Positions 1 through 60,130 of a DNA stretch of 60,130 bases are shown one piece after another. Under the pieces are notes generated by a model. It had not been told where the DNA came from and made no database searches. It saw only the letters and a program-made list of their open reading frames with translations. This DNA comes from a virus. Position 1 is the first letter of the stretch, and every line of letters starts with the position of its first letter. The stretch lies in the IMG/VR virus record IMGVR_UViG_3300006854_000005; one strand, 5' to 3'. The translations under genes were made by a program, and so were the position numbers.

Positions 1-70
1 CAATCTGGTGCGGGTGGAGTGGTGTCACTTGCGGTCTCCTTGGAACAGCGGACCGTGGTCTCGGTAGACG
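1..70. repeat. Terminal direct repeat, copy 1 (circular-assembly overlap or terminal redundancy)
   Basis: Nt 1-70 are identical to 60061-60130. Confidence 0.95.
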
Positions 71-516
71 CAGACACGCGCGAGGTGAGGGACGAGCAGC
101 TTGAGCCCTGTCCCGAACCCGGTGCACGGCTGCCCAACGCGCGCCTTGCACGCTGGGCATGCGCGGCCGTGGCGATTCGGCGCCTGCCCGGCCAGCAGCC
201 TGCGGGCGTCGTCGACGCGACCCCACTCGACCATGTCGCCCGCCACCTGGACAGCCTCGTGCTCCTCTGGACCGGCGGTCGCAGCGGCGCACGCCTCGCG
301 GAAGATCTTGCGCTCAAGCAGCCACATCTTGTACGGCAGCATCTCGCGCGAGCCGAACGGGTATGCGGCGTCGACGGCCTGCAGGAGCGCGCCTTCGTCG
401 GACAGCAGTTCCGGGTGCGCCTTGATGACGTTGCCGATCGTGGCGATCGCCGCACGACGCCAGCGCGACTCGGGTGCGCGACGGCACTGCCAAAGCCTGA
501 GCGCTTCTGGCGTCAC
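25..516 (-). CDS. hypothetical protein, 163 aa, C-terminal CPAC..C zinc-ribbon-like motif
   Basis: Track ORF 25..624 trimmed to a GTG at 516 that overlaps the upstream stop (GTGA). High-GC3 frame. Its stop overlaps the GTG start of 59783..60088 once the circle is closed. Confidence 0.5.
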   Translation of the reverse strand: MTPEALRLWQCRRAPESRWRRAAIATIGNVIKAHPELLSDEGALLQAVDAAYPFGSREMLPYKMWLLERKIFREACAAATAGPEEHEAVQVAGDMVEWGRVDDARRLLAGQAPNRHGRACPACKARVGQPCTGFGTGLKLLVPHLARVCVYRDHGPLFQGDRK

Positions 517-731
517 TGCGGCCCCGCACTGAGAAGCGCCGCCATCTGCTTCACGACCGGCTCGCAGGTCCGCGGGGCGTGCAGCTTCGTCAGCCGGCAC
601 TCCAGCTGGGCGCGGTGCGGGCACGTCGTGGCGCAGAACGGGGCCCCATCGAGCCAGATCGGCAGCGCCATGTCACTTGCGCCGAGTCCAGCCGCGAGGG
701 TCTGCGCGTCGATTCGCCAGGCGAGGGTCAT
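513..731 (-). CDS. hypothetical protein, 72 aa
   Basis: Track ORF 513..803 trimmed to the ATG at 731, which shares one base with the upstream TGA. Its stop overlaps the next GTG. Confidence 0.45.
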   Translation of the reverse strand: MTLAWRIDAQTLAAGLGASDMALPIWLDGAPFCATTCPHRAQLECRLTKLHAPRTCEPVVKQMAALLSAGPQ

Positions 732-922
732 CACCAGTCTCCGCAAACGCAGTGAGCCATCGACGCGTAGGCGATTCCGCGGTAGCCACAGCCCTTCGGG
801 CATTCACCGTCGAGCCGTGGCCATCGCTTGCGGACCTCGGACCACGGTACGTTCTCGGCCGCGTTGAGGTCGAACGCGACGCCGTGGTCGCATTCCGGTG
901 GGGTTCGATACGGATCGCTCAT
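731..922 (-). CDS. hypothetical Cys/His-rich protein, 63 aa
   Basis: Track ORF 731..1027 trimmed to MSDPYRT. That ATG lies 8 nt downstream of AGGAG. Confidence 0.5.
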   Translation of the reverse strand: MSDPYRTPPECDHGVAFDLNAAENVPWSEVRKRWPRLDGECPKGCGYRGIAYASMAHCVCGDW

Positions 923-995
923 CGTCATCGCTCCTGCTCGAAAGGTCCTCCCGGCACCATGCCGAGCGGGTGGCGCGCGGTGGTCACGCGCCGGA

Positions 996-1916
996 TCACT
1001 TCGCTGCCTCGCGGTCTGCGCGGTCAATCTCGGCGCGTTCCTCGGGCGTGGGGTCTCCGGCGGCCTGTGCCTGTGCCGCCATCTCCGCCGCGATCTGCGA
1101 CGACAGGCCGGCCCTGTGGCTTTCTCCGCCGGTCTCGACGTCGATGATGCGGCGTTGGTCGTCGGCAGTGCGCGCGTGGTCCAGCGCCTCCGCGAGGTGC
1201 CATGACTCGTCGAACTGGAGGAACTTGCCCAGGCGATGCACCGGTGCCTTGCGCATCATTTGATCGGGCCAGTCGCGCCACGCCGGGCTGTCGCTGCCCT
1301 TGCTGCGGACCGCGTCCAGGTCGGCGCGGTCCATCACCTCGAACACCGACTCACCGTTGGCCAGCTTGGCGATCGCGTACGCCGCGATGATCTCCTTGCC
1401 GCGGTTTCCGAAGTTGGGGCGATGCACGATCGAGTTCGCGGTGCCCTCGTCGACCTCGAACAGGTCGCCCTCGTAGACCACATTGGATCGAATCGAGCGG
1501 ACACCGCGCGAGCGCAGAGCCATCTTGATCACGCCCTTGTACCCGCGCTGGAAGGTCGCCTCCATCACTCCCTTGTTCTTGTATGGCACGAGGTACGCCT
1601 CGCCCTTGAGCGCTCCCGGCTCGAGACCGGTGACTGCGCACGCGATGAGACCCAGGTAGATCGACTCCTTGGTGCACTGGCGAAGCTTCTCGCCGCGCTC
1701 GTCGGCCATGTCGCGCAATGTGAACCGGAGCAGCGCCTCGGGCTTCACGCTGTTCTTGGCCCACTCGCGGAGCACGCCGACGCGCGCATCAAGGAACGCC
1801 TTGTGCTCGTTGATGGTGGCGAGCGCGGTGGTCTGCTGCGGCGCCTGCTGGATCGCCTTGCTGCTCGCGTCGTAGTTCAGGCGCGAACCGGCGCGCGGTG
1901 GCTGTGTCGTGCTCAT
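996..1916 (-). CDS. recT: RecT-family single-strand annealing recombinase
   Basis: Track ORF 996..2447 trimmed to MSTTQ (ATGA overlap with the exonuclease stop), giving 306 aa. RecT-like pattern (SIYLGLIACAVTGLEPG, GEAYLVPYKNK, QRGYKG). Paired with a YqaJ-like exonuclease. Confidence 0.8.
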   Translation of the reverse strand: MSTTQPPRAGSRLNYDASSKAIQQAPQQTTALATINEHKAFLDARVGVLREWAKNSVKPEALLRFTLRDMADERGEKLRQCTKESIYLGLIACAVTGLEPGALKGEAYLVPYKNKGVMEATFQRGYKGVIKMALRSRGVRSIRSNVVYEGDLFEVDEGTANSIVHRPNFGNRGKEIIAAYAIAKLANGESVFEVMDRADLDAVRSKGSDSPAWRDWPDQMMRKAPVHRLGKFLQFDESWHLAEALDHARTADDQRRIIDVETGGESHRAGLSSQIAAEMAAQAQAAGDPTPEERAEIDRADREAAK

Positions 1917-2860
1917 GCGTCTTCCTTCCACGACGTCGGCGTACGCAACGCCCACGTGTTCTTCGTCTTGTATGCGGTGATGTTGTCGGCGCGGTCGCCG
2001 CAGTCGATGCGCGTGGCACCGGCCGCGCTCAGGCGAAGCAGCAGCGAGTTCTTGCGCAGTTCCTCCTCCTTGGTCGCCCGCTTGCGCGCAATGCGGGCTT
2101 CGCGCCACTGCGCGATGTCCATCGTCATCTCGGAGTCCGCGGCCACGATCTGCGGCTTGACGCGATCCATCTTCTCGCTCACGTGCATGCGCCACGCGTC
2201 CGTGTGGTCGACCGTGGGCTCCTTGCCGAACTTGACCATGCCCCAGAACTCCTGCAGCGAGGTCAGAATGCGGTCCTCGATGGCCTTGTCGCGCTCGATG
2301 CGGAGCGGCCCGATCTGCTTCTGGCCGCCGCACAGGCACACGATGTCGACCCAAGGCAGGTCGGCCACGGCCATCTCGACGCGGCACTGGACCTCGTACT
2401 TGGCCGGCGGACCATCGCGCCAGTCGTCCTCGAGCCACGCCGAGCACGTCTTGACTTGGAGTCCGCCGAGTAGGCCATCAGCTATCAGCTGGCGAATGAC
2501 TGGGGCGTAACCGTCCTTCTCTGGATCGAACTCGGTGGTGCCGACCTGATGCGTACGGGCGAGCTCCTCGACCAGCCCGTCAGGCGTGGAGCGGAGCCAC
2601 CCGTCCATCACGTAGCTTCCGGTCGGGACGAACACGCGCACCTTGCGGTCGTGGGCGTACTTGCCGCGGATGACCGGCTCGAGCACCGTGCCCCAGTACG
2701 CTGCTTCCTCGGGCCCGTCGTCTCGCACGGGTAGGCCGCGATGCTTGCGCCAGATCTTCATCGGCGGGTTGTACTTGTCAAGACTGAGAACGCCTGCCGC
2801 CTCGGACGCCCCGAGGCACGACAGGTCGCGCTGCTGGTCGACTGCTACTGCGATCGTCAT
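1913..2860 (-). CDS. YqaJ / lambda-Exo-like PD-(D/E)XK exonuclease
   Basis: 315 aa. YqaJ-like N-terminus (SEAAGVLSLDKYNPPMKIW, YWGTVLEP) and a GLQVKT core. Translationally coupled to recT. Confidence 0.75.
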   Translation of the reverse strand: MTIAVAVDQQRDLSCLGASEAAGVLSLDKYNPPMKIWRKHRGLPVRDDGPEEAAYWGTVLEPVIRGKYAHDRKVRVFVPTGSYVMDGWLRSTPDGLVEELARTHQVGTTEFDPEKDGYAPVIRQLIADGLLGGLQVKTCSAWLEDDWRDGPPAKYEVQCRVEMAVADLPWVDIVCLCGGQKQIGPLRIERDKAIEDRILTSLQEFWGMVKFGKEPTVDHTDAWRMHVSEKMDRVKPQIVAADSEMTMDIAQWREARIARKRATKEEELRKNSLLLRLSAAGATRIDCGDRADNITAYKTKNTWALRTPTSWKEDA

Positions 2861-2872
2861 TGTTGCCTCATC

Positions 2873-2939
2873 AGAAAAGTGCCGACCCGTCGCTGTGGGG
2901 GGAGGTTGAACCGTCGGATGACGGGTGCGACGGGTCGGC
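2873..2939 (-). terminator. Intrinsic-terminator/attenuator-like element: 13-bp perfect inverted repeat plus U-tract
   Basis: GCCGACCCGTCGC (2881-2893) pairs with GCGACGGGTCGGC (2927-2939) across a 33-nt spacer holding an inner CCGTC/GACGG hairpin. On the minus strand it is followed by ACUUUUCU (2880-2873). It sits between a small ORF and the exonuclease start. Confidence 0.5.
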
Positions 2940-2949
2940 GTGAAGGTTG

Positions 2950-3114
2950 TCAGCGCTGGTCAGCGCGCAACGGCGGCGGCCAGCACGTGGAGTGCTCGGG
3001 CCGTGTGTCGACGTCGGTCTGCCCACCGCCGATGACGAGCTCGAGATCGAGCCCGGCGATGATCCTGATGGTCTCGCGAGGCAGTGTGATTCGCTTGTGA
3101 CTAGTGCGCTTCAT
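2950..3114 (-). CDS. small protein, 54 aa, with double-glycine-leader-like motif LDLELVIGGG
   Basis: Below the 60-aa track cutoff. The ATG at 3114 is preceded by AAGGAG, and the frame has high GC3. Sequence: MKRTSHKRITLPRETIRIIAGLDLELVIGGGQTDVDTRPEHSTCWPPPLRADQR. Confidence 0.4.
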   Translation of the reverse strand: MKRTSHKRITLPRETIRIIAGLDLELVIGGGQTDVDTRPEHSTCWPPPLRADQR

Positions 3115-3145
3115 GTCGTCTCCTTATGTTGTCGTTGTGGGCTCG

Positions 3146-3406
3146 TCACCCGAATACCGGTCCGTACTTCGCCAGCACGCGCCCGATCGCCTCGGACGTG
3201 GCTGGCCAGTCGCGGTCCGCCGACTGATCTGCCGCGAACGCGAACAGCACCAAGCGGTCGTTCTCGTCGATGCGCAGCCGCACCACCTCGTCGTGAAGCG
3301 CGATAAATGCGCGTGCAAGACGGATCGTGCCTGCGTGGTTGGGGTCGAAGCCCGCGGACAGGACGCAGTGCGCGAAGGTCAGCGCCTCGGCGACTGGCCA
3401 GGTCAT
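3146..3406 (-). CDS. hypothetical protein, 86 aa
   Basis: Track ORF 3146..3520 trimmed to MTWPVAE (ATGA overlap with the upstream stop). Confidence 0.5.
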   Translation of the reverse strand: MTWPVAEALTFAHCVLSAGFDPNHAGTIRLARAFIALHDEVVRLRIDENDRLVLFAFAADQSADRDWPATSEAIGRVLAKYGPVFG

Positions 3407-3576
3407 GACTCCTTGCCTTCCATCGCGTCCTCGATCTCCCTGACGGTGTCGGCGAAGTCGCATGCCGCTCTGCGCAGGGTCCCAAGGTTCGCCGAGTTCC
3501 TGTCCGCTCCGTACTTGCACGCGGCGGAACGTAGAGCCTGCTCAGCGGTGAACAGCTGCTCGATCTTGTCGTTCAT
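3403..3576 (-). CDS. hypothetical protein, 57 aa
   Basis: Below the track cutoff (MNDKIEQLFTAEQALRSAACKYG...). ATGA overlaps at both ends link it to its neighbours. Confidence 0.45.
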   Translation of the reverse strand: MNDKIEQLFTAEQALRSAACKYGADRNSANLGTLRRAACDFADTVREIEDAMEGKES

Positions 3577-4346
3577 TCGGTCTCCGTGCTGTCGAAGCGC
3601 GCGTCGACGTCGCCAACGTGCGTCGGCTCCTCGTCGGTGTCCACGTCTCGTAGCGTTGCCTCGGGCGCGGGCACCGGCTCGGACTGGTCGACCGAGTCGA
3701 GAACACTATCGTCGCCGTCGCACATTGACTCGCGCAGATAGTCGTCCGCGATCTCGTCGATGCGCCGGTTCGTCAGACCGCTAATCGGGTTGACCGAGTC
3801 AGGGTCGTCGATGTCATAGCGCGGAGTAGGCGACAGGCGCTCGCGCTCTCCTGGGACTTCGGTCAATCCCGCATGCCTCGCCACGCTAGCGGATACGTCG
3901 TGACGGGTCTGCTCGTCGATTGCGTCGCACTCCTCGAGGACACGTTCCTTCCAGTCGGGCGCTGGTTCCCGGTCCGGGCAGTGAGCGATCGCGGCGATGA
4001 GCGCGTCCTCGTTGATCTTCGACGGAGCGTCCTGCATGGCGATCTCGCGCTCCAGCCAGCCGGCCCACTCGGCGGCGGCCTGCATGGCGATCTCGCGTTC
4101 CAACCACCCTGCCCACTCGGCGGCGGACTTCGGGTCACCGCTGTCGGCGTGCTTCACGTATCCGGTCTCCTCGGCTGGCGTGCTGAGCGAGCTGTCAGCC
4201 GCGAGCCGCGCCGCGCGCAGTTCGACGCGGTCGGCCTTCGCGGCGCGCCCGAACGAGCGGTTGCTGGTGCAGTGGCGGCAGTCGATGCGCAGTAGCTTGC
4301 CGTCGGCGGTGCATACGCCGATCCAGTCGTGTTGATGCTTGGTCAT
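3573..4346 (-). CDS. hypothetical protein, 257 aa: N-terminal Cys cluster, internal 16-aa tandem repeat, highly acidic C-terminal half
   Basis: Track ORF with a GGGGAAGGGA upstream of the ATG. AAEWAGWLEREIAMQ occurs twice. The C-terminus is rich in D/E. Confidence 0.6.
   Translation of the reverse strand: MTKHQHDWIGVCTADGKLLRIDCRHCTSNRSFGRAAKADRVELRAARLAADSSLSTPAEETGYVKHADSGDPKSAAEWAGWLEREIAMQAAAEWAGWLEREIAMQDAPSKINEDALIAAIAHCPDREPAPDWKERVLEECDAIDEQTRHDVSASVARHAGLTEVPGERERLSPTPRYDIDDPDSVNPISGLTNRRIDEIADDYLRESMCDGDDSVLDSVDQSEPVPAPEATLRDVDTDEEPTHVGDVDARFDSTETE
4032..4127. repeat. 2 x 48-bp in-frame tandem repeat
   Basis: Copy 1 at 4032-4079 and copy 2 at 4080-4127 differ at about 6 positions. 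Five differences are silent; the last one alters only the first residue of the 16-aa unit. Confidence 0.85.
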
Positions 4347-4365
4347 GTCAGTCCCTTCCCCTTCG

Positions 4366-4432
4366 AAGTAAGTGCCGGTCCTCGTCGGACTTGGCCCTCG
4401 GATGCCCTCACGAGGTCACGACGAGGACCGGC
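4366..4432 (-). terminator. Second terminator/attenuator-like element: 14-bp perfect inverted repeat
   Basis: GCCGGTCCTCGTCG (4374-4387) pairs with CGACGAGGACCGGC (4419-4432) across a 31-nt spacer holding an inner CCTCG/CGAGG hairpin. It starts 4 nt after the stop of 4437..4712 and is followed on the minus strand by ACUUACUU. Confidence 0.45.
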
Positions 4433-4436
4433 GGAA

Positions 4437-4712
4437 TCATGGAGGCGACCAGCCGGTCCGGATCCTTGCCTCGCACTCGGCGTCTAGCTCACGAGTCCAT
4501 CCACCGGGCATCGTGCCGATAAGCGTCGCGCACACCCTGCACGCGAGCGCCAGACAGCCCGGCGCCATACCGCTGCCGAGTCGAGCGTAGATCGTGTAGT
4601 ACACGCAAGAGCGTCGGCCGAATCGCTCCTCGTACCCGACCACACCACCGCTCGCCGCGATCGCGCAGATCAGCGCCGCCTCTTCGCGCACGCGCTTGCT
4701 GTGTCGCTTCAT
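4437..4712 (-). CDS. hypothetical protein, 91 aa
   Basis: Track ORF 4437..4718 trimmed to MKRHSKR (ATGA overlap). Confidence 0.5.
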   Translation of the reverse strand: MKRHSKRVREEAALICAIAASGGVVGYEERFGRRSCVYYTIYARLGSGMAPGCLALACRVCATLIGTMPGGWTRELDAECEARIRTGWSPP

Positions 4713-5038
4713 GAGCACATCGCCTCCGCAATGACGGCTTCGATGATGAAGCGCAGCTCATGCTTGTCGACGCCTCTCGGATACCGACCGTTGCCGGCGA
4801 CGAGATCATCGAGACACCCATAGACTCTCGGGACCTCGATGCTACTCGCCAGCAGGCGCGCCGACTCGATTGCGTCTCGCTCGTCGAGCCAGTGGGCAGC
4901 GGCCAGGCCTGACTTCACGTCGGTTACCGTCCAGCCTTCCTCGACGTGACCGGGGTGCGCGGCCCACGTCCCGAACACGTGCGCCTTCACTGGCCGGCTG
5001 TGCTTGCCGCGCAGCGTGGTGATCCTGATCGTCCTCAC
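4709..5038 (-). CDS. hypothetical protein, 109 aa
   Basis: Track ORF. The GTG start overlaps the upstream stop (GTGA). Confidence 0.55.
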   Translation of the reverse strand: MRTIRITTLRGKHSRPVKAHVFGTWAAHPGHVEEGWTVTDVKSGLAAAHWLDERDAIESARLLASSIEVPRVYGCLDDLVAGNGRYPRGVDKHELRFIIEAVIAEAMCS

Positions 5039-5826
5039 GACCGCCTCCCCGTCCGCACGTCGTGCAGCGTCTGTGCGAGCTGCGCCATCGCCAGCCGTGT
5101 CGTGACGATCTCCTCGCTCAGGTTGATGTTGATGGCGCGCTGTTGCTCGGCGTCCTGTAACGCCGAGACTCGGAGCGCCTCGGTGGTCTCAAGCGCGCGC
5201 GTCAGCTTGCACGCCTCACCGGTCTGCTTGATGAGGCGGTTCATCGTCTCGTGGTGCATGTTGGCCTCGCGCTCCAACCGGGCGCGCTCGGTGGCGAACA
5301 GGGTCTGCAGCTCGACCACCTCGTTGCGCTCGGCGTAGAGTTCGTTCGTGGTCATGATCAGCGCCTGTCCGTAGCCCTGTGACTTGCGCTCGAACTCCGC
5401 CCCGATGGACTGTTGCACGGCGAGTTGCCGGGTCAGCGCCTCCACCGTGGCGCTCAGGTTGGCGATCCGCTCGTCGCGTTCGGTCAGCGCCAGTTCGGTC
5501 GCGCCGAGTTGCTGGCAGATCGCCCGGACGTGGTCCTGTGAGCCGACGAGGACCCATAGATCGTCGCGCCCGGTATCGGTCTCGAGCGCGCAGTTCGCGG
5601 CGAGATCGCTGATGTCGTCCTCGGTCGCGGTGTCGAGGTCGGGCAGCGCGATGGCCGGGCGAACATAGGGCAGGCGATCGGGCGCGGGCGGACCGACGAG
5701 CGTGGACTCGGAGGAGTCGGGACAGGGTCCGACGTCGATGAGCGGCATGGGGCGCATATCGACGGTGATCGCGGTGTGGATCGCGAGTTCGTGGAAAGCA
5801 GGGTCGTAGGAGGCGGTCATGTTCAC
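5035..5826 (-). CDS. hypothetical coiled-coil protein, 263 aa
   Basis: Track ORF with a GTGA-coupled start. The C-terminal two-thirds are heptad-like (ERDERIANLSATVEALTRQLAVQQ...). Confidence 0.6.
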   Translation of the reverse strand: MNMTASYDPAFHELAIHTAITVDMRPMPLIDVGPCPDSSESTLVGPPAPDRLPYVRPAIALPDLDTATEDDISDLAANCALETDTGRDDLWVLVGSQDHVRAICQQLGATELALTERDERIANLSATVEALTRQLAVQQSIGAEFERKSQGYGQALIMTTNELYAERNEVVELQTLFATERARLEREANMHHETMNRLIKQTGEACKLTRALETTEALRVSALQDAEQQRAININLSEEIVTTRLAMAQLAQTLHDVRTGRRS

Positions 5827-6224
5827 TTTGGCTCGTTCATCGTCCGCACGTACTGCGTGCGATGGAGGTACTTCTGCTCGGGCTTGAGCGGCATCGGCGC
5901 GCGCGAGCCCATGATTCCGGCGACCTTCAACTCGAACTCGCGCTGCTCTGGCGTGTCGAGCGCCACTGGCACACGGGCGGCGATCGCTTCGATCTTGTCC
6001 CCGAGGGCCTTGCGCGCGGCTGCGGCAGTCTTCGCGATCGACTTGCGCTGCGTTTTCTCGAGCGCAGTGGCCGCGCGCCTCATCTTCGCGACGCGCTCCT
6101 TGCGCTCCTTCCGGTAGATCGCGCCAGACGTCGGAGCATCAGCCAGCGACACCGGGCTCAGCTGGTAGACACCGGCGGCGAACACGATTACGACGTAGCG
6201 AAGGGCGTTGGCGAGGTGCTTCAC
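5823..6224 (-). CDS. hypothetical membrane protein, 133 aa
   Basis: Track ORF 5823..6404 trimmed to the GTG at 6224 (GTGA overlap). N-terminal hydrophobic helix ALRYVVIVFAAGVYQL. Confidence 0.5.
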   Translation of the reverse strand: MKHLANALRYVVIVFAAGVYQLSPVSLADAPTSGAIYRKERKERVAKMRRAATALEKTQRKSIAKTAAAARKALGDKIEAIAARVPVALDTPEQREFELKVAGIMGSRAPMPLKPEQKYLHRTQYVRTMNEPK

Positions 6225-6469
6225 GGCTTGGCTCCGTTGGTCTCGTTCCATGTGTCGGCGCATCGGGCGCGAGACTTGGCCTTCGACCCGCCCTTGCGAG
6301 CCCTGCGCAGGCCCAGTGCGACCCGCGCGTGATACAGAATCAGGCTCCGTCGCGAGTACTCGTCGTATTTCGTCCCCTCGCGAAAGCCGTTGTCGTCGAG
6401 CCAAGACGCCGCGTCGCGCCTGACTTCGGCGATCTGCTCGTCCGTGATCGTTTCTGCGGTGACCCTCAC
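6221..6469 (-). CDS. hypothetical protein, 82 aa
   Basis: Track ORF with a GTGA-coupled start. Confidence 0.5.
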   Translation of the reverse strand: MRVTAETITDEQIAEVRRDAASWLDDNGFREGTKYDEYSRRSLILYHARVALGLRRARKGGSKAKSRARCADTWNETNGAKP

Positions 6470-6552
6470 GGCTCCCTCCGTCCGCCCATCAGCGCCCAGA
6501 TGCCGAGGGTCAGCACGGCGAGCAGGAGGATGGCGGCGTGGCCGTCGGTCAT
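6466..6552 (-). CDS. possible 28-aa transmembrane peptide
   Basis: MTDGHAAILLLAVLTLGIWALMGGRREP. ATGA overlap upstream and GTGA overlap downstream fill the gap exactly. Confidence 0.3.
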   Translation of the reverse strand: MTDGHAAILLLAVLTLGIWALMGGRREP

Positions 6553-7049
6553 GGGCGGACTCCGAGCGTCCGACGCACGTGCTCCGCGGGCAGGTACTGG
6601 CACACCGGCATGTTCGGCGACTGCCAGTAGCGGGCGACGTTCTCCTCGAGCTTTGTCCACACGCGCGAGATGTCGGTGCCGTCCGGGAGGCGCTGCACGT
6701 CGAGCGGCAGGTTCGGCTTGTAGGTCATCTTGACCAGCTGGACCGGGGCGAAGCCCTCGATCTCCATGATCGCCCCGCTCGACAGGGGTCGCATCTCGCC
6801 GTCGCCGCCGATGACCATGTGCTGGCTCGCCGCGTCCACCAGCCGGTACTCGTCGGTCGGAATGACTGCATCGAAGGATGGCATCGCCGCGTTGGACACG
6901 AACCCGCGAAGCTCGAACTTCGGCGTACCGCGCTCGAAGAAGCTCTCGGTCCGGGAAATCAGAAGCGCGTGCGTGTGAGTGCGAACGCCCTGCAGCGTGA
7001 CGAACTGCAGGTTGGTGATCAGTGTGTAGCGGTCGACGATGGTGCTCAC
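6549..7049 (-). CDS. hypothetical protein, 166 aa
   Basis: Track ORF 6549..7154 trimmed to the GTG at 7049 (GGAGG upstream, GTGA overlap). Confidence 0.55.
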   Translation of the reverse strand: MSTIVDRYTLITNLQFVTLQGVRTHTHALLISRTESFFERGTPKFELRGFVSNAAMPSFDAVIPTDEYRLVDAASQHMVIGGDGEMRPLSSGAIMEIEGFAPVQLVKMTYKPNLPLDVQRLPDGTDISRVWTKLEENVARYWQSPNMPVCQYLPAEHVRRTLGVRP

Positions 7050-7228
7050 GGCCGACCTCCATGCATCGCCTCGATCCAGACCCGTGCCGCCTCGTCTGCG
7101 TGGAACTTGATCCGCTGCGTCACCGCGCGGCTCGCCGCTTCGTCGCGGGCCCACGGCATGAGTTGCTGACCGACGTCGATGACAGGCAGGGTCGGCGTCC
7201 AGTCGACGGGGAGACGCTGGGTGGTCAC
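7046..7228 (-). CDS. hypothetical protein, 60 aa
   Basis: Track ORF 7046..7345 trimmed to the GTG at 7228 (GGAGG upstream, GTGA overlap). Confidence 0.45.
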   Translation of the reverse strand: MTTQRLPVDWTPTLPVIDVGQQLMPWARDEAASRAVTQRIKFHADEAARVWIEAMHGGRP

Positions 7229-7422
7229 AGCCGACCTCCGGTGAGGAACGAGTGGGCGAAGTCGATAAACGCGAACTCGATCTCGGCTGCGACTCGCGTA
7301 CTCAGGCCGTGGTTGAGCGCCAGACCGGAGGCGTACTCGACGCACCGCTCGTACGTCGAGTGGTCCAGGTTCTTGACCTCCAGGTAGAGGCGGTCGATGC
7401 GCTCCTGTCGCTTGGCGTTCAC
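7225..7422 (-). CDS. hypothetical protein, 65 aa
   Basis: Track ORF 7225..7581 trimmed to the GTG at 7422 (GGAGG upstream, GTGA overlap). Confidence 0.45.
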   Translation of the reverse strand: MNAKRQERIDRLYLEVKNLDHSTYERCVEYASGLALNHGLSTRVAAEIEFAFIDFAHSFLTGGRL

Positions 7423-7724
7423 GAGCACACCTCCATCCGCGCCTTGTCCGCCGCGGCGCGCACGCTCGCGATGACGCGCTCGGGGCGGCCCTCGAGCGTC
7501 AGGAGCGACGAGACGCGGTCGTAGTAGTCGGCGCGCTCGGAAGCGGTAGCCTCGACGATCTGCGTCGGGTGGAGGATCCACGGGCCGCGACCGAGGACGC
7601 GGTCACCGTGGATGATGTGAGCCTCGGAGGCGGAGTGCCAGCAGAGTTCGGCGATGTGGTTGTCGGCAAGAACGCGGACGATCGTGCCGTTGGGAAGAGG
7701 GCGAGGGGGGTTCGAGAAGGGCAT
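7419..7724 (-). CDS. hypothetical protein, 101 aa; first gene of the leftward early operon
   Basis: Track ORF. There is no Shine-Dalgarno sequence, and promoter-like hexamers sit immediately upstream, suggesting a leaderless mRNA. Confidence 0.55.
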   Translation of the reverse strand: MPFSNPPRPLPNGTIVRVLADNHIAELCWHSASEAHIIHGDRVLGRGPWILHPTQIVEATASERADYYDRVSSLLTLEGRPERVIASVRAAADKARMEVCS

Positions 7725-7730
7725 GTCGAC

Positions 7731-7771
7731 ATGATGACAAGCCGCCCTTGCCGTGTCAAGTCAGACTTGGC
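7731..7771 (-). promoter_or_regulatory. PL-like promoter with overlapping operator
   Basis: Minus-strand TTGACA (7759-7754), 17-nt spacer, CATCAT (7736-7731), then 6 nt to the ATG at 7724. The perfect palindrome CAAGTC-A-GACTTG (7757-7769) overlaps the -35. A GCCAAGTC box (7771-7764) lies upstream of the -35. Confidence 0.45.
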
Positions 7772-7962
7772 GACGTCGTGTCGATTTCGCTCGCCCCCTT
7801 GCGTCATTTCGACGGTCCGCGAGCAACTCCACGACCTTCAGCACTAGGTCGACCGCTTCGTTGTCGTTCCGGATTAGCCGCACCACGATCAGAAGCCTCT
7901 CATCCGGTACGTCCAGCACCGAAGCGCCCATCAAACGGCTGTACTACAGGCGTGTCACGCGC

Positions 7963-8310
7963 TCAAGGCTTCTTCGCACCAAAGCGCCTCGCGATCTGTT
8001 CGACGAGAGCCTTGTCCGCCTCGGATAACTCAGGCCATCTACGGATGAGTTCGCGCAGCCTGTCGTCGAGCAGCGGGACAATTCCACTTGGCGGAGTTCC
8101 GCCGAGCGCAGCCACGATTGCAGGCCATTCGTACGTCCAGATTGCGGTTCCATTAAGGAGCAAGTAGAGATTCTGCCGGGTCATGCCTGCACGGCGTGCC
8201 AGCTCGGCGCGAGTCCACTTGCGATCTGCCAGCCGTCGCGCGATCCAGGCCTTGTCTTCCTTGGTCACGCGGTACGGCGTGCGTGGCGGTTGGTCCTTGG
8301 GGTCCGGCAT
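7963..8310 (-). CDS. CI-like repressor (XRE-family helix-turn-helix)
   Basis: Track ORF 7963..8391 trimmed to MPDPKDQ, with GAGGAAA 8 nt upstream. HTH segment WTRAELARRAGMTRQNLYLLLNG. Divergent from a Cro-like gene. Confidence 0.7.
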   Translation of the reverse strand: MPDPKDQPPRTPYRVTKEDKAWIARRLADRKWTRAELARRAGMTRQNLYLLLNGTAIWTYEWPAIVAALGGTPPSGIVPLLDDRLRELIRRWPELSEADKALVEQIARRFGAKKP

Positions 8311-8340
8311 GCTCGGATTTCCTCGGTAGCACAAGCAGAT

Positions 8341-8389
8341 GCCAAGTCGCCCTTGACTACTCGGACAAGTGTGCCTTACCTTCGTGGTC
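8341..8389 (+). promoter_or_regulatory. PR-like promoter with the same upstream box as PL
   Basis: GCCAAGTC (8341-8348), GCC, then CTTGACT (-35 TTGACT at 8353-8358), 18-nt spacer, TACCTT (8377-8382), then 7 nt to the cro ATG at 8390. No Shine-Dalgarno sequence. Confidence 0.45.
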
Positions 8390-8626
8390 ATGACTGATGG
8401 TCAGCGGCTGATGAAGTGGCGTCTCGCGCGTGGAATCTCACGCCAAAACCTGGCGAAGACCCTTGCGGTCTCTCGGCAGACGATCCTCGCGTGGGAGACC
8501 GGAACGTGGCAGCCGTCGGAGGAGCGATGGCCACAGATCGCGCGCGCACTCGGTCTGCCGGCCCCGAAGCAGCCCAAGCGGCTCGCACCGATTCCCGTGC
8601 CCCCTGCCACGCGGGTAGCTCAGTAG
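8390..8626 (+). CDS. Cro-like XRE-family HTH regulator
   Basis: Track ORF 8369..8626 trimmed to MTDGQRLMKW. HTH segment ISRQNLAKTLAVSRQTILAWETG. Divergent from the repressor gene. Confidence 0.7.
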   Translation: MTDGQRLMKWRLARGISRQNLAKTLAVSRQTILAWETGTWQPSEERWPQIARALGLPAPKQPKRLAPIPVPPATRVAQ

Positions 8627-8849
8627 CTCGAGGCATTCGTCGCCACCGATAGCCACGAGGTTTCAATGGCACAACGCCCGTCATTCGTTCAGCGCGCGTC
8701 CTCGGGACAGTCTGTCCGTATCCCGGACGCTCGCGCACCGATCCGTCCGTCCCATTCCGCGGCCCGCTCGTCGCTGCGTACACCGTCGAGCCTCGTCACC
8801 TCTCAGCCGATGCTCCGGTCGAGTGCTCACGCCCACATCTCCGGGCGCG

Positions 8850-8880
8850 AGTGCGGTGACGAGCGGGTCGCACTTTCTCT
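8850..8880 (+). terminator. weak hairpin plus T-rich tract (tR1-like candidate)
   Basis: AGTGCG (8850-8855) pairs with CGCACT (8869-8874) around a 13-nt loop, followed by TTCTCT. It lies in the 270-nt gap between cro and the RNA ligase gene. Confidence 0.25.
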
Positions 8881-8896
8881 CACCGTGGAGTCCTGA

Positions 8897-9982
8897 GTGG
8901 AAAACCTCGTCCAGCGTCTGATGTCGAGCCGCGCCGATTGGCTCGAGCACCTCGAGAACGACCTGCACATCTCGGTCGTGCGCGACGGCGACCTCGCCTC
9001 GCTCAAGTACAACCAGCTCGAGTCGCCGATGGCCGACCCGATGGTGCAGCAGTGCCGTGGCATGGTCGTCGACTGCGCGAAGCGGCGCGTGCTGGCGTGG
9101 CCGTACAACAAGTTCTTCAATCACGGCGAGCACCTCGCGACCCCGATCGACTGGGCGACCGCGCGTGTGCAGGAGAAGCTCGATGGGTCGCTGATGATCC
9201 TGCACGTGCGCGACTGCATCTGGTCGGTCGCGTCGAGCGGCCATCCGACAGCCGGTGGCTCCTTCGGAAGTGACGCTCGTACCTTTCGCGAGGCGTTCTG
9301 GAAGGTCATGAGCGACCAGGAGATCGACACCGACGAACTGGACGCGCGCGCCACGTACATGCTCGAGCTGTGCGACTCGCCGAACCGTGTCGTCGTCCGC
9401 CACGAGAAGCCACGCCTAGTACTGCATGGTGCCAGGTGGCTGGAGTCGGGCGAGGAGTTCCTTCCTAGCGCGCTTCACAACGCCGGCAACAGCGCGGGGC
9501 TCGAAGTCGTGAACGAATTCGGCATCGCTTCGATCGACCAGTGCCTGTCCGCCGCCGAGGCGCTCGACCCTCTCAAGCAAGAGGGGTTCGTCGTCGTCGA
9601 TGCCGAGTTCAACCGCGTCAAGATCAAGTCGCCGCGCTACGTCATCCTGCACCACCTCAAGGGTGAGGCAACCCCGCGGCGCGCGATCGAGCTGTGGCAG
9701 ACCGGCGAGACCGAGGAACTGCTCAACAGCTTCCCCGAGTTCAAGCCGGTCATCGAGCCGATTCAGGCGGACCTGGACCTGATCGCCGAGCAGTGCGTGA
9801 AGGACTTCGAGGAGAACATGCCGCGCGCGAGCCGCAAGGAGTTCGCGATGGCCGTGAAGGATCGGCCGTGGTCGTCGGTGCTGTTCAGGATGCTCGGCGA
9901 GGAGCGGCACGACGTGGAGACCGCGAAGGCGATCATGCGGCGCGGCTCGCTGCAGAGCCTGGAGAGGATGCTCGGGCGATGA
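8897..9982 (+). CDS. ATP-dependent RNA ligase (Rnl1/Trl1-like nucleotidyltransferase)
   Basis: 361 aa. Motifs: KFFNHGE, then motif I EKLDGS, motif III YMLELCDSPNRVV, motif IV EGFVVVD, motif V RVKIKSPRY. The GTG start could instead be the ATG at 8921. Confidence 0.8.
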   Translation: MENLVQRLMSSRADWLEHLENDLHISVVRDGDLASLKYNQLESPMADPMVQQCRGMVVDCAKRRVLAWPYNKFFNHGEHLATPIDWATARVQEKLDGSLMILHVRDCIWSVASSGHPTAGGSFGSDARTFREAFWKVMSDQEIDTDELDARATYMLELCDSPNRVVVRHEKPRLVLHGARWLESGEEFLPSALHNAGNSAGLEVVNEFGIASIDQCLSAAEALDPLKQEGFVVVDAEFNRVKIKSPRYVILHHLKGEATPRRAIELWQTGETEELLNSFPEFKPVIEPIQADLDLIAEQCVKDFEENMPRASRKEFAMAVKDRPWSSVLFRMLGEERHDVETAKAIMRRGSLQSLERMLGR

Positions 9983-10368
9983 AATCCGCCGCATCCCCCA
10001 AAAAGGTCCCCAATTCGGGGAGTAAATCCGGCGATCGGGCGGGAAACATCCCCAGGCGCGGTCGTCCGCTCGGCGCCGTCGATCGCCACGGGCGCGCGCA
10101 TCGAGCGCAGATTCGCCTCGGTACCACCGTGTGGCGCTCGTTCTGCGTCGCGTTCGGACGTCGACTCGATCAGCTGATGGCCGAGCGGGACATCGCCGCT
10201 ACCGAGTTGGCCGCGGCGATTGGGCAGCACGAGCAGTCGATCCATCAGCTGCGGCGCGGCATGCGGATGCCGCACATGGTCACGCTGGCTGCGATGAGCG
10301 AGGCGCTCAGCTGCGCGCTCGTGGACCTGCTGCCTGAGCAGGCGCATGGCGCGGGAGGTGGTGTGTGA
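9979..10368 (+). CDS. XRE-type HTH DNA-binding protein with basic N-terminal tail
   Basis: Track ORF 9694..10368 trimmed to MKSAASPKK (ATGA overlap). HTH segment IAATELAAAIGQHEQSIHQLRRG. Confidence 0.6.
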   Translation: MKSAASPKKVPNSGSKSGDRAGNIPRRGRPLGAVDRHGRAHRAQIRLGTTVWRSFCVAFGRRLDQLMAERDIAATELAAAIGQHEQSIHQLRRGMRMPHMVTLAAMSEALSCALVDLLPEQAHGAGGGV

Positions 10369-10733
10369 GGCGCTTCGTCTACTACATGGCGCACCCACTG
10401 GGTGGTGACGTCGACGTCAACATGAAGCGGGCTGGGCGATGGCTGTCGTGGTTGCGACGGACGTTCCCGAAGGTCACGTTCATCGCGCCGTGGATCGCTG
10501 CAGTGATGTCGGGTGAGAGCGACGACGATCCAGCGCAACGCGAAGCGGGGCTCGTCGATGCGGTAGCAGTCGTGGCCGTATGCGACGGCGTTGTCATGGT
10601 CGGTGGGCGCATCTCGTCGGGCATGGAGCGCGAGCGCCAGGCGGCGTCATGGGAGCTGGACCTGACCGACCTCGGCGATGAGCCGCCTGCCGACTTCGAG
10701 CAGTGGACACGAACCCCGGTGTGGTGGATATGA
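10365..10733 (+). CDS. DUF1937/DUF4406-like protein (nucleoside 2-deoxyribosyltransferase-like fold)
   Basis: 122 aa. Family-like pattern YYMAHPLGG..N..RA.., FIAPWI, CDGVVMVGGRISSGMERE. GTGA-coupled start. Confidence 0.5.
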   Translation: MRRFVYYMAHPLGGDVDVNMKRAGRWLSWLRRTFPKVTFIAPWIAAVMSGESDDDPAQREAGLVDAVAVVAVCDGVVMVGGRISSGMERERQAASWELDLTDLGDEPPADFEQWTRTPVWWI

Positions 10734-10984
10734 CCGCCTCCTACTTCGACCACCTGACCACGCCTCGCCACCAACACGTCCCCGACAGCGATGGCCTGTG
10801 CACGTACCTGCTGGTCGTCGACGGGGCGTTCGTGCAGTCACTGTCGCCCGTCAAGACGACGCTGTCGGATCTCGAGGCTATCGCGTTCCTGTGGCCGCAC
10901 TCGGAGGCGGAGAAGTGGTTCCGCGAACTGGTGGAGCGGTGGCCGTACCTGAGAGGCGCGCAGGCGGTGAGGGGTAGACCGTGA
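10730..10984 (+). CDS. hypothetical protein, 84 aa
   Basis: Track ORF 10703..10984 trimmed to MTASYFD (ATGA overlap). Confidence 0.5.
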   Translation: MTASYFDHLTTPRHQHVPDSDGLCTYLLVVDGAFVQSLSPVKTTLSDLEAIAFLWPHSEAEKWFRELVERWPYLRGAQAVRGRP

Positions 10985-11580
10985 TCGCGGCACTGTACGT
11001 CGAGCGGGGCGGCGTGTACTTAGGACTCGACGGCGTCGATCCGTGGGACGAGTCGCGCGATGCGAGGCTGTACGCTGGACCGTGGCCGGTCGTGGCACAT
11101 CCGCCGTGTGAGCGATGGGGGCGGTGGGCCGGCGAGATGGCGGGGCAGGACAACGGCTGTTTTGAATCCGCGCTGAGATCGGTGCGGACATGGGGGGGTG
11201 TGCTGGAGCATCCTGAGGCGTCGCTCGCCTGGCCGGTCTTCGGACTGATCCGTCCGCTTCGGGGCGGAGGGTGGTCGGCTGCCGGAGACGGCATCGGGTG
11301 GACGTGCTGCGTGGAGCAGGGGCACTACGGCCATCGAGCTCGTAAGGCTACTTGGCTGTACGCGGTCGCCAGCACTCTTCCAGCGCTAACATGGGGGCGC
11401 AGCGATCCAGCGATCAGGCCACGTCCGGGACGTGACCCGAAGCGAGAGCGCCGCATCGGAGCGGTCCAGCGGATGTGCCGCAAGGAGCGCCGGGCCACAC
11501 CGGTGCCATTCCGGGATGAGCTGCTCGCGATCGCGAGGTCCGCCGCACCACGACTTCCGCTCGCACTTGAGGCCGCATGA
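10981..11580 (+). CDS. hypothetical 199-aa protein with C5-pyrimidine-methyltransferase-like motifs (HPPC, LEHP, GHRARK)
   Basis: VVAHPPCERW resembles motif IV (PC), VLEHPEAS resembles motif VI (ENV), HYGHRARKATW resembles motif VIII (QxRxR), and RRATPVPFRDELL resembles the C-terminal motif. It is too short to hold a target-recognition domain. GTGA-coupled start. Confidence 0.3.
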   Translation: MIAALYVERGGVYLGLDGVDPWDESRDARLYAGPWPVVAHPPCERWGRWAGEMAGQDNGCFESALRSVRTWGGVLEHPEASLAWPVFGLIRPLRGGGWSAAGDGIGWTCCVEQGHYGHRARKATWLYAVASTLPALTWGRSDPAIRPRPGRDPKRERRIGAVQRMCRKERRATPVPFRDELLAIARSAAPRLPLALEAA

Positions 11581-11750
11581 CCAGCACCACCGCTCGCATC
11601 TTCTCGACCCTCCTCGTCGCGTTCGTCGTCGCCGTCTACGTCACGCTGTACGTCATCGCCGGTGCGTGGCCGATCGTGGCGCTGGCGGTATTCGGTGGGA
11701 TGTTGATCGCCGCGGCGGTTGGCGGGCTCAGATACGACGGGGCGCCGTGA
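11577..11750 (+). CDS. small two-helix membrane protein, 57 aa
   Basis: Below the track cutoff. MTSTTARIFSTLLVAFVVAVYVTLYVIAGAWPIVALAVFGGMLIAAAVGGLRYDGAP. ATGA and GTGA overlaps at its ends. Confidence 0.45.
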   Translation: MTSTTARIFSTLLVAFVVAVYVTLYVIAGAWPIVALAVFGGMLIAAAVGGLRYDGAP

Positions 11751-12511
11751 TCCACTACCACGGCGGACCCGTCACCCCGAACGACGCAGCGGTCACGCTG
11801 TGGACGCGGCGGCATGCGCTGGTCTCGTTCGAGGAGCAACGACAAGCAGCGCTCGCGTTCGAGATCGCGCAGACCGTGCTGCTCGACAACGGGGCGTTCT
11901 CGCTCTGGCAGGACGGTGGTGGTGATGTCGATGTCGCAGCCTACGGCGACTGGGTCTGCGAGTGGCACCTCCATCCGGCATTCGATGGCGCCATCATCCC
12001 AGACAAGATCGGCGGTTCGACGTTCGACAACGAGAAGCTGGTCGCGCGCTGGCTCCAGCATCCAGGTCGCCCAAAGCGTGGAATCCCAGTCTGGCACCTC
12101 GACGAGGACCTCGCGAGACTGCGTGATCTCGTGCACAGCGCTACATGTGGGATCTTCCCGGCCGTTGCGCTCGGCTCGAGCGGGCAATGGGCTACGCCAG
12201 GCACCGACTCCTGGTGGTCGCGCATGTCCGAAGCCATGGATGTCGCCTGCGATGAGCTGGGCCGCCCGAGGTGTCGACTGCACGGCCTTCGCATGCTGTC
12301 GCCGGCGATCTTCGCGCATCTCCCACTCGCGAGTGCCGACAGCTGCAACGTCGCTCGGAACATCGGGATCGACAAGAAGTGGACGGGCACATACGCTCCG
12401 CTCACGTCGGCGCAGCGAGCTCTCGTTCTGGCCGAGCGCATCGAACTTTCACCGGCCGCATCGGTCTGGTCGAAGCCCGCGCAAACCACGTTTTCCTTGG
12501 TGGCACCATGA
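11747..12511 (+). CDS. DpdA-like DNA/tRNA-guanine transglycosylase family protein
   Basis: Track ORF 11432..12511 trimmed to the GTG at 11747, giving 254 aa. LLDNGAFS resembles the TGT DSGGFQ catalytic-Asp motif, and ASADSCNVARN resembles the second Asp motif. Coupled (ATGA) to queE. Confidence 0.55.
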   Translation: MIHYHGGPVTPNDAAVTLWTRRHALVSFEEQRQAALAFEIAQTVLLDNGAFSLWQDGGGDVDVAAYGDWVCEWHLHPAFDGAIIPDKIGGSTFDNEKLVARWLQHPGRPKRGIPVWHLDEDLARLRDLVHSATCGIFPAVALGSSGQWATPGTDSWWSRMSEAMDVACDELGRPRCRLHGLRMLSPAIFAHLPLASADSCNVARNIGIDKKWTGTYAPLTSAQRALVLAERIELSPAASVWSKPAQTTFSLVAP

Positions 12512-13119
12512 CGATCTACCCACTCGCGAAGGACGGCGTGTTCTGGACCCTCCAGGGCGAGGGGCATCTTCGCGGCTTCCAGATGGCGTTCATCCGCCTC
12601 GCTGGGTGCTCGGTCGGGTGTGCTCAGTGCGATACCGACTATCGCGTTGATGACAGGGTGAGCGTCGACGGAGTCATAGAGCGACTCATCGCTGTGACGC
12701 CAACCCGATCGCGCGACCGGTGGGCATGGATCACCGGCGGTGAGCCAACCGACCATGACCTGACTCCGCTGCTGCGTGCGCTCCGGTCGGCTGGGTTCTC
12801 GACGGCGCTTGCCACGTCGGGCGTGCGCCGCATGATACCGCCCGTCGACTGGCTGTCGGTGTCACCGCACGGCAACGCGCTGGTCCAGCGCTATGGCAGC
12901 GAGATCAAACTCGTCGACGGACTCGGTGGACTCGACCTCGAGCGGTGGCACTCCGAGAACCCGGACGACTCCAACGACTTCATGTACCGCTACGTCCAGC
13001 CTCTCACGATCGGCGGGGTCGAAAGTAGGTCGTCGCTGCAGCGGTGCATTGACTTCCTGCGCACGCGCCCGAACTGGTCGCTGAGTCGCCAGGACCATCG
13101 GCACTGGAGCGTGGCATGA
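12508..13119 (+). CDS. queE: 7-carboxy-7-deazaguanine synthase (radical SAM QueE)
   Basis: Track ORF 12271..13119 trimmed to MTIYPLAKDG, giving 203 aa. Motifs FWTLQGEG, FIRLAGCSVGCAQCDTDY (CX3CX2C) and WITGGEP. Confidence 0.8.
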   Translation: MTIYPLAKDGVFWTLQGEGHLRGFQMAFIRLAGCSVGCAQCDTDYRVDDRVSVDGVIERLIAVTPTRSRDRWAWITGGEPTDHDLTPLLRALRSAGFSTALATSGVRRMIPPVDWLSVSPHGNALVQRYGSEIKLVDGLGGLDLERWHSENPDDSNDFMYRYVQPLTIGGVESRSSLQRCIDFLRTRPNWSLSRQDHRHWSVA

Positions 13120-13490
13120 CCCCCGCCTACCTCACCACCGGCGTGACGCTGGTCCACACCGAGCAACCATCGACGTGGCACGCACTCCGCGCCGCGTACC
13201 CGGGCGGACGCATCATCACGACCTGCGTGCTCGAGCTGCCGTACGCGAGGGTCAACGTGATGGTCGTGCGACCCGGTGAGCGGTTGCCGTCGAACATCTG
13301 CGGCGCCTGCAGGCGGCATGTGGAGATCGCGATGCACGGGGCGAGTGTTCCGGTCGAGGCGTCACGGGTGGCGACGGTGGATCTGAGGCGCCCGGAGCGC
13401 CCGAGGGCCAGAAGCGAGGAGTGGAGCGAGAGCGCCGTGCCGGAAGTGGTGATGGCGGAGATGACGAGCAGGGGCGCGAGGGCGGGATGA
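13116..13490 (+). CDS. hypothetical protein, 124 aa; last gene of the coupled cassette
   Basis: Track ORF with an ATGA-coupled start. Confidence 0.5.
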   Translation: MTPAYLTTGVTLVHTEQPSTWHALRAAYPGGRIITTCVLELPYARVNVMVVRPGERLPSNICGACRRHVEIAMHGASVPVEASRVATVDLRRPERPRARSEEWSESAVPEVVMAEMTSRGARAG

Positions 13491-13588
13491 TATTTTCCGC
13501 TGCAAGCGACCCTGAAGTTCTGGGTTGTCCTTCCACCCGACGACGAATCGAGATTGCCTCTCTCAGCAGAGCGTGGGACTGATACACA

Positions 13589-14530
13589 ATGGACTGGCCG
13601 AACGAGGAGTATGTGAAGGTCTATCGTCGAGAGACTGACGACGACCTCGTCCTTTCCTGGCAGGCCCGCGCGCTGTGGAAGGAGATGCTGGTCAAGTTCG
13701 ACCGGTCCGGTCTGATCGAGACACGCCGTGGCGCCCGCGGGCTCGCCGCGATGGTCCGCTGGCCGCTCGATGTGGTTGAGGTAGCACTGCCTGAGCTCGT
13801 GGAAGACGGCCGGGTGAGGCCGGTTGCTACCGGGTTTTTCGCCCCGAACTTCCTTGAGGCCCAGGAGGCGTCGAAGAGCGACAGGGCCCGACAGCGAGAA
13901 TCCAGGCAGCGACGTGCGTCGACCGCGAATCGCGCAGTTACCCCACAAATCTGTCACGACGACACGCCATCACGTGACCAGACGTCACGCGGCCCCGAAG
14001 CGCCGGACGAAACGTCACAAGTTGTCACTCTATCCTCTGCTGATCCTAACCCTCTGCTGAGCGAGCCTCGCGCGCGCGAGATCCCACCTACTGCCGTACC
14101 GAGTACCGGGTACGACGCAGAGAACCCACGTCAGCGTGGCGCCCTAGCCGAGAGCACGTTTGCTCGCGTGAGCGAGGCGAGACTCGATCTCGCCCGGGAA
14201 TTCGGGCTTCCTGAACAGCTGCCGTTTCCTACTGTCACCCCAGGGTCACAGCCACAGGCGTTCCGCGACCTATGCGACAGAGTCCGCGAAGAAGGCTCAA
14301 GCGCGCCCCTGGTGTGCAACGTAGTCGTCGAGTCACTGATCGCGGAGGCCCGTAGAACCAGAAGCGTGGAGTGGGTTTCCCTCAAGGCATTCTCTAGCGG
14401 GGCCTGGAACACAGCACGAGAGCGGGTGCCCGGCTGGAAGAAGTCTCGAGCCGGACCCGCATCGCTCCGAATCTCATCGCCGTCCGACGACCCCGACCTC
14501 AGCAACGACCCGTTCGCTCCACGCCCATGA
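13589..14530 (+). CDS. replication initiator/organiser-like protein (N-terminal winged-helix, low-complexity linker)
   Basis: 313 aa, directly upstream of and coupled to the helicase ORFs. The linker region carries iteron-like repeats. Confidence 0.45.
   Translation: MDWPNEEYVKVYRRETDDDLVLSWQARALWKEMLVKFDRSGLIETRRGARGLAAMVRWPLDVVEVALPELVEDGRVRPVATGFFAPNFLEAQEASKSDRARQRESRQRRASTANRAVTPQICHDDTPSRDQTSRGPEAPDETSQVVTLSSADPNPLLSEPRAREIPPTAVPSTGYDAENPRQRGALAESTFARVSEARLDLAREFGLPEQLPFPTVTPGSQPQAFRDLCDRVREEGSSAPLVCNVVVESLIAEARRTRSVEWVSLKAFSSGAWNTARERVPGWKKSRAGPASLRISSPSDDPDLSNDPFAPRP
13950..14060. repeat. iteron-like repeats inside the initiator gene (candidate ori)
   Basis: GTCAC at 13953, 13984, 14014 and 14024, inverted GTGAC at 13974, and the CACGTG palindrome at 13971. 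CCTCTGCTGA occurs twice (14034-14043 and 14051-14060). Local drop in GC. Confidence 0.4.
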
Positions 14531-14901
14531 TCATCTCCGACGAAATAACCGAGCATAGACTCATCGTGGCGCTCCTCACCGAGCCAGATGTGCTGCGCGC
14601 CGCCTCGATCGTCGAGACGCGCTACTTCACCGACTTCAGGTATTGGGTTGTGTTCGCGGCGATTCGTCAGCTCGAGACCGAGGGGGCCGACGTGAGCGTG
14701 CTGGATGTCGACGACGTGCTGGCGGTCCGTGATCGCACGTATCGCTCGTTCCTGCGCCCGCAATGCGGCGCCGCGTTCCTTGGCGATCTCGTGATCGACG
14801 CTGCGCCGTACAACGGCAAGCGCGTGCTGTGGGAGCACGACATGTGGTGGCTGCGCGAGCTTCGCCGGCGACGCGAGAAGTTGGAGGACGCTTGGCAGTG
14901 A
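14527..14901 (+). CDS. DnaB helicase N-terminal-domain protein (stand-alone)
   Basis: 124 aa. DnaB_N-like pattern E..L...LL.EP, F.D.R....F.AI..L...G..V. ATGA-coupled start. Confidence 0.55.
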   Translation: MIISDEITEHRLIVALLTEPDVLRAASIVETRYFTDFRYWVVFAAIRQLETEGADVSVLDVDDVLAVRDRTYRSFLRPQCGAAFLGDLVIDAAPYNGKRVLWEHDMWWLRELRRRREKLEDAWQ

Positions 14902-15914
14902 GCAACGGAATCGGCACCAGCATCGATGGTTTCGAGCCCGCACCGGCCAGGCTTGTCGGCGAGCAGTGGGAGCGCATCGAGCGTGGCAAGCAGCGGCTGT
15001 GGTATCGCGTCAGCTTCCTCGACGACTACCTGCGCGGCATCGCGCCGAACGACCTGATCCTTCTCGGGGCGCCGAGTGGCATGGGCAAGACGGATCTGGC
15101 ATTGAACATCGCAGCGTCGAATGCGATGGAGGGAAAGCGCGTGCACTACTTCGCCCTCGAGGCCGAGCCGCGCGAGCTCGAGCGGCGCACCAAGTACGCG
15201 ATCATCTCGCGCGAGGTCCACCGCTCGAAGCATCCCGAGCGCGAGCGGTTGAACTACAGCGATTGGGTATTCGGCGATCTCGAGGACATCTGCGGCCCGT
15301 TCAACCGGATCGCGGACGATCGCATGCTCGAGATGCTCTGTGGCCTGCAGACGTACTACCGCGGCGTGCGCTTCACGACGGACCACCTGCAGAAGGCGGT
15401 GCTGGCCGTGTTCGAGCGCTCGAAGCTGATCGTCGTCGACCACCTGCACTACATCGACACCGACGACGAGAACGAGCACCGCGCGCTCGGCGACACCGTG
15501 AAGACGATACGTGACATCTCACTGCGCATCGGCGTGCCGATCATTCTCGTCGCCCACCTGCGCAAGCGCGACCCGCGCGCGAAGCAACTGATCGCGTCAC
15601 TCGACGACTTCCACGGCTCGTCGAATATCGTGAAGATCGCGACGCAGGTGATCGCGATCGAGAAAGCGACGTGCGTTGAGTCCGACAAGTGGTACGTCGC
15701 GCCGACGTTCATGAGCGTGCTCAAGGATCGTCGGGGCGGGGCGTCACCGTACGTCGCGGTTGCTCAGTATGACATTCGGACGAAGGGCTACGAACCGAAG
15801 TACTCGCTCGGCAAGATCTCCGGTCAGGAGTGGACGCCGATCGAACTCCACGACAAACCGCGCTGGGCCGAGCACTACTCGCCGGGCCAGATCGCAACAG
15901 AGAGGACGAAGTGA
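14898..15914 (+). CDS. DnaB-like replicative helicase, RecA-type ATPase domain
   Basis: Track ORF 14763..15914 trimmed to the GTG at 14898 (GTGA overlap). Walker A GAPSGMGKT, Walker B LIVVDHLHYI, and ILVAHLRK. Confidence 0.75.
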   Translation: MSNGIGTSIDGFEPAPARLVGEQWERIERGKQRLWYRVSFLDDYLRGIAPNDLILLGAPSGMGKTDLALNIAASNAMEGKRVHYFALEAEPRELERRTKYAIISREVHRSKHPERERLNYSDWVFGDLEDICGPFNRIADDRMLEMLCGLQTYYRGVRFTTDHLQKAVLAVFERSKLIVVDHLHYIDTDDENEHRALGDTVKTIRDISLRIGVPIILVAHLRKRDPRAKQLIASLDDFHGSSNIVKIATQVIAIEKATCVESDKWYVAPTFMSVLKDRRGGASPYVAVAQYDIRTKGYEPKYSLGKISGQEWTPIELHDKPRWAEHYSPGQIATERTK

Positions 15915-16510
15915 CCAAGAAACACAAACAGACCCGCCGCTCGGTATCGCTCTCGAGCGAGATCTACCAGGACGGCGTCGACTTCGCTGCGACCCACGGC
16001 ATCTCGCTGGCACAGGCCGCGGCTCGAGGTCTCCGCGCCGTGATAGACGGCGAGATTCCGCTCGGCCCGGTGATGTCGTCGTTCGACGCCGGCATCGCCA
16101 CGAAGCGGCGCCGCGGGATCGTGCCGCTCATCGAGCCGAACCCAGCGCCGACCGTCGTTCTGTCTCGCGAGGAACTGGACGCCAGATGTGCTGCGCGCGA
16201 TGCCGAGCGCAAGCGTCGCGACGAGGAGCGCGTGATCGCCGCACGGGCCGCGGCTGCGCCACCCGACGCTGGCCTATCTCGCTTTGTGGCGCTTGCCGTG
16301 TCCGATCCGACTGCGTCGCTCGTTGACGACCAGCTCGAGCGCGCCGCAGCAGACGGCGTTGCTCTGACCGACGGTGAGGTGTTCGACGGGGCAATCAATC
16401 GCATGCTGGACCAGGTCGGGCTCGAAGCAGCGGCCGGTGCGCTGTGCGCGAACTGCCTCGAGTCGGACCTGTGCCGGTGCAACGGGCACCGAAGTGCGGT
16501 GGGGCGATGA
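15911..16510 (+). CDS. hypothetical protein with ribbon-helix-helix-like N-terminus, 199 aa
   Basis: Track ORF 15830..16510 trimmed to the GTG at 15911. RRSVSLSSEIYQDGVDFAATHGISLAQAAARGL. Confidence 0.45.
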   Translation: MTKKHKQTRRSVSLSSEIYQDGVDFAATHGISLAQAAARGLRAVIDGEIPLGPVMSSFDAGIATKRRRGIVPLIEPNPAPTVVLSREELDARCAARDAERKRRDEERVIAARAAAAPPDAGLSRFVALAVSDPTASLVDDQLERAAADGVALTDGEVFDGAINRMLDQVGLEAAAGALCANCLESDLCRCNGHRSAVGR

Positions 16511-16650
16511 GAGCACCCGGTTCCGACGTCATCGCCCGCCTGTTCTGCGACGGGGCGAGCGTCTCCGATCTGTCGTACAAGTTTCGAACGAGCCCGGACG
16601 TGATCGAATCGGCGATCCGGCGGCAATTGAACAAAGCGAGGAAGCGGTGA
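16507..16650 (+). CDS. small HTH-like protein, 47 aa
   Basis: ATGA-coupled start. MRAPGSDVIARLFCDGASVSDLSYKFRTSPDVIESAIRRQL. Confidence 0.4.
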   Translation: MRAPGSDVIARLFCDGASVSDLSYKFRTSPDVIESAIRRQLNKARKR

Positions 16651-16820
16651 TCGCCCGCACCGAGAACTACGGCCACGGTTGGCGCGTCCTGCTCGACCTG
16701 GGCGGCGAGGAGTGGGTGTTCCGCATTGAGTGCGCCATCAAGCTGCGTGACGCGTTGACCGCGGCGATCGACGAGGCCGCAGCGATGTCCTGCCTTGAGC
16801 AGGCGGAGGATAAGCGATGA
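16647..16820 (+). CDS. hypothetical protein, 57 aa
   Basis: GTGA-coupled start within track ORF 16374..16820. Confidence 0.4.
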   Translation: MIARTENYGHGWRVLLDLGGEEWVFRIECAIKLRDALTAAIDEAAAMSCLEQAEDKR

Positions 16821-17068
16821 GTCAGAAGTTCAAAGTCTGGCGGACCGTCGTCGGAGACGAGGCTGTGACCGTTGAGGTCGAGGCCCACGATGCCTGGAAC
16901 GCGGCGCGGCAGTTCGCCGAGCGTGAGTGGTCAGAGGATCAGGACAACACATCTATGGAACTGGAGATCGAAGACTCGTTCGGCAAGCGGTACGAGTCCG
17001 AGGTTGAAATCGAGATGGTTCCGGACTTCGATGTGTCTCTCCGGGCGAAGAGAACCGGCCCCCCATGA
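16817..17068 (+). CDS. hypothetical acidic protein, 83 aa
   Basis: Track ORF with an ATGA-coupled start. Confidence 0.5.
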   Translation: MSQKFKVWRTVVGDEAVTVEVEAHDAWNAARQFAEREWSEDQDNTSMELEIEDSFGKRYESEVEIEMVPDFDVSLRAKRTGPP

Positions 17069-17307
17069 AACCCAGCTACTCCAAGCGCACCGTCGACGAG
17101 GCGGTGCAGTTGCTCGATGTGTATGCGAGTCAGGAACGCGGCGCTGGCTGGATGCCACTGGTCAGCGTGGGTCACGCGCTCGGTGTCCAGCGATCATCGA
17201 GGACGCTGGCCTACAAGGCGCGCGGCTTGCCATGTGCCAACCTGGAGAAGACGCGCGAGGATGCCCTCGAAGCCGCCCAGCGCCTCCGCGAAGGGTGGCG
17301 GCCGTGA
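17065..17307 (+). CDS. hypothetical protein, 80 aa
   Basis: Track ORF with an ATGA-coupled start. Confidence 0.5.
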   Translation: MKPSYSKRTVDEAVQLLDVYASQERGAGWMPLVSVGHALGVQRSSRTLAYKARGLPCANLEKTREDALEAAQRLREGWRP

Positions 17308-17567
17308 GCGACGCTCCGACTCATCCAGTGCAGACCGAGTGCTGCGGCCGTGGCGGGATGTGCGCGCAGTCGGTCACGCTCGCTGCGTACGAGGTGTACT
17401 CGCACGTGTATGGACCGCAGAGTGCGTTGATTGAGGATGGGTGCCGAGGCGGCCTCGGAATCGGAGAGTTGGTCGCGTTTCTCTACGCACGGTCGTTCCC
17501 GAGGGCCGAATGGCGCGCCCGCGTCGAAGAGGCGCTCAGTGGGATGAGTCTCGGGAGGCGCCGATGA
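17304..17567 (+). CDS. hypothetical protein, 87 aa
   Basis: GTGA-coupled start within track ORF 16872..17567. Confidence 0.45.
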   Translation: MSDAPTHPVQTECCGRGGMCAQSVTLAAYEVYSHVYGPQSALIEDGCRGGLGIGELVAFLYARSFPRAEWRARVEEALSGMSLGRRR

Positions 17568-17782
17568 CCCCCGGCGAACGCTCACTCTGGCGCGCCGTGT
17601 ACGCCGCGTCGTGGCATCAGTCGACCGGCTCTCCAGCGTGGGGCGTCGTCGGTGATGGCGAACGGGCAGCGTGGTGCGCGAAGCAGGCGGGTCGAGCACT
17701 CGAAGCGCTCCGCATGTTCGCGCGGATCCCGGCCGGGCCAGACTTCCACGCTCCAGCACAAGCGGCCGAGGTGCTCGAGTGA
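17564..17782 (+). CDS. hypothetical protein, 72 aa
   Basis: ATGA-coupled start within track ORF 17441..17782. Confidence 0.45.
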   Translation: MTPGERSLWRAVYAASWHQSTGSPAWGVVGDGERAAWCAKQAGRALEALRMFARIPAGPDFHAPAQAAEVLE

Positions 17783-17979
17783 GGGTGACGTGCCCGGAGT
17801 GTCGGGGCGGGTTCGCCGTCGTTCGCGGCAAGATCGAGCGCCACACGGAGACGACGCGGACGTGGAGCCTGCCGCACGCCAACGGGTTCTGCAGCGGAGT
17901 CGACATCGAAGTTGTGTGTCCCGGGTCGGGTGCTCGCGTGCAGATCGTCGATGGACTCGATAGACGGAGGCCACGATGA
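17779..17979 (+). CDS. hypothetical zinc-ribbon protein, 66 aa
   Basis: GTGA-coupled start. CPEC...C..C.. pattern. Confidence 0.45.
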   Translation: MRVTCPECRGGFAVVRGKIERHTETTRTWSLPHANGFCSGVDIEVVCPGSGARVQIVDGLDRRRPR

Positions 17980-18413
17980 GTGGCCCATGCGTGAAGTGCG
18001 GGCACAACCCCGACGCCGAGGTCACCGCGCGCTGGGCGTTCCGGTTGGATAAGCGAATCGAGAGCGCGAACCTGTACACCGTGAACAAGGGCAACTCGAG
18101 GTGGCGCTACTCGAAGGCAAGGGACGAGTGGCAATGGCTGGTGAAGGCTGCCGTGCTTGGACTCGTCGGCAAGCTACCGTACCGGCTCGGCTATGCCCGC
18201 CCATCGAGCAAGCGCCGCGTCACGATAACGCGCCACTACGCCGGGCGGTGCAAGCTGCTCGACAAGGACAACCTCGGCGTGAAGCCGCTCGTCGATGCGT
18301 TGGTGCGCGAGGGCGTGATCCACGATGACGACGCGACGCACCTGGAGCTTCACGTCCTGCAGGTCAAGGGTGAGCGGAACGAGACGCATGTTGAAGTGGA
18401 GGAGTTGGCATGA
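17976..18413 (+). CDS. rusA: RusA-like Holliday-junction resolvase
   Basis: 145 aa. RusA-like pattern LLDKDNLGVKPLVDALVREGVIHDDD. The position after the replication genes is typical of lambdoid phages. Confidence 0.7.
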   Translation: MSGPCVKCGHNPDAEVTARWAFRLDKRIESANLYTVNKGNSRWRYSKARDEWQWLVKAAVLGLVGKLPYRLGYARPSSKRRVTITRHYAGRCKLLDKDNLGVKPLVDALVREGVIHDDDATHLELHVLQVKGERNETHVEVEELA

Positions 18414-18640
18414 AGTTCACGATCGAAGTCGAGCGAGACCCCGAGCATCCGAACCAGTGGACGTCGACATGCAAAGAGCTGGACGTGATCTCCGCGGCGA
18501 TGTCACCGGGTGGGGCGCTCGAGGCGGTCGCAGAGGCCGTTCGGATGGTGCTGACCCACGAGGTCACGCACCGCAACTCACCGAACCAGGAGTACGCGTA
18601 CGCGACGATCGCGCTCGAAGTCCTGGAGCGTCGCAGGTGA
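18410..18640 (+). CDS. hypothetical protein, 76 aa (HicB/UPF0150-like fold possible)
   Basis: Track ORF with an ATGA-coupled start. The pattern E.D.E......C.EL......G...EA...A is only suggestive. Confidence 0.3.
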   Translation: MKFTIEVERDPEHPNQWTSTCKELDVISAAMSPGGALEAVAEAVRMVLTHEVTHRNSPNQEYAYATIALEVLERRR

Positions 18641-18765
18641 CCGACTTCTCCGTCCGCTTTGGCACCGATCCGCGCTGGACGACCTGGCACGGATGGCCGC
18701 CGGCGATCGTGATGCGCGCATGGGCCGCGACCGAGCTGGCGAGGCAGATCGGGTTTGTGCCGTGA
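18637..18765 (+). CDS. hypothetical protein, 42 aa
   Basis: GTGA-coupled at both ends. Confidence 0.35.
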   Translation: MTDFSVRFGTDPRWTTWHGWPPAIVMRAWAATELARQIGFVP

Positions 18766-18977
18766 GTGACATCTACTGGCCGGTTATGTCATGGCGCGAA
18801 CGGGCGAGGTTCTACGTACTCCCGGTAGCAATCGCTAGCGCCGTCGCCGTCGCTGCGTGCCTCTTGCCGGTGCCCGGTGTGTTGGTTGGCCCCATGGTTA
18901 TCGGCGCAGGTCACGTAGCGCAGAGAGTCAACCTGAGACGGATCGCGCGAGCAGATTCCGCCAAGGAGACGCTGTGA
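18762..18977 (+). CDS. hypothetical membrane protein, 71 aa
   Basis: GTGA-coupled start. Hydrophobic stretch FYVLPVAIASAVAVAACLLPVPGVLVGPMVIGAG. Confidence 0.45.
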   Translation: MSDIYWPVMSWRERARFYVLPVAIASAVAVAACLLPVPGVLVGPMVIGAGHVAQRVNLRRIARADSAKETL

Positions 18978-19165
18978 GCAACACCCACTGCACGCACCCG
19001 AGCGTCTGCCACTACCAGGTCACGCTCAAGCCGGAGCCCGCCGACGACCTTCAGTCCGCGCTGAAGGCGCTTGTTGACGTCGTGGACCGGATCGGCGGCT
19101 ACATGTCGCCCGAGGACCAGCGCGTGCTGTGGCGGGCGCGGGTGATGGCGAGGGGTGGGAGGTGA
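18974..19165 (+). CDS. hypothetical protein, 63 aa
   Basis: GTGA-coupled start. Confidence 0.4.
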   Translation: MSNTHCTHPSVCHYQVTLKPEPADDLQSALKALVDVVDRIGGYMSPEDQRVLWRARVMARGGR

Positions 19166-19208
19166 GGACTTGGAGCGAGGCGACAGCCGAGCGTTCGGAG
19201 CCTGCGCC

Positions 19209-19379
19209 ATGACACTCGATGAGTTCGCGACGCTGGTCAGGTTGTTCGGAGACCGTGTGCGCGTTGGCCCGGAAGGTGAGGTGACGGTCGAGCGAGAAGC
19301 TCCGCCCTCTAAGGCTCCAGATGTCCTTCCGGTGACTGAGCACGGACGGCAGAAGGGCCGAGCAGACCCTGAGAGCTGA
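19209..19379 (+). CDS. hypothetical protein, 56 aa
   Basis: Track ORF 19155..19379 trimmed to MTLDEFATLV. Confidence 0.35.
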   Translation: MTLDEFATLVRLFGDRVRVGPEGEVTVEREAPPSKAPDVLPVTEHGRQKGRADPES

Positions 19380-19601
19380 ACAGGTGGGAGACGGTAGGAG
19401 CAAGTCTCTACGTACGTGATGGCCGAAAGTATCGGAGCGGCTAGTGCTGTCAGAGGGTGCCTGTTACCGCTCACAGGTGGTGGTTCTGCTATGACACAAG
19501 TGTCCGTATGGTCACGTATGGTCATTTCGTGCTAGCACTCCCCTTGCGATGACACAGGCAAAGGCCGTCGCAGCATCCAGACGCAGCAGGAGCGGCAGCT
19601 A
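19380..19601. promoter_or_regulatory. 222-bp non-coding, lower-GC, repeat-dense region at the early/late boundary (candidate late-promoter, packaging or binding-site array)
   Basis: Exact tandem CGTATGGTCA x2 (19505-19524). It is flanked by ATGACACAAG (19491-19500) and ATGACACAGG (19549-19558). Palindrome GTGCTAGCAC (19529-19538). GGAGCGGC..TAGTGC at 19434 and 19589. ACAGGTGG at 19380 and 19473. Confidence 0.5.
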
Positions 19602-20051
19602 GTGCCGGGTGGGCGCATCCGCACAGGCCTCCCTCCGGTCCCGACAATCACCCTCGAGTCGGTCACGGTCGGCCTGCACGACCTGACCAAGCAGTCGAAG
19701 ATGCTCGAGTCGATCTGCCGTCGCGTTGGGCAGCGCCTGAGTTGGTGGCTGCACCGATCGCTCGAGGACGCGAGGCGCGCAGTCCCGCCGGAGACGCCAC
19801 CGCTGCCGTCCGAGGCCTTCCTCGAGGCGTTTCGCTACTACCAGGCCGCGCTGCTTGGCCTGCTCAAAGAGCAGCGCGAGCGCGCGAAGCTGCAAGGAGA
19901 CGCGCCCACCGAGGAGCAGCTCCAGGCCCAGTTCGCCGACGAGCTCAGGCGCGCCCTCACGACCTTCACGCCCGAGGAGCGCGCGTTCGCGCTGAAGCTC
20001 TGGGAGGGCAACCAGATCCCTGCACCCGCAACCACGGAGACGCCACAGTGA
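19602..20051 (+). CDS. hypothetical protein, 149 aa; first gene after the repeat region
   Basis: Track ORF. The GTG start has GGAG 10 nt upstream, and the frame has high GC3 from the first codon. Confidence 0.5.
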   Translation: MPGGRIRTGLPPVPTITLESVTVGLHDLTKQSKMLESICRRVGQRLSWWLHRSLEDARRAVPPETPPLPSEAFLEAFRYYQAALLGLLKEQRERAKLQGDAPTEEQLQAQFADELRRALTTFTPEERAFALKLWEGNQIPAPATTETPQ

Positions 20052-20218
20052 GCACCGACGCAGACGCAGTCGCCGCACGAGCAGCGGCATGGATCGCGGC
20101 CAATCGCGAGGGCATCGAAGCGGTCGCGCGCCGCTGCGGCATGTCGATCGCGGATGTCGAGGTCGAGTACGCGAAGATGTACCGCGAGCAGATCGAGGAG
20201 CAGGCCGCCAATGCCTGA
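20048..20218 (+). CDS. hypothetical protein, 56 aa
   Basis: GTGA-coupled start. Confidence 0.4.
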   Translation: MSTDADAVAARAAAWIAANREGIEAVARRCGMSIADVEVEYAKMYREQIEEQAANA

Positions 20219-20570
20219 CCACCGCCCCCACCCGCGCCTCCGCTGGCACACCGAGGATGTCACGCGCGAGCCGATCTTCGTCGTGCCTGGCGCGTCGGTC
20301 GGCCACTCGAGCGTCGTTCCGCGCGGCAAGACCTGGGGCATCCGCGAGCGCGGCGACACGGGCAAGCTGGTGCCGCACAGCTACCGATGTCCCGAGTGCG
20401 GCCTGTTCGAGATGCGGGTTCCCGTGAGCGATGTGCCCGACGAGGTGTTCTGTCCGCTCGAGCGCCTGACCGACGATGGGTACGCGCAACGCTTCGTCTG
20501 CGGCTTCAACTCGCCCTGGGCCGGCTCGACCTGCGCGATCGGCGTGGAGTCCGGGATGGTGACGGGGTGA
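20211..20570 (+). CDS. hypothetical zinc-ribbon protein, 119 aa
   Basis: Track ORF 20154..20570 trimmed to MPDHRPH. YRCPECGLFE...FCP motif. Confidence 0.5.
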   Translation: MPDHRPHPRLRWHTEDVTREPIFVVPGASVGHSSVVPRGKTWGIRERGDTGKLVPHSYRCPECGLFEMRVPVSDVPDEVFCPLERLTDDGYAQRFVCGFNSPWAGSTCAIGVESGMVTG

Positions 20571-20764
20571 GTGAGATGAGGGGCCGCATGAAACCAGGCC
20601 GGATGTTTCTCTTCCGCTCCACTAGCGAGTGGGGACGGAGATTTGACGACGCTGAAGCGGTACTGGTGGTCGTCGATGGTAGGACCGAGGTCGATTTCTG
20701 GACCGGCGATCGGTGGCGCTGTGGCGAGGTCTGCCCGGGATCGCACTTCGAGGTGCTGGCGTGA
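20567..20764 (+). CDS. hypothetical protein, 65 aa
   Basis: GTGA-coupled start. Confidence 0.4.
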   Translation: MSEMRGRMKPGRMFLFRSTSEWGRRFDDAEAVLVVVDGRTEVDFWTGDRWRCGEVCPGSHFEVLA

Positions 20765-20919
20765 TGAAGCTGGTCATGGTCCCGGTGAAGCAGTTCGTCG
20801 AGCAGCGCTGGCGCTGGTCGTGGCGGTGGATGCGCTGGACCGTCAACACGCTCGTCGAGGACTACCGGTTCCACGGGAACGGCGCGTGCCTCGAAGGGAT
20901 GGAGCCATGGGAATCGTGA
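20761..20919 (+). CDS. hypothetical Trp/Arg-rich protein, 52 aa
   Basis: GTGA-coupled start. Confidence 0.35.
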   Translation: MMKLVMVPVKQFVEQRWRWSWRWMRWTVNTLVEDYRFHGNGACLEGMEPWES

Positions 20920-21179
20920 CCTTCGACTTCGCCAACGCACCTCGCTCGTTCTCGCAGGGCAAGCGCGTCACCCTTGATGGTGCGTTCTGGGCAGAGGGCT
21001 GCATCGGCGCCGCGCTACTCGGCCTGCCTGCGGTCCCTGTGCATCGCCTCGGGCTCGACTGGCCGCGCTGCTTCCACTCGCTGGGCGTGGCGCTCGGGCG
21101 GCATGAGGTGCGCCGACTCGAGATGCAGGTGGCGCGTGCGGGCTGGGCGACGAGCCCGCTGGCAAGGAGGCCGGCATGA
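20907..21179 (+). CDS. hypothetical protein, 90 aa
   Basis: Track ORF 20643..21179 trimmed to MGIVTFDF, with GGAG upstream. Confidence 0.45.
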   Translation: MGIVTFDFANAPRSFSQGKRVTLDGAFWAEGCIGAALLGLPAVPVHRLGLDWPRCFHSLGVALGRHEVRRLEMQVARAGWATSPLARRPA

Positions 21180-21234
21180 CCCTCCTCGAGCGCCTGCACT
21201 GGTGGCACCGTCGACTGCATCAGCGAGGTGGCAG

Positions 21235-21570
21235 GTGAAGTTCGATCGCGCATGGGCCAAGCGTCTCGTCGCATGGTCGCGGCCGTGGAACACGTTCAAG
21301 GCGGCGCCGCCGGATCCCGAGCAGCCGAGCACCGGGGCGCTCGTCCGTCTGCTCGGCGACGAGCTGGACGCCGCGATCGGCCGGCTCGACCGCGTGACGA
21401 CCGATCTGTTCCAGCTGCAGCTCGACGCCCAGCGCTGGCTGAACGAAGGCGAGGACCGCATGAATCTGCGCGCTGCCGAGTGCCGCATCGGGAAACTGGT
21501 GGCGCTGGCCCAGGATCGACCCACGCAGGACGACGAGCAGCTGCGACGCATCCGAGGGCTCAGGCCATGA
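21235..21570 (+). CDS. hypothetical protein, 111 aa
   Basis: Track ORF 20974..21570 trimmed to the GTG at 21235. Confidence 0.45.
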   Translation: MKFDRAWAKRLVAWSRPWNTFKAAPPDPEQPSTGALVRLLGDELDAAIGRLDRVTTDLFQLQLDAQRWLNEGEDRMNLRAAECRIGKLVALAQDRPTQDDEQLRRIRGLRP

Positions 21571-21866
21571 CCCACTCCCCCGATTGCGCCCTGATCCAGT
21601 ACGGCCACCTCGACCCGACCACGCTCAAGCAGCCGTTGATCTGCGACTGCAACGCGGAGGACGTCGGCGATCCGGTGCCAGGCGAGGAGCCTGTAGACGA
21701 GGCGCCCTCGAACGTGCGGCCTATCCGCTCAGGCAACGACGTCGTGCTCACGGGCGATGCGGCGCGCGCCTACCGACAGCTGCAGAAGGCCGAGCAGGCA
21801 CTGCGGGGTGCGCAGCGAAGCAAGGACGAGGCGCTCAGGGCGTTTCTCGAGGCGGTGACGAGGTGA
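21567..21866 (+). CDS. hypothetical protein, 99 aa
   Basis: ATGA-coupled start. Confidence 0.45.
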   Translation: MTHSPDCALIQYGHLDPTTLKQPLICDCNAEDVGDPVPGEEPVDEAPSNVRPIRSGNDVVLTGDAARAYRQLQKAEQALRGAQRSKDEALRAFLEAVTR

Positions 21867-22006
21867 AGGCCTCGTTCACCCGTGCAGAGATCGACGAGTC
21901 GCGCGCCCTCTGGCGCTGGTACATGTGGGTCCGCGAGTGGGGGCTCATCGGGTTCTTCGTCGCCGACACCGCCCGGCGCGAGCGCGCACTGTGGGAGCGG
22001 CCGTGA
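21863..22006 (+). CDS. hypothetical protein, 47 aa
   Basis: GTGA-coupled at both ends. Confidence 0.35.
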   Translation: MKASFTRAEIDESRALWRWYMWVREWGLIGFFVADTARRERALWERP

Positions 22007-22524
22007 TCGCCCTCTCCGAGCCCAGCCACCTGACGCCCGTCGCGCTGTCTGGCGCCCCGCTCGCCCTCCGCATCCGCCACGCGCGCCGCGACGACCCCGG
22101 CGAGATGGCCTACATCCGCTCGTCGTTCGGCGAGGGCTACAAGCAGAGCTCGAATCGCCTGTTCAAGCTGCCCTGGCCCGACTTCAAGCGCCTCGAGCGA
22201 CCCCGGCTGGACGCTGTGCTCGGTCGGGCCGACACCCAACTGCTCGTCGCGGACCTCGGCGGCGCGGTCGCGGGCTGGCTGGCGTGGTGCCCGGGCCGTC
22301 GTGTCGACACCGTGCACTGGACGCACACGCGGCTGCGCATCGGCAAGGGCGAGCTGCTGCGCAAGCGGGGCGTGATGACCGCGCTGGTGAACGCGGCGCA
22401 GCTCAAGAATCGACTGGTCTACACACATCGCGGGGCGCGTCGCTCCGACGAATGGATCGTGCCGTGGCTCGCAAGGCGCGGCGTAACCGCGGCGTATCTG
22501 CCGCTACGGGATTGGGAGGAGTGA
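22003..22524 (+). CDS. GNAT-like acetyltransferase-fold protein (tentative), 173 aa
   Basis: GTGA-coupled start. LLVADLGGAVAGWLAW followed by RKRGVMTALV resembles the GNAT beta4-alpha3 region. Confidence 0.35.
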   Translation: MIALSEPSHLTPVALSGAPLALRIRHARRDDPGEMAYIRSSFGEGYKQSSNRLFKLPWPDFKRLERPRLDAVLGRADTQLLVADLGGAVAGWLAWCPGRRVDTVHWTHTRLRIGKGELLRKRGVMTALVNAAQLKNRLVYTHRGARRSDEWIVPWLARRGVTAAYLPLRDWEE

Positions 22525-23009
22525 TGCAGTTTCTGGACGAGCGCTTGCCGCCACGCTTCTGGCGCAAGGTCGTGCCCGAGCCGATGTCGGGCTGCTGGCT
22601 ATGGACCGCAGCTGAGAGGCGTGGCGGATACGGCGGGTTCTACATCGGCCCCGGGCGGTCCATGCGAGCACACAAGATCGCCTTCGAGGAGCTTGTTGGT
22701 CCGGTCCCCGAAGGACTGGAACTTGACCATCGCTGCCGCACTCGCTGCTGCGTGAACCCAGCGCATCTCGAGCCGGTGACAAGGGTGGTGAACGTTCGCC
22801 GCGGCACTGCGCCGGCTGCGAGGCACTTCGCAAAGACCGAGTGCGTGAACGGTCACCCGTTTGACGACCGCAATACCTACCAATGGAACGGCCGGCGATT
22901 CTGCAAGGCCTGCATGAAGAAACACAGCGACGCATGGAAGTCGTCGCATCCCGACCTCGTCCGAGCGCGCGGTCGCCGGTTGCATCACGCTCGCAAGGAG
23001 ATTCAATGA
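22524..23009 (+). CDS. HNH endonuclease
   Basis: 161 aa. GYGGFYI..MRAHKIAFE..PEGLELDHRCRTRCCVNPAHLEPVT..N pattern. Confidence 0.75.
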   Translation: MQFLDERLPPRFWRKVVPEPMSGCWLWTAAERRGGYGGFYIGPGRSMRAHKIAFEELVGPVPEGLELDHRCRTRCCVNPAHLEPVTRVVNVRRGTAPAARHFAKTECVNGHPFDDRNTYQWNGRRFCKACMKKHSDAWKSSHPDLVRARGRRLHHARKEIQ

Positions 23010-23185
23010 ACGCCGAGATCGGAATCGACAAGGAGGGCCGCGCATACGTGCAGCTGACGCCGAGCAGTCAGACGGAGGCCGGAATGCTGCACCACATGCG
23101 TTCGTTCCTGCCAATCAAGACTGACGACATGTGGGAGTACCGCATCACCGGAGATCGCCTGCCCGGTTCAGGCAAGGGCGGGTGA
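23006..23185 (+). CDS. hypothetical protein, 59 aa
   Basis: ATGA-coupled start. Confidence 0.4.
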   Translation: MNAEIGIDKEGRAYVQLTPSSQTEAGMLHHMRSFLPIKTDDMWEYRITGDRLPGSGKGG

Positions 23186-23186
23186 C

Positions 23187-23567
23187 ATGAAGCTCCTCTC
23201 CATCACGCTGCCCCACATGCCGCTGTTCGGGTCCCCGTCGAACGTCAACTGCGACGCGCCGCCCGCCAACCTGAAGGGCTTCTCGATCCGAGTTCGCGGC
23301 CGCGCGGTGTTTCTCGTCTCGCCGCCCGGCTGGACGCCTGAGAAGCGACTACCAAGCCAGCGCGATGAGAAGGGTCCCCGCCGCATGTTCGGCCCATTCG
23401 AGGCTGGTGCGGAGTGCATCATGCAGTGGGACAGCGACGACATCGACGGCGCCGCGAAGTACGACGGCGAGCCGATGGGCGTGCCGGTCGAGGTGCTGAC
23501 CGACGAGGAGATGGAGCGGGCGACGGCGCCGGCCAGATCTGGAAAGCTTGGATCGGCCAGGCCATGA
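23187..23567 (+). CDS. hypothetical protein, 126 aa
   Basis: Track ORF. Confidence 0.5.
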   Translation: MKLLSITLPHMPLFGSPSNVNCDAPPANLKGFSIRVRGRAVFLVSPPGWTPEKRLPSQRDEKGPRRMFGPFEAGAECIMQWDSDDIDGAAKYDGEPMGVPVEVLTDEEMERATAPARSGKLGSARP

Positions 23568-23929
23568 AGATCAGGTGGACCGACCTGCGTGGCCAGGCAT
23601 ACGAAGCCGGTGTCCCCGACGCGAGCACCAACATCAGCGTTGGGGCTCGGTGTCCGCACTGTGCTGGACGCAATATTGACCGCATTGATCTCAACGCCCG
23701 GACGTTCTCGTGTTCGAGGTGGAGTCGCGGGCCCGGGACGCCGGTACCGATACGTGCTCAGCATCTGTGGCCAAGGCTGACAACTTACGTCGCCGGAGAT
23801 CCGGGCGTCGGATATCGGGCCTTGGTCTTCGAGGGGAGCGCTCCGCCCTTCATCGTCGAGGCCTCCCCGCGCTGCCCATTGGGCGACGATGAGAGGCGCA
23901 TCCCGATTCCGTATCCGCTCCCAACCTAA
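23564..23929 (+). CDS. hypothetical protein, 121 aa (position compatible with a small terminase subunit)
   Basis: ATGA-coupled start. Immediately upstream of the large terminase. No diagnostic motif. Confidence 0.4.
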   Translation: MKIRWTDLRGQAYEAGVPDASTNISVGARCPHCAGRNIDRIDLNARTFSCSRWSRGPGTPVPIRAQHLWPRLTTYVAGDPGVGYRALVFEGSAPPFIVEASPRCPLGDDERRIPIPYPLPT

Positions 23930-23932
23930 CCC

Positions 23933-25696
23933 ATGCACCTCGGCCCCTCCGTCCTCTCGACCCTCGGCAGACTGGCCAAGCTGCGGCCGGCGGAGGTCAA
24001 GAGCGACGAGCCTGACGCCACGACCGAGCTCTGCAAGGTCCTGCGCGAGCGCTTCGAGCAGCACCCCAAGCAACGGGCCTTCTGGCAGACCGAGGCGCTC
24101 CAGGCCGCGGCGCTGTGCACCCGGCGCGCGGGCAAGAGCGACGGCGGCGTCCACGAGTGGCTGTCGCTGGCCATCGAGGTGCCCGGCTGGCGCGGTGTGT
24201 ACGTCAACGAGACGAAGCCCGAGGCGCGCAAGATCGTGTGGCGCAACGACATGGGGCAGGGGTTCTGCGACCTCATCGCGAAGCACGGTGCGGCCACCGG
24301 CGATGGTTGGAAGCTCGGCTCGGTCATCGCGCGCACCAACGACACGACGCTCGAGATCAACTTCTCGAACGGTTCGCAGATCGCGCTGTTCGGCGCCGAC
24401 GACGAGCAGAGCATCGGCAAGCTGCGCGGTCAGGCGAAGGACGAGATCTGGGTCGACGAGGCCCAGAAGATGCGCCACCTGCGCGCTTTCATCCTGCAGG
24501 TCGCACAGGCCTGTCTCGCCGACAAGCGCAAGCACAACGACAAGCCGGGGGCCCGCAAGAGCGGCAAGCTGAAGCTGACCGGGTCGCCGAGCGAGGACTG
24601 CGCCGGCTACTTCTACGACTGCACGCCCGAGCCCGAGAGCGGCGACACCCCGCTGCCGAACTGGGAAGTGCATCGCTGGTCGGTGATCGACAACCCGTGG
24701 TTCGGTCTGACGCCTGACGAGCGGTTCGCGCGCACCGCCGGCGAGGCACTCATCGCCAACGGCTGGACCGGAGCCGAGCCCGACTACGTCCGTGAGTGGC
24801 TCGGCAAGTGGGTCAAGAGCGATGCGCGCTACGTCTACCCGGTCCACGCTGTGCCGCAGCACATCGGGCTCACGTACGCCCCGCAGCGGCTCACCGACAA
24901 TCGAATCAACCCGGCACACCCGCCGTGGGTCGACCTCAATGCGGCGCTCGCCGACCTGCCCATGCCGGGGCGTGGCCGCAAGCCCTATGACTGGCTCTAC
25001 GCGATCGGCGCCGACTTCGGGTACGCGCAGGACCCGTTCGCGATCTGCGTCTGGGCCTTCACGCACGCGCCCGACCGCCCGCAGATCTACGAGGTGTTCT
25101 CGTGGAAGGAGTTCAAGGTCGTGCCCGACGACCAGCGGGACTACCTCAAGGCGCTGTGGGAGGGCCTGGACAATGTCGTGGTGCTCGTCGGCGACCCCGC
25201 GGGCCAGGTCGCGGCGAACATGGCGGGCTGGCGCGAGCGCGTCGGATTGCCGATCGACGAGGCCGACAAGAGCAGCAAGCCGACGTGGCAGGCGCTCATG
25301 GCCGGCGACATCCGCAAGGGCATGGTGCGGTACCGCGAGAACTCGCCGCTCCTCGACGAGCACCGACACCTCGTGTACCTGCCGACGAAGCCGGGCAAGC
25401 CGTTGAAGGACGACGCGGCGCGCAGGGCAAGTGACGGGAAAATACACGGAAATCACGTGTCGGATGGGGCGCTTTACGCCTTCAGGCACCTCACGCACTA
25501 CACGAATCGCCCCGTCGCCGACAAGCCTGCACCGGGCACCCGAGCTGCCCTACTCGCGGAGGCTGAGCGCGAGGAGCGCGACCTCGATGCCCGCATGGCT
25601 CGACAGCAGCGCGCGTACGAGGAGGGCGACGAGGTTCCGGGCGAGTACAATCAGACGGAGAACACCGTGTATGGGAGTTGGGCCTATGACCAGTAA
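23933..25696 (+). CDS. terL: terminase large subunit
   Basis: 587 aa. Walker A-like CTRRAGKSDG, Walker B EIWVDEAQ, and a C-terminal RNase-H-like nuclease motif IGADFGYAQDPFAI. Confidence 0.8.
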   Translation: MHLGPSVLSTLGRLAKLRPAEVKSDEPDATTELCKVLRERFEQHPKQRAFWQTEALQAAALCTRRAGKSDGGVHEWLSLAIEVPGWRGVYVNETKPEARKIVWRNDMGQGFCDLIAKHGAATGDGWKLGSVIARTNDTTLEINFSNGSQIALFGADDEQSIGKLRGQAKDEIWVDEAQKMRHLRAFILQVAQACLADKRKHNDKPGARKSGKLKLTGSPSEDCAGYFYDCTPEPESGDTPLPNWEVHRWSVIDNPWFGLTPDERFARTAGEALIANGWTGAEPDYVREWLGKWVKSDARYVYPVHAVPQHIGLTYAPQRLTDNRINPAHPPWVDLNAALADLPMPGRGRKPYDWLYAIGADFGYAQDPFAICVWAFTHAPDRPQIYEVFSWKEFKVVPDDQRDYLKALWEGLDNVVVLVGDPAGQVAANMAGWRERVGLPIDEADKSSKPTWQALMAGDIRKGMVRYRENSPLLDEHRHLVYLPTKPGKPLKDDAARRASDGKIHGNHVSDGALYAFRHLTHYTNRPVADKPAPGTRAALLAEAEREERDLDARMARQQRAYEEGDEVPGEYNQTENTVYGSWAYDQ

Positions 25697-25928
25697 CGAG
25701 AACCACGACCCCGGCGACGAGGACAGGAGCCGATCGATGGAGGGCGACTGCCCGAGATGTGACCGCCCGATAGACATGGGCCGAGCGCAGTGGAACTGCG
25801 AAGTCTGGTGCTTCGACTGCTCGATGCACCCGCATGACGTTCGCACACGGATGAAGAAGCAGAACGGCACGTTCGTTCCGCCGCGCGGGCCGCTTCGCAT
25901 CGTCTTCACCGACAAGGGCGAGCGATGA
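25686..25928 (+). CDS. hypothetical zinc-binding protein, 80 aa
   Basis: Track ORF 25431..25928 trimmed to MTSNENH. CPRC...C..C motifs. Confidence 0.45.
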   Translation: MTSNENHDPGDEDRSRSMEGDCPRCDRPIDMGRAQWNCEVWCFDCSMHPHDVRTRMKKQNGTFVPPRGPLRIVFTDKGER

Positions 25929-26182
25929 AGCCACCCACCGGTCCCATCGACGCCGACGAGGACGGCAACGTCATCCCGGTTCCGCCCGCCGAGTCCGACC
26001 TCGCCCAGCTGATCCAGTTGCTCGAGTTCGGGCGCAAGCGCGGGTTCCGCATCGGCCCGACCGTGAAGATCGGCCAGCTCGTGACGCAGGTGCAGGACCT
26101 CAGGCAGACCGAGGGCACCGGCCAGGATCTCGAGCCGGATCCTGGACCGTGGCGCGCCGCGGGCTACGAGGGAGACGAATGA
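25925..26182 (+). CDS. hypothetical protein, 85 aa
   Basis: Track ORF with an ATGA-coupled start. Confidence 0.5.
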   Translation: MKPPTGPIDADEDGNVIPVPPAESDLAQLIQLLEFGRKRGFRIGPTVKIGQLVTQVQDLRQTEGTGQDLEPDPGPWRAAGYEGDE

Positions 26183-26499
26183 AGCCCAGCAGCGAGATCG
26201 ACACGCGCCCGATCCGCAAGCCAGCGCCGGCCATCCCCGTGATGCAGTACGTCGGCGCGCTGCGCGTCTACTTCAACCGCCTGTCCGCCGAGCCGATGAT
26301 GTGGTGCGTCAGCCCCGAGGCCGGAGAATGGGAACTGGCCGTGCGCACAGTCAAGATGGGGCCGTCCGTGACCTCGGAGACCGTGTGGCGCCGCAAGGAG
26401 ACGCCCGACGACGAGGACGGCAGGCCAAGCGCCTGGCTCGCCACGACCGGCCACCTGCGCATCTACGCTGACGGGACTGCCACCGTGACCGCCGACTGA
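26179..26499 (+). CDS. hypothetical protein, 106 aa
   Basis: ATGA-coupled start within track ORF 26149..26499. Confidence 0.5.
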   Translation: MKPSSEIDTRPIRKPAPAIPVMQYVGALRVYFNRLSAEPMMWCVSPEAGEWELAVRTVKMGPSVTSETVWRRKETPDDEDGRPSAWLATTGHLRIYADGTATVTAD

Positions 26500-26560
26500 A
26501 CGACTCTCTTGCGCGTTCGCGCGCGTTGTGTAACGCTCCCTGCAAATCAACCGGTCCACA

Positions 26561-26586
26561 GGCAAAGGGACCATCGATCCCTTGCC
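26561..26586 (+). promoter_or_regulatory. hairpin abutting the portal start codon
   Basis: GGCAA(A)GGGA pairs with TCCCTTGCC around the loop CCATCGA. The hairpin ends 1 nt before the ATG at 26587. Confidence 0.3.
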
Positions 26587-28542
26587 ATGGCCCCACGCTA
26601 CAACGCCCCCATCCGCAGCGACGCACACTGGATGCGCGCGAAGGTGGGCGAGCCGGTGCACGATCGGCTGGTCCCGTACGGCAAGGCGCTGCTCGAGCGC
26701 GAGGCGAACTTCCACGCGAAGAACCTCACGAGGGAACGCGTGTACCGCGGCGTCGACCTGCAGAACCAGCGGATCGCGCTCGCCGCGCTATCCGGCTCGG
26801 GCATGGGCATCGCGCGACTGAACGTCATCAAGGCGATCGGCGACACCTTCGCGTCGCGGCTCTCGAAGGACCGGCCGATGCCCGGGATCGTCGTCAACGA
26901 CAGCGACTTCGAGCTGAAGAAGCGGGCCAAGGACTACCGCGAATTCATCGTCGGCCAGATGCGGGACACCGAGTTCGACTCGCTGTCGGTCCGCGCGCTC
27001 CAGGACGGCGTCAAGCTGGGCCTGGGCTTCACGCGCGTCGACGACAGCGACGAGGCGGTGATCGCCGAGCGCATCCCGGTCAACGACCTGCTGTTCGACC
27101 GTCGCGAGCTCAAGTACGGCAAGCCGCGGCAGGCGATCCGGATTCAGCGCGTCGCCCGCGACCACCTGGCCGAGCTGTTCCCGAAGCACAAGGAGTGGAT
27201 CCTCGAGCGCGCGCCTGCCTCGCTGCGCCGCAAGGACGACACCGACGTGGACGGCGACGGCCCGAAGGTCGGCGACCTGGACGACTACGTTGACACGTGG
27301 GAGGCGTGGTTTCCGCCGATGGCACCCGACTCGGACATCGGCCGGCACGTGCTCTGCGTCGAGGGCCTGACGCTCGTCACCGAGCAGTGGCACGAGCCCC
27401 GGTTCCCGTGGTCGATGTTCCAGCTCGGCGATCCCGACTGGGGCATCTACCCCGAGGGCTTCGTCGACATGCTCATCGGGATCCAACACCGGATCAACCT
27501 GATCGTGCGGGATATCCAGCTGAACCTCGCCGCGACGGGCCGCGGGATCTGGATGGTCAACAAGGCTAACGACATCCCGGTCGAGATGCTGGCCGGCGCG
27601 GCGCCCTACAAGGTCAACTACAACGGCTCGCAGCCCCCGACGTACATCGCGCCGCAGAGCTTCAACATGGCGCAGATGAGCGCCCTAAAGGAGTTCATCG
27701 GTTGGGCCTTCGACCTCTCGGGCGTCTCGAAGGCCAACGCGGAGTCAAAGTCCTCGCTCGGCGCCGGAGCCTCGGGCGTCGCGCTCGACACGCAGTACGA
27801 CATCGACAGCGACCGGTTCCGCATCCCGCAGGCGAACTACGCACGGTACCGGATGCACGGCGGCCAGTGCTACCTCGACGCCAGCGCGCGCGTCGCTCGT
27901 CGTCGGCAAGAGGGCAAGGGCGCCAAGCGCTCGTGGGTCGCGACGACGTGGAAGTCCAAGGACGCGATCCAGAAGCTCGACTACTCGAAGGTGGTACTCG
28001 AGGAAGGCAGCTACCGCCTGCGCATCGAGCCAGTCGGCTTCATCCCTGACACCCGCGCGGGCAAGATCGCGGTGGTCGAGCAGCTGGCCAAGGCCGGCGT
28101 CATCCCGCAGTGGCTCGTGCCGATGTTGTTCGACGAGCCCGATCTGGCCGAGGCGAGCCGCATCATGCTCGCACCGATCAAGAACTGCTTGCGCAAGATG
28201 GATCTGCTCGCCGAGGTCGACGAGGACCTGCCGATGCCCGAGCAGTACAACGATCTGGACATCGAGCTGAAGGTCTCGGTCGCCTACTACAACTGGATCC
28301 AGTGCGAGAACGCGCCGCCCGAGATCCAGGAACGCTACCGCACGTACTGCGATCTCGTGACCGAGGCGATCAAGGTCAAGGGGCCAGCGCCCCAGCCGAT
28401 GGGCATGGCACCCGCCGAGCAGCCGCTTCCCGGTGGCGTCCCGCTGATGCCGCAAGGCCCGGTTCCGCCACCCATGCCGATCGGCGCACCGCCGATGGGT
28501 CCACCCATGATGCCGCCGGCGCAGATGCCGATGGCGGCCTGA
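26587..28542 (+). CDS. portal protein
   Basis: Track ORF 26509..28542 trimmed to MAPRYNAP, giving 651 aa. Assigned by size and its position between terminase and scaffold/capsid. Pro/Met-rich C-terminal tail. Confidence 0.65.
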   Translation: MAPRYNAPIRSDAHWMRAKVGEPVHDRLVPYGKALLEREANFHAKNLTRERVYRGVDLQNQRIALAALSGSGMGIARLNVIKAIGDTFASRLSKDRPMPGIVVNDSDFELKKRAKDYREFIVGQMRDTEFDSLSVRALQDGVKLGLGFTRVDDSDEAVIAERIPVNDLLFDRRELKYGKPRQAIRIQRVARDHLAELFPKHKEWILERAPASLRRKDDTDVDGDGPKVGDLDDYVDTWEAWFPPMAPDSDIGRHVLCVEGLTLVTEQWHEPRFPWSMFQLGDPDWGIYPEGFVDMLIGIQHRINLIVRDIQLNLAATGRGIWMVNKANDIPVEMLAGAAPYKVNYNGSQPPTYIAPQSFNMAQMSALKEFIGWAFDLSGVSKANAESKSSLGAGASGVALDTQYDIDSDRFRIPQANYARYRMHGGQCYLDASARVARRRQEGKGAKRSWVATTWKSKDAIQKLDYSKVVLEEGSYRLRIEPVGFIPDTRAGKIAVVEQLAKAGVIPQWLVPMLFDEPDLAEASRIMLAPIKNCLRKMDLLAEVDEDLPMPEQYNDLDIELKVSVAYYNWIQCENAPPEIQERYRTYCDLVTEAIKVKGPAPQPMGMAPAEQPLPGGVPLMPQGPVPPPMPIGAPPMGPPMMPPAQMPMAA

Positions 28543-28548
28543 GGAAGA

Positions 28549-28821
28549 ATGAGAATCGCTTTCGACCACCCACTCTCCGTCGAGCAGGCGCAGATCGCCG
28601 TCGACGAGTCCCGCTATTCGTACGGCATCAAGCTGCCACGCGTCGACTACCGGACCATGGAGGGCGACACGAGCGCGGCCGACGCGGCGATCATGGCGCG
28701 CGAGTGCCAGCCGTCGGACGAGTCGGACTGGAACTGGGGCGAGCAGGATTCGCTCGCGAACATTCCGCGGAAGAAGGTCCCGTCATGGGTCAAGGCGCTC
28801 AGCCTCAAGGATAACGAGTAA
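28549..28821 (+). CDS. hypothetical protein, 90 aa
   Basis: Track ORF with GAGGAAG upstream. Confidence 0.5.
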   Translation: MRIAFDHPLSVEQAQIAVDESRYSYGIKLPRVDYRTMEGDTSAADAAIMARECQPSDESDWNWGEQDSLANIPRKKVPSWVKALSLKDNE

Positions 28822-30131
28822 TGGACGTCGAGTTTCACGAGGAGATGTCACCGATCGGCGGCGCCAAGCCCGCCGCTGGCAACTCGCAACGCGCGCGCGG
28901 CCAGATCCACGAGTCGGTGACCATCGGGTCGGGATCCTCCGAGCCGGTCCGCGACGTGGCCGCCGGATCCGTAGAGCAGGAGTCGGTGACCGTCGGCAAG
29001 GGCGGCCGAGGTCTCGGCCTGAGCCCCACCGCGCGCAAGATGCTCGAGAACATCGACAAGCACGGGACGGTCTCCGACGAGCCGCCCGATGCCGCCGAGC
29101 CCGATTCGCCGACCGCTGCAGGGGTGCCGGCTGCCGCTGTCGCTCCGACTCAGGCGACGCCCCCGGAGACTTCGATATCCCCTGCAGCTGCCGCGGCGCC
29201 CCCTACTGCGCCGGCGAAGTCCACCGAGGACGCGATCGCCGAGCACAAGGCCCGCGCGGACCGGTTCGCCGAGCACAACACGAAGCTCGTGACCGAACTC
29301 GAGCAGCTGCGCGCGCGGCCCGTTCGCGGTGAGCCGACGGCGCGAGAGAAAGCCCTCGACGAGGCCGAGCGGACCATCATGGAGGACTCGATCGGCGCGC
29401 TCCGTCGGGTGTACGCCACCGCACTGGGCGTCGATGACCCGAAGCACCCCGACGTCGACAAGCACCTGACGTGGCTCTACCACGACCTCACCGAGCGCGA
29501 ACTGGGGGTGCCGCTCGACCCGAGCATCAAGGCGCAGCGCGAGTCCGAGCGCGTGCGGCATCTGCTCGCCCGCGACAAGCGAGATCGCGCGGCCGACGCC
29601 ACGAAGCCCGCGCCCGTGCAGGACCCCGACGCGGCTGAGGCGGCCACCAAAGTTCCGCTCGTCGCGCAGTTCATCGGCGCCGGCGATCACGCGACGAAGT
29701 ACCCGCTCCTGCGCACCCTGAGCACCGACTTCGACGGCATGAAGCCCGAGGAGCTGCTCTGGAAGGAGCTGCACCGCGGGTTCAAGACGGGCGAGTACAG
29801 CCGCGCCGACCAGGACACTAACTTGATCGATCTCGCATCCCGCAAGATCGAGAACCACTACCAAGCCCTTGCCGAGAAGATCGCCAAGGCAACGCAGAAG
29901 GCACCAGCAGCAAGCACCGCCACGCCAACTCAAGCAGCCGTAGCGACGGATCAAAAAGCGGAGCCACAGGGAAACGGGCCCCGGACCATCACGAACGCGA
30001 GCGCGAGTGTTGCACCCGCAACAACTCCGGCAGCAAAGCCAGCACCGACCGAGGAACCACCGAAGAAGACTTGGCGCACCGAAAAGGAGCGCATCAAGCT
30101 GCTCGCCGTCAAGCACTTCGGAGACGCCTGA
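28821..30131 (+). CDS. scaffolding protein (tentative)
   Basis: 436 aa, Ala/Pro/Glu-rich with helical segments. Lies between portal and major capsid. TAATG-coupled start. Confidence 0.5.
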   Translation: MDVEFHEEMSPIGGAKPAAGNSQRARGQIHESVTIGSGSSEPVRDVAAGSVEQESVTVGKGGRGLGLSPTARKMLENIDKHGTVSDEPPDAAEPDSPTAAGVPAAAVAPTQATPPETSISPAAAAAPPTAPAKSTEDAIAEHKARADRFAEHNTKLVTELEQLRARPVRGEPTAREKALDEAERTIMEDSIGALRRVYATALGVDDPKHPDVDKHLTWLYHDLTERELGVPLDPSIKAQRESERVRHLLARDKRDRAADATKPAPVQDPDAAEAATKVPLVAQFIGAGDHATKYPLLRTLSTDFDGMKPEELLWKELHRGFKTGEYSRADQDTNLIDLASRKIENHYQALAEKIAKATQKAPAASTATPTQAAVATDQKAEPQGNGPRTITNASASVAPATTPAAKPAPTEEPPKKTWRTEKERIKLLAVKHFGDA

Positions 30132-30148
30132 TCGATAGCTGACTCGCG

Positions 30149-30169
30149 GTGCTCCCCAACAAGGAGCAC
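30149..30169 (+). promoter_or_regulatory. hairpin containing the capsid-gene Shine-Dalgarno sequence
   Basis: GTGCTCC (30149-30155), loop CCAACAA, then GGAGCAC (30163-30169). The right arm is the AAGGAG ribosome-binding site of the GTG at 30175. Confidence 0.35.
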
Positions 30170-30174
30170 ATCAC

Positions 30175-31443
30175 GTGACCGCACATACGCTAGCGAATCA
30201 AGACGCCTTTCTGAAGGACGTCTACACCACCGAGAAGATCCTCGAGCAGAGCTACGGGGAGAACGCCCTGTTTGCCTTCATGTCGAAGGAGCAGGGCGTC
30301 ATGGCCGGCGGACGTCGATACGTCCAGCCCGTCGAGTTCGGCAACCCGAGCGGCGCGAACGGCGACTACGCCTCCGCGATGACCGACAACACAGTCAGCC
30401 AGTACGAGGACTTCCTCATCCCGAGGAAGACCCAGTACCAGCGCATCGTGGTGAACCACGAGCTGCTGTTCGCGACGGCGCGCAAGTCCGACGCCTACGT
30501 CAGCTCGATCAAGGAGTTCGACCGCGGGTTCAAGTCGCTGGGCGAGAAGATCGGGCGCCGCCTGTATCGCACCGCGGGCGGCAACATCGGCAAGCTCGCG
30601 ATCGCCTCGACGAACACGACGACGCTGACGTTCGTCGACAACGCGGCCGTCTTCAACTTCCACATCAACCAGGTCCTGCAGTTCAGCGCGACCGACGGCA
30701 CGGGCACGCTGCTCGACGGCGGTGACACCACGACCGTCACGGCGGTCGACCACGAGGCCGGTACCGTCACGATCGCCGACAACCTCGGCACCAAGATCGC
30801 CGGCGTCGCGACCTCCTCGTACGTCTTCCAGCGCGGCGACTACGGCGTCTGCCTCGCCGGCGTCGAGGACTGGCTTCCGATCGACGACCGCACCACGAAG
30901 CTGGCCGCGTCGTTCAACTCGGTCGTTCGCACGCCAGCCCCGGTCTACCTGGGCGGCATCTACTACGACGGCACCGCGGCCGGCGGCCTCGACGAGGTCA
31001 TCATCAAGGCGACCGGCAAGGCTGGCAAGTACGGCGCCAAGACGTCGCACATCTTCGCGAACCCCGAGTCGCTGTCGGACCTCGAGCTGATCTCGAACTC
31101 GAAGATGCGCATCCTGGGCGAACTGACCACGTCGATCCGCAACGAGACCGGCGACCTCATTGTCGGCTTCAGCGGCTACAAGGCGCTCGTCGGCGGCCGG
31201 GTCGTCCGCATCTACCCCGACCGCAACTGTCCCTCGAATCGCCTCACCGGCCTGCAGCTCAACACGTGGACCCTGTGGCACACGGGCGAGCTGATCAACT
31301 GGACCGGCGAGAGCTACACCGGCAACCGCCTGCAGCCCTCGCAGAACGAGGACAGCGCGGAAGCCCGCCTCGCGAACTACTCCAACGTCGGCTGCTCGGC
31401 ACCGGGATGGAACTGGAACGCGAAGATCAACCCGAGCACCTGA
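30175..31443 (+). CDS. major capsid protein
   Basis: 422 aa with a strong RBS. Assigned by its position after the scaffold and by its size and composition. Confidence 0.65.
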   Translation: MTAHTLANQDAFLKDVYTTEKILEQSYGENALFAFMSKEQGVMAGGRRYVQPVEFGNPSGANGDYASAMTDNTVSQYEDFLIPRKTQYQRIVVNHELLFATARKSDAYVSSIKEFDRGFKSLGEKIGRRLYRTAGGNIGKLAIASTNTTTLTFVDNAAVFNFHINQVLQFSATDGTGTLLDGGDTTTVTAVDHEAGTVTIADNLGTKIAGVATSSYVFQRGDYGVCLAGVEDWLPIDDRTTKLAASFNSVVRTPAPVYLGGIYYDGTAAGGLDEVIIKATGKAGKYGAKTSHIFANPESLSDLELISNSKMRILGELTTSIRNETGDLIVGFSGYKALVGGRVVRIYPDRNCPSNRLTGLQLNTWTLWHTGELINWTGESYTGNRLQPSQNEDSAEARLANYSNVGCSAPGWNWNAKINPST

Positions 31444-31452
31444 GGAGCGGCC

Positions 31453-31854
31453 ATGACGATTCAAGGAACCGCTCGATGCACTCATCCGCTGGAGACGGCG
31501 CGCACCAGCAGCGTCACGCTGTACGCGCACGTCACCGGTGGCGGCGCAGCTGCCAACTGCACGCTCGACGCGCAGAGCGCCCTCAACGGCGAGATCACCG
31601 CGCTGACGTACTCGGGATCGACCGGCATCTACACCGGGACGTTCCGCTACGTCTACCCCGCGCTCGTCGGCTCCCCGATCATCTCGTGGGGCGGCGAGGG
31701 CACCGCTGGTCTCTTCGGAAAGATCACGGCCATCGACGTCACCGCCGGGACCTTCACCGCCAAGTTCTACGTCAACAACACGCTGACGGACTTGGCGACC
31801 ACCGACATCCCCTACTTCACGTGGACGGTTCGCACGTCCTCAAGGAATCCGTAA
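31453..31854 (+). CDS. hypothetical virion protein, 133 aa (beta-rich)
   Basis: Track ORF with GAGGAG upstream. Confidence 0.5.
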   Translation: MTIQGTARCTHPLETARTSSVTLYAHVTGGGAAANCTLDAQSALNGEITALTYSGSTGIYTGTFRYVYPALVGSPIISWGGEGTAGLFGKITAIDVTAGTFTAKFYVNNTLTDLATTDIPYFTWTVRTSSRNP

Positions 31855-31855
31855 C

Positions 31856-32587
31856 ATGCTGACTGCAGCTCAACTCAAGCAGGTCGGAAACTTCGACCAG
31901 AGCACCATCGACGGGCTCTCGGACGCGATCGGCGCCGGCATCGACGCCGTCTCCGCGGCCGGCGCGCTGTCGCTCACCACGTACCTCACCGAGCTCACCG
32001 TCTCGGGCACCAAGGCGTACACGCTCGCCGCTCCGACCGTCGCTGGTCAGCGCAAGCGCATCGTGTGCGTCTCGGCTGCATCGACGCCTCTCGGAACGGT
32101 GACGATCTCCAGCCCGGACACCACGACGGGATTCGCGTGTGCCTCGGCGTTCACGTTCACCGACGTGGGCCAGGCGATCGAACTGGTCGCGACGGGCGCA
32201 ACCACGCCGCTCTGGCGCGCAACGCGTGTCCAGCGCGCAGGTGGTGCGGCCAACGCGGTCGTGGTCGGCACGACCCCGCTCACCGGGCTGAACCTGTGGA
32301 TCCGGTACTGCTGCTCGGTGACCAACACCGTGTCGTCGACCGGGGCCAACGCGCTGCCGAACGGAAGTGCGGTCGGCGAGCGGTGCATCGTCACGTGCTC
32401 TGCTGTGTCGGGAACCCCGGTCGGAAGCATCGACGGTGTGTTCACCGGGATGATCGCAGAGGCGTACACCCACCTCGGCGCGATCGGCGTGGTCGCATCG
32501 GCCACCGTGGTCGGTGACTGCGCCGTCCTCGAGTGGACCGGATCGGCCTGGTCGGTGATCTACCAGAACGGCTGCACGCTGAGCTGA
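31856..32587 (+). CDS. hypothetical structural protein, 243 aa, with internal duplication
   Basis: Track ORF. Two similar halves (..GQRKRIVCVSAASTPLGTVTI.. and ..GERCIVTCSAVSGTPVGSIDG..). Confidence 0.5.
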   Translation: MLTAAQLKQVGNFDQSTIDGLSDAIGAGIDAVSAAGALSLTTYLTELTVSGTKAYTLAAPTVAGQRKRIVCVSAASTPLGTVTISSPDTTTGFACASAFTFTDVGQAIELVATGATTPLWRATRVQRAGGAANAVVVGTTPLTGLNLWIRYCCSVTNTVSSTGANALPNGSAVGERCIVTCSAVSGTPVGSIDGVFTGMIAEAYTHLGAIGVVASATVVGDCAVLEWTGSAWSVIYQNGCTLS

Positions 32588-32590
32588 GTC

Positions 32591-33880
32591 GTGACCAACT
32601 TCGTCGACGACAACACCGCCCTGGACGCCGCGCTATACGCGGCGAAGACCGACATCAAGCCGGTCACGAACGCGACGAGGCAGATCACCGCGGCCGATCT
32701 CAATGCGATCAGGACCGCGCTCGACGACATCCGGACCGTGCTCCAGCGCGCTCCGGTGACCATCAAGGCGTTCGGTGCTGTCGGCGACGGAGTGACTGAC
32801 GATACGGCGGCGATTCAGGAGGCGCTTGACTACGCGGCGTCGCTGGGGTCGATCTCGAACGGCACGTTTCGCGGGTCCGAAGTGCTCATTCCGCGATCGA
32901 CGCGGCCGTACATGTTCAGCAACCTGCAACTCCCCGGCTACGTGTCGCTGGCCGGAGAGCAGATGGGGCACTGCGTTCTGCGGCGCATCACCGGCTCGAC
33001 GGGCAGCGCGATCCGCGAGCAGAACAGCACCGAGGACCCGAGTGGTGCCGGCGGCTCCGGGTCCTGGATTCGAAATCTCAGCCTCGATGGCAACGGCACC
33101 GCGGGCGATGGGATCAACCTCGGTGCGATCACGCAGCTCAACTTCCTGGCCGGCATCGAGAACGTGTTCGTATCCGGCTTCCCGTCGGGCTCCGGGTTCA
33201 AGCTCAACGCGAACGCGATCTCGTGCCGCTACCTGTGGGCCAACGGCAACCAGATCGGCGTCAACATCACCGGCGGTGGCGGCAATGGATGGTTCGGTAT
33301 CTGGGCCGAGAACAACACGCAGAACGACGTGGTGATCGGCAGCTCGGGGGACAACTTCTACCACATCCAGACCGAGCCTGGACCCGATGTCGAGACCACG
33401 CCGAGTATCCTCATCACCGGCGCAGACAATCACTTGTTCGGCGTGTACGTCGGGCTGCTCGCTAACCGGAACGAGATCATCCGGATCTCGACCGGCGCGA
33501 ACAGATGCGGAGTTCGCGGCGTCAGGATGGCAGCCAACGGCCACACCTTCACTCACCTCATCCTCAATGAAGCATATGCGCTCGGCACCGGGAACACCGT
33601 CACGGACGTCGACGAGTACGTGATGGGCGAGGCCACCGGCGCCGCATCCTTCTACATCAACCAGAGCACCGGGCAGGTCAACTCGACCATCGCGGATCTG
33701 GTGACGCTCGGTGGGGCGCTCAAGGGCGCGGGTACGCGCGCGGCAGCGCCGAGTACCGGGACCCATGTTGCCGGCGAAGTCGTGTTCAATGCTGACCCTA
33801 TCTCCGGTGGCTTCGCCGGATGGATCTGCGTTACCGGAGGAACCCCGGGGACATGGAAGTCGTTCGGGGCGATCTCATGA
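32591..33880 (+). CDS. tailspike / polysaccharide depolymerase with pectate-lyase-type beta-helix
   Basis: 429 aa. Hallmark IKAFGAVGDGVTDDTAAIQEALDYA followed by repetitive beta-helix-like segments. Confidence 0.65.
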   Translation: MTNFVDDNTALDAALYAAKTDIKPVTNATRQITAADLNAIRTALDDIRTVLQRAPVTIKAFGAVGDGVTDDTAAIQEALDYAASLGSISNGTFRGSEVLIPRSTRPYMFSNLQLPGYVSLAGEQMGHCVLRRITGSTGSAIREQNSTEDPSGAGGSGSWIRNLSLDGNGTAGDGINLGAITQLNFLAGIENVFVSGFPSGSGFKLNANAISCRYLWANGNQIGVNITGGGGNGWFGIWAENNTQNDVVIGSSGDNFYHIQTEPGPDVETTPSILITGADNHLFGVYVGLLANRNEIIRISTGANRCGVRGVRMAANGHTFTHLILNEAYALGTGNTVTDVDEYVMGEATGAASFYINQSTGQVNSTIADLVTLGGALKGAGTRAAAPSTGTHVAGEVVFNADPISGGFAGWICVTGGTPGTWKSFGAIS

Positions 33881-34575
33881 GCAGCCTTCCCGCATTCCTG
33901 CCTGCTCCTCTCGGAGGCGACACCATGAAGTCTCTCGCCGACATCATCTCGATCGTTCGCTTCCGGGGCGACATGCGGAGTTCCATCCGCTTCCCTGACG
34001 CGAACCTGACGACCGAGATCCAGGCGTCTTGGGCCGAGCTCTACCAGCTGATCGCGCAGACGAACCAGGGCTACTGGGACATCGTGAGCACGGTGTTCAC
34101 GATCGCCGGCGTGGACTATTCGCCGCTGCCCGACAGCACGTGGGTCGTCCGCAAGATCAGCCGGCTCGAGGGCACGTCGTACGTTCCGATGGACCAGATC
34201 GGCATCGACGAGATCGACAACTTCGCCCCGACCGGTCGACCCTACTGCTTCCGGCCCACCGAGCGCGGGGTCGACCTGTACCCGACACCGGACGCGGTCT
34301 ACACGCTGCGCTTTGTCACCACGCCGCTGGCGCCGCAGCTGAACGAGGCGCGCGAGTTCTTCAACGGATGGGAGGAGTTCGTCATCTACGGCGCGCTCAT
34401 CCGGCTCGCGGCGAACAGCGAGCGCGACATCACCGCGTGGGAGCGCCAGCTCGAGAAGGCGCGCGTCGTCATCACCGGTGGAGCGTCACAACGCAAGGCG
34501 CAGGAGCCCGACTACATCCCGATCCGCGAGACGTTCTACGACGCCCAGATCGGGCGCGACGAGAGGTGGCGCTGA
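33877..34575 (+). CDS. virion protein, 232 aa (adaptor / tail tubular A position)
   Basis: ATGA-coupled start. Function assigned by gene order only. Confidence 0.35.
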   Translation: MSSLPAFLPAPLGGDTMKSLADIISIVRFRGDMRSSIRFPDANLTTEIQASWAELYQLIAQTNQGYWDIVSTVFTIAGVDYSPLPDSTWVVRKISRLEGTSYVPMDQIGIDEIDNFAPTGRPYCFRPTERGVDLYPTPDAVYTLRFVTTPLAPQLNEAREFFNGWEEFVIYGALIRLAANSERDITAWERQLEKARVVITGGASQRKAQEPDYIPIRETFYDAQIGRDERWR

Positions 34576-34916
34576 TGGCGGGGCGTAGACCACAGCGCAT
34601 TCCGCCGGCGGCGACGCTCGGCCTGACGCAGGTCGACGATCCGCAGGTCGCGCGTGCGTTCGAGGAGACCGGCGCGGCGATCGAGAGGCTGCAGCGCGCA
34701 CGGAACCGCGAGGCCAAGGTCGTGGACCTGGTCGTCGGAACGAACAAGGTGCAGCACGGCCTGGGTCGCGACGCGCTCGGGTACACGCTGGTCGCCACGG
34801 TCGCCGACGCGACGTTCGCGCACGCGATGGACATCGCGAACCCCCGTCCGGATCTCGAGATCTGGATCACTGTCGTCGGCGTCGCGCAGCCCGATGCGCG
34901 CGTGGAGGTCTGGTAG
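34575..34916 (+). CDS. hypothetical virion protein, 113 aa
   Basis: Its ATG shares one base with the upstream TGA. Confidence 0.45.
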   Translation: MAGRRPQRIPPAATLGLTQVDDPQVARAFEETGAAIERLQRARNREAKVVDLVVGTNKVQHGLGRDALGYTLVATVADATFAHAMDIANPRPDLEIWITVVGVAQPDARVEVW

Positions 34917-35963
34917 ATGACCGTGCTGCCGAACATGGGGCTGACGCTTCCGACGCAAGGATCGTCGGGCGCAGGGACGTGGGACGACGTGCTCGACGCC
35001 AACTCGGCGCTGATCGACGCGCACGATCATTCGTCAGGCAAGGGCACGACCGTCAAGACGAACGGGATCGAGATCAACGCCGATCTGACGTTCGCGTCGC
35101 TGTACGCGCCCATCAACCTGCACCGCCTGACCTTCGCGTCGATCGTCGCGCTGACCTCGAACAATAAGAGCCTCTTTGTCAACGCCCTCAACAATGAGCT
35201 GACGTGGCGATCGAGCGCCGGCACCAACGTGCAGATAACCAACGGGGCCGCGTTGAACGTTGGTGCCTTCGCGGGCGCAATCGGCGGCGACTACGTCTCG
35301 GTCGCGGCGGCGCTGAACTTCGACGACTCAGGCGATCGCTACACGTTCAAGCAGAACAGCGGGACCGGTTGGGCACGACTCGCGAGCGGCGATGTTCGCC
35401 TGTTCGAGACCGGGACGAGTGACGCGGTGTTCGTTGGGCTCGCGGCACCCGCGGCACTCGCGGTGTCGTACACGATGACGTTCCCGACGAGCCCAGATCC
35501 GGGGAGCACTGGGGTCACCCGAGTTCTCACGGTCAGCCCCACCGGTACGATCTCGACCACACCATTCGCGGCGGCCGGGCAGGTATTCCCGATCCAGCTT
35601 GCCGCCCCGGCTTCGGGCGCGACGCTGGGCAGCACGCTCGCGCTACTGACGACCACCGGATCGAATTACCTGCCGGTAATCATGCCGACGGGCGGAGTAA
35701 TCACAGCCTGGAAGGTCTGGATCCAGAAGACCAGCGCGGCGGGGACGATCAGCGCGCAGCTGGAACTCATCAACGGTGCCAACGGCTCGGTCAGCAACAT
35801 CGGCGCGGCGGCGACGAACAGCGCGAACAACCCAGGCTACGTGCAGCTCGAGATCACCGGGCTGAGCAACGCCAACGGCGACGGCTTCTTCTTCCGCATC
35901 AACCTGACCGGCGGCGGAACCACCGGAGATGTCGTTCTCGGCTACCGGGTGGTGTGGTCGTGA
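34917..35963 (+). CDS. tail fiber-like protein
   Basis: 348 aa. N-terminus LPNMGLTLPTQGSSGAGTWDDVLDANSALIDAHDH resembles conserved tail-fiber N-termini. The rest is Gly/Ala/Thr-rich. Confidence 0.5.
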   Translation: MTVLPNMGLTLPTQGSSGAGTWDDVLDANSALIDAHDHSSGKGTTVKTNGIEINADLTFASLYAPINLHRLTFASIVALTSNNKSLFVNALNNELTWRSSAGTNVQITNGAALNVGAFAGAIGGDYVSVAAALNFDDSGDRYTFKQNSGTGWARLASGDVRLFETGTSDAVFVGLAAPAALAVSYTMTFPTSPDPGSTGVTRVLTVSPTGTISTTPFAAAGQVFPIQLAAPASGATLGSTLALLTTTGSNYLPVIMPTGGVITAWKVWIQKTSAAGTISAQLELINGANGSVSNIGAAATNSANNPGYVQLEITGLSNANGDGFFFRINLTGGGTTGDVVLGYRVVWS

Positions 35964-35973
35964 TGGCCGGGCG

Positions 35974-36318
35974 TCATGGGGCTGCGTCGCAAGCCACTCG
36001 CGCGCCGTCGTCGCGGAGCACCGCAGCGCCGACCTGCAGGTCCGGCTCGAGAGCGTTGACCAGGTTCACCAGGATGATCTCCGGGCACGCGAACCTGGCC
36101 ACGGCAACGCTCAATTCCGTTCCGCCGTCAGCGACGTGCAAGGAGAGCGTCCTGGTCTCGCCGGCGGGACAAGAACCGGTGACGCGGATCTCCGACGCGT
36201 ACTTGTACCGCCAGATGGCCACGGCACACTGGTCCGCCTCGCTCGGGACCGGCGTGGCAGCCGAACCCTCCACGCATGAGAACAGAAGGACGCTCGACAG
36301 CAGCAGGATGGTCTTCAT
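35974..36318 (-). CDS. reverse-strand lipoprotein moron, 114 aa
   Basis: Track ORF 35974..36360 trimmed to MKTILLLSSVLLFSC (signal peptide plus lipobox-like LFSC). It is the only minus-strand gene inside the 42-kb rightward arm. The mature part has four more Cys. Confidence 0.5.
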   Translation of the reverse strand: MKTILLLSSVLLFSCVEGSAATPVPSEADQCAVAIWRYKYASEIRVTGSCPAGETRTLSLHVADGGTELSVAVARFACPEIILVNLVNALEPDLQVGAAVLRDDGARVACDAAP

Positions 36319-36386
36319 TTGCTCTCGCACCATCCTGAGTCGTGCTCGTCCAGCGCGCAACCTGAACCCCCGCGCAGAGGTGCCTC

Positions 36387-39300
36387 ATGGCGCTACGCCC
36401 TGCTGAGGTTCACGTCGGGTTCCGCGGCGGCGTATCTACGCGCGCCGACAGCAAAACCGTGCCACCGACGCAGCTGCTCGTGCTTGAGAACGGCGTTTTC
36501 TCCCGTGAGACGTCCATCCGCAAGCGCAACGGCTACGAGTCGCTCGCATCGGTGATCGACGGCTCGGCGTCCGTCCTGACCGGCGCGATTCGTACAGCCA
36601 CACGCGACAACGAGCTGATCGCGTTTACGTCGAACCGCGCCTACTCGCGCCAGACCGGAGCGGACCAGTGGAGCGACACCGGAGCGGTCTACAGCGTCGT
36701 CGGCAACGATCGGCCGCTCGTCAAGACCGGGACGCAGCAGCTGCAGCCAGACCATGCCACGCTCGGCTCCGTCACCGTCGCGGCATGGGAGGACTCCGCC
36801 GGCGGCGTGTGGTGGAACGTCGTCGATGCGGTGAGCGGGCGCATCTACCGCGCGGCAACGCAGGCCGATGCGCTCGGGCGGTCTCCTCGGTGCGTCACGT
36901 GTGGCCCCAACCTGCACATCTACTACGCCGTCCCGACGACGAACAGCGTGATGGCGATCGTCGTCAACCCGGCGGCCCCGGGCGCGGCGATAACGCCCGT
37001 CGTCCTCGTCTCTGACATGGACTTCACCCAGCCGATCTACGACGCGTGCGCGACTGCGCGATCCGGGACGCCGGCGGCGATCGCATGGTTCGAGGCCGGA
37101 ACGACCGCGGTTCGAATCGGCTACGTCGATGCGTCGGGCACGCTCGGGTCGCCAATCCTCGGGCACCCATCCGTGTTCACGTTCGCCGCGGCGCGTGACG
37201 CGACCTCCCCGCTGGGTCTCGCCTTCGAGGACAATGATGACCCAGGCTCCGGTCTCTTCGGGATCGCCTACATCTCAGGCGGCGCGTCCAAAGTGGCGAT
37301 GTTCGGCGCAGGGACCGTCTCACCGGCGGACCCGATTGCGCAAGTCGGCTCAACGAAAACCGGGCCGGCGGTGGTCAGCATCGTACGAGTCACCTTGGCT
37401 CTGACCAACGTCGTCGCGATCACGGCATGGGAGGAGGACGCAGCCGACCCGTCGAACGCGTCGGTGATCATCGCCCGGGTCAGCTTGAACTCCGGTCTGG
37501 TCTCGAGCTTCACGGTCCGCTCGGTCGGGATCGTCGCCCGCGCCTTCCTGATCGGCGGCTCCTCGCTGACCAGCAGCGCCTTTGTCACGCTCGTCCACGA
37601 CACGACGTTCTTCAACGTCTACGTGACGCTCCGAATGAGCGACGGGGTCTGCGTTGCGCGACTGGCCCCGGGCGCCGCGGCTGGGCTCCCCGGACGCCAG
37701 CACCTCGCGTCGGCGCCGCTCGACGGTGACTCCGTGTCCATCTCCCTCCCTTTCCGCGAGCGCCTCGTCTCCGAAAACAACGATAAGTTCCGCGAGACCG
37801 GGATCCGGCTGTTCACGCTCGACTTCGACAGCGAGGACTCGCACCAGTACGCGCAACTCGGCCGCGGGCTCTACCTCGCCGGTGCGTGTCCGCAGCACTA
37901 CGACGGGCGCCAGTGGACCGAACAAGGCTTCCACGTCGGGCCCGAGCTGATCGCGACGGTCTCCGCCGGCGGCGGGTCGATGACGTCGGCCGTGACGTAC
38001 CTCTACCGCGCCTGGTACGAGCGAACCGACTTCCAGGGCGAGGTGCATCGCGGCCCCGTCAGCATCGGCACGCTCGTCACGATGGGCGGCGCCGACACGC
38101 AGGTCACGCTGACGCTGCCGACGCTGCGCATCACCCAGGGCACGAACACGCGGGTCTGCGTGGCCCGCTCGCTCGCGTCAGACACCGGTGACACCGCCGA
38201 ACTGTTCCGCGTTACCTCGCTCGACCCGACCACCGCGGGCACGGCGAACGGCTACGTCGCGAACGATGCGACCGTCGACACCGTGTCGTTCATCGACCGG
38301 ATGAGCGACGCCGCTCTCCGTACCCAGGAGCCGCTCTACACCAACGGCGGCCTGCTCAGCAACGACCCGTCGGCGCTCGGCGCAGTCGTGTTTCGCGGGC
38401 AGTCGCGGCTGTTCTTTACCGACCCGTCGAACGGGCTGAACCTGCGCTACTCGCAGCCGCTCGACGATGGCTACGGCGTCGAGATCCCGCCGGACCTCGT
38501 GCTCTCGGTCGACCCGTTCGGCGGCGACATCACGGCCGGCGCGTTCCAGGACGGACGCGGCGTGATCTGGAAGGCGGGTTCCATCTTCCTGTTCCAGGGC
38601 GACGGGCCCGCGCCGAACGGCGACACCTCGACGGGTGGCTTCTCGACGCCGCAGCTCATCACGTCGGACGTCGGTTGCACCGACCCATCGTCGATCGTCC
38701 TGACGCCGAACGGCCACATGTTCAAGTCGGCGAAGGGCATCTACCTGTTAGCCCGCGACGGCTCGGTTTCGTACGTGGGCGCCCCGGTCGAGGCGTACAA
38801 CGCCCAGACGGTGCGGCGCGCGACGGTGATGCCGGACCGCACGCAGATCGTGTTCCTGACCGACAGCGGCCTCTCGCTGCTGTTCGACCACTACCACACG
38901 CAGTGGTCGACTTTCACGAACCACGAGGGGCTCGACGCCGCGGTGGTCAACGGCCGGTACCACTACCTGCGCACCGACGGTCGCGTGTTCCGCGAGACGC
39001 CGGGGGTGTACCTCGACGACAACGCGCGGATTCGACTGCGGCTCGAGACGGCATGGATCCACATGCTGCCGCAGCTGCAGGGCTTCCAACGCTTCTGGCA
39101 CTTGCACCTCCTCGGCACGTGGGTCTCGCCGCACCAGCTGGGTATCCAGTACCAGACCGACTACACGCCGGGCTGGACGGACAGCTACTGGTACGACGCG
39201 ACGGGCCTCACCGACGACACCGGCTGGATCACCGGCGGCAACGCGGCGCCCATCGGCGTCGAGTCGATCGTCGGGTCGCCCTACGGTGATGGGAACTACG

Positions 39301-39506
39301 GCGACGGTCAGTACGGCGGCTCGGCGTCGGGCCCCTACCAGTGGCGGCTCCACCTCGACGAGGCGGGCCAGTCGATTCAGTTCCGCTTCGAGGACTTCGA
39401 GGCGGAGGGCCACGCGGGTGCGTCGTTCGAGCTGACTGAGATGTTGCTCACCGGCGGAGTCAAGGCGCACGCCATCAAACCATTCACCTCGTCGAGGAGC
39501 CTGTAA
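36387..39506 (+). CDS. large tail protein, 1039 aa (tail tubular B / nozzle position)
   Basis: Track ORF with GAGGTG upstream. Assigned by size and by its position before three internal-virion-protein-like genes. Confidence 0.4.
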   Translation: MALRPAEVHVGFRGGVSTRADSKTVPPTQLLVLENGVFSRETSIRKRNGYESLASVIDGSASVLTGAIRTATRDNELIAFTSNRAYSRQTGADQWSDTGAVYSVVGNDRPLVKTGTQQLQPDHATLGSVTVAAWEDSAGGVWWNVVDAVSGRIYRAATQADALGRSPRCVTCGPNLHIYYAVPTTNSVMAIVVNPAAPGAAITPVVLVSDMDFTQPIYDACATARSGTPAAIAWFEAGTTAVRIGYVDASGTLGSPILGHPSVFTFAAARDATSPLGLAFEDNDDPGSGLFGIAYISGGASKVAMFGAGTVSPADPIAQVGSTKTGPAVVSIVRVTLALTNVVAITAWEEDAADPSNASVIIARVSLNSGLVSSFTVRSVGIVARAFLIGGSSLTSSAFVTLVHDTTFFNVYVTLRMSDGVCVARLAPGAAAGLPGRQHLASAPLDGDSVSISLPFRERLVSENNDKFRETGIRLFTLDFDSEDSHQYAQLGRGLYLAGACPQHYDGRQWTEQGFHVGPELIATVSAGGGSMTSAVTYLYRAWYERTDFQGEVHRGPVSIGTLVTMGGADTQVTLTLPTLRITQGTNTRVCVARSLASDTGDTAELFRVTSLDPTTAGTANGYVANDATVDTVSFIDRMSDAALRTQEPLYTNGGLLSNDPSALGAVVFRGQSRLFFTDPSNGLNLRYSQPLDDGYGVEIPPDLVLSVDPFGGDITAGAFQDGRGVIWKAGSIFLFQGDGPAPNGDTSTGGFSTPQLITSDVGCTDPSSIVLTPNGHMFKSAKGIYLLARDGSVSYVGAPVEAYNAQTVRRATVMPDRTQIVFLTDSGLSLLFDHYHTQWSTFTNHEGLDAAVVNGRYHYLRTDGRVFRETPGVYLDDNARIRLRLETAWIHMLPQLQGFQRFWHLHLLGTWVSPHQLGIQYQTDYTPGWTDSYWYDATGLTDDTGWITGGNAAPIGVESIVGSPYGDGNYGDGQYGGSASGPYQWRLHLDEAGQSIQFRFEDFEAEGHAGASFELTEMLLTGGVKAHAIKPFTSSRSL

Positions 39507-40498
39507 TGGGATTCTGGGACATTGCAAAGCGAGTCGGTCTGGGCGTCGCGACGGGCGGCATCTCCGAGGCTGGGGGCGCACGTCCGATCATCGACGCTGC
39601 AGCAGGGTCGGACTACACGAAGAACCTCCTGTTCGGCGGCAAGGCGACCGCGGGCGTCGACGCGAAGCTCGGGCACTACGATCAGGCCACGAATCAGCTG
39701 GGCCAGATCGCCCAGAACGCCCAGGGGCGCGCGGCACCGACGGCGGCCGCGACGATGGCAGGGCGCACCCAACTCGGCGCCCCTGCACAGCTCGCGACCG
39801 GCCAGATGGACCAGTCGCGAGGCGGGATGCTCGGCGTTGCGAACAGGCTCGGTGGCATCGCGAGCGGGCAGCAGGCAGGCGCCGGCGAGCTCGCGGTGAA
39901 CCGCCAACTCGGGCAGGCGAACGCCGCGCAGCAGGCCGCCGCAAGGATGGCGCGGGGCGCAAACGCGGCGCTCGCGTACCGCAACGCTGCGCGCAACAGC
40001 GCAGACCTCGGGCTCCAGGGCGCAGGGCTTGCGGCGGGCGCGCAGATGCAGGACCAGCAGGCCGCAAACGCCCAGCTCGGCCAGCTCTACGGCGGCATGT
40101 ATGGCCAGGACGCGAACGTCGCTGCGCAAAATGCGCAGCTCGGCCAGCAGGCAATTCTCCAGCAAGGCGCAATGGACCAGCAGACGACGCTGGCCAACGC
40201 GCAGGCCGGAAACACGGTCGCGCTCGCGAACCTGCAGGCCCAGCTCGCGCAGAGCGGGATGAACGACCAGCAGCAGCTGGCGGCGCTCGGGCAGATGCTC
40301 GGCTGGGATCAGGCGACGCTTCAGGCCCAGCTGGCGAAGGCCCAGATCGCCGCGAACGACAAGGGCATCCTCCCCGGGCTGCTCCAGATGGGCGGTCAGA
40401 TTGGCGCGGCGTACGCGACCGGTGGGATGTCCGCAGCGGCGCCGCGCGCAGCAGCCCCACCGGGCGGCGCGCTCGGTGGAAGCAACTGGGGGCCGTAG
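39506..40498 (+). CDS. internal virion / ejection protein-like, Gln/Ala/Gly-rich, 330 aa
   Basis: Low-complexity QAGNA repeats. TAATG-coupled start. T7 gp14-like position. Confidence 0.4.
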   Translation: MGFWDIAKRVGLGVATGGISEAGGARPIIDAAAGSDYTKNLLFGGKATAGVDAKLGHYDQATNQLGQIAQNAQGRAAPTAAATMAGRTQLGAPAQLATGQMDQSRGGMLGVANRLGGIASGQQAGAGELAVNRQLGQANAAQQAAARMARGANAALAYRNAARNSADLGLQGAGLAAGAQMQDQQAANAQLGQLYGGMYGQDANVAAQNAQLGQQAILQQGAMDQQTTLANAQAGNTVALANLQAQLAQSGMNDQQQLAALGQMLGWDQATLQAQLAKAQIAANDKGILPGLLQMGGQIGAAYATGGMSAAAPRAAAPPGGALGGSNWGP

Positions 40499-40504
40499 CG
40501 AGCC

Positions 40505-43135
40505 ATGGCGCTCTTTGGCGACAGCATGGTCGATGTCACCACGCCCGACGGGCGGCGCATCACCGTGCCGCAGCAGCTGGCGCAGGCCTTCCCGGGTCTG
40601 CAGCCGTACGCGCCTCCGCCCGAGGTCGCGCAGCCGCCGGCGCTGCCCGTTGCGCCCCCACCGCCGACGTTCACGCCACAGGACCAGCAGGACCTCGGCA
40701 AGCTGACTGCCGCACCTCCGCCCGACGCATCCGGCGCGCCCGTGACGATGCCGAGCCAGTCGCCACCGCAGGGCCCAGGGGGACCGCGCGGACCGGTCGC
40801 GACCCCCGCGCAGGCGACCGATGCGGGACGGCCGAACACGCCGGGCCCGATGACGAACGACCAGCTGGCGAAGATCGGGACGGCAGGCGCCTACAACGCG
40901 TCGGTCACGGCGCAGCAGGGCGAGCGCGCCGCGGTCCAGCGTCAGGGCGAGGCCCTCGCAAACCAGGCGACGGCGGTCGGCAAGGTCATGGAGGCCGCGG
41001 ATCGGCATGCCGACGAGCTGCTCGCCGAGCGCGCGAGAGTCGCCCAGGAGAACGCCGCGGCGCTGCAGGCCAAGACGGAGGAGTACCAGCGCAACGCCAA
41101 GGCCGTCGCGGACACCAAGATCGATCGCAGCGTCGACCACCCGGTGCTCGCGGCTCTGAGCTCGGCGCTCATCGGCATCGGGCAGGCGATGGCTGGACAG
41201 CCGATCGACGCGATGGGCGCGGTCTACAAGGCCATCGATCGCAAGGTCGCGGCCCAGATGCAGGACCTCGATCAGAAGCGCGCCAACCTCGGACTCCAGC
41301 GGGATGCGCTTGGGATGCAGCGGGAAGCTGGGCGCGACCGACTCGCCGAGATGGATACACTGCGGCTCGGCTACATCGAGCAGGCCAAGCGGCAGGTCGA
41401 GACGATCAAGCAGCAGACCACGAGCGACGTGGTGCGCGCGAATGCGGACGTGGCGCTCGCGAATCTCGACCAGAAGGCAGCCGACACGCTCGGCACTGCG
41501 GTTCATCGCGAGCAGCAGAAGCGCGAGGCCGAGGCGAACCGCAAGCAGCAGCTTCTGATGCATCAGCAGACCGTCGGCGTGCAGATCCGCGGGCAGAACC
41601 TCGAGCAGAAGCGGTTCGAGAGTCAGTTGGAGTTCCAGAAGCAGAAGGAGATCGACGAGGTCGCGACGAAGATCGCCACGGCGAAGGGCCTGCAGAAGAG
41701 TGAGGTCGAGAAGAAGATCGCCGAACAGGGCGTCGTCGACCCTTCGACCGGCAGCCTGATCCTGACGCCCGAGGGCCAGAAGAAGTTCGCCGATGCCGAG
41801 AAGGCCGAGGCCGCGGCGCGCGCCGCGAAGGATCCAGCGCAGGCGCAGAAGCTGAACGAGTACGCCGGTCAGCTGCGGGACAGCGCGCGCATCAATGATG
41901 TCGCGTTCGGCGTCAACAAGGAGAGCGCGCAAGAGGCGATGAAGGTTCTGAAGAACACACAGAACCTTACGAACGACATCGACACCGCGAAGCAGATGCT
42001 CGAGAAGGGGCCCGACGCGTGGAACCGCGAGGAGTGGGCGCAGCTCAAGGTCGGGTTGCAGAACGTCAAGATCAACTACGCCACGACCATCGGCGAACGA
42101 CTCTCGGTGCGCGCGCTCGAGGCACTGGACGACGTGCTCAGCGTGGACACCGACAGCATCTTCTCGCGCTCCGTCGACAAGGGCAAGGCGCTCGCTGCGC
42201 TCAAGACGCTCAACGCCGAGCTGATCCAGAAGGGCAACGTGGCGCTTCGGGGCGCAGGCATCAAGACGACGTGGAGTCCAGCGACGGCCGTCAAGGCAGA
42301 GCAACTCGGCAGCGAGAAGACGGCGCAGGAACTGTCCGAGGACGCGCGTCCCGGGGCACTCACTCGGGCCGCTGAGCACATCCTGCGCCCGTTCGGTAGC
42401 GGCGCCGACGAGCGCATTCAGGCCCCACAGGACGCCGCTCTCGAGGAAGCCAACGCGCGCCGCAGTGCGCCCAGTAAGGCATTCCCGGAGGGGCGGACGT
42501 CCGACTACGGACTCGCTCCGGATACCGACGAGAAGATCCGCGCGCTCGTCTCTCAGTCCGCCAAGGTCGGGCACGAGAAGTACGCCGACATCATCGGCAA
42601 GCTGAGGGCGCCGCTGGAAGGTGACCGTCCATCACTGGCGATCGGCGTCGCCAAGCTGATCCGAGACACGGACCCAAAGCTGTTCGCCGACATCATGTCT
42701 TCGTTGCCCGAGGCGACGCGCAACGAGATTGCGCAGTCGATCGCGCCGCCGCAGCTGAGCGGGCCGTACACGCAGCGCACGACCGATAGCCTGTCGCCCG
42801 AGGAGCGCGCGCAGCTCGAGGAGCAGCGCCGGCAGCGAACGACCGAGGCGGAGCGAGCCAGGTATCGCGCCGCCTACGACGAGCGCGCCGCCAAGGGAGC
42901 GCGCGGAGTTCCAGGGTCTGCCCCAAACCCGAGGGCGGAGGGTGAGCGAAAGCAAGATAGCGATCGTTTCTGGGACTCGCAGATGCGCGCCTCCGATGCC
43001 GAGTGGAGGGCCAAGGTCCAGAACTTGATGTCCACCAAGGGCCTCTCGTTTCAAGAGGCGGTCAACGAAATCGGGAACGTCAGCGACTTCTGGGATCAGA
43101 GAGAGAGAGCCAGGCTCGCTCGGGGTGGACACTAG
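40505..43135 (+). CDS. internal virion / ejection protein-like, coiled-coil, 876 aa
   Basis: Pro-rich N-terminus followed by long coiled-coil stretches. T7 gp15-like position. Confidence 0.4.
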   Translation: MALFGDSMVDVTTPDGRRITVPQQLAQAFPGLQPYAPPPEVAQPPALPVAPPPPTFTPQDQQDLGKLTAAPPPDASGAPVTMPSQSPPQGPGGPRGPVATPAQATDAGRPNTPGPMTNDQLAKIGTAGAYNASVTAQQGERAAVQRQGEALANQATAVGKVMEAADRHADELLAERARVAQENAAALQAKTEEYQRNAKAVADTKIDRSVDHPVLAALSSALIGIGQAMAGQPIDAMGAVYKAIDRKVAAQMQDLDQKRANLGLQRDALGMQREAGRDRLAEMDTLRLGYIEQAKRQVETIKQQTTSDVVRANADVALANLDQKAADTLGTAVHREQQKREAEANRKQQLLMHQQTVGVQIRGQNLEQKRFESQLEFQKQKEIDEVATKIATAKGLQKSEVEKKIAEQGVVDPSTGSLILTPEGQKKFADAEKAEAAARAAKDPAQAQKLNEYAGQLRDSARINDVAFGVNKESAQEAMKVLKNTQNLTNDIDTAKQMLEKGPDAWNREEWAQLKVGLQNVKINYATTIGERLSVRALEALDDVLSVDTDSIFSRSVDKGKALAALKTLNAELIQKGNVALRGAGIKTTWSPATAVKAEQLGSEKTAQELSEDARPGALTRAAEHILRPFGSGADERIQAPQDAALEEANARRSAPSKAFPEGRTSDYGLAPDTDEKIRALVSQSAKVGHEKYADIIGKLRAPLEGDRPSLAIGVAKLIRDTDPKLFADIMSSLPEATRNEIAQSIAPPQLSGPYTQRTTDSLSPEERAQLEEQRRQRTTEAERARYRAAYDERAAKGARGVPGSAPNPRAEGERKQDSDRFWDSQMRASDAEWRAKVQNLMSTKGLSFQEAVNEIGNVSDFWDQRERARLARGGH

Positions 43136-46100
43136 ATGCCGCTACTTCGCTCACCCAGCGGCGCCGTCATCGACGTTCCGGCCGAGCAGGTCGGCAACTA
43201 CGTCGGGTACGAGCCGGTCGAGGGCGCTGACGCGTCACGCGCGATTGCCGCACCTGAGTCACCCGATCGCGGCGTGCTCGGTGGCATCAACGCCGCGGCG
43301 ACCGGAATCCTCAGCGGCGCCACGCTCGGCCTGTCCGACTACGCGCTCAAGGGCCTGCTCGACAAGGGCGAGTTCGAGCGCCTCGCCTCAGAGCGCGAAG
43401 GTCATCCTGTCGCGAGCGGCATCGGACAGGTCGCGGGCGCAATTCTGCCGGCCGTCGCCGCACCCGGGTCGCTGCTCGGCAGCGCACCGTCTGGTCTCGT
43501 CTCGCACGCGCTCGCGCCGATGGTTGCCGAGGGCCGCGCGATCGGCGGCGCCGCGGGCGTCGGCCGGGTGCTCGCCGCGGGCGGTATCGAGGGCGCGGTC
43601 CAGAACGCCGGAATGTACCTGTCCGACACGGCGCTCGGCGACCGCGAGCTGTCGGCGGAGGGGTTGGCCGCATCGCTCGGGCCGGGGTTCGCGTTCGGCG
43701 TTGCCGGCGGCGCTGCGGCGCTCGGGATCGAGCATGGGACGATCGCAGCGCGGCGCCTGTTCTCGCGGGTCGGTGCCGCTGACAAGGCTGCGCTCGAGGC
43801 CGAATCGGCGTGGCAGGCGGCGCATCAGTCGACGCTCGAGGCGAATGACGCCGCGGCGGATATGGCGCGTGCGCGGCTGGCCGAGACGCGCGCCGCGCGC
43901 GAGCAGGCTCAGCTGGCCAAGCAGCGCGCGAAGCTGCGGGTGGTCGAGACCGAGCAGGCCGCGCCGCAGATCGACGCGACGTACAAGGCTGCATCGGTCG
44001 AGCGCGAGCAGGTCAGGGACGCGGCCAAGGCGGCATATGAGCAGGCCGCAACCCCGCCCGCTCAGCCCATCACGCCCCGCCTGCACGAGGGCCTCCGTGG
44101 CATGGGGCTCACCGACGCCGAGATCTCCGCCATGTCGCCGGCCGACCTCGCCGAGGCAACCCGGCTCATCGAGGGCGCCGACGCGGAGCTCGCGGCGATG
44201 CAGGGTGCCCGTCCACCCCTGCCCGAGGCGAAGGCCGCCGAGCTCGAGCAGGCCGTCGCGGAGCACGACGCCGCGCGCGCCGAGCTGGACGACATGCTGC
44301 GCCACCTCGAGGCGCCCGACATCGGCCCGGGTATCGCACCGCCATCGCGCGAGGTCCCGATCGGGGAGTTCGGGGCGCCTGGGCAGCGCGGCTACGACCC
44401 GGGCAACGTCAAGGCGCCAGGCCCGCCGTCGGTCGTCGAGGCACAGACCGTCGATGTCACCGCGGTCGGCAAGAGGAAGTTCGGGCAGGGCACACCGGCC
44501 GAAGGTGCCACGTTGGGCGGTCCGGTCGAGCGTACGCAGGCGCCGAGCGGTCGGGTTCTATCAGAAGGCGAGTTCCGCGAGCGGCAGCGGGCACTCCGAG
44601 CATCGCTTTCCGAGGGCGAGATCAAGCAATCCTTGCAGTACACTCGCGAAGACTACAACGACATCAACCGGTTCCTGCGCGGCGATAAACGCGTGCCCAA
44701 ACTCGGCGATCGCGAGGCCGAGATCATCCCCGCGCTGGATGCGATCATCGATCGATCGGTCCTCGGCGAGCCGATCGTGACCTACCGTGCGGCGCACTTT
44801 GACCCGCACGAAGTCGCGTTCGGTCTGAAACCAGGAGGCGTGTTCGAGGAGCCGGCATTCATGTCGACCTCGTATCGCCAGCACAATATCGGGCGGTTCG
44901 GAAACGTGGATTTCGTGATCACGTCTCCCGTGGGTACTCGAATAGCCCCGATACCGTCGTCGGCATCCGAGGGTGAGTTTCTCCTGCCACGCGGAACACG
45001 GCTGAGAATCACCAACAGGGTAGAGCACCCCGGAGTTGACGAGTTCGGACATCGCCACGTGACGCTCCACGCGACCGTTGAGCCCACCGCCGCGAAGGTC
45101 GCCCCGGCAGCCACCGACACCCTCACCGGCCAGATGCGCGCGATGCAGTCGCGTCTCGGGGCGGGCGAAGACCTCAAGGCGATGGGTGGATCGTCGCGCG
45201 CGGAGTACGCCGCAGCGAAGGCCGAGCGTACCGCGGCGGCAGCGGAGCACTTCCGGGGCGAGGCGATCGCGCGGCATGAGGTGCCCGAGTACGGCGCCCT
45301 GAAGTCGCAACTCGACAAGGCCGGTACCGACTACGTCGAGCAGTCTATTCCGGCCAGCAAGATCGCCGAGCGGGGCTACTACGAGCCGCCCGGTGGCGGG
45401 GCCGACGAGGTCAAGGCGGGCAAGGCCAAAGCGGCAATCGCAGAGGGACAGCGCGAGCCCATCACGCTAAACGTGACGCCGAGCGGGAAGATCGTCGTCG
45501 ACGATGGACGGCATCGGCTCGCGGCAGCGATCGATGCGGACGTCCCGGTCAAGGTGAAGTGGTCGACCGGATACGAGCCGAGCGCGGACATGGTGCGCCG
45601 CACTTCACCGTCCGATCCGTTCTTCGCCGACCTCACGCGCCCAAAGACGCGCGACGCGTACGTCGCGGCGAATATCGGCAGGGCGATGCGCGAAGAGGGG
45701 TCGCACGCTGCGGCGCTGACCAAGGTCGAGCGCGAGTGGGCGGACATGGGGGGTGCGCCGTCCGCGCGGACGGCTCAGCAGGAGGCACCGCAGACGTGGC
45801 GCGAGTTCACGGCCGGCAAGATTGGCGAGTACATGAAGTCCGAGGGCGGCCACGCGGGCGCGATGAAGCGGTTGGGCCAGGAGTGGCAAGAGATCAAGGC
45901 CGGAGGATCTGCGCGCGGTGTAGTCGCCCCAGCCGCAGCACAGAACGCCGTCGAGGACGTCGCGGCAGCTGCCGAGGTCGTCACCAAGTACGAGCGCGCG
46001 TCGGCCAAGCTGACCGATGTGCTCGGCCCAGAGGCACCGCCAGCGGCGCAGGAAGCGGCCAAGGCGTTCCGCGCGGCCGAGGATCACGCCGAGCGCAAGC

Positions 46101-47482
46101 AGATGGCTCGCACGACGCGCGCGATCGATGACAGCGTCGATTCGCAAGGTCGGCCGCGGACCGTGCTCGATGAGGGCCGCAAGAAGTCCGAGGCGAAGAT
46201 GGCGGCTGGGTCGACCGAACGCGAGGCGCGAGGCGCGCAACAGGCCGCTGCAGCCCCCGCGCGTCCGTCGTGGGAGCAGCTCGAGCAGCGCTACGGCAAG
46301 TACACTGGCCAGCCCGCGCTACCTCCGACGTCAGCGGAGGCACTTGCGGCGGCGAAGTCCGAGCATGGGGCTGCCGACGTCGCGCTCCAGCGCGCCAAGA
46401 TCGCCGAGACCGAGGCGGGGATCGGGTCGCGCGGCGCCGATGAGGACGCGACACAGGCCCGGGCCGCTGCAGAGGCCGCCCGCCCGCTGCCGGCGCCGCC
46501 GCCCTCGCCCTCAACGCTCGGCTCGATCGCCACGGCCATCGGGATCGCTGGTGAGGTCGGCATTCCAGGCGTGCCGCACCCGAAGGACATCCCGGTGATC
46601 GGCCCGCTGCTATCGATGTACCTCAAGTACAAGGCGCTGAAGTACGCCACCGGCCGCATGGTCGGCCGCGTCTCGGCCACCGGCGATGCGCGCGCGGCGG
46701 CGCTGGTCACGCGGACCAAGGAGAAGATCGCCGTCGCGGTCGACCGGACGCTCGGTCTCGTGGAGGCCGGCGCGAGCAGGGGGCGAGGCGGTATCGTCGC
46801 GGCGGCCACGGTGCTCGGTCATCGGGTATTCGACGACGGTGAGCCGGACGCCCCGACGGGCGCCAACGCGCAGCAGCTGGCAGCGGTGCGGATCCGCGAG
46901 ATCGCCAACGCGTCGACGCGGCCCGATCTGGTGTCCGCGCTGGTGCGCAAGGAGATGCGCGGCGTGGTCGACCCGGACCTCATCGAGGCGGCCGAGAAGC
47001 ACCTGACGGCCCGGTTCGAGGCGCTCGCCAAGGTCATGCCCAAGGCGCCACCGCCGAACCCCTACTCGAAGCGCGAGTGGCTCCCCTCGCCGGCCGCGGC
47101 GTACGAACTGTCGCAACGCCTCGCCGTCGTCCACGACCCGGAGCAGGCGTTCATCGACCCGACGCCAGCGAAGGCGCAGACCGCCGCGGCGGTCTACCCG
47201 AAGCTGCTCCAGTACGCGCAGCAGCGGCTCATGGACCGCATCGGCGACACGAGCAAGCCGGTCCCGTACGAGCAGCGACTCCGCGGGTCCCTCGTGTTCA
47301 AGGTTCCGCTCGACGATTCGCTGCAGCCAGATCATGCCGCGATCCTGGCGACCGCGCACGCACCGTCGCCGATCACCGATCCAGCGGCGCCGCAGCCCCA
47401 AGCGCCAGCGCCGTCCATCGCAGCCAACACCAACCTGACGTCCGTCTACCAGACGGGCACTGAACGACGAGCCATGAGGTGA
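43136..47482 (+). CDS. giant internal virion (gp16-position) polyvalent protein with ADP-ribosyltransferase and ParB-like domains, 1448 aa
   Basis: Gly-rich hydrophobic N-terminal segments. ART motifs: YTREDYNDINRFLRG (aa 502-516), R551, STS (aa 577-579), EGE-FLLPRG (E612/E614). ParB/Srx motif VVDDGRHRLAAAI (aa 787-799). Confidence 0.7.
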   Translation: MPLLRSPSGAVIDVPAEQVGNYVGYEPVEGADASRAIAAPESPDRGVLGGINAAATGILSGATLGLSDYALKGLLDKGEFERLASEREGHPVASGIGQVAGAILPAVAAPGSLLGSAPSGLVSHALAPMVAEGRAIGGAAGVGRVLAAGGIEGAVQNAGMYLSDTALGDRELSAEGLAASLGPGFAFGVAGGAAALGIEHGTIAARRLFSRVGAADKAALEAESAWQAAHQSTLEANDAAADMARARLAETRAAREQAQLAKQRAKLRVVETEQAAPQIDATYKAASVEREQVRDAAKAAYEQAATPPAQPITPRLHEGLRGMGLTDAEISAMSPADLAEATRLIEGADAELAAMQGARPPLPEAKAAELEQAVAEHDAARAELDDMLRHLEAPDIGPGIAPPSREVPIGEFGAPGQRGYDPGNVKAPGPPSVVEAQTVDVTAVGKRKFGQGTPAEGATLGGPVERTQAPSGRVLSEGEFRERQRALRASLSEGEIKQSLQYTREDYNDINRFLRGDKRVPKLGDREAEIIPALDAIIDRSVLGEPIVTYRAAHFDPHEVAFGLKPGGVFEEPAFMSTSYRQHNIGRFGNVDFVITSPVGTRIAPIPSSASEGEFLLPRGTRLRITNRVEHPGVDEFGHRHVTLHATVEPTAAKVAPAATDTLTGQMRAMQSRLGAGEDLKAMGGSSRAEYAAAKAERTAAAAEHFRGEAIARHEVPEYGALKSQLDKAGTDYVEQSIPASKIAERGYYEPPGGGADEVKAGKAKAAIAEGQREPITLNVTPSGKIVVDDGRHRLAAAIDADVPVKVKWSTGYEPSADMVRRTSPSDPFFADLTRPKTRDAYVAANIGRAMREEGSHAAALTKVEREWADMGGAPSARTAQQEAPQTWREFTAGKIGEYMKSEGGHAGAMKRLGQEWQEIKAGGSARGVVAPAAAQNAVEDVAAAAEVVTKYERASAKLTDVLGPEAPPAAQEAAKAFRAAEDHAERKQMARTTRAIDDSVDSQGRPRTVLDEGRKKSEAKMAAGSTEREARGAQQAAAAPARPSWEQLEQRYGKYTGQPALPPTSAEALAAAKSEHGAADVALQRAKIAETEAGIGSRGADEDATQARAAAEAARPLPAPPPSPSTLGSIATAIGIAGEVGIPGVPHPKDIPVIGPLLSMYLKYKALKYATGRMVGRVSATGDARAAALVTRTKEKIAVAVDRTLGLVEAGASRGRGGIVAAATVLGHRVFDDGEPDAPTGANAQQLAAVRIREIANASTRPDLVSALVRKEMRGVVDPDLIEAAEKHLTARFEALAKVMPKAPPPNPYSKREWLPSPAAAYELSQRLAVVHDPEQAFIDPTPAKAQTAAAVYPKLLQYAQQRLMDRIGDTSKPVPYEQRLRGSLVFKVPLDDSLQPDHAAILATAHAPSPITDPAAPQPQAPAPSIAANTNLTSVYQTGTERRAMR

Positions 47483-47485
47483 CCT

Positions 47486-47956
47486 ATGGGACGCAAAGGA
47501 CGAGCAGGCGGACGATACGTCACGCCGATCAAGAGCGACGGTACCGAGCCGGCACAGGACGGAGGCCGCGGCGTGTTCACGCTGGCCTCGGGCTCAACGT
47601 ACTACTACATCCTGGGCGGAGGCGACGCCTCGTTCATCAGCGGAACGTTCACCGGCTATGATGCCGCGGCGATCATTACGTCGGCGACCGTCCAGGACAC
47701 CGACCACGGCGAACTCGACGTCACCAACCTCAACGCGGTCGTCGGCGACTGGATCAGTGAGGATCCATCAACCGCGTTCGTCGGTGCCGATGGCGCTGGT
47801 TGGGTGGTGACAAACGGCGTGCTCGCAGTCGCTGGAGGTGCCGTCGGGGGCGCTCGGTTCAACGTCGCGGAGACCGCGGCGGCGCGAACTCGTATTGCGG
47901 TTGCGGTCGGCGGGACAGGCGGCAAGTTCCGAATGAGCGCCAACGGGAAGGACTGA
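47486..47956 (+). CDS. hypothetical virion protein, 156 aa
   Basis: Track ORF with GAGGTG upstream. Confidence 0.5.
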   Translation: MGRKGRAGGRYVTPIKSDGTEPAQDGGRGVFTLASGSTYYYILGGGDASFISGTFTGYDAAAIITSATVQDTDHGELDVTNLNAVVGDWISEDPSTAFVGADGAGWVVTNGVLAVAGGAVGGARFNVAETAAARTRIAVAVGGTGGKFRMSANGKD

Positions 47957-49503
47957 TGTTCAAAATCAGCATAAGGCTCGGACCGCGCCTCGGCGTCGGA
48001 ATCGGAGGAACCACAGATGGATTCGCTCCGGTGGCACCCGGGCCAGGTCTCGTGTTCTTCGCCGGCAGCTCCGGGGCGCAGGGACTGGCCACCGCCACAA
48101 ACTTCACGGACTACCCTGGGATCGACGCGGCGTATGCCGGATTTCAGTTCATGCGAACCGGTGCGCTGCTCAGCGGCGCCAACGGCGGATCCTGGACCAG
48201 CGAGACCAAGCAGGACCTGCAGCCGCGCACGACGACGATCGGCGCGCCATATATCGTCGGCACGGCCGGCTACGAACTCAAGCTCGGGCGCGATCTAGAT
48301 GCGGCCAACGCAAACGCATGGGGCGGGGCGACGTTCACCACTGACGCAGCATCGCTGCACAGTACGCTGCACTTCCTGAATCCCGCGTGGCCGACCGTCG
48401 GCGATCAGTGGGTCGTGCGGCTGTGCACGGCAATTCAGGCTGCCATCGAAGCCCACGGCAAGCCGCTCAAGGTGTTCGTCTGGGATCATGGCAACGACGC
48501 GTCCGATGGGACGGCGACGGCAGCGTACTACACGAACCTCGTCTATCTATTCAACGTCGTTCGGCAACGCTTCGGCAACGTTGGTATCGTTGTCATGCGG
48601 CTGTCGAACCGCAGCACCTTCGGCGGTGGCATCAACGCCGTGCGAGACGCGATGGAGTCGTTCGCGATGCGCCCCGAGAATGGGCGCGTTGCCGTGACAT
48701 ACATCGACGAGTGCTCTCTGCGAGACACCGCCCACCTAGCCGACGACGCCGCCGGCGTGCTCGGCTACTGCGAGGCCGGCAAGCGACTCGCGGTGGCGGT
48801 GATCGCCGCAGCCAACGACACGGTGCACCCCACCACATCACCGTGGTGGGGTGTGCAGGCAGTTCCACAGGTCGCCGGTTCGACGGCGTTCGCGAATCCC
48901 ATCCCGTACCCGAACTTCTACGGCAGCGCCAATAACAAGGCAGACATCGGCGTGCTCTGGTACTCGGGCGCAGGGAACACCCCCATCACCGCGCCGACCG
49001 GCTGGACGCAGGTAACAGGGTCGCCGGTGTGGGGTGGCGCAGTAACCGACGCGCGATTGCACGTGTTCACGCGGACGCTGCAGTCCGGTGACACCCCCCC
49101 GACGATTGCGGACGTGGCAGGCGATGGTGAGAAGTCGGCCGGCATCTTCGTGATCCGCAACTCGAGCGGGCTCGACGTCAACCCGACGACGGCCACCGTT
49201 CCGATCGCCGCTCCGTCGGCCTCGGTGTCCTGGCCGGCGATCACACCGGCCAGCACGAACTGCCTGATCGTGCACATCCTGGCACACGGCATCGACGCGG
49301 CGACACCACAGCTCGGCGGGCTGACGAATGCGGGACTGACCGGGCTCATCAAGCACGTGGACTACTGTTCGGTGACGAACTCCGGTACCGGATGCGTGGT
49401 CGGTGCCGGCGTGCGCGCGTCGGCGACTGACACGGGCGCCACGACTGGCACGCTGCTGGCCGCGGACACGCAAGCGCTGATGACCCTGGCGTTCAAATTA
49501 TGA
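47956..49503 (+). CDS. tail protein with SGNH / sialate-O-acetylesterase-like carbohydrate esterase domain
   Basis: Track ORF 47800..49503 trimmed to MFKISIRL, giving 515 aa. Blocks VFFAGSSGAQG, VWDHGNDAS and DTAHLADDAAGVLGYCEAGKRLA match the pattern of that esterase family. Confidence 0.5.
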   Translation: MFKISIRLGPRLGVGIGGTTDGFAPVAPGPGLVFFAGSSGAQGLATATNFTDYPGIDAAYAGFQFMRTGALLSGANGGSWTSETKQDLQPRTTTIGAPYIVGTAGYELKLGRDLDAANANAWGGATFTTDAASLHSTLHFLNPAWPTVGDQWVVRLCTAIQAAIEAHGKPLKVFVWDHGNDASDGTATAAYYTNLVYLFNVVRQRFGNVGIVVMRLSNRSTFGGGINAVRDAMESFAMRPENGRVAVTYIDECSLRDTAHLADDAAGVLGYCEAGKRLAVAVIAAANDTVHPTTSPWWGVQAVPQVAGSTAFANPIPYPNFYGSANNKADIGVLWYSGAGNTPITAPTGWTQVTGSPVWGGAVTDARLHVFTRTLQSGDTPPTIADVAGDGEKSAGIFVIRNSSGLDVNPTTATVPIAAPSASVSWPAITPASTNCLIVHILAHGIDAATPQLGGLTNAGLTGLIKHVDYCSVTNSGTGCVVGAGVRASATDTGATTGTLLAADTQALMTLAFKL

Positions 49504-50189
49504 CCGACGACAACGGAGACGACTTCGACGACAAGGTTACCCCGGGCCATGGCACCGGGGCCGGTCGCACCCCGAAGTCCTGGCGCATGTCGGACTCCGA
49601 GCGCGAGCGGCACCGTCGATCGTGGGCCCGCGGCGTGCCCGTCGTGCGGCCCGAACCGGACGACGAGGTTACCGCACCGCTCGAGCTGCTGCTCAACGGC
49701 CAGCTCGACGTCGACGACTACGCGCAGGTCGAGGCGCTGCGGCGCTCGGCGGATGACGTTTACGTCCTGATGCTCAATCTCGCGCGGGCGATCTCGAGGC
49801 ACCGCGACAAGGAGAAGAGTGGGCAGAAGGAGATCGAGAAGCAGGTGGTCGCGGCGATCGACAAGCAGGCGAGGCAGATGGCCGATCTGAGCACGCAGGT
49901 CGCCGACATCGCCGGCCGGGTCGCACCGATCGAGAACACCGTTCGCTCCGTCAAGGGCATCGGCTGGAAGGCCGCAGTTGCCGTGGTGACCGCCCTCGTC
50001 GGCAGCGCCGCGGCCATCATCGCTACGCTGCAGGCCAAGGCAGAGCGCGACGGGATCATGATCGAGCGCGTTCTTACGATCCAGCGCGACATCGCCGAGC
50101 TCAAGGCCGCGCGGATCAGCACCGATCACCGACGGGACTACGACTACGACATCACCCCGCGGCCTGCGCCGCCAAAGAAGGACCCATGA
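49500..50189 (+). CDS. hypothetical protein, 229 aa, coiled-coil with one C-proximal transmembrane helix
   Basis: ATGA-coupled start. TM segment WKAAVAVVTALVGSAAAIIATL. Confidence 0.5.
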   Translation: MTDDNGDDFDDKVTPGHGTGAGRTPKSWRMSDSERERHRRSWARGVPVVRPEPDDEVTAPLELLLNGQLDVDDYAQVEALRRSADDVYVLMLNLARAISRHRDKEKSGQKEIEKQVVAAIDKQARQMADLSTQVADIAGRVAPIENTVRSVKGIGWKAAVAVVTALVGSAAAIIATLQAKAERDGIMIERVLTIQRDIAELKAARISTDHRRDYDYDITPRPAPPKKDP

Positions 50190-50614
50190 ACACGCACCGC
50201 AGAGTTGCACTCGTCTCCCTTACGCTCCTCGGCACGGCCATCGCGTACCTGCTTGTCACGATGCTCGCCTCGCTCATCGGCTGGGCCGTCGCGCACGCGG
50301 ACGCCGGCGCAGTCGCTGCCGACCCCGGGATCCCCGTCGGAAAATACGGCTGGTGGGGTGGAGTGCTCGTCGCCTACGTCGCGGTCCGGTGGCTGCTCAA
50401 GCGGAACGAGAGCGAAGCCTGGCTCGCGCACGGGCGCACACTGTCGCTCCTGACCGCGGTGCTGAGCGTCGTCGGCTCGGTGATCGGGTGGCGGCTCGGC
50501 ATGGCCCCCGACACGATCGGGTTCGCAGTGGCCGGCGCGGTTCCGCTCGCGATCCCGTCGACGGTGACGCCTCGCCCGGCGCCCGTCACGGCTTCCGGCG
50601 AGACGAACGGATGA
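50186..50614 (+). CDS. multi-pass membrane protein, 142 aa (holin candidate)
   Basis: ATGA-coupled start. About four hydrophobic helices. Sits at the end of the late operon. Confidence 0.4.
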   Translation: MNTHRRVALVSLTLLGTAIAYLLVTMLASLIGWAVAHADAGAVAADPGIPVGKYGWWGGVLVAYVAVRWLLKRNESEAWLAHGRTLSLLTAVLSVVGSVIGWRLGMAPDTIGFAVAGAVPLAIPSTVTPRPAPVTASGETNG

Positions 50615-50740
50615 GCGCCACCACCACGAAGATCGCGGCTGCGGCGACCGCGCCCATGCCGATGTACATCCACGCCTCGCTCGTCATGCCCGGAACGTAA
50701 TCGGGAGTGACTTCTCGCGCTACCCACTGAAAGGACCCAA

Positions 50741-51151
50741 GTGCTGCTCCGAACCGTAATCGCTGTGCTCTCCGCTACCATCTGGTGGACCCTCGCCATC
50801 TCGTGCACCAAGACCAAGCCCTACACCGACTCCGCCGGTCACGCCGTCATCGACTGCGGCAAGCAGGACCTGACCGCGATCGCCGCCCTGGCCGCGGATC
50901 TCGGTGCGCGCGCCGCGCTGGCTGGCCACGTCGACTGGGATGCGATCGAGACCGCCGCGAAGGGCGCGGGGTTGGGCGTCGGGTCGTGCGCGCTCGCCGA
51001 GTTCCTGCGCGCGATCCGCAAGCAGCCGTTGCCCCAGGTCGCAGCGATGACAGGCGGACCGGTGCCGGACCTCGTGGCACTGGGCCAGGCGGCACTCGCG
51101 CGGGTCAGCGGTGGGGCGAGCGTGAAGCTGGCGGACGGGACGACTCTCTAG
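50741..51151 (+). CDS. putative lipoprotein, 136 aa (spanin-like position)
   Basis: GTG start with AAAGGA upstream. The signal MLLRTVIAVLSATIWWTLAISC ends in a lipobox-like AISC. Confidence 0.4.
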   Translation: MLLRTVIAVLSATIWWTLAISCTKTKPYTDSAGHAVIDCGKQDLTAIAALAADLGARAALAGHVDWDAIETAAKGAGLGVGSCALAEFLRAIRKQPLPQVAAMTGGPVPDLVALGQAALARVSGGASVKLADGTTL

Positions 51152-51615
51152 AGCGGCAGCACGTTCGAATTCGGGCGCGCCTCGCGCTGCAGGATCCGGT
51201 ACGCGATCCAACGCGCCACGTTGTCGACGTCCTTGTCGGATCCACGGTCGAGGTGATCCATGTATTCGCCGATAAGACCGGAGACGTCCCCGGACACCGA
51301 GTCGTATCCCCTACACAGCACCATCGACGCACGGATCTTCACGCGCTCCACGAGCGAGGCAAACCACAGAGACGTGGCCGCCCCGTGATGTGCGATCGTG
51401 CGCCACTGGCCACGGAGCCAGCATCTACACCGACACCTGCCGTAGCCGCGCGTTCCACTCCGCGCTCGCATCGTGCACTCGGGGTCGTCTGCCCAGAGCA
51501 GATCTCCGTTGGCGCGGAACACCGGCTCCCAGTCCAGCGTCGGCGCCACGTCGCGGTCCCACATGACCACCGCGTCAGGCCAGCGCTCGCCGATCTCGGT
51601 CCAGTTGAGCGACAT
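51148..51615 (-). CDS. hypothetical protein, 155 aa
   Basis: Track ORF 51148..51678 trimmed to MSLNWTE. Its stop overlaps the stop of the convergent plus-strand gene at CTAG (51148-51151). Confidence 0.5.
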   Translation of the reverse strand: MSLNWTEIGERWPDAVVMWDRDVAPTLDWEPVFRANGDLLWADDPECTMRARSGTRGYGRCRCRCWLRGQWRTIAHHGAATSLWFASLVERVKIRASMVLCRGYDSVSGDVSGLIGEYMDHLDRGSDKDVDNVARWIAYRILQREARPNSNVLPL

Positions 51616-51767
51616 CAGTTCATCCGCACATCGTCCGGCTTCGGCACAAACCACAGGATCTTCGGCCCATCGAAGCACGGCATGCAGATGATGCCGTCAG
51701 GTTCGCGGCGGCAGTTCTGCTCCGGGTGCATGGGGCGCTTGCAGCGGGTGCAGTGGCCGCGGGTCAC
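51615..51767 (-). CDS. zinc-ribbon protein, 50 aa
   Basis: Below the track cutoff. VTRGHCTRCKRPMHPEQNCRREPDGIICMPCFDGPKILWFVPKPDDVRMN. GTGA-coupled start, and its stop shares one base with the next ATG. Confidence 0.4.
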   Translation of the reverse strand: MTRGHCTRCKRPMHPEQNCRREPDGIICMPCFDGPKILWFVPKPDDVRMN

Positions 51768-51958
51768 ACGTCAACCGACGTTGTGGAACGCTCGGAGCCG
51801 CGCTCCAGCATCGCCTCGAGGTGAACCAGTAGCTCGTCGAGCGCTGCAAAGTAGGCCTTGTGGTAGATGTCGCGCGGTTTTCGCTGCATCGCCTTGACGC
51901 GCGCGATGCTGGCCTCGATACCGGCGCGCCACCCAGGCGAGCCGTCGTGCTCGCTCAC
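51764..51958 (-). CDS. hypothetical protein, 64 aa
   Basis: Track ORF 51764..52096 trimmed to the GTG at 51958 (GTGA overlap). Confidence 0.45.
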   Translation of the reverse strand: MSEHDGSPGWRAGIEASIARVKAMQRKPRDIYHKAYFAALDELLVHLEAMLERGSERSTTSVDV

Positions 51959-53313
51959 CACGGATTCTCCTCGTTGTCCTGCAAGTCCACCACGACCCGG
52001 TTCCGCTCGGCCTGCTTCGATGCGGCGATCTTGGCGCGGAGCTGGGCGCTGTGGTGAGCCGAAATGGCGGCATGCTGAGCCGCGGTCCACGTCCACGGGT
52101 CAGTGTTGCGCCATGGGATGACGCCGATATCCTGCTCGCGTCGACGAGCCTCGTCGACTACCAGCAGGTCTCGAAGGGTCACGCCGTCGTACGGCACATC
52201 AAGCGGATCCGGCTGGCGATACACGTCCTCAAGCATGTCGCCGTGCGCGGTGCGGCGGATCTTGAAGGCCTCAGAGAACGTCGGGGCCGCGACGTCCGGC
52301 GGAACCTTCAGCCACGGCGTCACGATTCGGTGCTCGGCCGGCTTCCGCATACAGAACGAACACCACGCACCGGTGCCGACGAACGTGACGCACCCGTCGT
52401 GCTCTGGGCAACGCCAGGGCGCGGCGAACAGTCCCGCTGGCGTCGTCTCACGGCACTGCTTGCCGTAGATCATGCCAACGCAGTGGTGAGTCGCCTGGCG
52501 TGCTCCGTCGACCTTGGGCATCGGAGCTGCGAGATGATCGATGGCCCGCTTGTACATCGCGTCGCGCACGGCCAAGACTCCGGGCTGGACTGGCGGTGGT
52601 GCAGCGAAGTCCATCGTCTCCGCATTCAGCGAACTCCCCACGGTCAGCGTCGGCCGCGGATTCTCCGCCTCGAACTTCGCTTGGGCGGCGCGGACGGCGT
52701 CGCCCGCCATCCGATGCGAGTTCTCGTCGAGAGCCTTGACGCACGCCACACACCAGCCGACCGGCGATCCATCCATCGACGGCCTGACGTCGGCTATTGG
52801 GGCCCCGTCGAACATGACGTGATTGCAGCGCGCATCACGGGGCAACGTGTCAACCTTCTGCTCCGGGCGCGGGATGCGGCGGCAGTTGACCGCGACGGTT
52901 CCGCCAGTTCGTCCGACTGCCCAGCCGAGACGGTCGGCGCCGCCGTTCATTCGCTCCACGGTTAGACCGAGCGTGGATCCTTCGACCATCACTAGCGTGC
53001 CCTCTACCCACATGCCGCCTTTGTGCGGCTCCCACCTGACGCGATCGCCCACCCGGAAGCACCGCTCCTGGTGCGCGGCGAGCGCTGCGTCGAGTTCCGC
53101 GCGCTCGGCACCATTGGCAAGGAGCTGCACCTCCAGCACCATGTCGCACCGGGCGCACTTGTGCTGGACGGCCGTGGCGTCAGGCTCGGAGCCGTAGTCG
53201 ACGCCGATGACGAGCAGCGCCTCCGGGAACTCCTTGCGCATCGCCTCGCGGAACGCGCTGAAGTTGCGCATGTAGACTTCGGCCATCTCTGATGTCACTT
53301 CGTCGTCGTGCAT
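51955..53313 (-). CDS. hypothetical Cys-rich protein, 452 aa
   Basis: Track ORF 51955..53631 trimmed to MHDDEVT, with AGGAGA upstream. N-terminal LLVIGVDYGSEPD is an RNase-H/ASKHA-like first motif (only suggestive). Several CxxC clusters. Confidence 0.55.
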   Translation of the reverse strand: MHDDEVTSEMAEVYMRNFSAFREAMRKEFPEALLVIGVDYGSEPDATAVQHKCARCDMVLEVQLLANGAERAELDAALAAHQERCFRVGDRVRWEPHKGGMWVEGTLVMVEGSTLGLTVERMNGGADRLGWAVGRTGGTVAVNCRRIPRPEQKVDTLPRDARCNHVMFDGAPIADVRPSMDGSPVGWCVACVKALDENSHRMAGDAVRAAQAKFEAENPRPTLTVGSSLNAETMDFAAPPPVQPGVLAVRDAMYKRAIDHLAAPMPKVDGARQATHHCVGMIYGKQCRETTPAGLFAAPWRCPEHDGCVTFVGTGAWCSFCMRKPAEHRIVTPWLKVPPDVAAPTFSEAFKIRRTAHGDMLEDVYRQPDPLDVPYDGVTLRDLLVVDEARRREQDIGVIPWRNTDPWTWTAAQHAAISAHHSAQLRAKIAASKQAERNRVVVDLQDNEENPW

Positions 53314-53702
53314 GGTTCTCCTGTCGATGGTAGCAGTTTGCTCAGGCGTTCGCGCGTCGATGTCGTGGTGCCGTCGTCGCAGTAGGACGGATCGATGTAG
53401 CCGATGGACTCGCGCAGCCCGGCACGCATCCGCTCGAGATCCCGGTCCTGCTGCTCGATGACCAGCTTCGCCTCGCCGATCTCGGTGCGGAGCTTGGCGA
53501 TCTCCGCTGGGACGTCGTGCGTCTCGCAGCACTGGCGGACCGGGCACTCGCGCGGCAGGTTGATGCGATCGACCTTGTCCAGCGCACCCGCGAGACACGT
53601 CACGACCGTGCCGAGGTTCTTGCGGATCCACTTCTCGAGCGCGTCGCCGTACATCTTAGGGTCGTGGTACTCCGCGATGAGAGCGCGGGCGTCGGCGGTC
53701 AT
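53295..53702 (-). CDS. hypothetical coiled-coil protein, 135 aa
   Basis: Track ORF 53295..53807 trimmed to MTADARAL (ATGA overlap). Confidence 0.5.
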   Translation of the reverse strand: MTADARALIAEYHDPKMYGDALEKWIRKNLGTVVTCLAGALDKVDRINLPRECPVRQCCETHDVPAEIAKLRTEIGEAKLVIEQQDRDLERMRAGLRESIGYIDPSYCDDGTTTSTRERLSKLLPSTGEPCTTTK

Positions 53703-53983
53703 GGGGCGACCCCGAGCAGCCGCTCCAGGTCCTGTCTGCTCTCGTTGATGCAGGCATCTAGACGGCCGATTCCGACCAGCTTGGCGTCGTCTCTGGTGCG
53801 GCTCCACTCAGTGCGCAGCTTTGCGCAAGCGCGCGACGCCTCGCTCCACGCCAGCGCTGCCCGCGCGATCGCCACGAGCTGGAGCGTGACGTCGGGCGCG
53901 ACCGGTACGCAGCAACCATCTCCGGCCATCTCGCCGCGCGCGTTGCGCTCGATGACGTCGAGCTGAGAGGTGGTGATGGTCAT
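53699..53983 (-). CDS. hypothetical protein, 94 aa
   Basis: Track ORF 53699..54118 trimmed to MTITTSQ (ATGA overlap). Confidence 0.5.
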   Translation of the reverse strand: MTITTSQLDVIERNARGEMAGDGCCVPVAPDVTLQLVAIARAALAWSEASRACAKLRTEWSRTRDDAKLVGIGRLDACINESRQDLERLLGVAP

Positions 53984-54201
53984 GGCGTGACCACGATAGG
54001 CTGCAGCCCCCAGTGCACGCGCTCCTTGTTGTGCGCGTTCTCCCCTGCCTGCGCCGACAGCGCGAGCGCTATCGATCTGATGCGCTCGACTGTCGGAGCG
54101 CACAGTGAGCAATCGCAATGCTCGGCTGGATCGTAGTCCGGGCAGTGGCAGCCGTTCTCGCGTCTACATGCACATTTGCTCTCATCGCTCATCTCATCCA
54201 T
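53980..54201 (-). CDS. hypothetical Cys-rich protein, 73 aa
   Basis: Track ORF 53980..54258 trimmed to MDEMSDESKCAC. The start could instead be 54192. Confidence 0.45.
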   Translation of the reverse strand: MDEMSDESKCACRRENGCHCPDYDPAEHCDCSLCAPTVERIRSIALALSAQAGENAHNKERVHWGLQPIVVTP

Positions 54202-54475
54202 CCTTCTGCGTGGGGCTGGTGGTGGTGCGGCGCTTACGCTCGCGTTCCGCTCGGGCAATGCGCTGGTCCCAGTCGTCTACGTCGCGGCGCGCCATGGTGA
54301 CTTCGAGGTCAGCGATGTCGAGCCTTCGCTTCGCCCGATCGCGTGCAGCCTTCATATCTTCGAGGATGTCGCGTTTCTTGCTCATACAGGCGACAAGAGC
54401 CATAAGTGGATGAGGTGGCGCGAATGCCTCGTGCTGGCGCGCGATGTTGGCCTTGTGGAATTCGTTGAGCTTCAT
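54194..54475 (-). CDS. hypothetical protein, 93 aa
   Basis: Track ORF 54194..54574 trimmed to MKLNEFHK (ATGA overlap). Confidence 0.5.
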   Translation of the reverse strand: MKLNEFHKANIARQHEAFAPPHPLMALVACMSKKRDILEDMKAARDRAKRRLDIADLEVTMARRDVDDWDQRIARAERERKRRTTTSPTQKDG

Positions 54476-54684
54476 CTTCCTCGGTGTCCTTTCGAGTTCC
54501 TTCGCTGCTGGTTCGCCATGAGCTTGCTGTCGCGGAACTCCACGACGACGTTTCCGCTCGGAAGCAATTCCCACTTTTCAACATTCATTCCGCGAGACGT
54601 CAGAGCGCGTGACCAGATCCTCAGCAGATGCACCCGCTCCCATGCGTGTGCGATTGCGGTCAGCGGTTCCCGTCTGCGCTTCAT
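54472..54684 (-). CDS. hypothetical basic protein, 70 aa
   Basis: Track ORF with an ATGA-coupled start. Lower GC than the genome average. Confidence 0.5.
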   Translation of the reverse strand: MKRRREPLTAIAHAWERVHLLRIWSRALTSRGMNVEKWELLPSGNVVVEFRDSKLMANQQRRNSKGHRGR

Positions 54685-54866
54685 GGCTTCTTCGTCCCGG
54701 CGAACAGCCCTGGAACGACATCGCGCAGATCTGGTGCGTCTGGTCCGAACGACCGCAGCGCGATCGACCCGTCGCGGTTCGTCTTGATGGTTACGCCGGA
54801 CCGCAGCGGCTTGCGCTTGCTGCGCGGCTTCGGTTTTGTCTTCGTCGGTAGCATTTCGAGTTCCAT
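54681..54866 (-). CDS. hypothetical basic protein, 61 aa; first gene after the attP region
   Basis: Track ORF. Lower GC than the genome average. Confidence 0.45.
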   Translation of the reverse strand: MELEMLPTKTKPKPRSKRKPLRSGVTIKTNRDGSIALRSFGPDAPDLRDVVPGLFAGTKKP

Positions 54867-54918
54867 TTCTTTCGTGTTGGTGGCCGAACCTGAACGCTAT
54901 GTTCGTCGTCGATACCCA

Positions 54919-54973
54919 CTGGTTTCAGGTACCAGTGGGTAACACCGTGCCGGTTCGAGTCCGGCCATTCGCA
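54919..54973 (+). other. attP core candidate: 3' 55 nt of a tRNA-Leu(CAG)
   Basis: Anticodon arm CTGGT-TTCAGGT-ACCAG (anticodon CAG), long variable arm TGGGTAACACCGT, T-arm GCCGG-TTCGAGT-CCGGC, 3' acceptor CATTCGC plus A. No matching 5' acceptor or D-arm lies upstream. It sits in a 168-bp intergenic gap about 1.9 kb from the integrase gene. Confidence 0.6.
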
Positions 54974-55034
54974 CGCATAGTTACGAGATCGCAAAACGCC
55001 AGGTGAACCCCAACGAAACGAAAAGTTCCGCGGG

Positions 55035-55385
55035 TCACCGCGCCCCGACTTTCCTGAGCGCGACATCGACATCCTCAAGCGTGTGCTGCAGTTCGCCGAC
55101 TAGGCGGACGACTCGGCCCGATCCGCAGCACCACTCGCAGTGACCGTTGCGGTCGAGTCCGCTTGGTGGACACGCGCATGCGACCATGAAGGCAGCGCAC
55201 GGACCGGTTGTGTGCTCGCTGCCCTGATGGCCACCGGCCGCGGCACGTTCGCGCCACAGCTTCTCACAGAGCTGCATGACCCGGCCGAATCCGATCTGGT
55301 AGCCGATTGTCGCTACGGCGCGCTCCTCTGCTGATTCGATTGCGCGTAAGCGAGCCGAAACTTCTGGCGGTATCTCGTCCATCAT
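55035..55385 (-). CDS. hypothetical Cys-rich protein, 116 aa
   Basis: Track ORF with an ATGA-coupled start. Confidence 0.5.
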   Translation of the reverse strand: MMDEIPPEVSARLRAIESAEERAVATIGYQIGFGRVMQLCEKLWRERAAAGGHQGSEHTTGPCAAFMVACACPPSGLDRNGHCEWCCGSGRVVRLVGELQHTLEDVDVALRKVGAR

Positions 55386-55564
55386 CGCCTTCCTCCTTGC
55401 GGCACCTTCGCCGCGGTGGCATCGAGCGCATCGCTGGCACGTCGGTAGAGCGACGCTTCATGCGCGCGCCCGTCGGCCTCGAGCTGGTCGCGGATCAGAT
55501 CGCACGCGTTGCTTGCAGCCTGTGCCTGCGGCACGGTCAGGCGGACCGTCACGTAGCGGGTCAT
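55382..55564 (-). CDS. hypothetical protein, 60 aa
   Basis: Track ORF 55382..55690 trimmed to MTRYVTV (ATGA overlap). Confidence 0.45.
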   Translation of the reverse strand: MTRYVTVRLTVPQAQAASNACDLIRDQLEADGRAHEASLYRRASDALDATAAKVPQGGRR

Positions 55565-55833
55565 CGGTGACACCGGCATCCGCAGGGATCCTGCTTCGGC
55601 CTGTTCTTCACGACGTCGAAGCACAGCATGCAGTGCAATACCTTGAGGGCTTCGTGTGTCTTCTCTAGTCGGTCGCGGCAATGCCGGCACCTGCGCCGAT
55701 AGGCGTTGGTATGACCAAACGCATCCTGTTTGCGATGGATGACGTGACCACAGTCCAGGGTCTCTGTCTGAACCCCGTGCTCATTGACGCCTTCGGCAAC
55801 CACTCGCCGCAGCGGGCCAAGATCTCCCCTCAC
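55561..55833 (-). CDS. hypothetical zinc-finger protein, 90 aa
   Basis: Track ORF with a GTGA-coupled start. CGH...CRHC...C..C...CGCRC motifs. Confidence 0.5.
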   Translation of the reverse strand: MRGDLGPLRRVVAEGVNEHGVQTETLDCGHVIHRKQDAFGHTNAYRRRCRHCRDRLEKTHEALKVLHCMLCFDVVKNRPKQDPCGCRCHR

Positions 55834-56162
55834 AGCCCACCCCTCGCCCGCATCGTGCCAAGAATCTTCTGCGTCGCGCGGTCGATGATGCTGTCCAGCA
55901 CCTCGATCCGCACAGCGGTAACCGCGGTCCGTTCCACCGATAGGCAGGCGTACTTGACGGCAGCGCGAACCACGTCGGCATCAAACCTCGCCCGCATCAC
56001 CGCGGCCTCCACGATCCATGGCCCCACCGGCGCATCGTCCGGCACCGCAGCGTAGATCTCCGCACGCTCGGCCTCGGTGAGGCGCAGAGTCATACGCTCG
56101 GTCTGGGGCTGGCCGCGGGTGGGGGGCTGGCCGCGGGTGGGACGGTAGCCTCCGCGGGTCAT
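55830..56162 (-). CDS. ribbon-helix-helix-like protein, 110 aa, with PTRGQP tandem repeat
   Basis: Track ORF with an ATGA-coupled start. MTLRLTEAERAEIYAA is RHH-like. Contains an 18-bp exact tandem duplication. Confidence 0.45.
   Translation of the reverse strand: MTRGGYRPTRGQPPTRGQPQTERMTLRLTEAERAEIYAAVPDDAPVGPWIVEAAVMRARFDADVVRAAVKYACLSVERTAVTAVRIEVLDSIIDRATQKILGTMRARGGL
56105..56140. repeat. 2 x 18-bp exact in-frame tandem repeat
   Basis: GGGGCTGGCCGCGGGTGG occurs at 56105-56122 and 56123-56140. Confidence 0.85.
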
Positions 56163-56380
56163 GGCCGCCTCCGTTTGACTGGCGGGTAGTACGTTACATC
56201 GACCCCGGTGTCGCCGATCTCGGTCTCGGTTCCGGAGAATGCGACCGTCGCTCCGTTGTCGAGAGTGATGATCGGATCGTAGTGGACGCTTCGATGCGCG
56301 CGTCGGCCACCATTAAACGGCTTGGCGTCGTACGCGACGATCGTGCGTCCAACCAGAAGTCGAGCCGTCGCGCGAGTCAC
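56159..56380 (-). CDS. hypothetical protein, 73 aa
   Basis: Track ORF 56159..56422 trimmed to the GTG at 56380 (GTGA overlap). Confidence 0.45.
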   Translation of the reverse strand: MTRATARLLVGRTIVAYDAKPFNGGRRAHRSVHYDPIITLDNGATVAFSGTETEIGDTGVDVTYYPPVKRRRP

Positions 56381-56586
56381 GGGCCGCCTCCGAGCAGTTC
56401 GCGGATGCGCGCCTCCTGCCACCTGATCGCCTCGCCGGCGTTGACTGCGGTCAACGGCGCGAACTTCGCCATCATCTCGCGGTTTGCCTGTTCACCAGCC
56501 GCGCGTGCCCGCACGCGCCATTCTACCGCGCCCGGAGCGTCAGGCCGCATGGCATCGCGCACGGCGCGACCGACGTGGCGGTTCAC
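56377..56586 (-). CDS. hypothetical protein, 69 aa
   Basis: Track ORF 56377..56601 trimmed to the GTG at 56586 (GTGA overlap). Confidence 0.45.
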   Translation of the reverse strand: MNRHVGRAVRDAMRPDAPGAVEWRVRARAAGEQANREMMAKFAPLTAVNAGEAIRWQEARIRELLGGGP

Positions 56587-56855
56587 AGGCCACCTCGACA
56601 CGCCGGGCAGATGTCCGATGCCCAGTGGCCAATCTTGTCCGGGGCGACCGCCGCGCTCTTGATGAGGTGGGCGGCAGTGGCGCGATCATGGTCGTCCGGC
56701 GTGGGGTCGGCGCCGCAGATCGTGCCGTTGCGGTTGAACACGTTGCGGCTGTGCTCTCCGCGATCGCCGAACGCGAAGCGGAACCGCTTGTCCGACCTCA
56801 TGGCGCCCTTGGCTCGGATGTGCTTCATGCGATTACTGTACGTCATATATTCCAT
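56583..56855 (-). CDS. hypothetical protein, 90 aa
   Basis: Track ORF. The ATG lies 3 nt after the integrase stop, with a G-rich RBS. Confidence 0.5.
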   Translation of the reverse strand: MEYMTYSNRMKHIRAKGAMRSDKRFRFAFGDRGEHSRNVFNRNGTICGADPTPDDHDRATAAHLIKSAAVAPDKIGHWASDICPACRGGL

Positions 56856-56858
56856 CCG

Positions 56859-57917
56859 TCAACCCCCTTTCTTCGCCCCGCCTTCCAGCACCTTCCACGC
56901 TCGCCTCCTGGCCGCATCCTCCGCCTGCCGCCTGTCGATGTACGCGCCACCGTCCGTCATGCCTGTGCTGGCATGCCCGAGTGCCGCAGCAACCGTCTCG
57001 CTGTGGCTGCCCTGGACCTTGCCTATCGTGGCTGACGTCCCACGCAGACCGTGCGGTCCCACCTCGGGCACGCCGGCGAGTTTGCACAGGCGCCAGACCT
57101 GTTCCCTCGCCCAGTCCTGCGGGCGAGCTCGCGTGGCCGCGTGCGCGAACAGGGGCTCGTCCGCAGCGCGGTCAGCGGCCAGCCTGAGCAGCCCTGGACG
57201 CAGCACGGCCGGCACCTCCGCCTGGCGCCGCCCGGCCTCGGTCTTCGAGTCCGGGATCCAGAACATCCGCCCGTCGTCGTCCACGTCGCGCACACGAGCG
57301 AGTACAACCTCACCGTTGCGGCTGCCGAGCAGCAGGTAAGCAAGCGTGCAGACCGCGCCGTCATCGGTGGCGAGTCGCGCGGCGCAGACGTCGATCACCT
57401 TGCGACTCTCCTCGATCCGGAGCTGCGGCTTGCCCTTCTTACGCCGACCGCGACCCTTCACCTTGGCGAACGGGTTGACCGGCAGCCATCCGCGCTCGGT
57501 GCACCAGACGCCGAACGCCCTGCACGTCGACAGCGCGTTGCGGTGCGTGTCGACCGCGCCGGTGCGCGCGTCGTAGAGCTGCGCTGCTAGCTTCGGGGTG
57601 AGTCGCTTCAGGTCTAGCATCCCGTTCGTCTCGAGCGAGAGCAGCTGACGCAGGTGGTAGCGCTGCCGCTCCACTGTTGATGTGCGGAGCTCTCCCTCGC
57701 TCACCCGCCTCTCCTGGCTCGCGAGGAACGCGGCGACCGCGACGTCGATCGTTCGTGTCTCGGCGTTCTTGCGGAACGCGGCGATGAAGTCGTTCGCTTG
57801 GCGCTCGCTCTCAAAGTAGCGAGAGTCTCGAGAGCCATCCGCTCCGACGCAGATAACTCGCCAACTACCGGCCGAGACGTGGAATGGTCCGTGGCAGCGC
57901 TCGTGTCGTTGTCGCAT
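56859..57917 (-). CDS. int: tyrosine integrase (phage integrase family)
   Basis: 352 aa. Catalytic pattern: LLLGSRNGEV (Arg), HGLRGTSAT (H-x-x-R), LGHASTGMTDGGAYIDR (His...Tyr). Confidence 0.85.
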   Translation of the reverse strand: MRQRHERCHGPFHVSAGSWRVICVGADGSRDSRYFESERQANDFIAAFRKNAETRTIDVAVAAFLASQERRVSEGELRTSTVERQRYHLRQLLSLETNGMLDLKRLTPKLAAQLYDARTGAVDTHRNALSTCRAFGVWCTERGWLPVNPFAKVKGRGRRKKGKPQLRIEESRKVIDVCAARLATDDGAVCTLAYLLLGSRNGEVVLARVRDVDDDGRMFWIPDSKTEAGRRQAEVPAVLRPGLLRLAADRAADEPLFAHAATRARPQDWAREQVWRLCKLAGVPEVGPHGLRGTSATIGKVQGSHSETVAAALGHASTGMTDGGAYIDRRQAEDAARRRAWKVLEGGAKKGG

Positions 57918-57999
57918 TGGTCGTCCTGTAGTCCGGAGCGGAGCCGCTGCGCAATGGCATCCGCCAGTGCCGCAATATCATCGGGATGGAGACGTGTGG

Positions 58000-58296
58000 T
58001 CAGCGGGCACCCCCGTCATCTGACCATCGCGCCAGCGCTGACTCTAATTCTGAGTGGCGCGCTGCTCGATCGCGTTGCACTTGTTCGTAGGCGCCGATCG
58101 TATCGAGAATGCGTGCCACGAACCTGATGTCATCGGCCGACAGTTGCGCGATGTTCACGCGAGACAGCAAGGCAACCTCTCCACCGCTTGCGAGGCGAAC
58201 TCGCCTCCAACGATCTGGTGCACGCTTGGTCACGGACGTGGCTCCTCGCGCACAACAGCGCGGATTGCCTCGAGCAGCGCAGCGGTTGGGGGTCAC
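58000..58296 (-). CDS. hypothetical protein, 98 aa (upstream of int; excisionase role not demonstrable)
   Basis: Track ORF with a GTGA-coupled start. Confidence 0.4.
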   Translation of the reverse strand: MTPNRCAARGNPRCCARGATSVTKRAPDRWRRVRLASGGEVALLSRVNIAQLSADDIRFVARILDTIGAYEQVQRDRAARHSELESALARWSDDGGAR

Positions 58297-58478
58297 CTAC
58301 GGATCTCCTGGCACAGCCCGCACCGATGGATCACTCTGAACTGCTCGTCCCATCCGCTCCAGCAGTCCCACTCGACTTCACGCTCCCAGATGTGCGGACA
58401 CGTGTAGACCGGTCGGCGACGAGGTGGCCGTGCTCCGCCCAGATCACGGACGCCTTGCTTCGTCAGCTTCACACCCAT
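58293..58478 (-). CDS. hypothetical protein, 61 aa
   Basis: Track ORF. An alternative GTGA-coupled GTG start lies at 58472. Confidence 0.45.
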   Translation of the reverse strand: MGVKLTKQGVRDLGGARPPRRRPVYTCPHIWEREVEWDCWSGWDEQFRVIHRCGLCQEIRR

Positions 58479-58654
58479 GGCCCGCTCCTCTCCTCCAACC
58501 GTGCCACCTTGTACTCCGCGGCCCGCAGATCCCGCCCACGCCGGTCGAGGATCGGCACGAGGCGTCGGCGAGCTGCACGGTCGCCACGGCGCCAGCCCAC
58601 GCGGTACGACGCCAGGCAGGCGAGGAGCGATGCGGAGATATAGATGGCGATCAT
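58469..58654 (-). CDS. hypothetical membrane protein, 61 aa
   Basis: Track ORF 58469..58762 trimmed to MIAIYISASLLACLASY (ATGA overlap). Confidence 0.45.
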   Translation of the reverse strand: MIAIYISASLLACLASYRVGWRRGDRAARRRLVPILDRRGRDLRAAEYKVARLEERSGPWV

Positions 58655-59052
58655 GGGAGTTCCTTGGCGGCGCGACCGATTTCGTCCAGCGCAGCGTTCC
58701 ATCCGTCGACGTAATCGGAAGATTCGGTATCGCGCCCCTCGTTGGCAGCCATCATGTCCCATTCTTTGCGGTCTGGCAGCGACGCTGCGCTTATCGCATC
58801 CCGCTCGGCGGTCAGGCGAGCGACCTCGGCTCTTAGTCGATCACGGTCCCTGTGCCACTCGTTTCGCATCACCCTGAACGCTTCGTTGCCGCTCTCGATC
58901 GTGCGCTGGGATGCGGACTCGATCGCATCGCGTGCCTCGATGGCGAGCAGACAGTCCCGCAACGCCTGCGCGTACGGCCCCAGTTCGCCGTACTGCAGAC
59001 CGGACTCGACGGTGGCGATCAGGCGCTCGATGGCGGGGCGCGAAAAGGTCAT
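58651..59052 (-). CDS. hypothetical protein, 133 aa
   Basis: Track ORF 58651..59058 trimmed to MTFSRPA (ATGA overlap). Confidence 0.5.
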   Translation of the reverse strand: MTFSRPAIERLIATVESGLQYGELGPYAQALRDCLLAIEARDAIESASQRTIESGNEAFRVMRNEWHRDRDRLRAEVARLTAERDAISAASLPDRKEWDMMAANEGRDTESSDYVDGWNAALDEIGRAAKELP

Positions 59053-59264
59053 GGGCACCTCCGGGACGCGACCAGTTCGGCCAGCTGAATGACCAGATCT
59101 TGGACGATCGATTCGAGGCGCTCGACCCGCACGACGAGTTCGGCGCGCGACGAGCGGTTGTCGGTCACCACCTGCCTGAATGCAACCTTCTCGTCATGCT
59201 CGCGCAGTTCGCGAAGCTCGTCGATGGTCGACTGCCTGATGGGCGGGAATTCCTTCTCGCTCAT
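59049..59264 (-). CDS. hypothetical protein, 71 aa
   Basis: Track ORF 59049..59402 trimmed to MSEKEFPP (ATGA overlap). Confidence 0.5.
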   Translation of the reverse strand: MSEKEFPPIRQSTIDELRELREHDEKVAFRQVVTDNRSSRAELVVRVERLESIVQDLVIQLAELVASRRCP

Positions 59265-59425
59265 GCTGACCTCCGATGCGTCTCGTAGCAGGCCTGGCAC
59301 CGACAGCCGTGCGTCGCAGTCCCATGGCGAGGCGTTGTAATGCACAGGTTGTAGCCGCGTAGCCTCGCGCGCCACACGCGCTTGTCGCGGCGCACGTTCC
59401 ACGTCGTCTTGTAGCGGACCTTCAC
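59261..59425 (-). CDS. hypothetical zinc-binding protein, 54 aa
   Basis: GTGA-coupled start. HGTATHGCRCQAC motif. Confidence 0.4.
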   Translation of the reverse strand: MKVRYKTTWNVRRDKRVWRARLRGYNLCITTPRHGTATHGCRCQACYETHRRSA

Positions 59426-59577
59426 GCGCGCTCCTCCGGCCTGACGATCCCCAGCGCCGAGAGCAACTCGTCCACGTAGCACCTCGGGCTGAACCCCGCT
59501 GCCATGCTCAGCCCCGCCATGAACGACAGGACCAGGGTACGCGGCATCGGCATGCGGTTGGGCGGCTCGATGGTCAT
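59422..59577 (-). CDS. hypothetical protein, 51 aa
   Basis: ATGA-coupled start (MTIEPPN). Confidence 0.4.
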   Translation of the reverse strand: MTIEPPNRMPMPRTLVLSFMAGLSMAAGFSPRCYVDELLSALGIVRPEERA

Positions 59578-59786
59578 GGGCGCTCCGGTGTGACTCGCGC
59601 GCAGTGCCATTCCGCGCCGTCGGTTTCGAGGACGCGGCTACCTGCGCGGCGGCACTCGCGCTTGTCGGCCGACGTCTGCAGTGCCCCCGCGAGCGCAAGT
59701 GCTAATCTGGCCAGCACGATCGCGGCAAGGAGTGCCAGCCCGACGACTAGCAACCAGTTCATCGCATCTTCAGGATCTCTACTCAT
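59574..59786 (-). CDS. hypothetical membrane protein, 70 aa
   Basis: Track ORF 59574..59975 trimmed to MSRDPEDAMNWLLVVGLALLAAIVLARLALALAG (ATGA overlap). Confidence 0.5.
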   Translation of the reverse strand: MSRDPEDAMNWLLVVGLALLAAIVLARLALALAGALQTSADKRECRRAGSRVLETDGAEWHCARVTPERP

Positions 59787-60088
59787 CTCGCTCTCCTTCC
59801 TCTCGGTACCGGATCCATGTCCGGCACCGTCGGTGCTGTCACGTAGTACCCACTCGCCGGCATCAAGCTCCTCGGCACGTTCGGTGTCGTCACGTCGCCA
59901 GCCTTGCTCAGCACCTCTCGCCCCGCATCGGTCACGACCCATAGCTTGCGACCGCGATCGTCGGTGTCGCGCCACTCGGCGAGACCGTGGCGGGCGAAGA
60001 ACTTGAGCTGTGCGCGCTGGACGAGCACATGCTGACCGGCCGCGACGAGACGGAGGCCGGCAATCTGGTGCGGGTGGAGTGGTGTCAC
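59783..60088 (-). CDS. hypothetical winged-helix-like protein, 101 aa
   Basis: Track ORF. Its GTG start lies inside the terminal repeat and overlaps the stop of the 25..516 gene in the circular form. Confidence 0.5.
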   Translation of the reverse strand: MTPLHPHQIAGLRLVAAGQHVLVQRAQLKFFARHGLAEWRDTDDRGRKLWVVTDAGREVLSKAGDVTTPNVPRSLMPASGYYVTAPTVPDMDPVPRGRRAR

Positions 60089-60130
60089 TTGCGGTCTCCT
60101 TGGAACAGCGGACCGTGGTCTCGGTAGACG
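60061..60130. repeat. Terminal direct repeat, copy 2
   Basis: Identical to nt 1-70. Confidence 0.95.

Follow-up and report, generated by a model that had tools for sequence, protein, structure and literature searches.

A large late protein of a temperate phage is probably a polyvalent effector carried in the virion, through which an arginine-specific mono-ADP-ribosyltransferase (ART) is delivered at infection, in the manner of T4 Alt. As a strategy this is known; the carrier protein is undescribed. Enzymes that arrive with the genome act before phage gene expression, which makes them prime candidates for disabling defences or seizing host machinery. The textbook example is still T4 Alt, and little is understood of MuF-fused toxins. 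The present locus would extend the theme to a short-tailed temperate phage of an uncultivated lineage, to an ART of R-S-E type, and to an unannotated carrier scaffold that is abundant in metagenomes.

The window (the whole 60,130-nucleotide stretch analysed) represents the complete genome, ~60 kb, of a temperate phage with gene order of podovirus type; its temperate signs are an integrase at 56859-57917 and a circular assembly. An uninterrupted plus-strand module encodes the terminase, a P22-like portal, the major head protein, a pectate-lyase tailspike, an SU10-type adaptor and four large ORFs. The carrier gene is the last of these four, which form a conserved block behind the adaptor and tail genes, a place in which SU10 and other short-tailed phages probably encode their ejected proteins:

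33853..34575, + strand: SU10-type head-to-tail adaptor gene (PF24175, 45.6 bits against a cutoff of 27).
36387..43135, + strand: three large upstream ORFs of 1039, ~330-348 and 876 aa, candidate ejection or internal proteins.
43136..47482, + strand: carrier-protein gene, a 1448-aa polyvalent ORF, putative ejection or internal virion protein.

The SU10-type adaptor places the block of large ORFs in a podovirus-like tail module. The block is syntenic in five loci (L001, L002, L004, L005 and L019), with ORFs of ~1040, ~300, 650-876 and 950-1780 aa followed by a gene of ~155 aa. The carrier ORF is read in a coding frame, as indicated by its base composition (GC3 0.84, GC2 0.54) and by 87 recovered homologues. 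The 876-aa gene upstream ends immediately before the carrier's ATG, and 4 nt after the carrier's stop the following gene begins; the carrier gene is thus translationally coupled within the late structural operon. The three upstream ORFs had no matches in PHROGs, Pfam or NCBIfam and none of significance among PDB sequences. Solely from this gene context, we infer that the carrier is packaged and ejected with the DNA.

The carrier protein is built from two conserved scaffolds with linkers and folded inserts between them:

43136..43885, + strand: conserved N-terminal scaffold, aa 1-250, covered by ~70-83 of the 87 homologues.
43886..44545, + strand: Ala/Glu/Lys/Arg-rich linker, aa 251-470, present in only about half of the homologues.
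44558..45085, + strand: R-S-E-type ART domain, aa 475-650, assigned from Pfam and PDB profile matches.
45320..45610, + strand: predicted ParB/sulfiredoxin-fold (ParB/Srx) domain, aa 729-825, from an AF2 model and Foldseek.
45644..45910, + strand: two copies of a ~37-aa helical motif, aa 837-875 and 886-925.
46508..47479, + strand: conserved C-terminal scaffold, aa 1125-1448, all-helical.

Both scaffolds are found in nearly all homologues. The N scaffold contains Gly/Ala-rich hydrophobic stretches at aa ~45-200, with hydrophobic peaks at aa 91-117, and the C scaffold begins with a Gly/Ile/Pro-rich hydrophobic segment. Within the linker at aa 251-470, A+E+K+R+Q reach up to 70% per 50-aa block.

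An R-S-E-type ART domain had been proposed at 44558-45080 by a sequence-only reading of this DNA, and the assignment is borne out by profile searches at a level that chance cannot explain. The interval lies in frame +1 and corresponds to residues 475-648 of ORF 43136-47482. A search against ART family HMMs, suggested in that reading as a check, returned Pfam PF03496 (ADPrib_exo_Tox) well above its gathering cutoff of 23.4 bits, both for the whole carrier protein (46.2 bits, E 4.4e-12) and for the 174-aa ART segment alone (53.7 bits, E 2.2e-14), with an envelope of aa 487-639 (positions 44594-45052). Matches to solved structures point the same way. The single ART sequence matched Lmo0066 (1.2e-5), Tre1 (1e-4) and Vip2 (6e-3) among PDB sequences, and a 20-sequence profile of the domain matched Vip2 at E 8.7e-25, with 48 sequences at E <= 0.01; the profile also matched Lmo0066, CdtA, iota Ia, C3, SpvB, Tre1, C2-I, ExoS/T and HopU1. 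The four signature motifs sit at the residue numbers given in the earlier reading:

44639..44683, + strand: helical motif YTREDYNDINRFLRG, aa 502-516, with N511, L514 and R515 nearly invariant.
44786..44788, + strand: predicted catalytic Arg551, the R of R-S-E, in TYRAAH (aa 549-554).
44864..44872, + strand: Ser577-Thr578-Ser579 (STS motif) in FMSTSY (aa 575-580).
44969..44977, + strand: Glu612-Gly-Glu614 (E-x-E, ARTT loop) in SEGEFLLPRGT (aa 611-621).

An aromatic residue precedes the catalytic Arg (Y550-R551). On these profile matches and motifs, aa 475-650 is an R-S-E ART of the C3/Vip2/Alt type. The domain shares its family, by profile, with the C2/C3-like R-S-E ARTs Vip2, iota Ia, CdtA, C3, SpvB, Tre1 and Lmo0066, and shares with them the aromatic-Arg pair, Ser-Thr-Ser, Glu-x-Glu and the N-terminal Y..IN..LR helix. 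Unlike these toxins, it is neither a secreted exotoxin nor a T3SS or T6SS effector but an insert in a late protein, and it shares little identity with any of the solved members (single-sequence E 1e-5 to 1e-2).

Conservation across the carrier family suggests that the ART is functional. In an alignment of 20 divergent ART copies, many at only 24-30% identity, no copy departs from R551, S577 or E614, and conservation of E612 reaches at least 90%, in agreement with the earlier claim of intact catalytic residues. Among 43 ART copies of the carrier family, the R551 position is kept in 42, S577 in 42, T578 in 37, S579 in 35, E612 in 38 and E614 in 41, and the R-S-E triad is complete in 41 of the 43. 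Exceptions at the ARTT loop are a Q-x-E motif in one relative and degenerate motifs in two. The ART is under purifying selection, with a dN/dS of 0.065 against the closest relative compared with 0.10-0.16 for the scaffolds. Because the triad is conserved across divergent copies and dN/dS is this low, the ART is probably catalytically active. In C2/C3-type toxins, E-x-E versus Q-x-E in the ARTT loop, the substrate-recognition loop, sets specificity, the Q-to-E switch of C3 being a case in point. Since the loop carries E-x-E rather than Q-x-E, the ART is predicted to be arginine-specific. The closest solved relatives recovered with the 20-sequence profile are all protein-modifying toxins, most of them arginine-specific.

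Two features of the protein escaped the sequence-only reading: the status of the ART as an optional insert within the chain, and the ParB/Srx domain that comes after the ART. The region at aa 729-825 is assigned to the ParB/sulfiredoxin superfamily through its predicted structure, an AF2 model of moderate quality (pLDDT 72). All of the best 50 Foldseek matches in the PDB belong to the ParB/Srx superfamily, covering sulfiredoxin, SbnI, Noc, ParB, KorB, PadC and a serine kinase. Sulfiredoxin 1xw3 is one example (E 3.5e-4, TM 0.58); probability was ~1.0 for the leading matches and 0.75-1.00 overall, with TM scores of 0.5-0.6. The model has the alpha/beta fold typical of the superfamily, and its pocket carries the motif D790-G-R-H-R794, in which G791 and R794 are at least 90% conserved. 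Among 21 members, none matched Pfam ParB_N above threshold (best E 0.069, in one of the 21), and a match to Pfam DndB was weak (E 0.077, four of 21); phrog_1033 matched the region at E 1e-3. NHL-repeat matches of the ParB/Srx profile to PDB sequences were set aside as spurious, the fold search alone being informative.

Counting domain content with domain-wise HMMs in 178 full-length relatives, we found the ART in 51, the ParB/Srx domain in 73, both in 22 and neither in 76. Co-occurrence is at the level expected by chance (~21; 51 x 73 / 178), and the two domains occur independently of each other. They lie 80 residues apart in the carrier protein, and their order and spacing vary among homologues. 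NUDIX, GNAT or a second, tandem ART also occur as inserts among relatives, and the enzyme-free versions, ~830-1000 aa long, are common. Because such versions are common, the family would have a non-enzymatic core function, which points to a structural role. The sister phage L019 has scaffolds 95-96% identical to those of the carrier protein; it keeps the ART, with a 179-aa insertion ahead of it, and has its ParB/Srx region replaced (28% identity). The ART is thus an optional, swappable internal insert, and inserts have recently been exchanged.

These observations suggest how the protein might work. The N and C scaffolds would serve as a structural chassis that secures both entry into the particle and exit via the tail, and the flexible Ala/Glu/Lys/Arg-rich linkers between them would bear the optional enzymes. 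At infection the carrier would leave the head with the DNA, as the ejection proteins of SU10, T7 and P22 do. An internal folded domain would have to unfold for the tail channel and then refold, which is plausible given the precedent of T7 gp16. The ART would then reach the NAD+-containing cytoplasm and mono-ADP-ribosylate arginines of host proteins before phage gene expression, a modification that may aid take-over or disable a defence, the role of T4 Alt. We sought an antidote among the phage genes (an ADP-ribosylhydrolase, a macro domain or a small ART-linked gene, by Pfam and synteny) and found none, so tolerance of the ART by the producing cell is unexplained, unless it is irrelevant late in lysis. 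An immunity gene of unrecognisable type may lie next to the ART.

T4 Alt is a dedicated single-enzyme myovirus protein, packaged via the T4 prohead core, and it modifies RNA polymerase alpha. The ART described here is instead one optional insert of a modular carrier, predicted to be packaged, in a podovirus-like phage. Both belong to the broad Alt/VIP2 clade of R-S-E enzymes (PMC9503650), both are encoded by phage late genes, and the role proposed for the ART is that of Alt, an enzyme arriving with the genome and modifying arginines of host proteins. The likeness to T4 Alt put forward from the sequence therefore holds as a functional analogy, but sequence similarity to the Alt family is weak: the 'Alt-like' phrog_802 matches at E 6.2e-4 and 19.5 bits, over aa 500-592 only (93 residues).

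Polyvalent proteins and head-packaged ARTs have been described before (PMC5512222; PMC9503650). Like the polyvalent proteins of Iyer et al. 2017 (PMC5512222), the carrier is a large late protein that joins unrelated enzyme domains and is encoded beside virion genes, and that class is predicted to be injected with the DNA. The class is defined by at least two unrelated effector domains, and the carrier has the ART and the predicted ParB/Srx fold. The ARTs reported in that survey are of the H-Y-D 'Tox-ART-HYD2' clade (PMC5512222), whereas the present one is R-S-E, a departure from the survey and not from the core criterion of the class. A zincin-like metallopeptidase (MPTase) is a frequent component of polyvalent proteins (PMC5512222); a Pfam search of the carrier protein found no MPTase, MuF or N4-type RNA polymerase module. 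The carrier also differs from the surveyed proteins in that its scaffolds match no described domain.

Ejection proteins offer a second comparison. The T7 ejection protein gp16 has a built-in transglycosylase. SU10 gp20 has one as well, and the SU10 virion contains gp20-24 but loses them when the genome is released (PMC9509320). The SU10 proteins are also a precedent for consecutively numbered ejection-protein genes (PMC9509320), and the carrier block is likewise contiguous. As in SU10 gp20-24, T7 gp14-16 and P22 gp7/16/20, the hydrophobic segments of the carrier would suit membrane insertion. Unlike those proteins, with which it has no detectable sequence or fold homology, the enzymes of the carrier would act in the cytoplasm and not on the cell wall.

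Other readings of the locus were weighed against virion-borne delivery. T4 ModA and ModB modify proteins after infection, and the carrier could similarly be a late intracellular effector that is never packaged and acts only in the producing cell, in late host shut-off or by modifying phage or host proteins during assembly. The carrier lacks homology to known virion proteins and the evidence for packaging is positional only, as such an effector would allow. We nevertheless consider this unlikely, given that translation of the gene is coupled to that of its neighbours in the structural operon, that Gly-rich hydrophobic scaffolds found in thousands of clusters are ill-suited to a soluble enzyme, and that the 76 relatives devoid of both domains imply a non-enzymatic core. 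Another reading concerns the substrate: the ART might modify DNA or RNA or merely hydrolyse NAD+, perhaps jointly with the ParB/Srx domain. Precedents exist among R-S-E enzymes: those of the pierisin/ScARP group modify guanine, and T4 ModB attaches NAD-capped RNA. ParB/Srx domains elsewhere bind or nick DNA or hydrolyse NTPs. The short distance between the two domains fits joint action, as does the prediction that ParB domains of polyvalent proteins are DNases (PMC5512222). Their chance-level co-occurrence, the variable order and spacing, and the retention of the ART in L019 alongside a replaced ParB/Srx region speak against a joint function, while the protein-modifying, mostly arginine-specific nature of the closest solved relatives and the E-x-E motif favour a protein target. 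A nucleic-acid or NAD+-hydrolysing role is thus quite unlikely.

Two further readings were rejected. The carrier might be a phage-borne polymorphic toxin in the manner of MuF-ART toxins or of Bxa (PMC11699363), freed at lysis or particle-borne, which harms competitors or eukaryotic cells and benefits the lysogen. The temperate phage and the variable, exchangeable toxin domains are features in common with MuF toxins (Jamet et al. 2017, PMC5576092; Bxa, PMC11699363), which also carry a same-clade ART on a protein of the phage morphogenesis module, and the best PHROG match, phrog_595, contains MuF-ART fusions. Nothing outside the ART is aligned in that match (aa 491-631, at positions 354-501 of the 513 in the profile). 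The carrier has no MuF domain, and its toxin domain lies inside the protein and not at the C-terminus. Neither an ART-linked immunity gene nor a gene for an ADP-ribosylhydrolase was found next to it: the downstream ~155-aa gene is present in ART-free relatives too, and no hydrolase or immunity family was matched in Pfam. We regard the toxin reading as very improbable. Scarcely credible is the idea of a long-tailed phage in which the carrier is tape-measure-like or a structural part of the tail, with the ART as decoration. In its length, helical character, Ala/Glu richness and Gly-rich hydrophobic segments the carrier resembles many tape-measure proteins; yet no tape-measure, tail-tube or sheath family was matched in the module, the P22-like portal and SU10-type adaptor are of short-tailed phage types, and four consecutive large ORFs fit a set of ejection proteins and not a single tape measure.

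Judged by sequence searching, the carrier scaffold belongs to no known family, yet it is very common in metagenomes. The C scaffold matched 9167 representatives of 50%-identity clusters at E <= 1e-3, and 519 at E <= 1e-30, and had no match in Pfam, PDB sequences, Foldseek PDB or BFVD. An NCBIfam search of the carrier protein and five neighbouring genes returned nothing. Searches of PHROGs, Pfam, NCBIfam and PDB sequences, and of the PDB and BFVD for C-scaffold folds, related neither the scaffolds nor the three neighbours to an established ejection or internal virion protein. In tblastn searches of 50,697 phage records (INPHARED), the carrier protein, its N-terminus, the portal and two distant family members were unmatched; the ART segment alone gave three weak matches at 30-32% identity, one of them annotated 'minor capsid component'. 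Scans of genome collections found only three loci, all in metagenome-assembled genomes (Kofleriaceae, Gemmatimonadaceae and a weak one in Lachnospiraceae), and a homologue search with the C-scaffold profile gave 3 fragments only.

We tentatively suggest a broader reading, which is possible but on balance falls short of probable: that the two scaffolds mark out a very large, so far undescribed family of ejection proteins in podoviruses, serving as a general delivery chassis. Its inserts, among them diverse R-S-E ARTs and ParB/Srx, NUDIX and GNAT domains, would be swapped between near-identical phages and would enter the host cytoplasm by injection before the genome does. If this is true, the family would be for phages what polymorphic-toxin systems are elsewhere, but with its payload in mid-protein and without an immunity gene. 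The swap of inserts between two ~95%-identical phages amounts to a natural experiment that separates chassis from payload. The family further provides at least 15 divergent ART subtypes as a panel for comparison.

Residues 475-648 of the 1448-aa protein (ORF 43136-47482, + strand; domain at 44558-45080, frame +1) match an ADP-ribosyltransferase (ART) profile, PF03496 (ADPrib_exo_Tox), across aa 487-639 scoring 46.2 bits where the gathering cutoff is 23.4 bits (E 4.4e-12). No other Pfam family is matched in the protein, whose ORF is coding as judged from its GC3 of 0.84 vs GC2 of 0.54 (genome GC 66.7%) and its 87 homologues. The sequence-only reading had placed the signature motifs of an R-S-E type enzyme here, and a string search found every one at the residue numbers proposed:

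aa 502-516: YTREDYNDINRFLRG
aa 551: R551, within TYRAAH
aa 577-579: S577-T578-S579, within FMSTSY
aa 612 and 614: E612 and E614, within SEGEFLLPRGT

As a single sequence the domain matched the solved R-S-E enzymes Lmo0066, T6SS effector Tre1 and Vip2 (PDB). We gathered 43 ART domains from 37 of 88 family members and chose 20 diverse ones for an alignment (A4), whose profile matched 48 PDB sequences at E <= 0.01. Vip2 (8.7e-25) is among these, as are Lmo0066, CdtA, C3stau, iota Ia, C3larvin, Vis, ExoT, Certhrax, C3bot, SpvB, Tre1, C2-I, ExoS and HopU1. Most A4 copies share only 24-30% identity with the window's copy; R551, G567, S577, P598, E614 and L617 are invariant, and conservation is at least 90% at N511, L514, R515, T578 and E612. 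On sequence grounds the domain belongs to the C2/C3-like R-S-E family (PF03496), and it displays all the sequence features of that family that were testable.

The catalytic residues are intact, as had been claimed: besides the invariance of R551, S577 and E614 in A4, R, S and E are retained in 41 of the 43 copies, which form at least 15 clusters. Compared with the closest relative, the sister phage (locus L019), the ART has the lowest dN/dS among regions of the protein (0.065; dN 0.005, dS 0.078), a value based on few substitutions. The conservation of these residues, together with the purifying selection, suggests that the enzyme is active. In C2/C3-type toxins, E-x-E instead of Q-x-E predicts an arginine acceptor, and by analogy arginine is the predicted acceptor of the window's ART. 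Among the family ARTs at aa 556-731 of P0011, 701-880 of P0010 and 469-614 of P0017, one carries Q-x-E and may have a different acceptor residue; the other two are degenerate, having lost R-S-E, and have perhaps decayed or been repurposed.

Homologue coverage of the 1448-aa protein is high (~70-83 of 87) at aa 1-250 and 1125-1448 and low (~21-40 of 87) between. Domain-wise HMMs place these N and C scaffolds in all family members, which range from 826 to 2122 aa; the ART and a second domain are each present in only some members, in varying order and sometimes duplicated. Linkers are rich in Ala/Glu/Lys/Arg (up to 70% per 50-aa block), and Gly-rich hydrophobic stretches open both scaffolds. Two further elements were delimited:

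46508-47479, + strand: C scaffold, ~320 aa, all-helical in a model (pLDDT 70)
45644-45910, + strand (aa 837-925): two tandem copies of a ~37-aa motif, ..Y/F.A..IG..M..EG.HA.A......EW.....GG

Stretches related to the latter motif recur in most family members (the 'mid3' region). The C scaffold has no counterpart in Pfam, PHROG, NCBIfam, PDB or BFVD. A library of 1.84 billion proteins yielded 9167 50%-identity cluster representatives matching it at E <= 1e-3, some of the weakest of which may be inflated by Ala/Pro-rich composition, with 6285 at 1e-10 and 519 at 1e-30. Among the matches listed, the match almost always lies C-terminally in a protein of 900-2100 aa. The C scaffold represents a phage protein family that is large and unannotated.

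Sequence evidence for the second domain (aa 729-825, motif DGRHR) is weak (phrog_1033, E 1e-3; Pfam ParB_N, 0.069). [quoted passage not shown] Relatives carry other inserts, namely NUDIX (63 bits), GNAT (22.5 bits) or a pair of ARTs that differ in subtype. When the first 88 homologues were pooled with the 150 best representatives from the whole-library search, 178 proteins had both scaffolds; 51 of these have an ART, 73 ParB/Srx, 22 both and 76 neither. Those with an ART have a median length of 1600 aa, those without one 1106 aa. The 22 proteins with both compare with ~21 expected by chance (51 x 73 / 178), so the two domains are independent payloads. The sister phage's version (P0002, 6001-11199 of L019) has scaffolds 95-96% identical to those of the window protein and an ART 99% identical. 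It differs by a 179-aa insertion after aa 467, ahead of the ART, and by unrelated sequence (28% identity) in place of the ParB/Srx region (aa ~716-830). These new pieces have no Pfam match. Such a pattern of identities identifies the difference as a recent insert exchange.

Nucleotides 1-70 of the window are identical to 60061-60130, which implies a circularly closed assembly and a complete genome of ~60,060 bp; an identical 1448-aa protein occurs on a 60,201-bp metagenome contig. This is a temperate phage with replication and repair genes of its own, namely those for a tyrosine integrase, a YqaJ recombinase, a DnaB-type helicase and an RNA ligase. The ligase is of a type with tRNA-repair function, often tied to countering host anticodon nucleases. 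Three genes of the phage lie at:

8897-9982, + strand: T4 Rnl1-type RNA ligase (PF09511, 63 bits)
32591-33880, + strand: tailspike, pectate-lyase-like fold (PF12708)
56859-57917, - strand: tyrosine integrase

A single + strand module from 23.9 kb to 51 kb encodes the large terminase, a P22-like portal, the major head protein, the tailspike and then an SU10-type adaptor (PF24175, 45.6 bits). Four large ORFs follow (1039, 330, 876 and 1448 aa). The stop of the 876-aa gene is followed on the very next base by the start of the 1448-aa gene, and the gene after that begins 4 nt past the stop of the 1448-aa gene. This block, with a ~155-aa gene after it, is found in four other contigs, two of which encode ART-free versions. 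Outside the ART, the four proteins have no PHROG, Pfam, NCBIfam or PDB match, and none of the phages in INPHARED is related. In SU10 the ejection proteins gp20-24 are located in the head and lost upon genome release (PMC9509320). Position and size make the four-ORF block a candidate ejection or internal-protein set.

The best-supported reading, which we consider probable, is that the 1448-aa protein is a virion-borne polyvalent effector. Its scaffolds would let it be built into the particle and leave via the tail, the inserts being payload; once ejected, the ART would reach the NAD+-containing cytoplasm and mono-ADP-ribosylate host protein arginines prior to phage transcription, as proposed by analogy with T4 Alt. 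The sequence-only reading, an active enzyme delivered with the DNA, is supported overall, delivery being what we infer from gene context. The analysis directly establishes the domain identities, the conserved residues, purifying selection, the modular build with its recent exchange and the place in the operon; that the protein is packaged and ejected, and that its ART is active on arginines of host proteins, are predictions. Alt-family membership was not assigned, the only link being a partial PHROG match of 19.5 bits. An enzyme acting late inside the cell without being packaged is unlikely given that the family has enzyme-free members and that the scaffolds are hydrophobic. Slightly less likely again is a nucleic-acid-modifying or NADase activity, possibly coupled to ParB/Srx; this fits poorly with the solved proteins nearest to the ART and with an occurrence of ParB/Srx that is statistically independent of the ART's.

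A MuF- or Bxa-like toxin directed at other cells is improbable for a protein that has no MuF domain and an internal toxin domain, and no ART-linked immunity gene was seen. We give very little credence to a tape-measure-like protein, since the genome has no long-tail genes and its portal and adaptor are both of kinds found in short-tailed phages. Extending the virion-borne effector to a general, widespread ejection-protein system of 'chassis plus swappable payload' is a tentative suggestion, rather less secure than the effector itself.

The protein fits the definition of polyvalent proteins (Iyer et al., PMC5512222): it combines several enzymatic domains that are unrelated, is encoded among late genes and is predicted to be injected. 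ARTs in that survey were H-Y-D-type, and Alt-family ARTs were said to be absent from genuine polyvalent proteins (PMC5512222); a later survey found Alt/VIP2 ARTs mainly as MuF fusions (PMC9503650). In contrast to both, the ART here is R-S-E type and an internal insert in a scaffold without MuF or annotation, and is therefore new as a form of a known strategy. The ART-carrying protein is a real finding but not a categorically new one, since polyvalent proteins and ARTs packaged in the head were both known concepts already; it is moderately interesting for the carrier family and how abundant that is, for the exchange of inserts and for the variety of ART subtypes.

The last ~45 residues of the tailspike match the C-termini of many tail-fibre PHROGs far better than the remainder does (phrog_21471, E 1.4e-16), which may mean that they have a C-terminal module in common, for instance an intramolecular chaperone. 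Among GTDB representative genomes, scaffold matches occur only on contigs of a Kofleriaceae MAG (L006) and a Gemmatimonadaceae MAG (L007), weak hints of a soil-type, high-GC host, as binning of phage contigs into MAGs is unreliable. One small ORF lies on the opposite strand within the structural module:

35974-36318, - strand: 114-aa predicted lipoprotein, from the signal peptide and lipobox at its start (MKTILLLSSVLLFSC)

The equivalent slot holds an unrelated lipoprotein in L001 (2819-3256, - strand; MTRAMLVLAMVTGC) and an unrelated + strand ORF in L004, both relatives' loci; the slot seems to take variable accessory genes ('morons'), which may serve superinfection exclusion.
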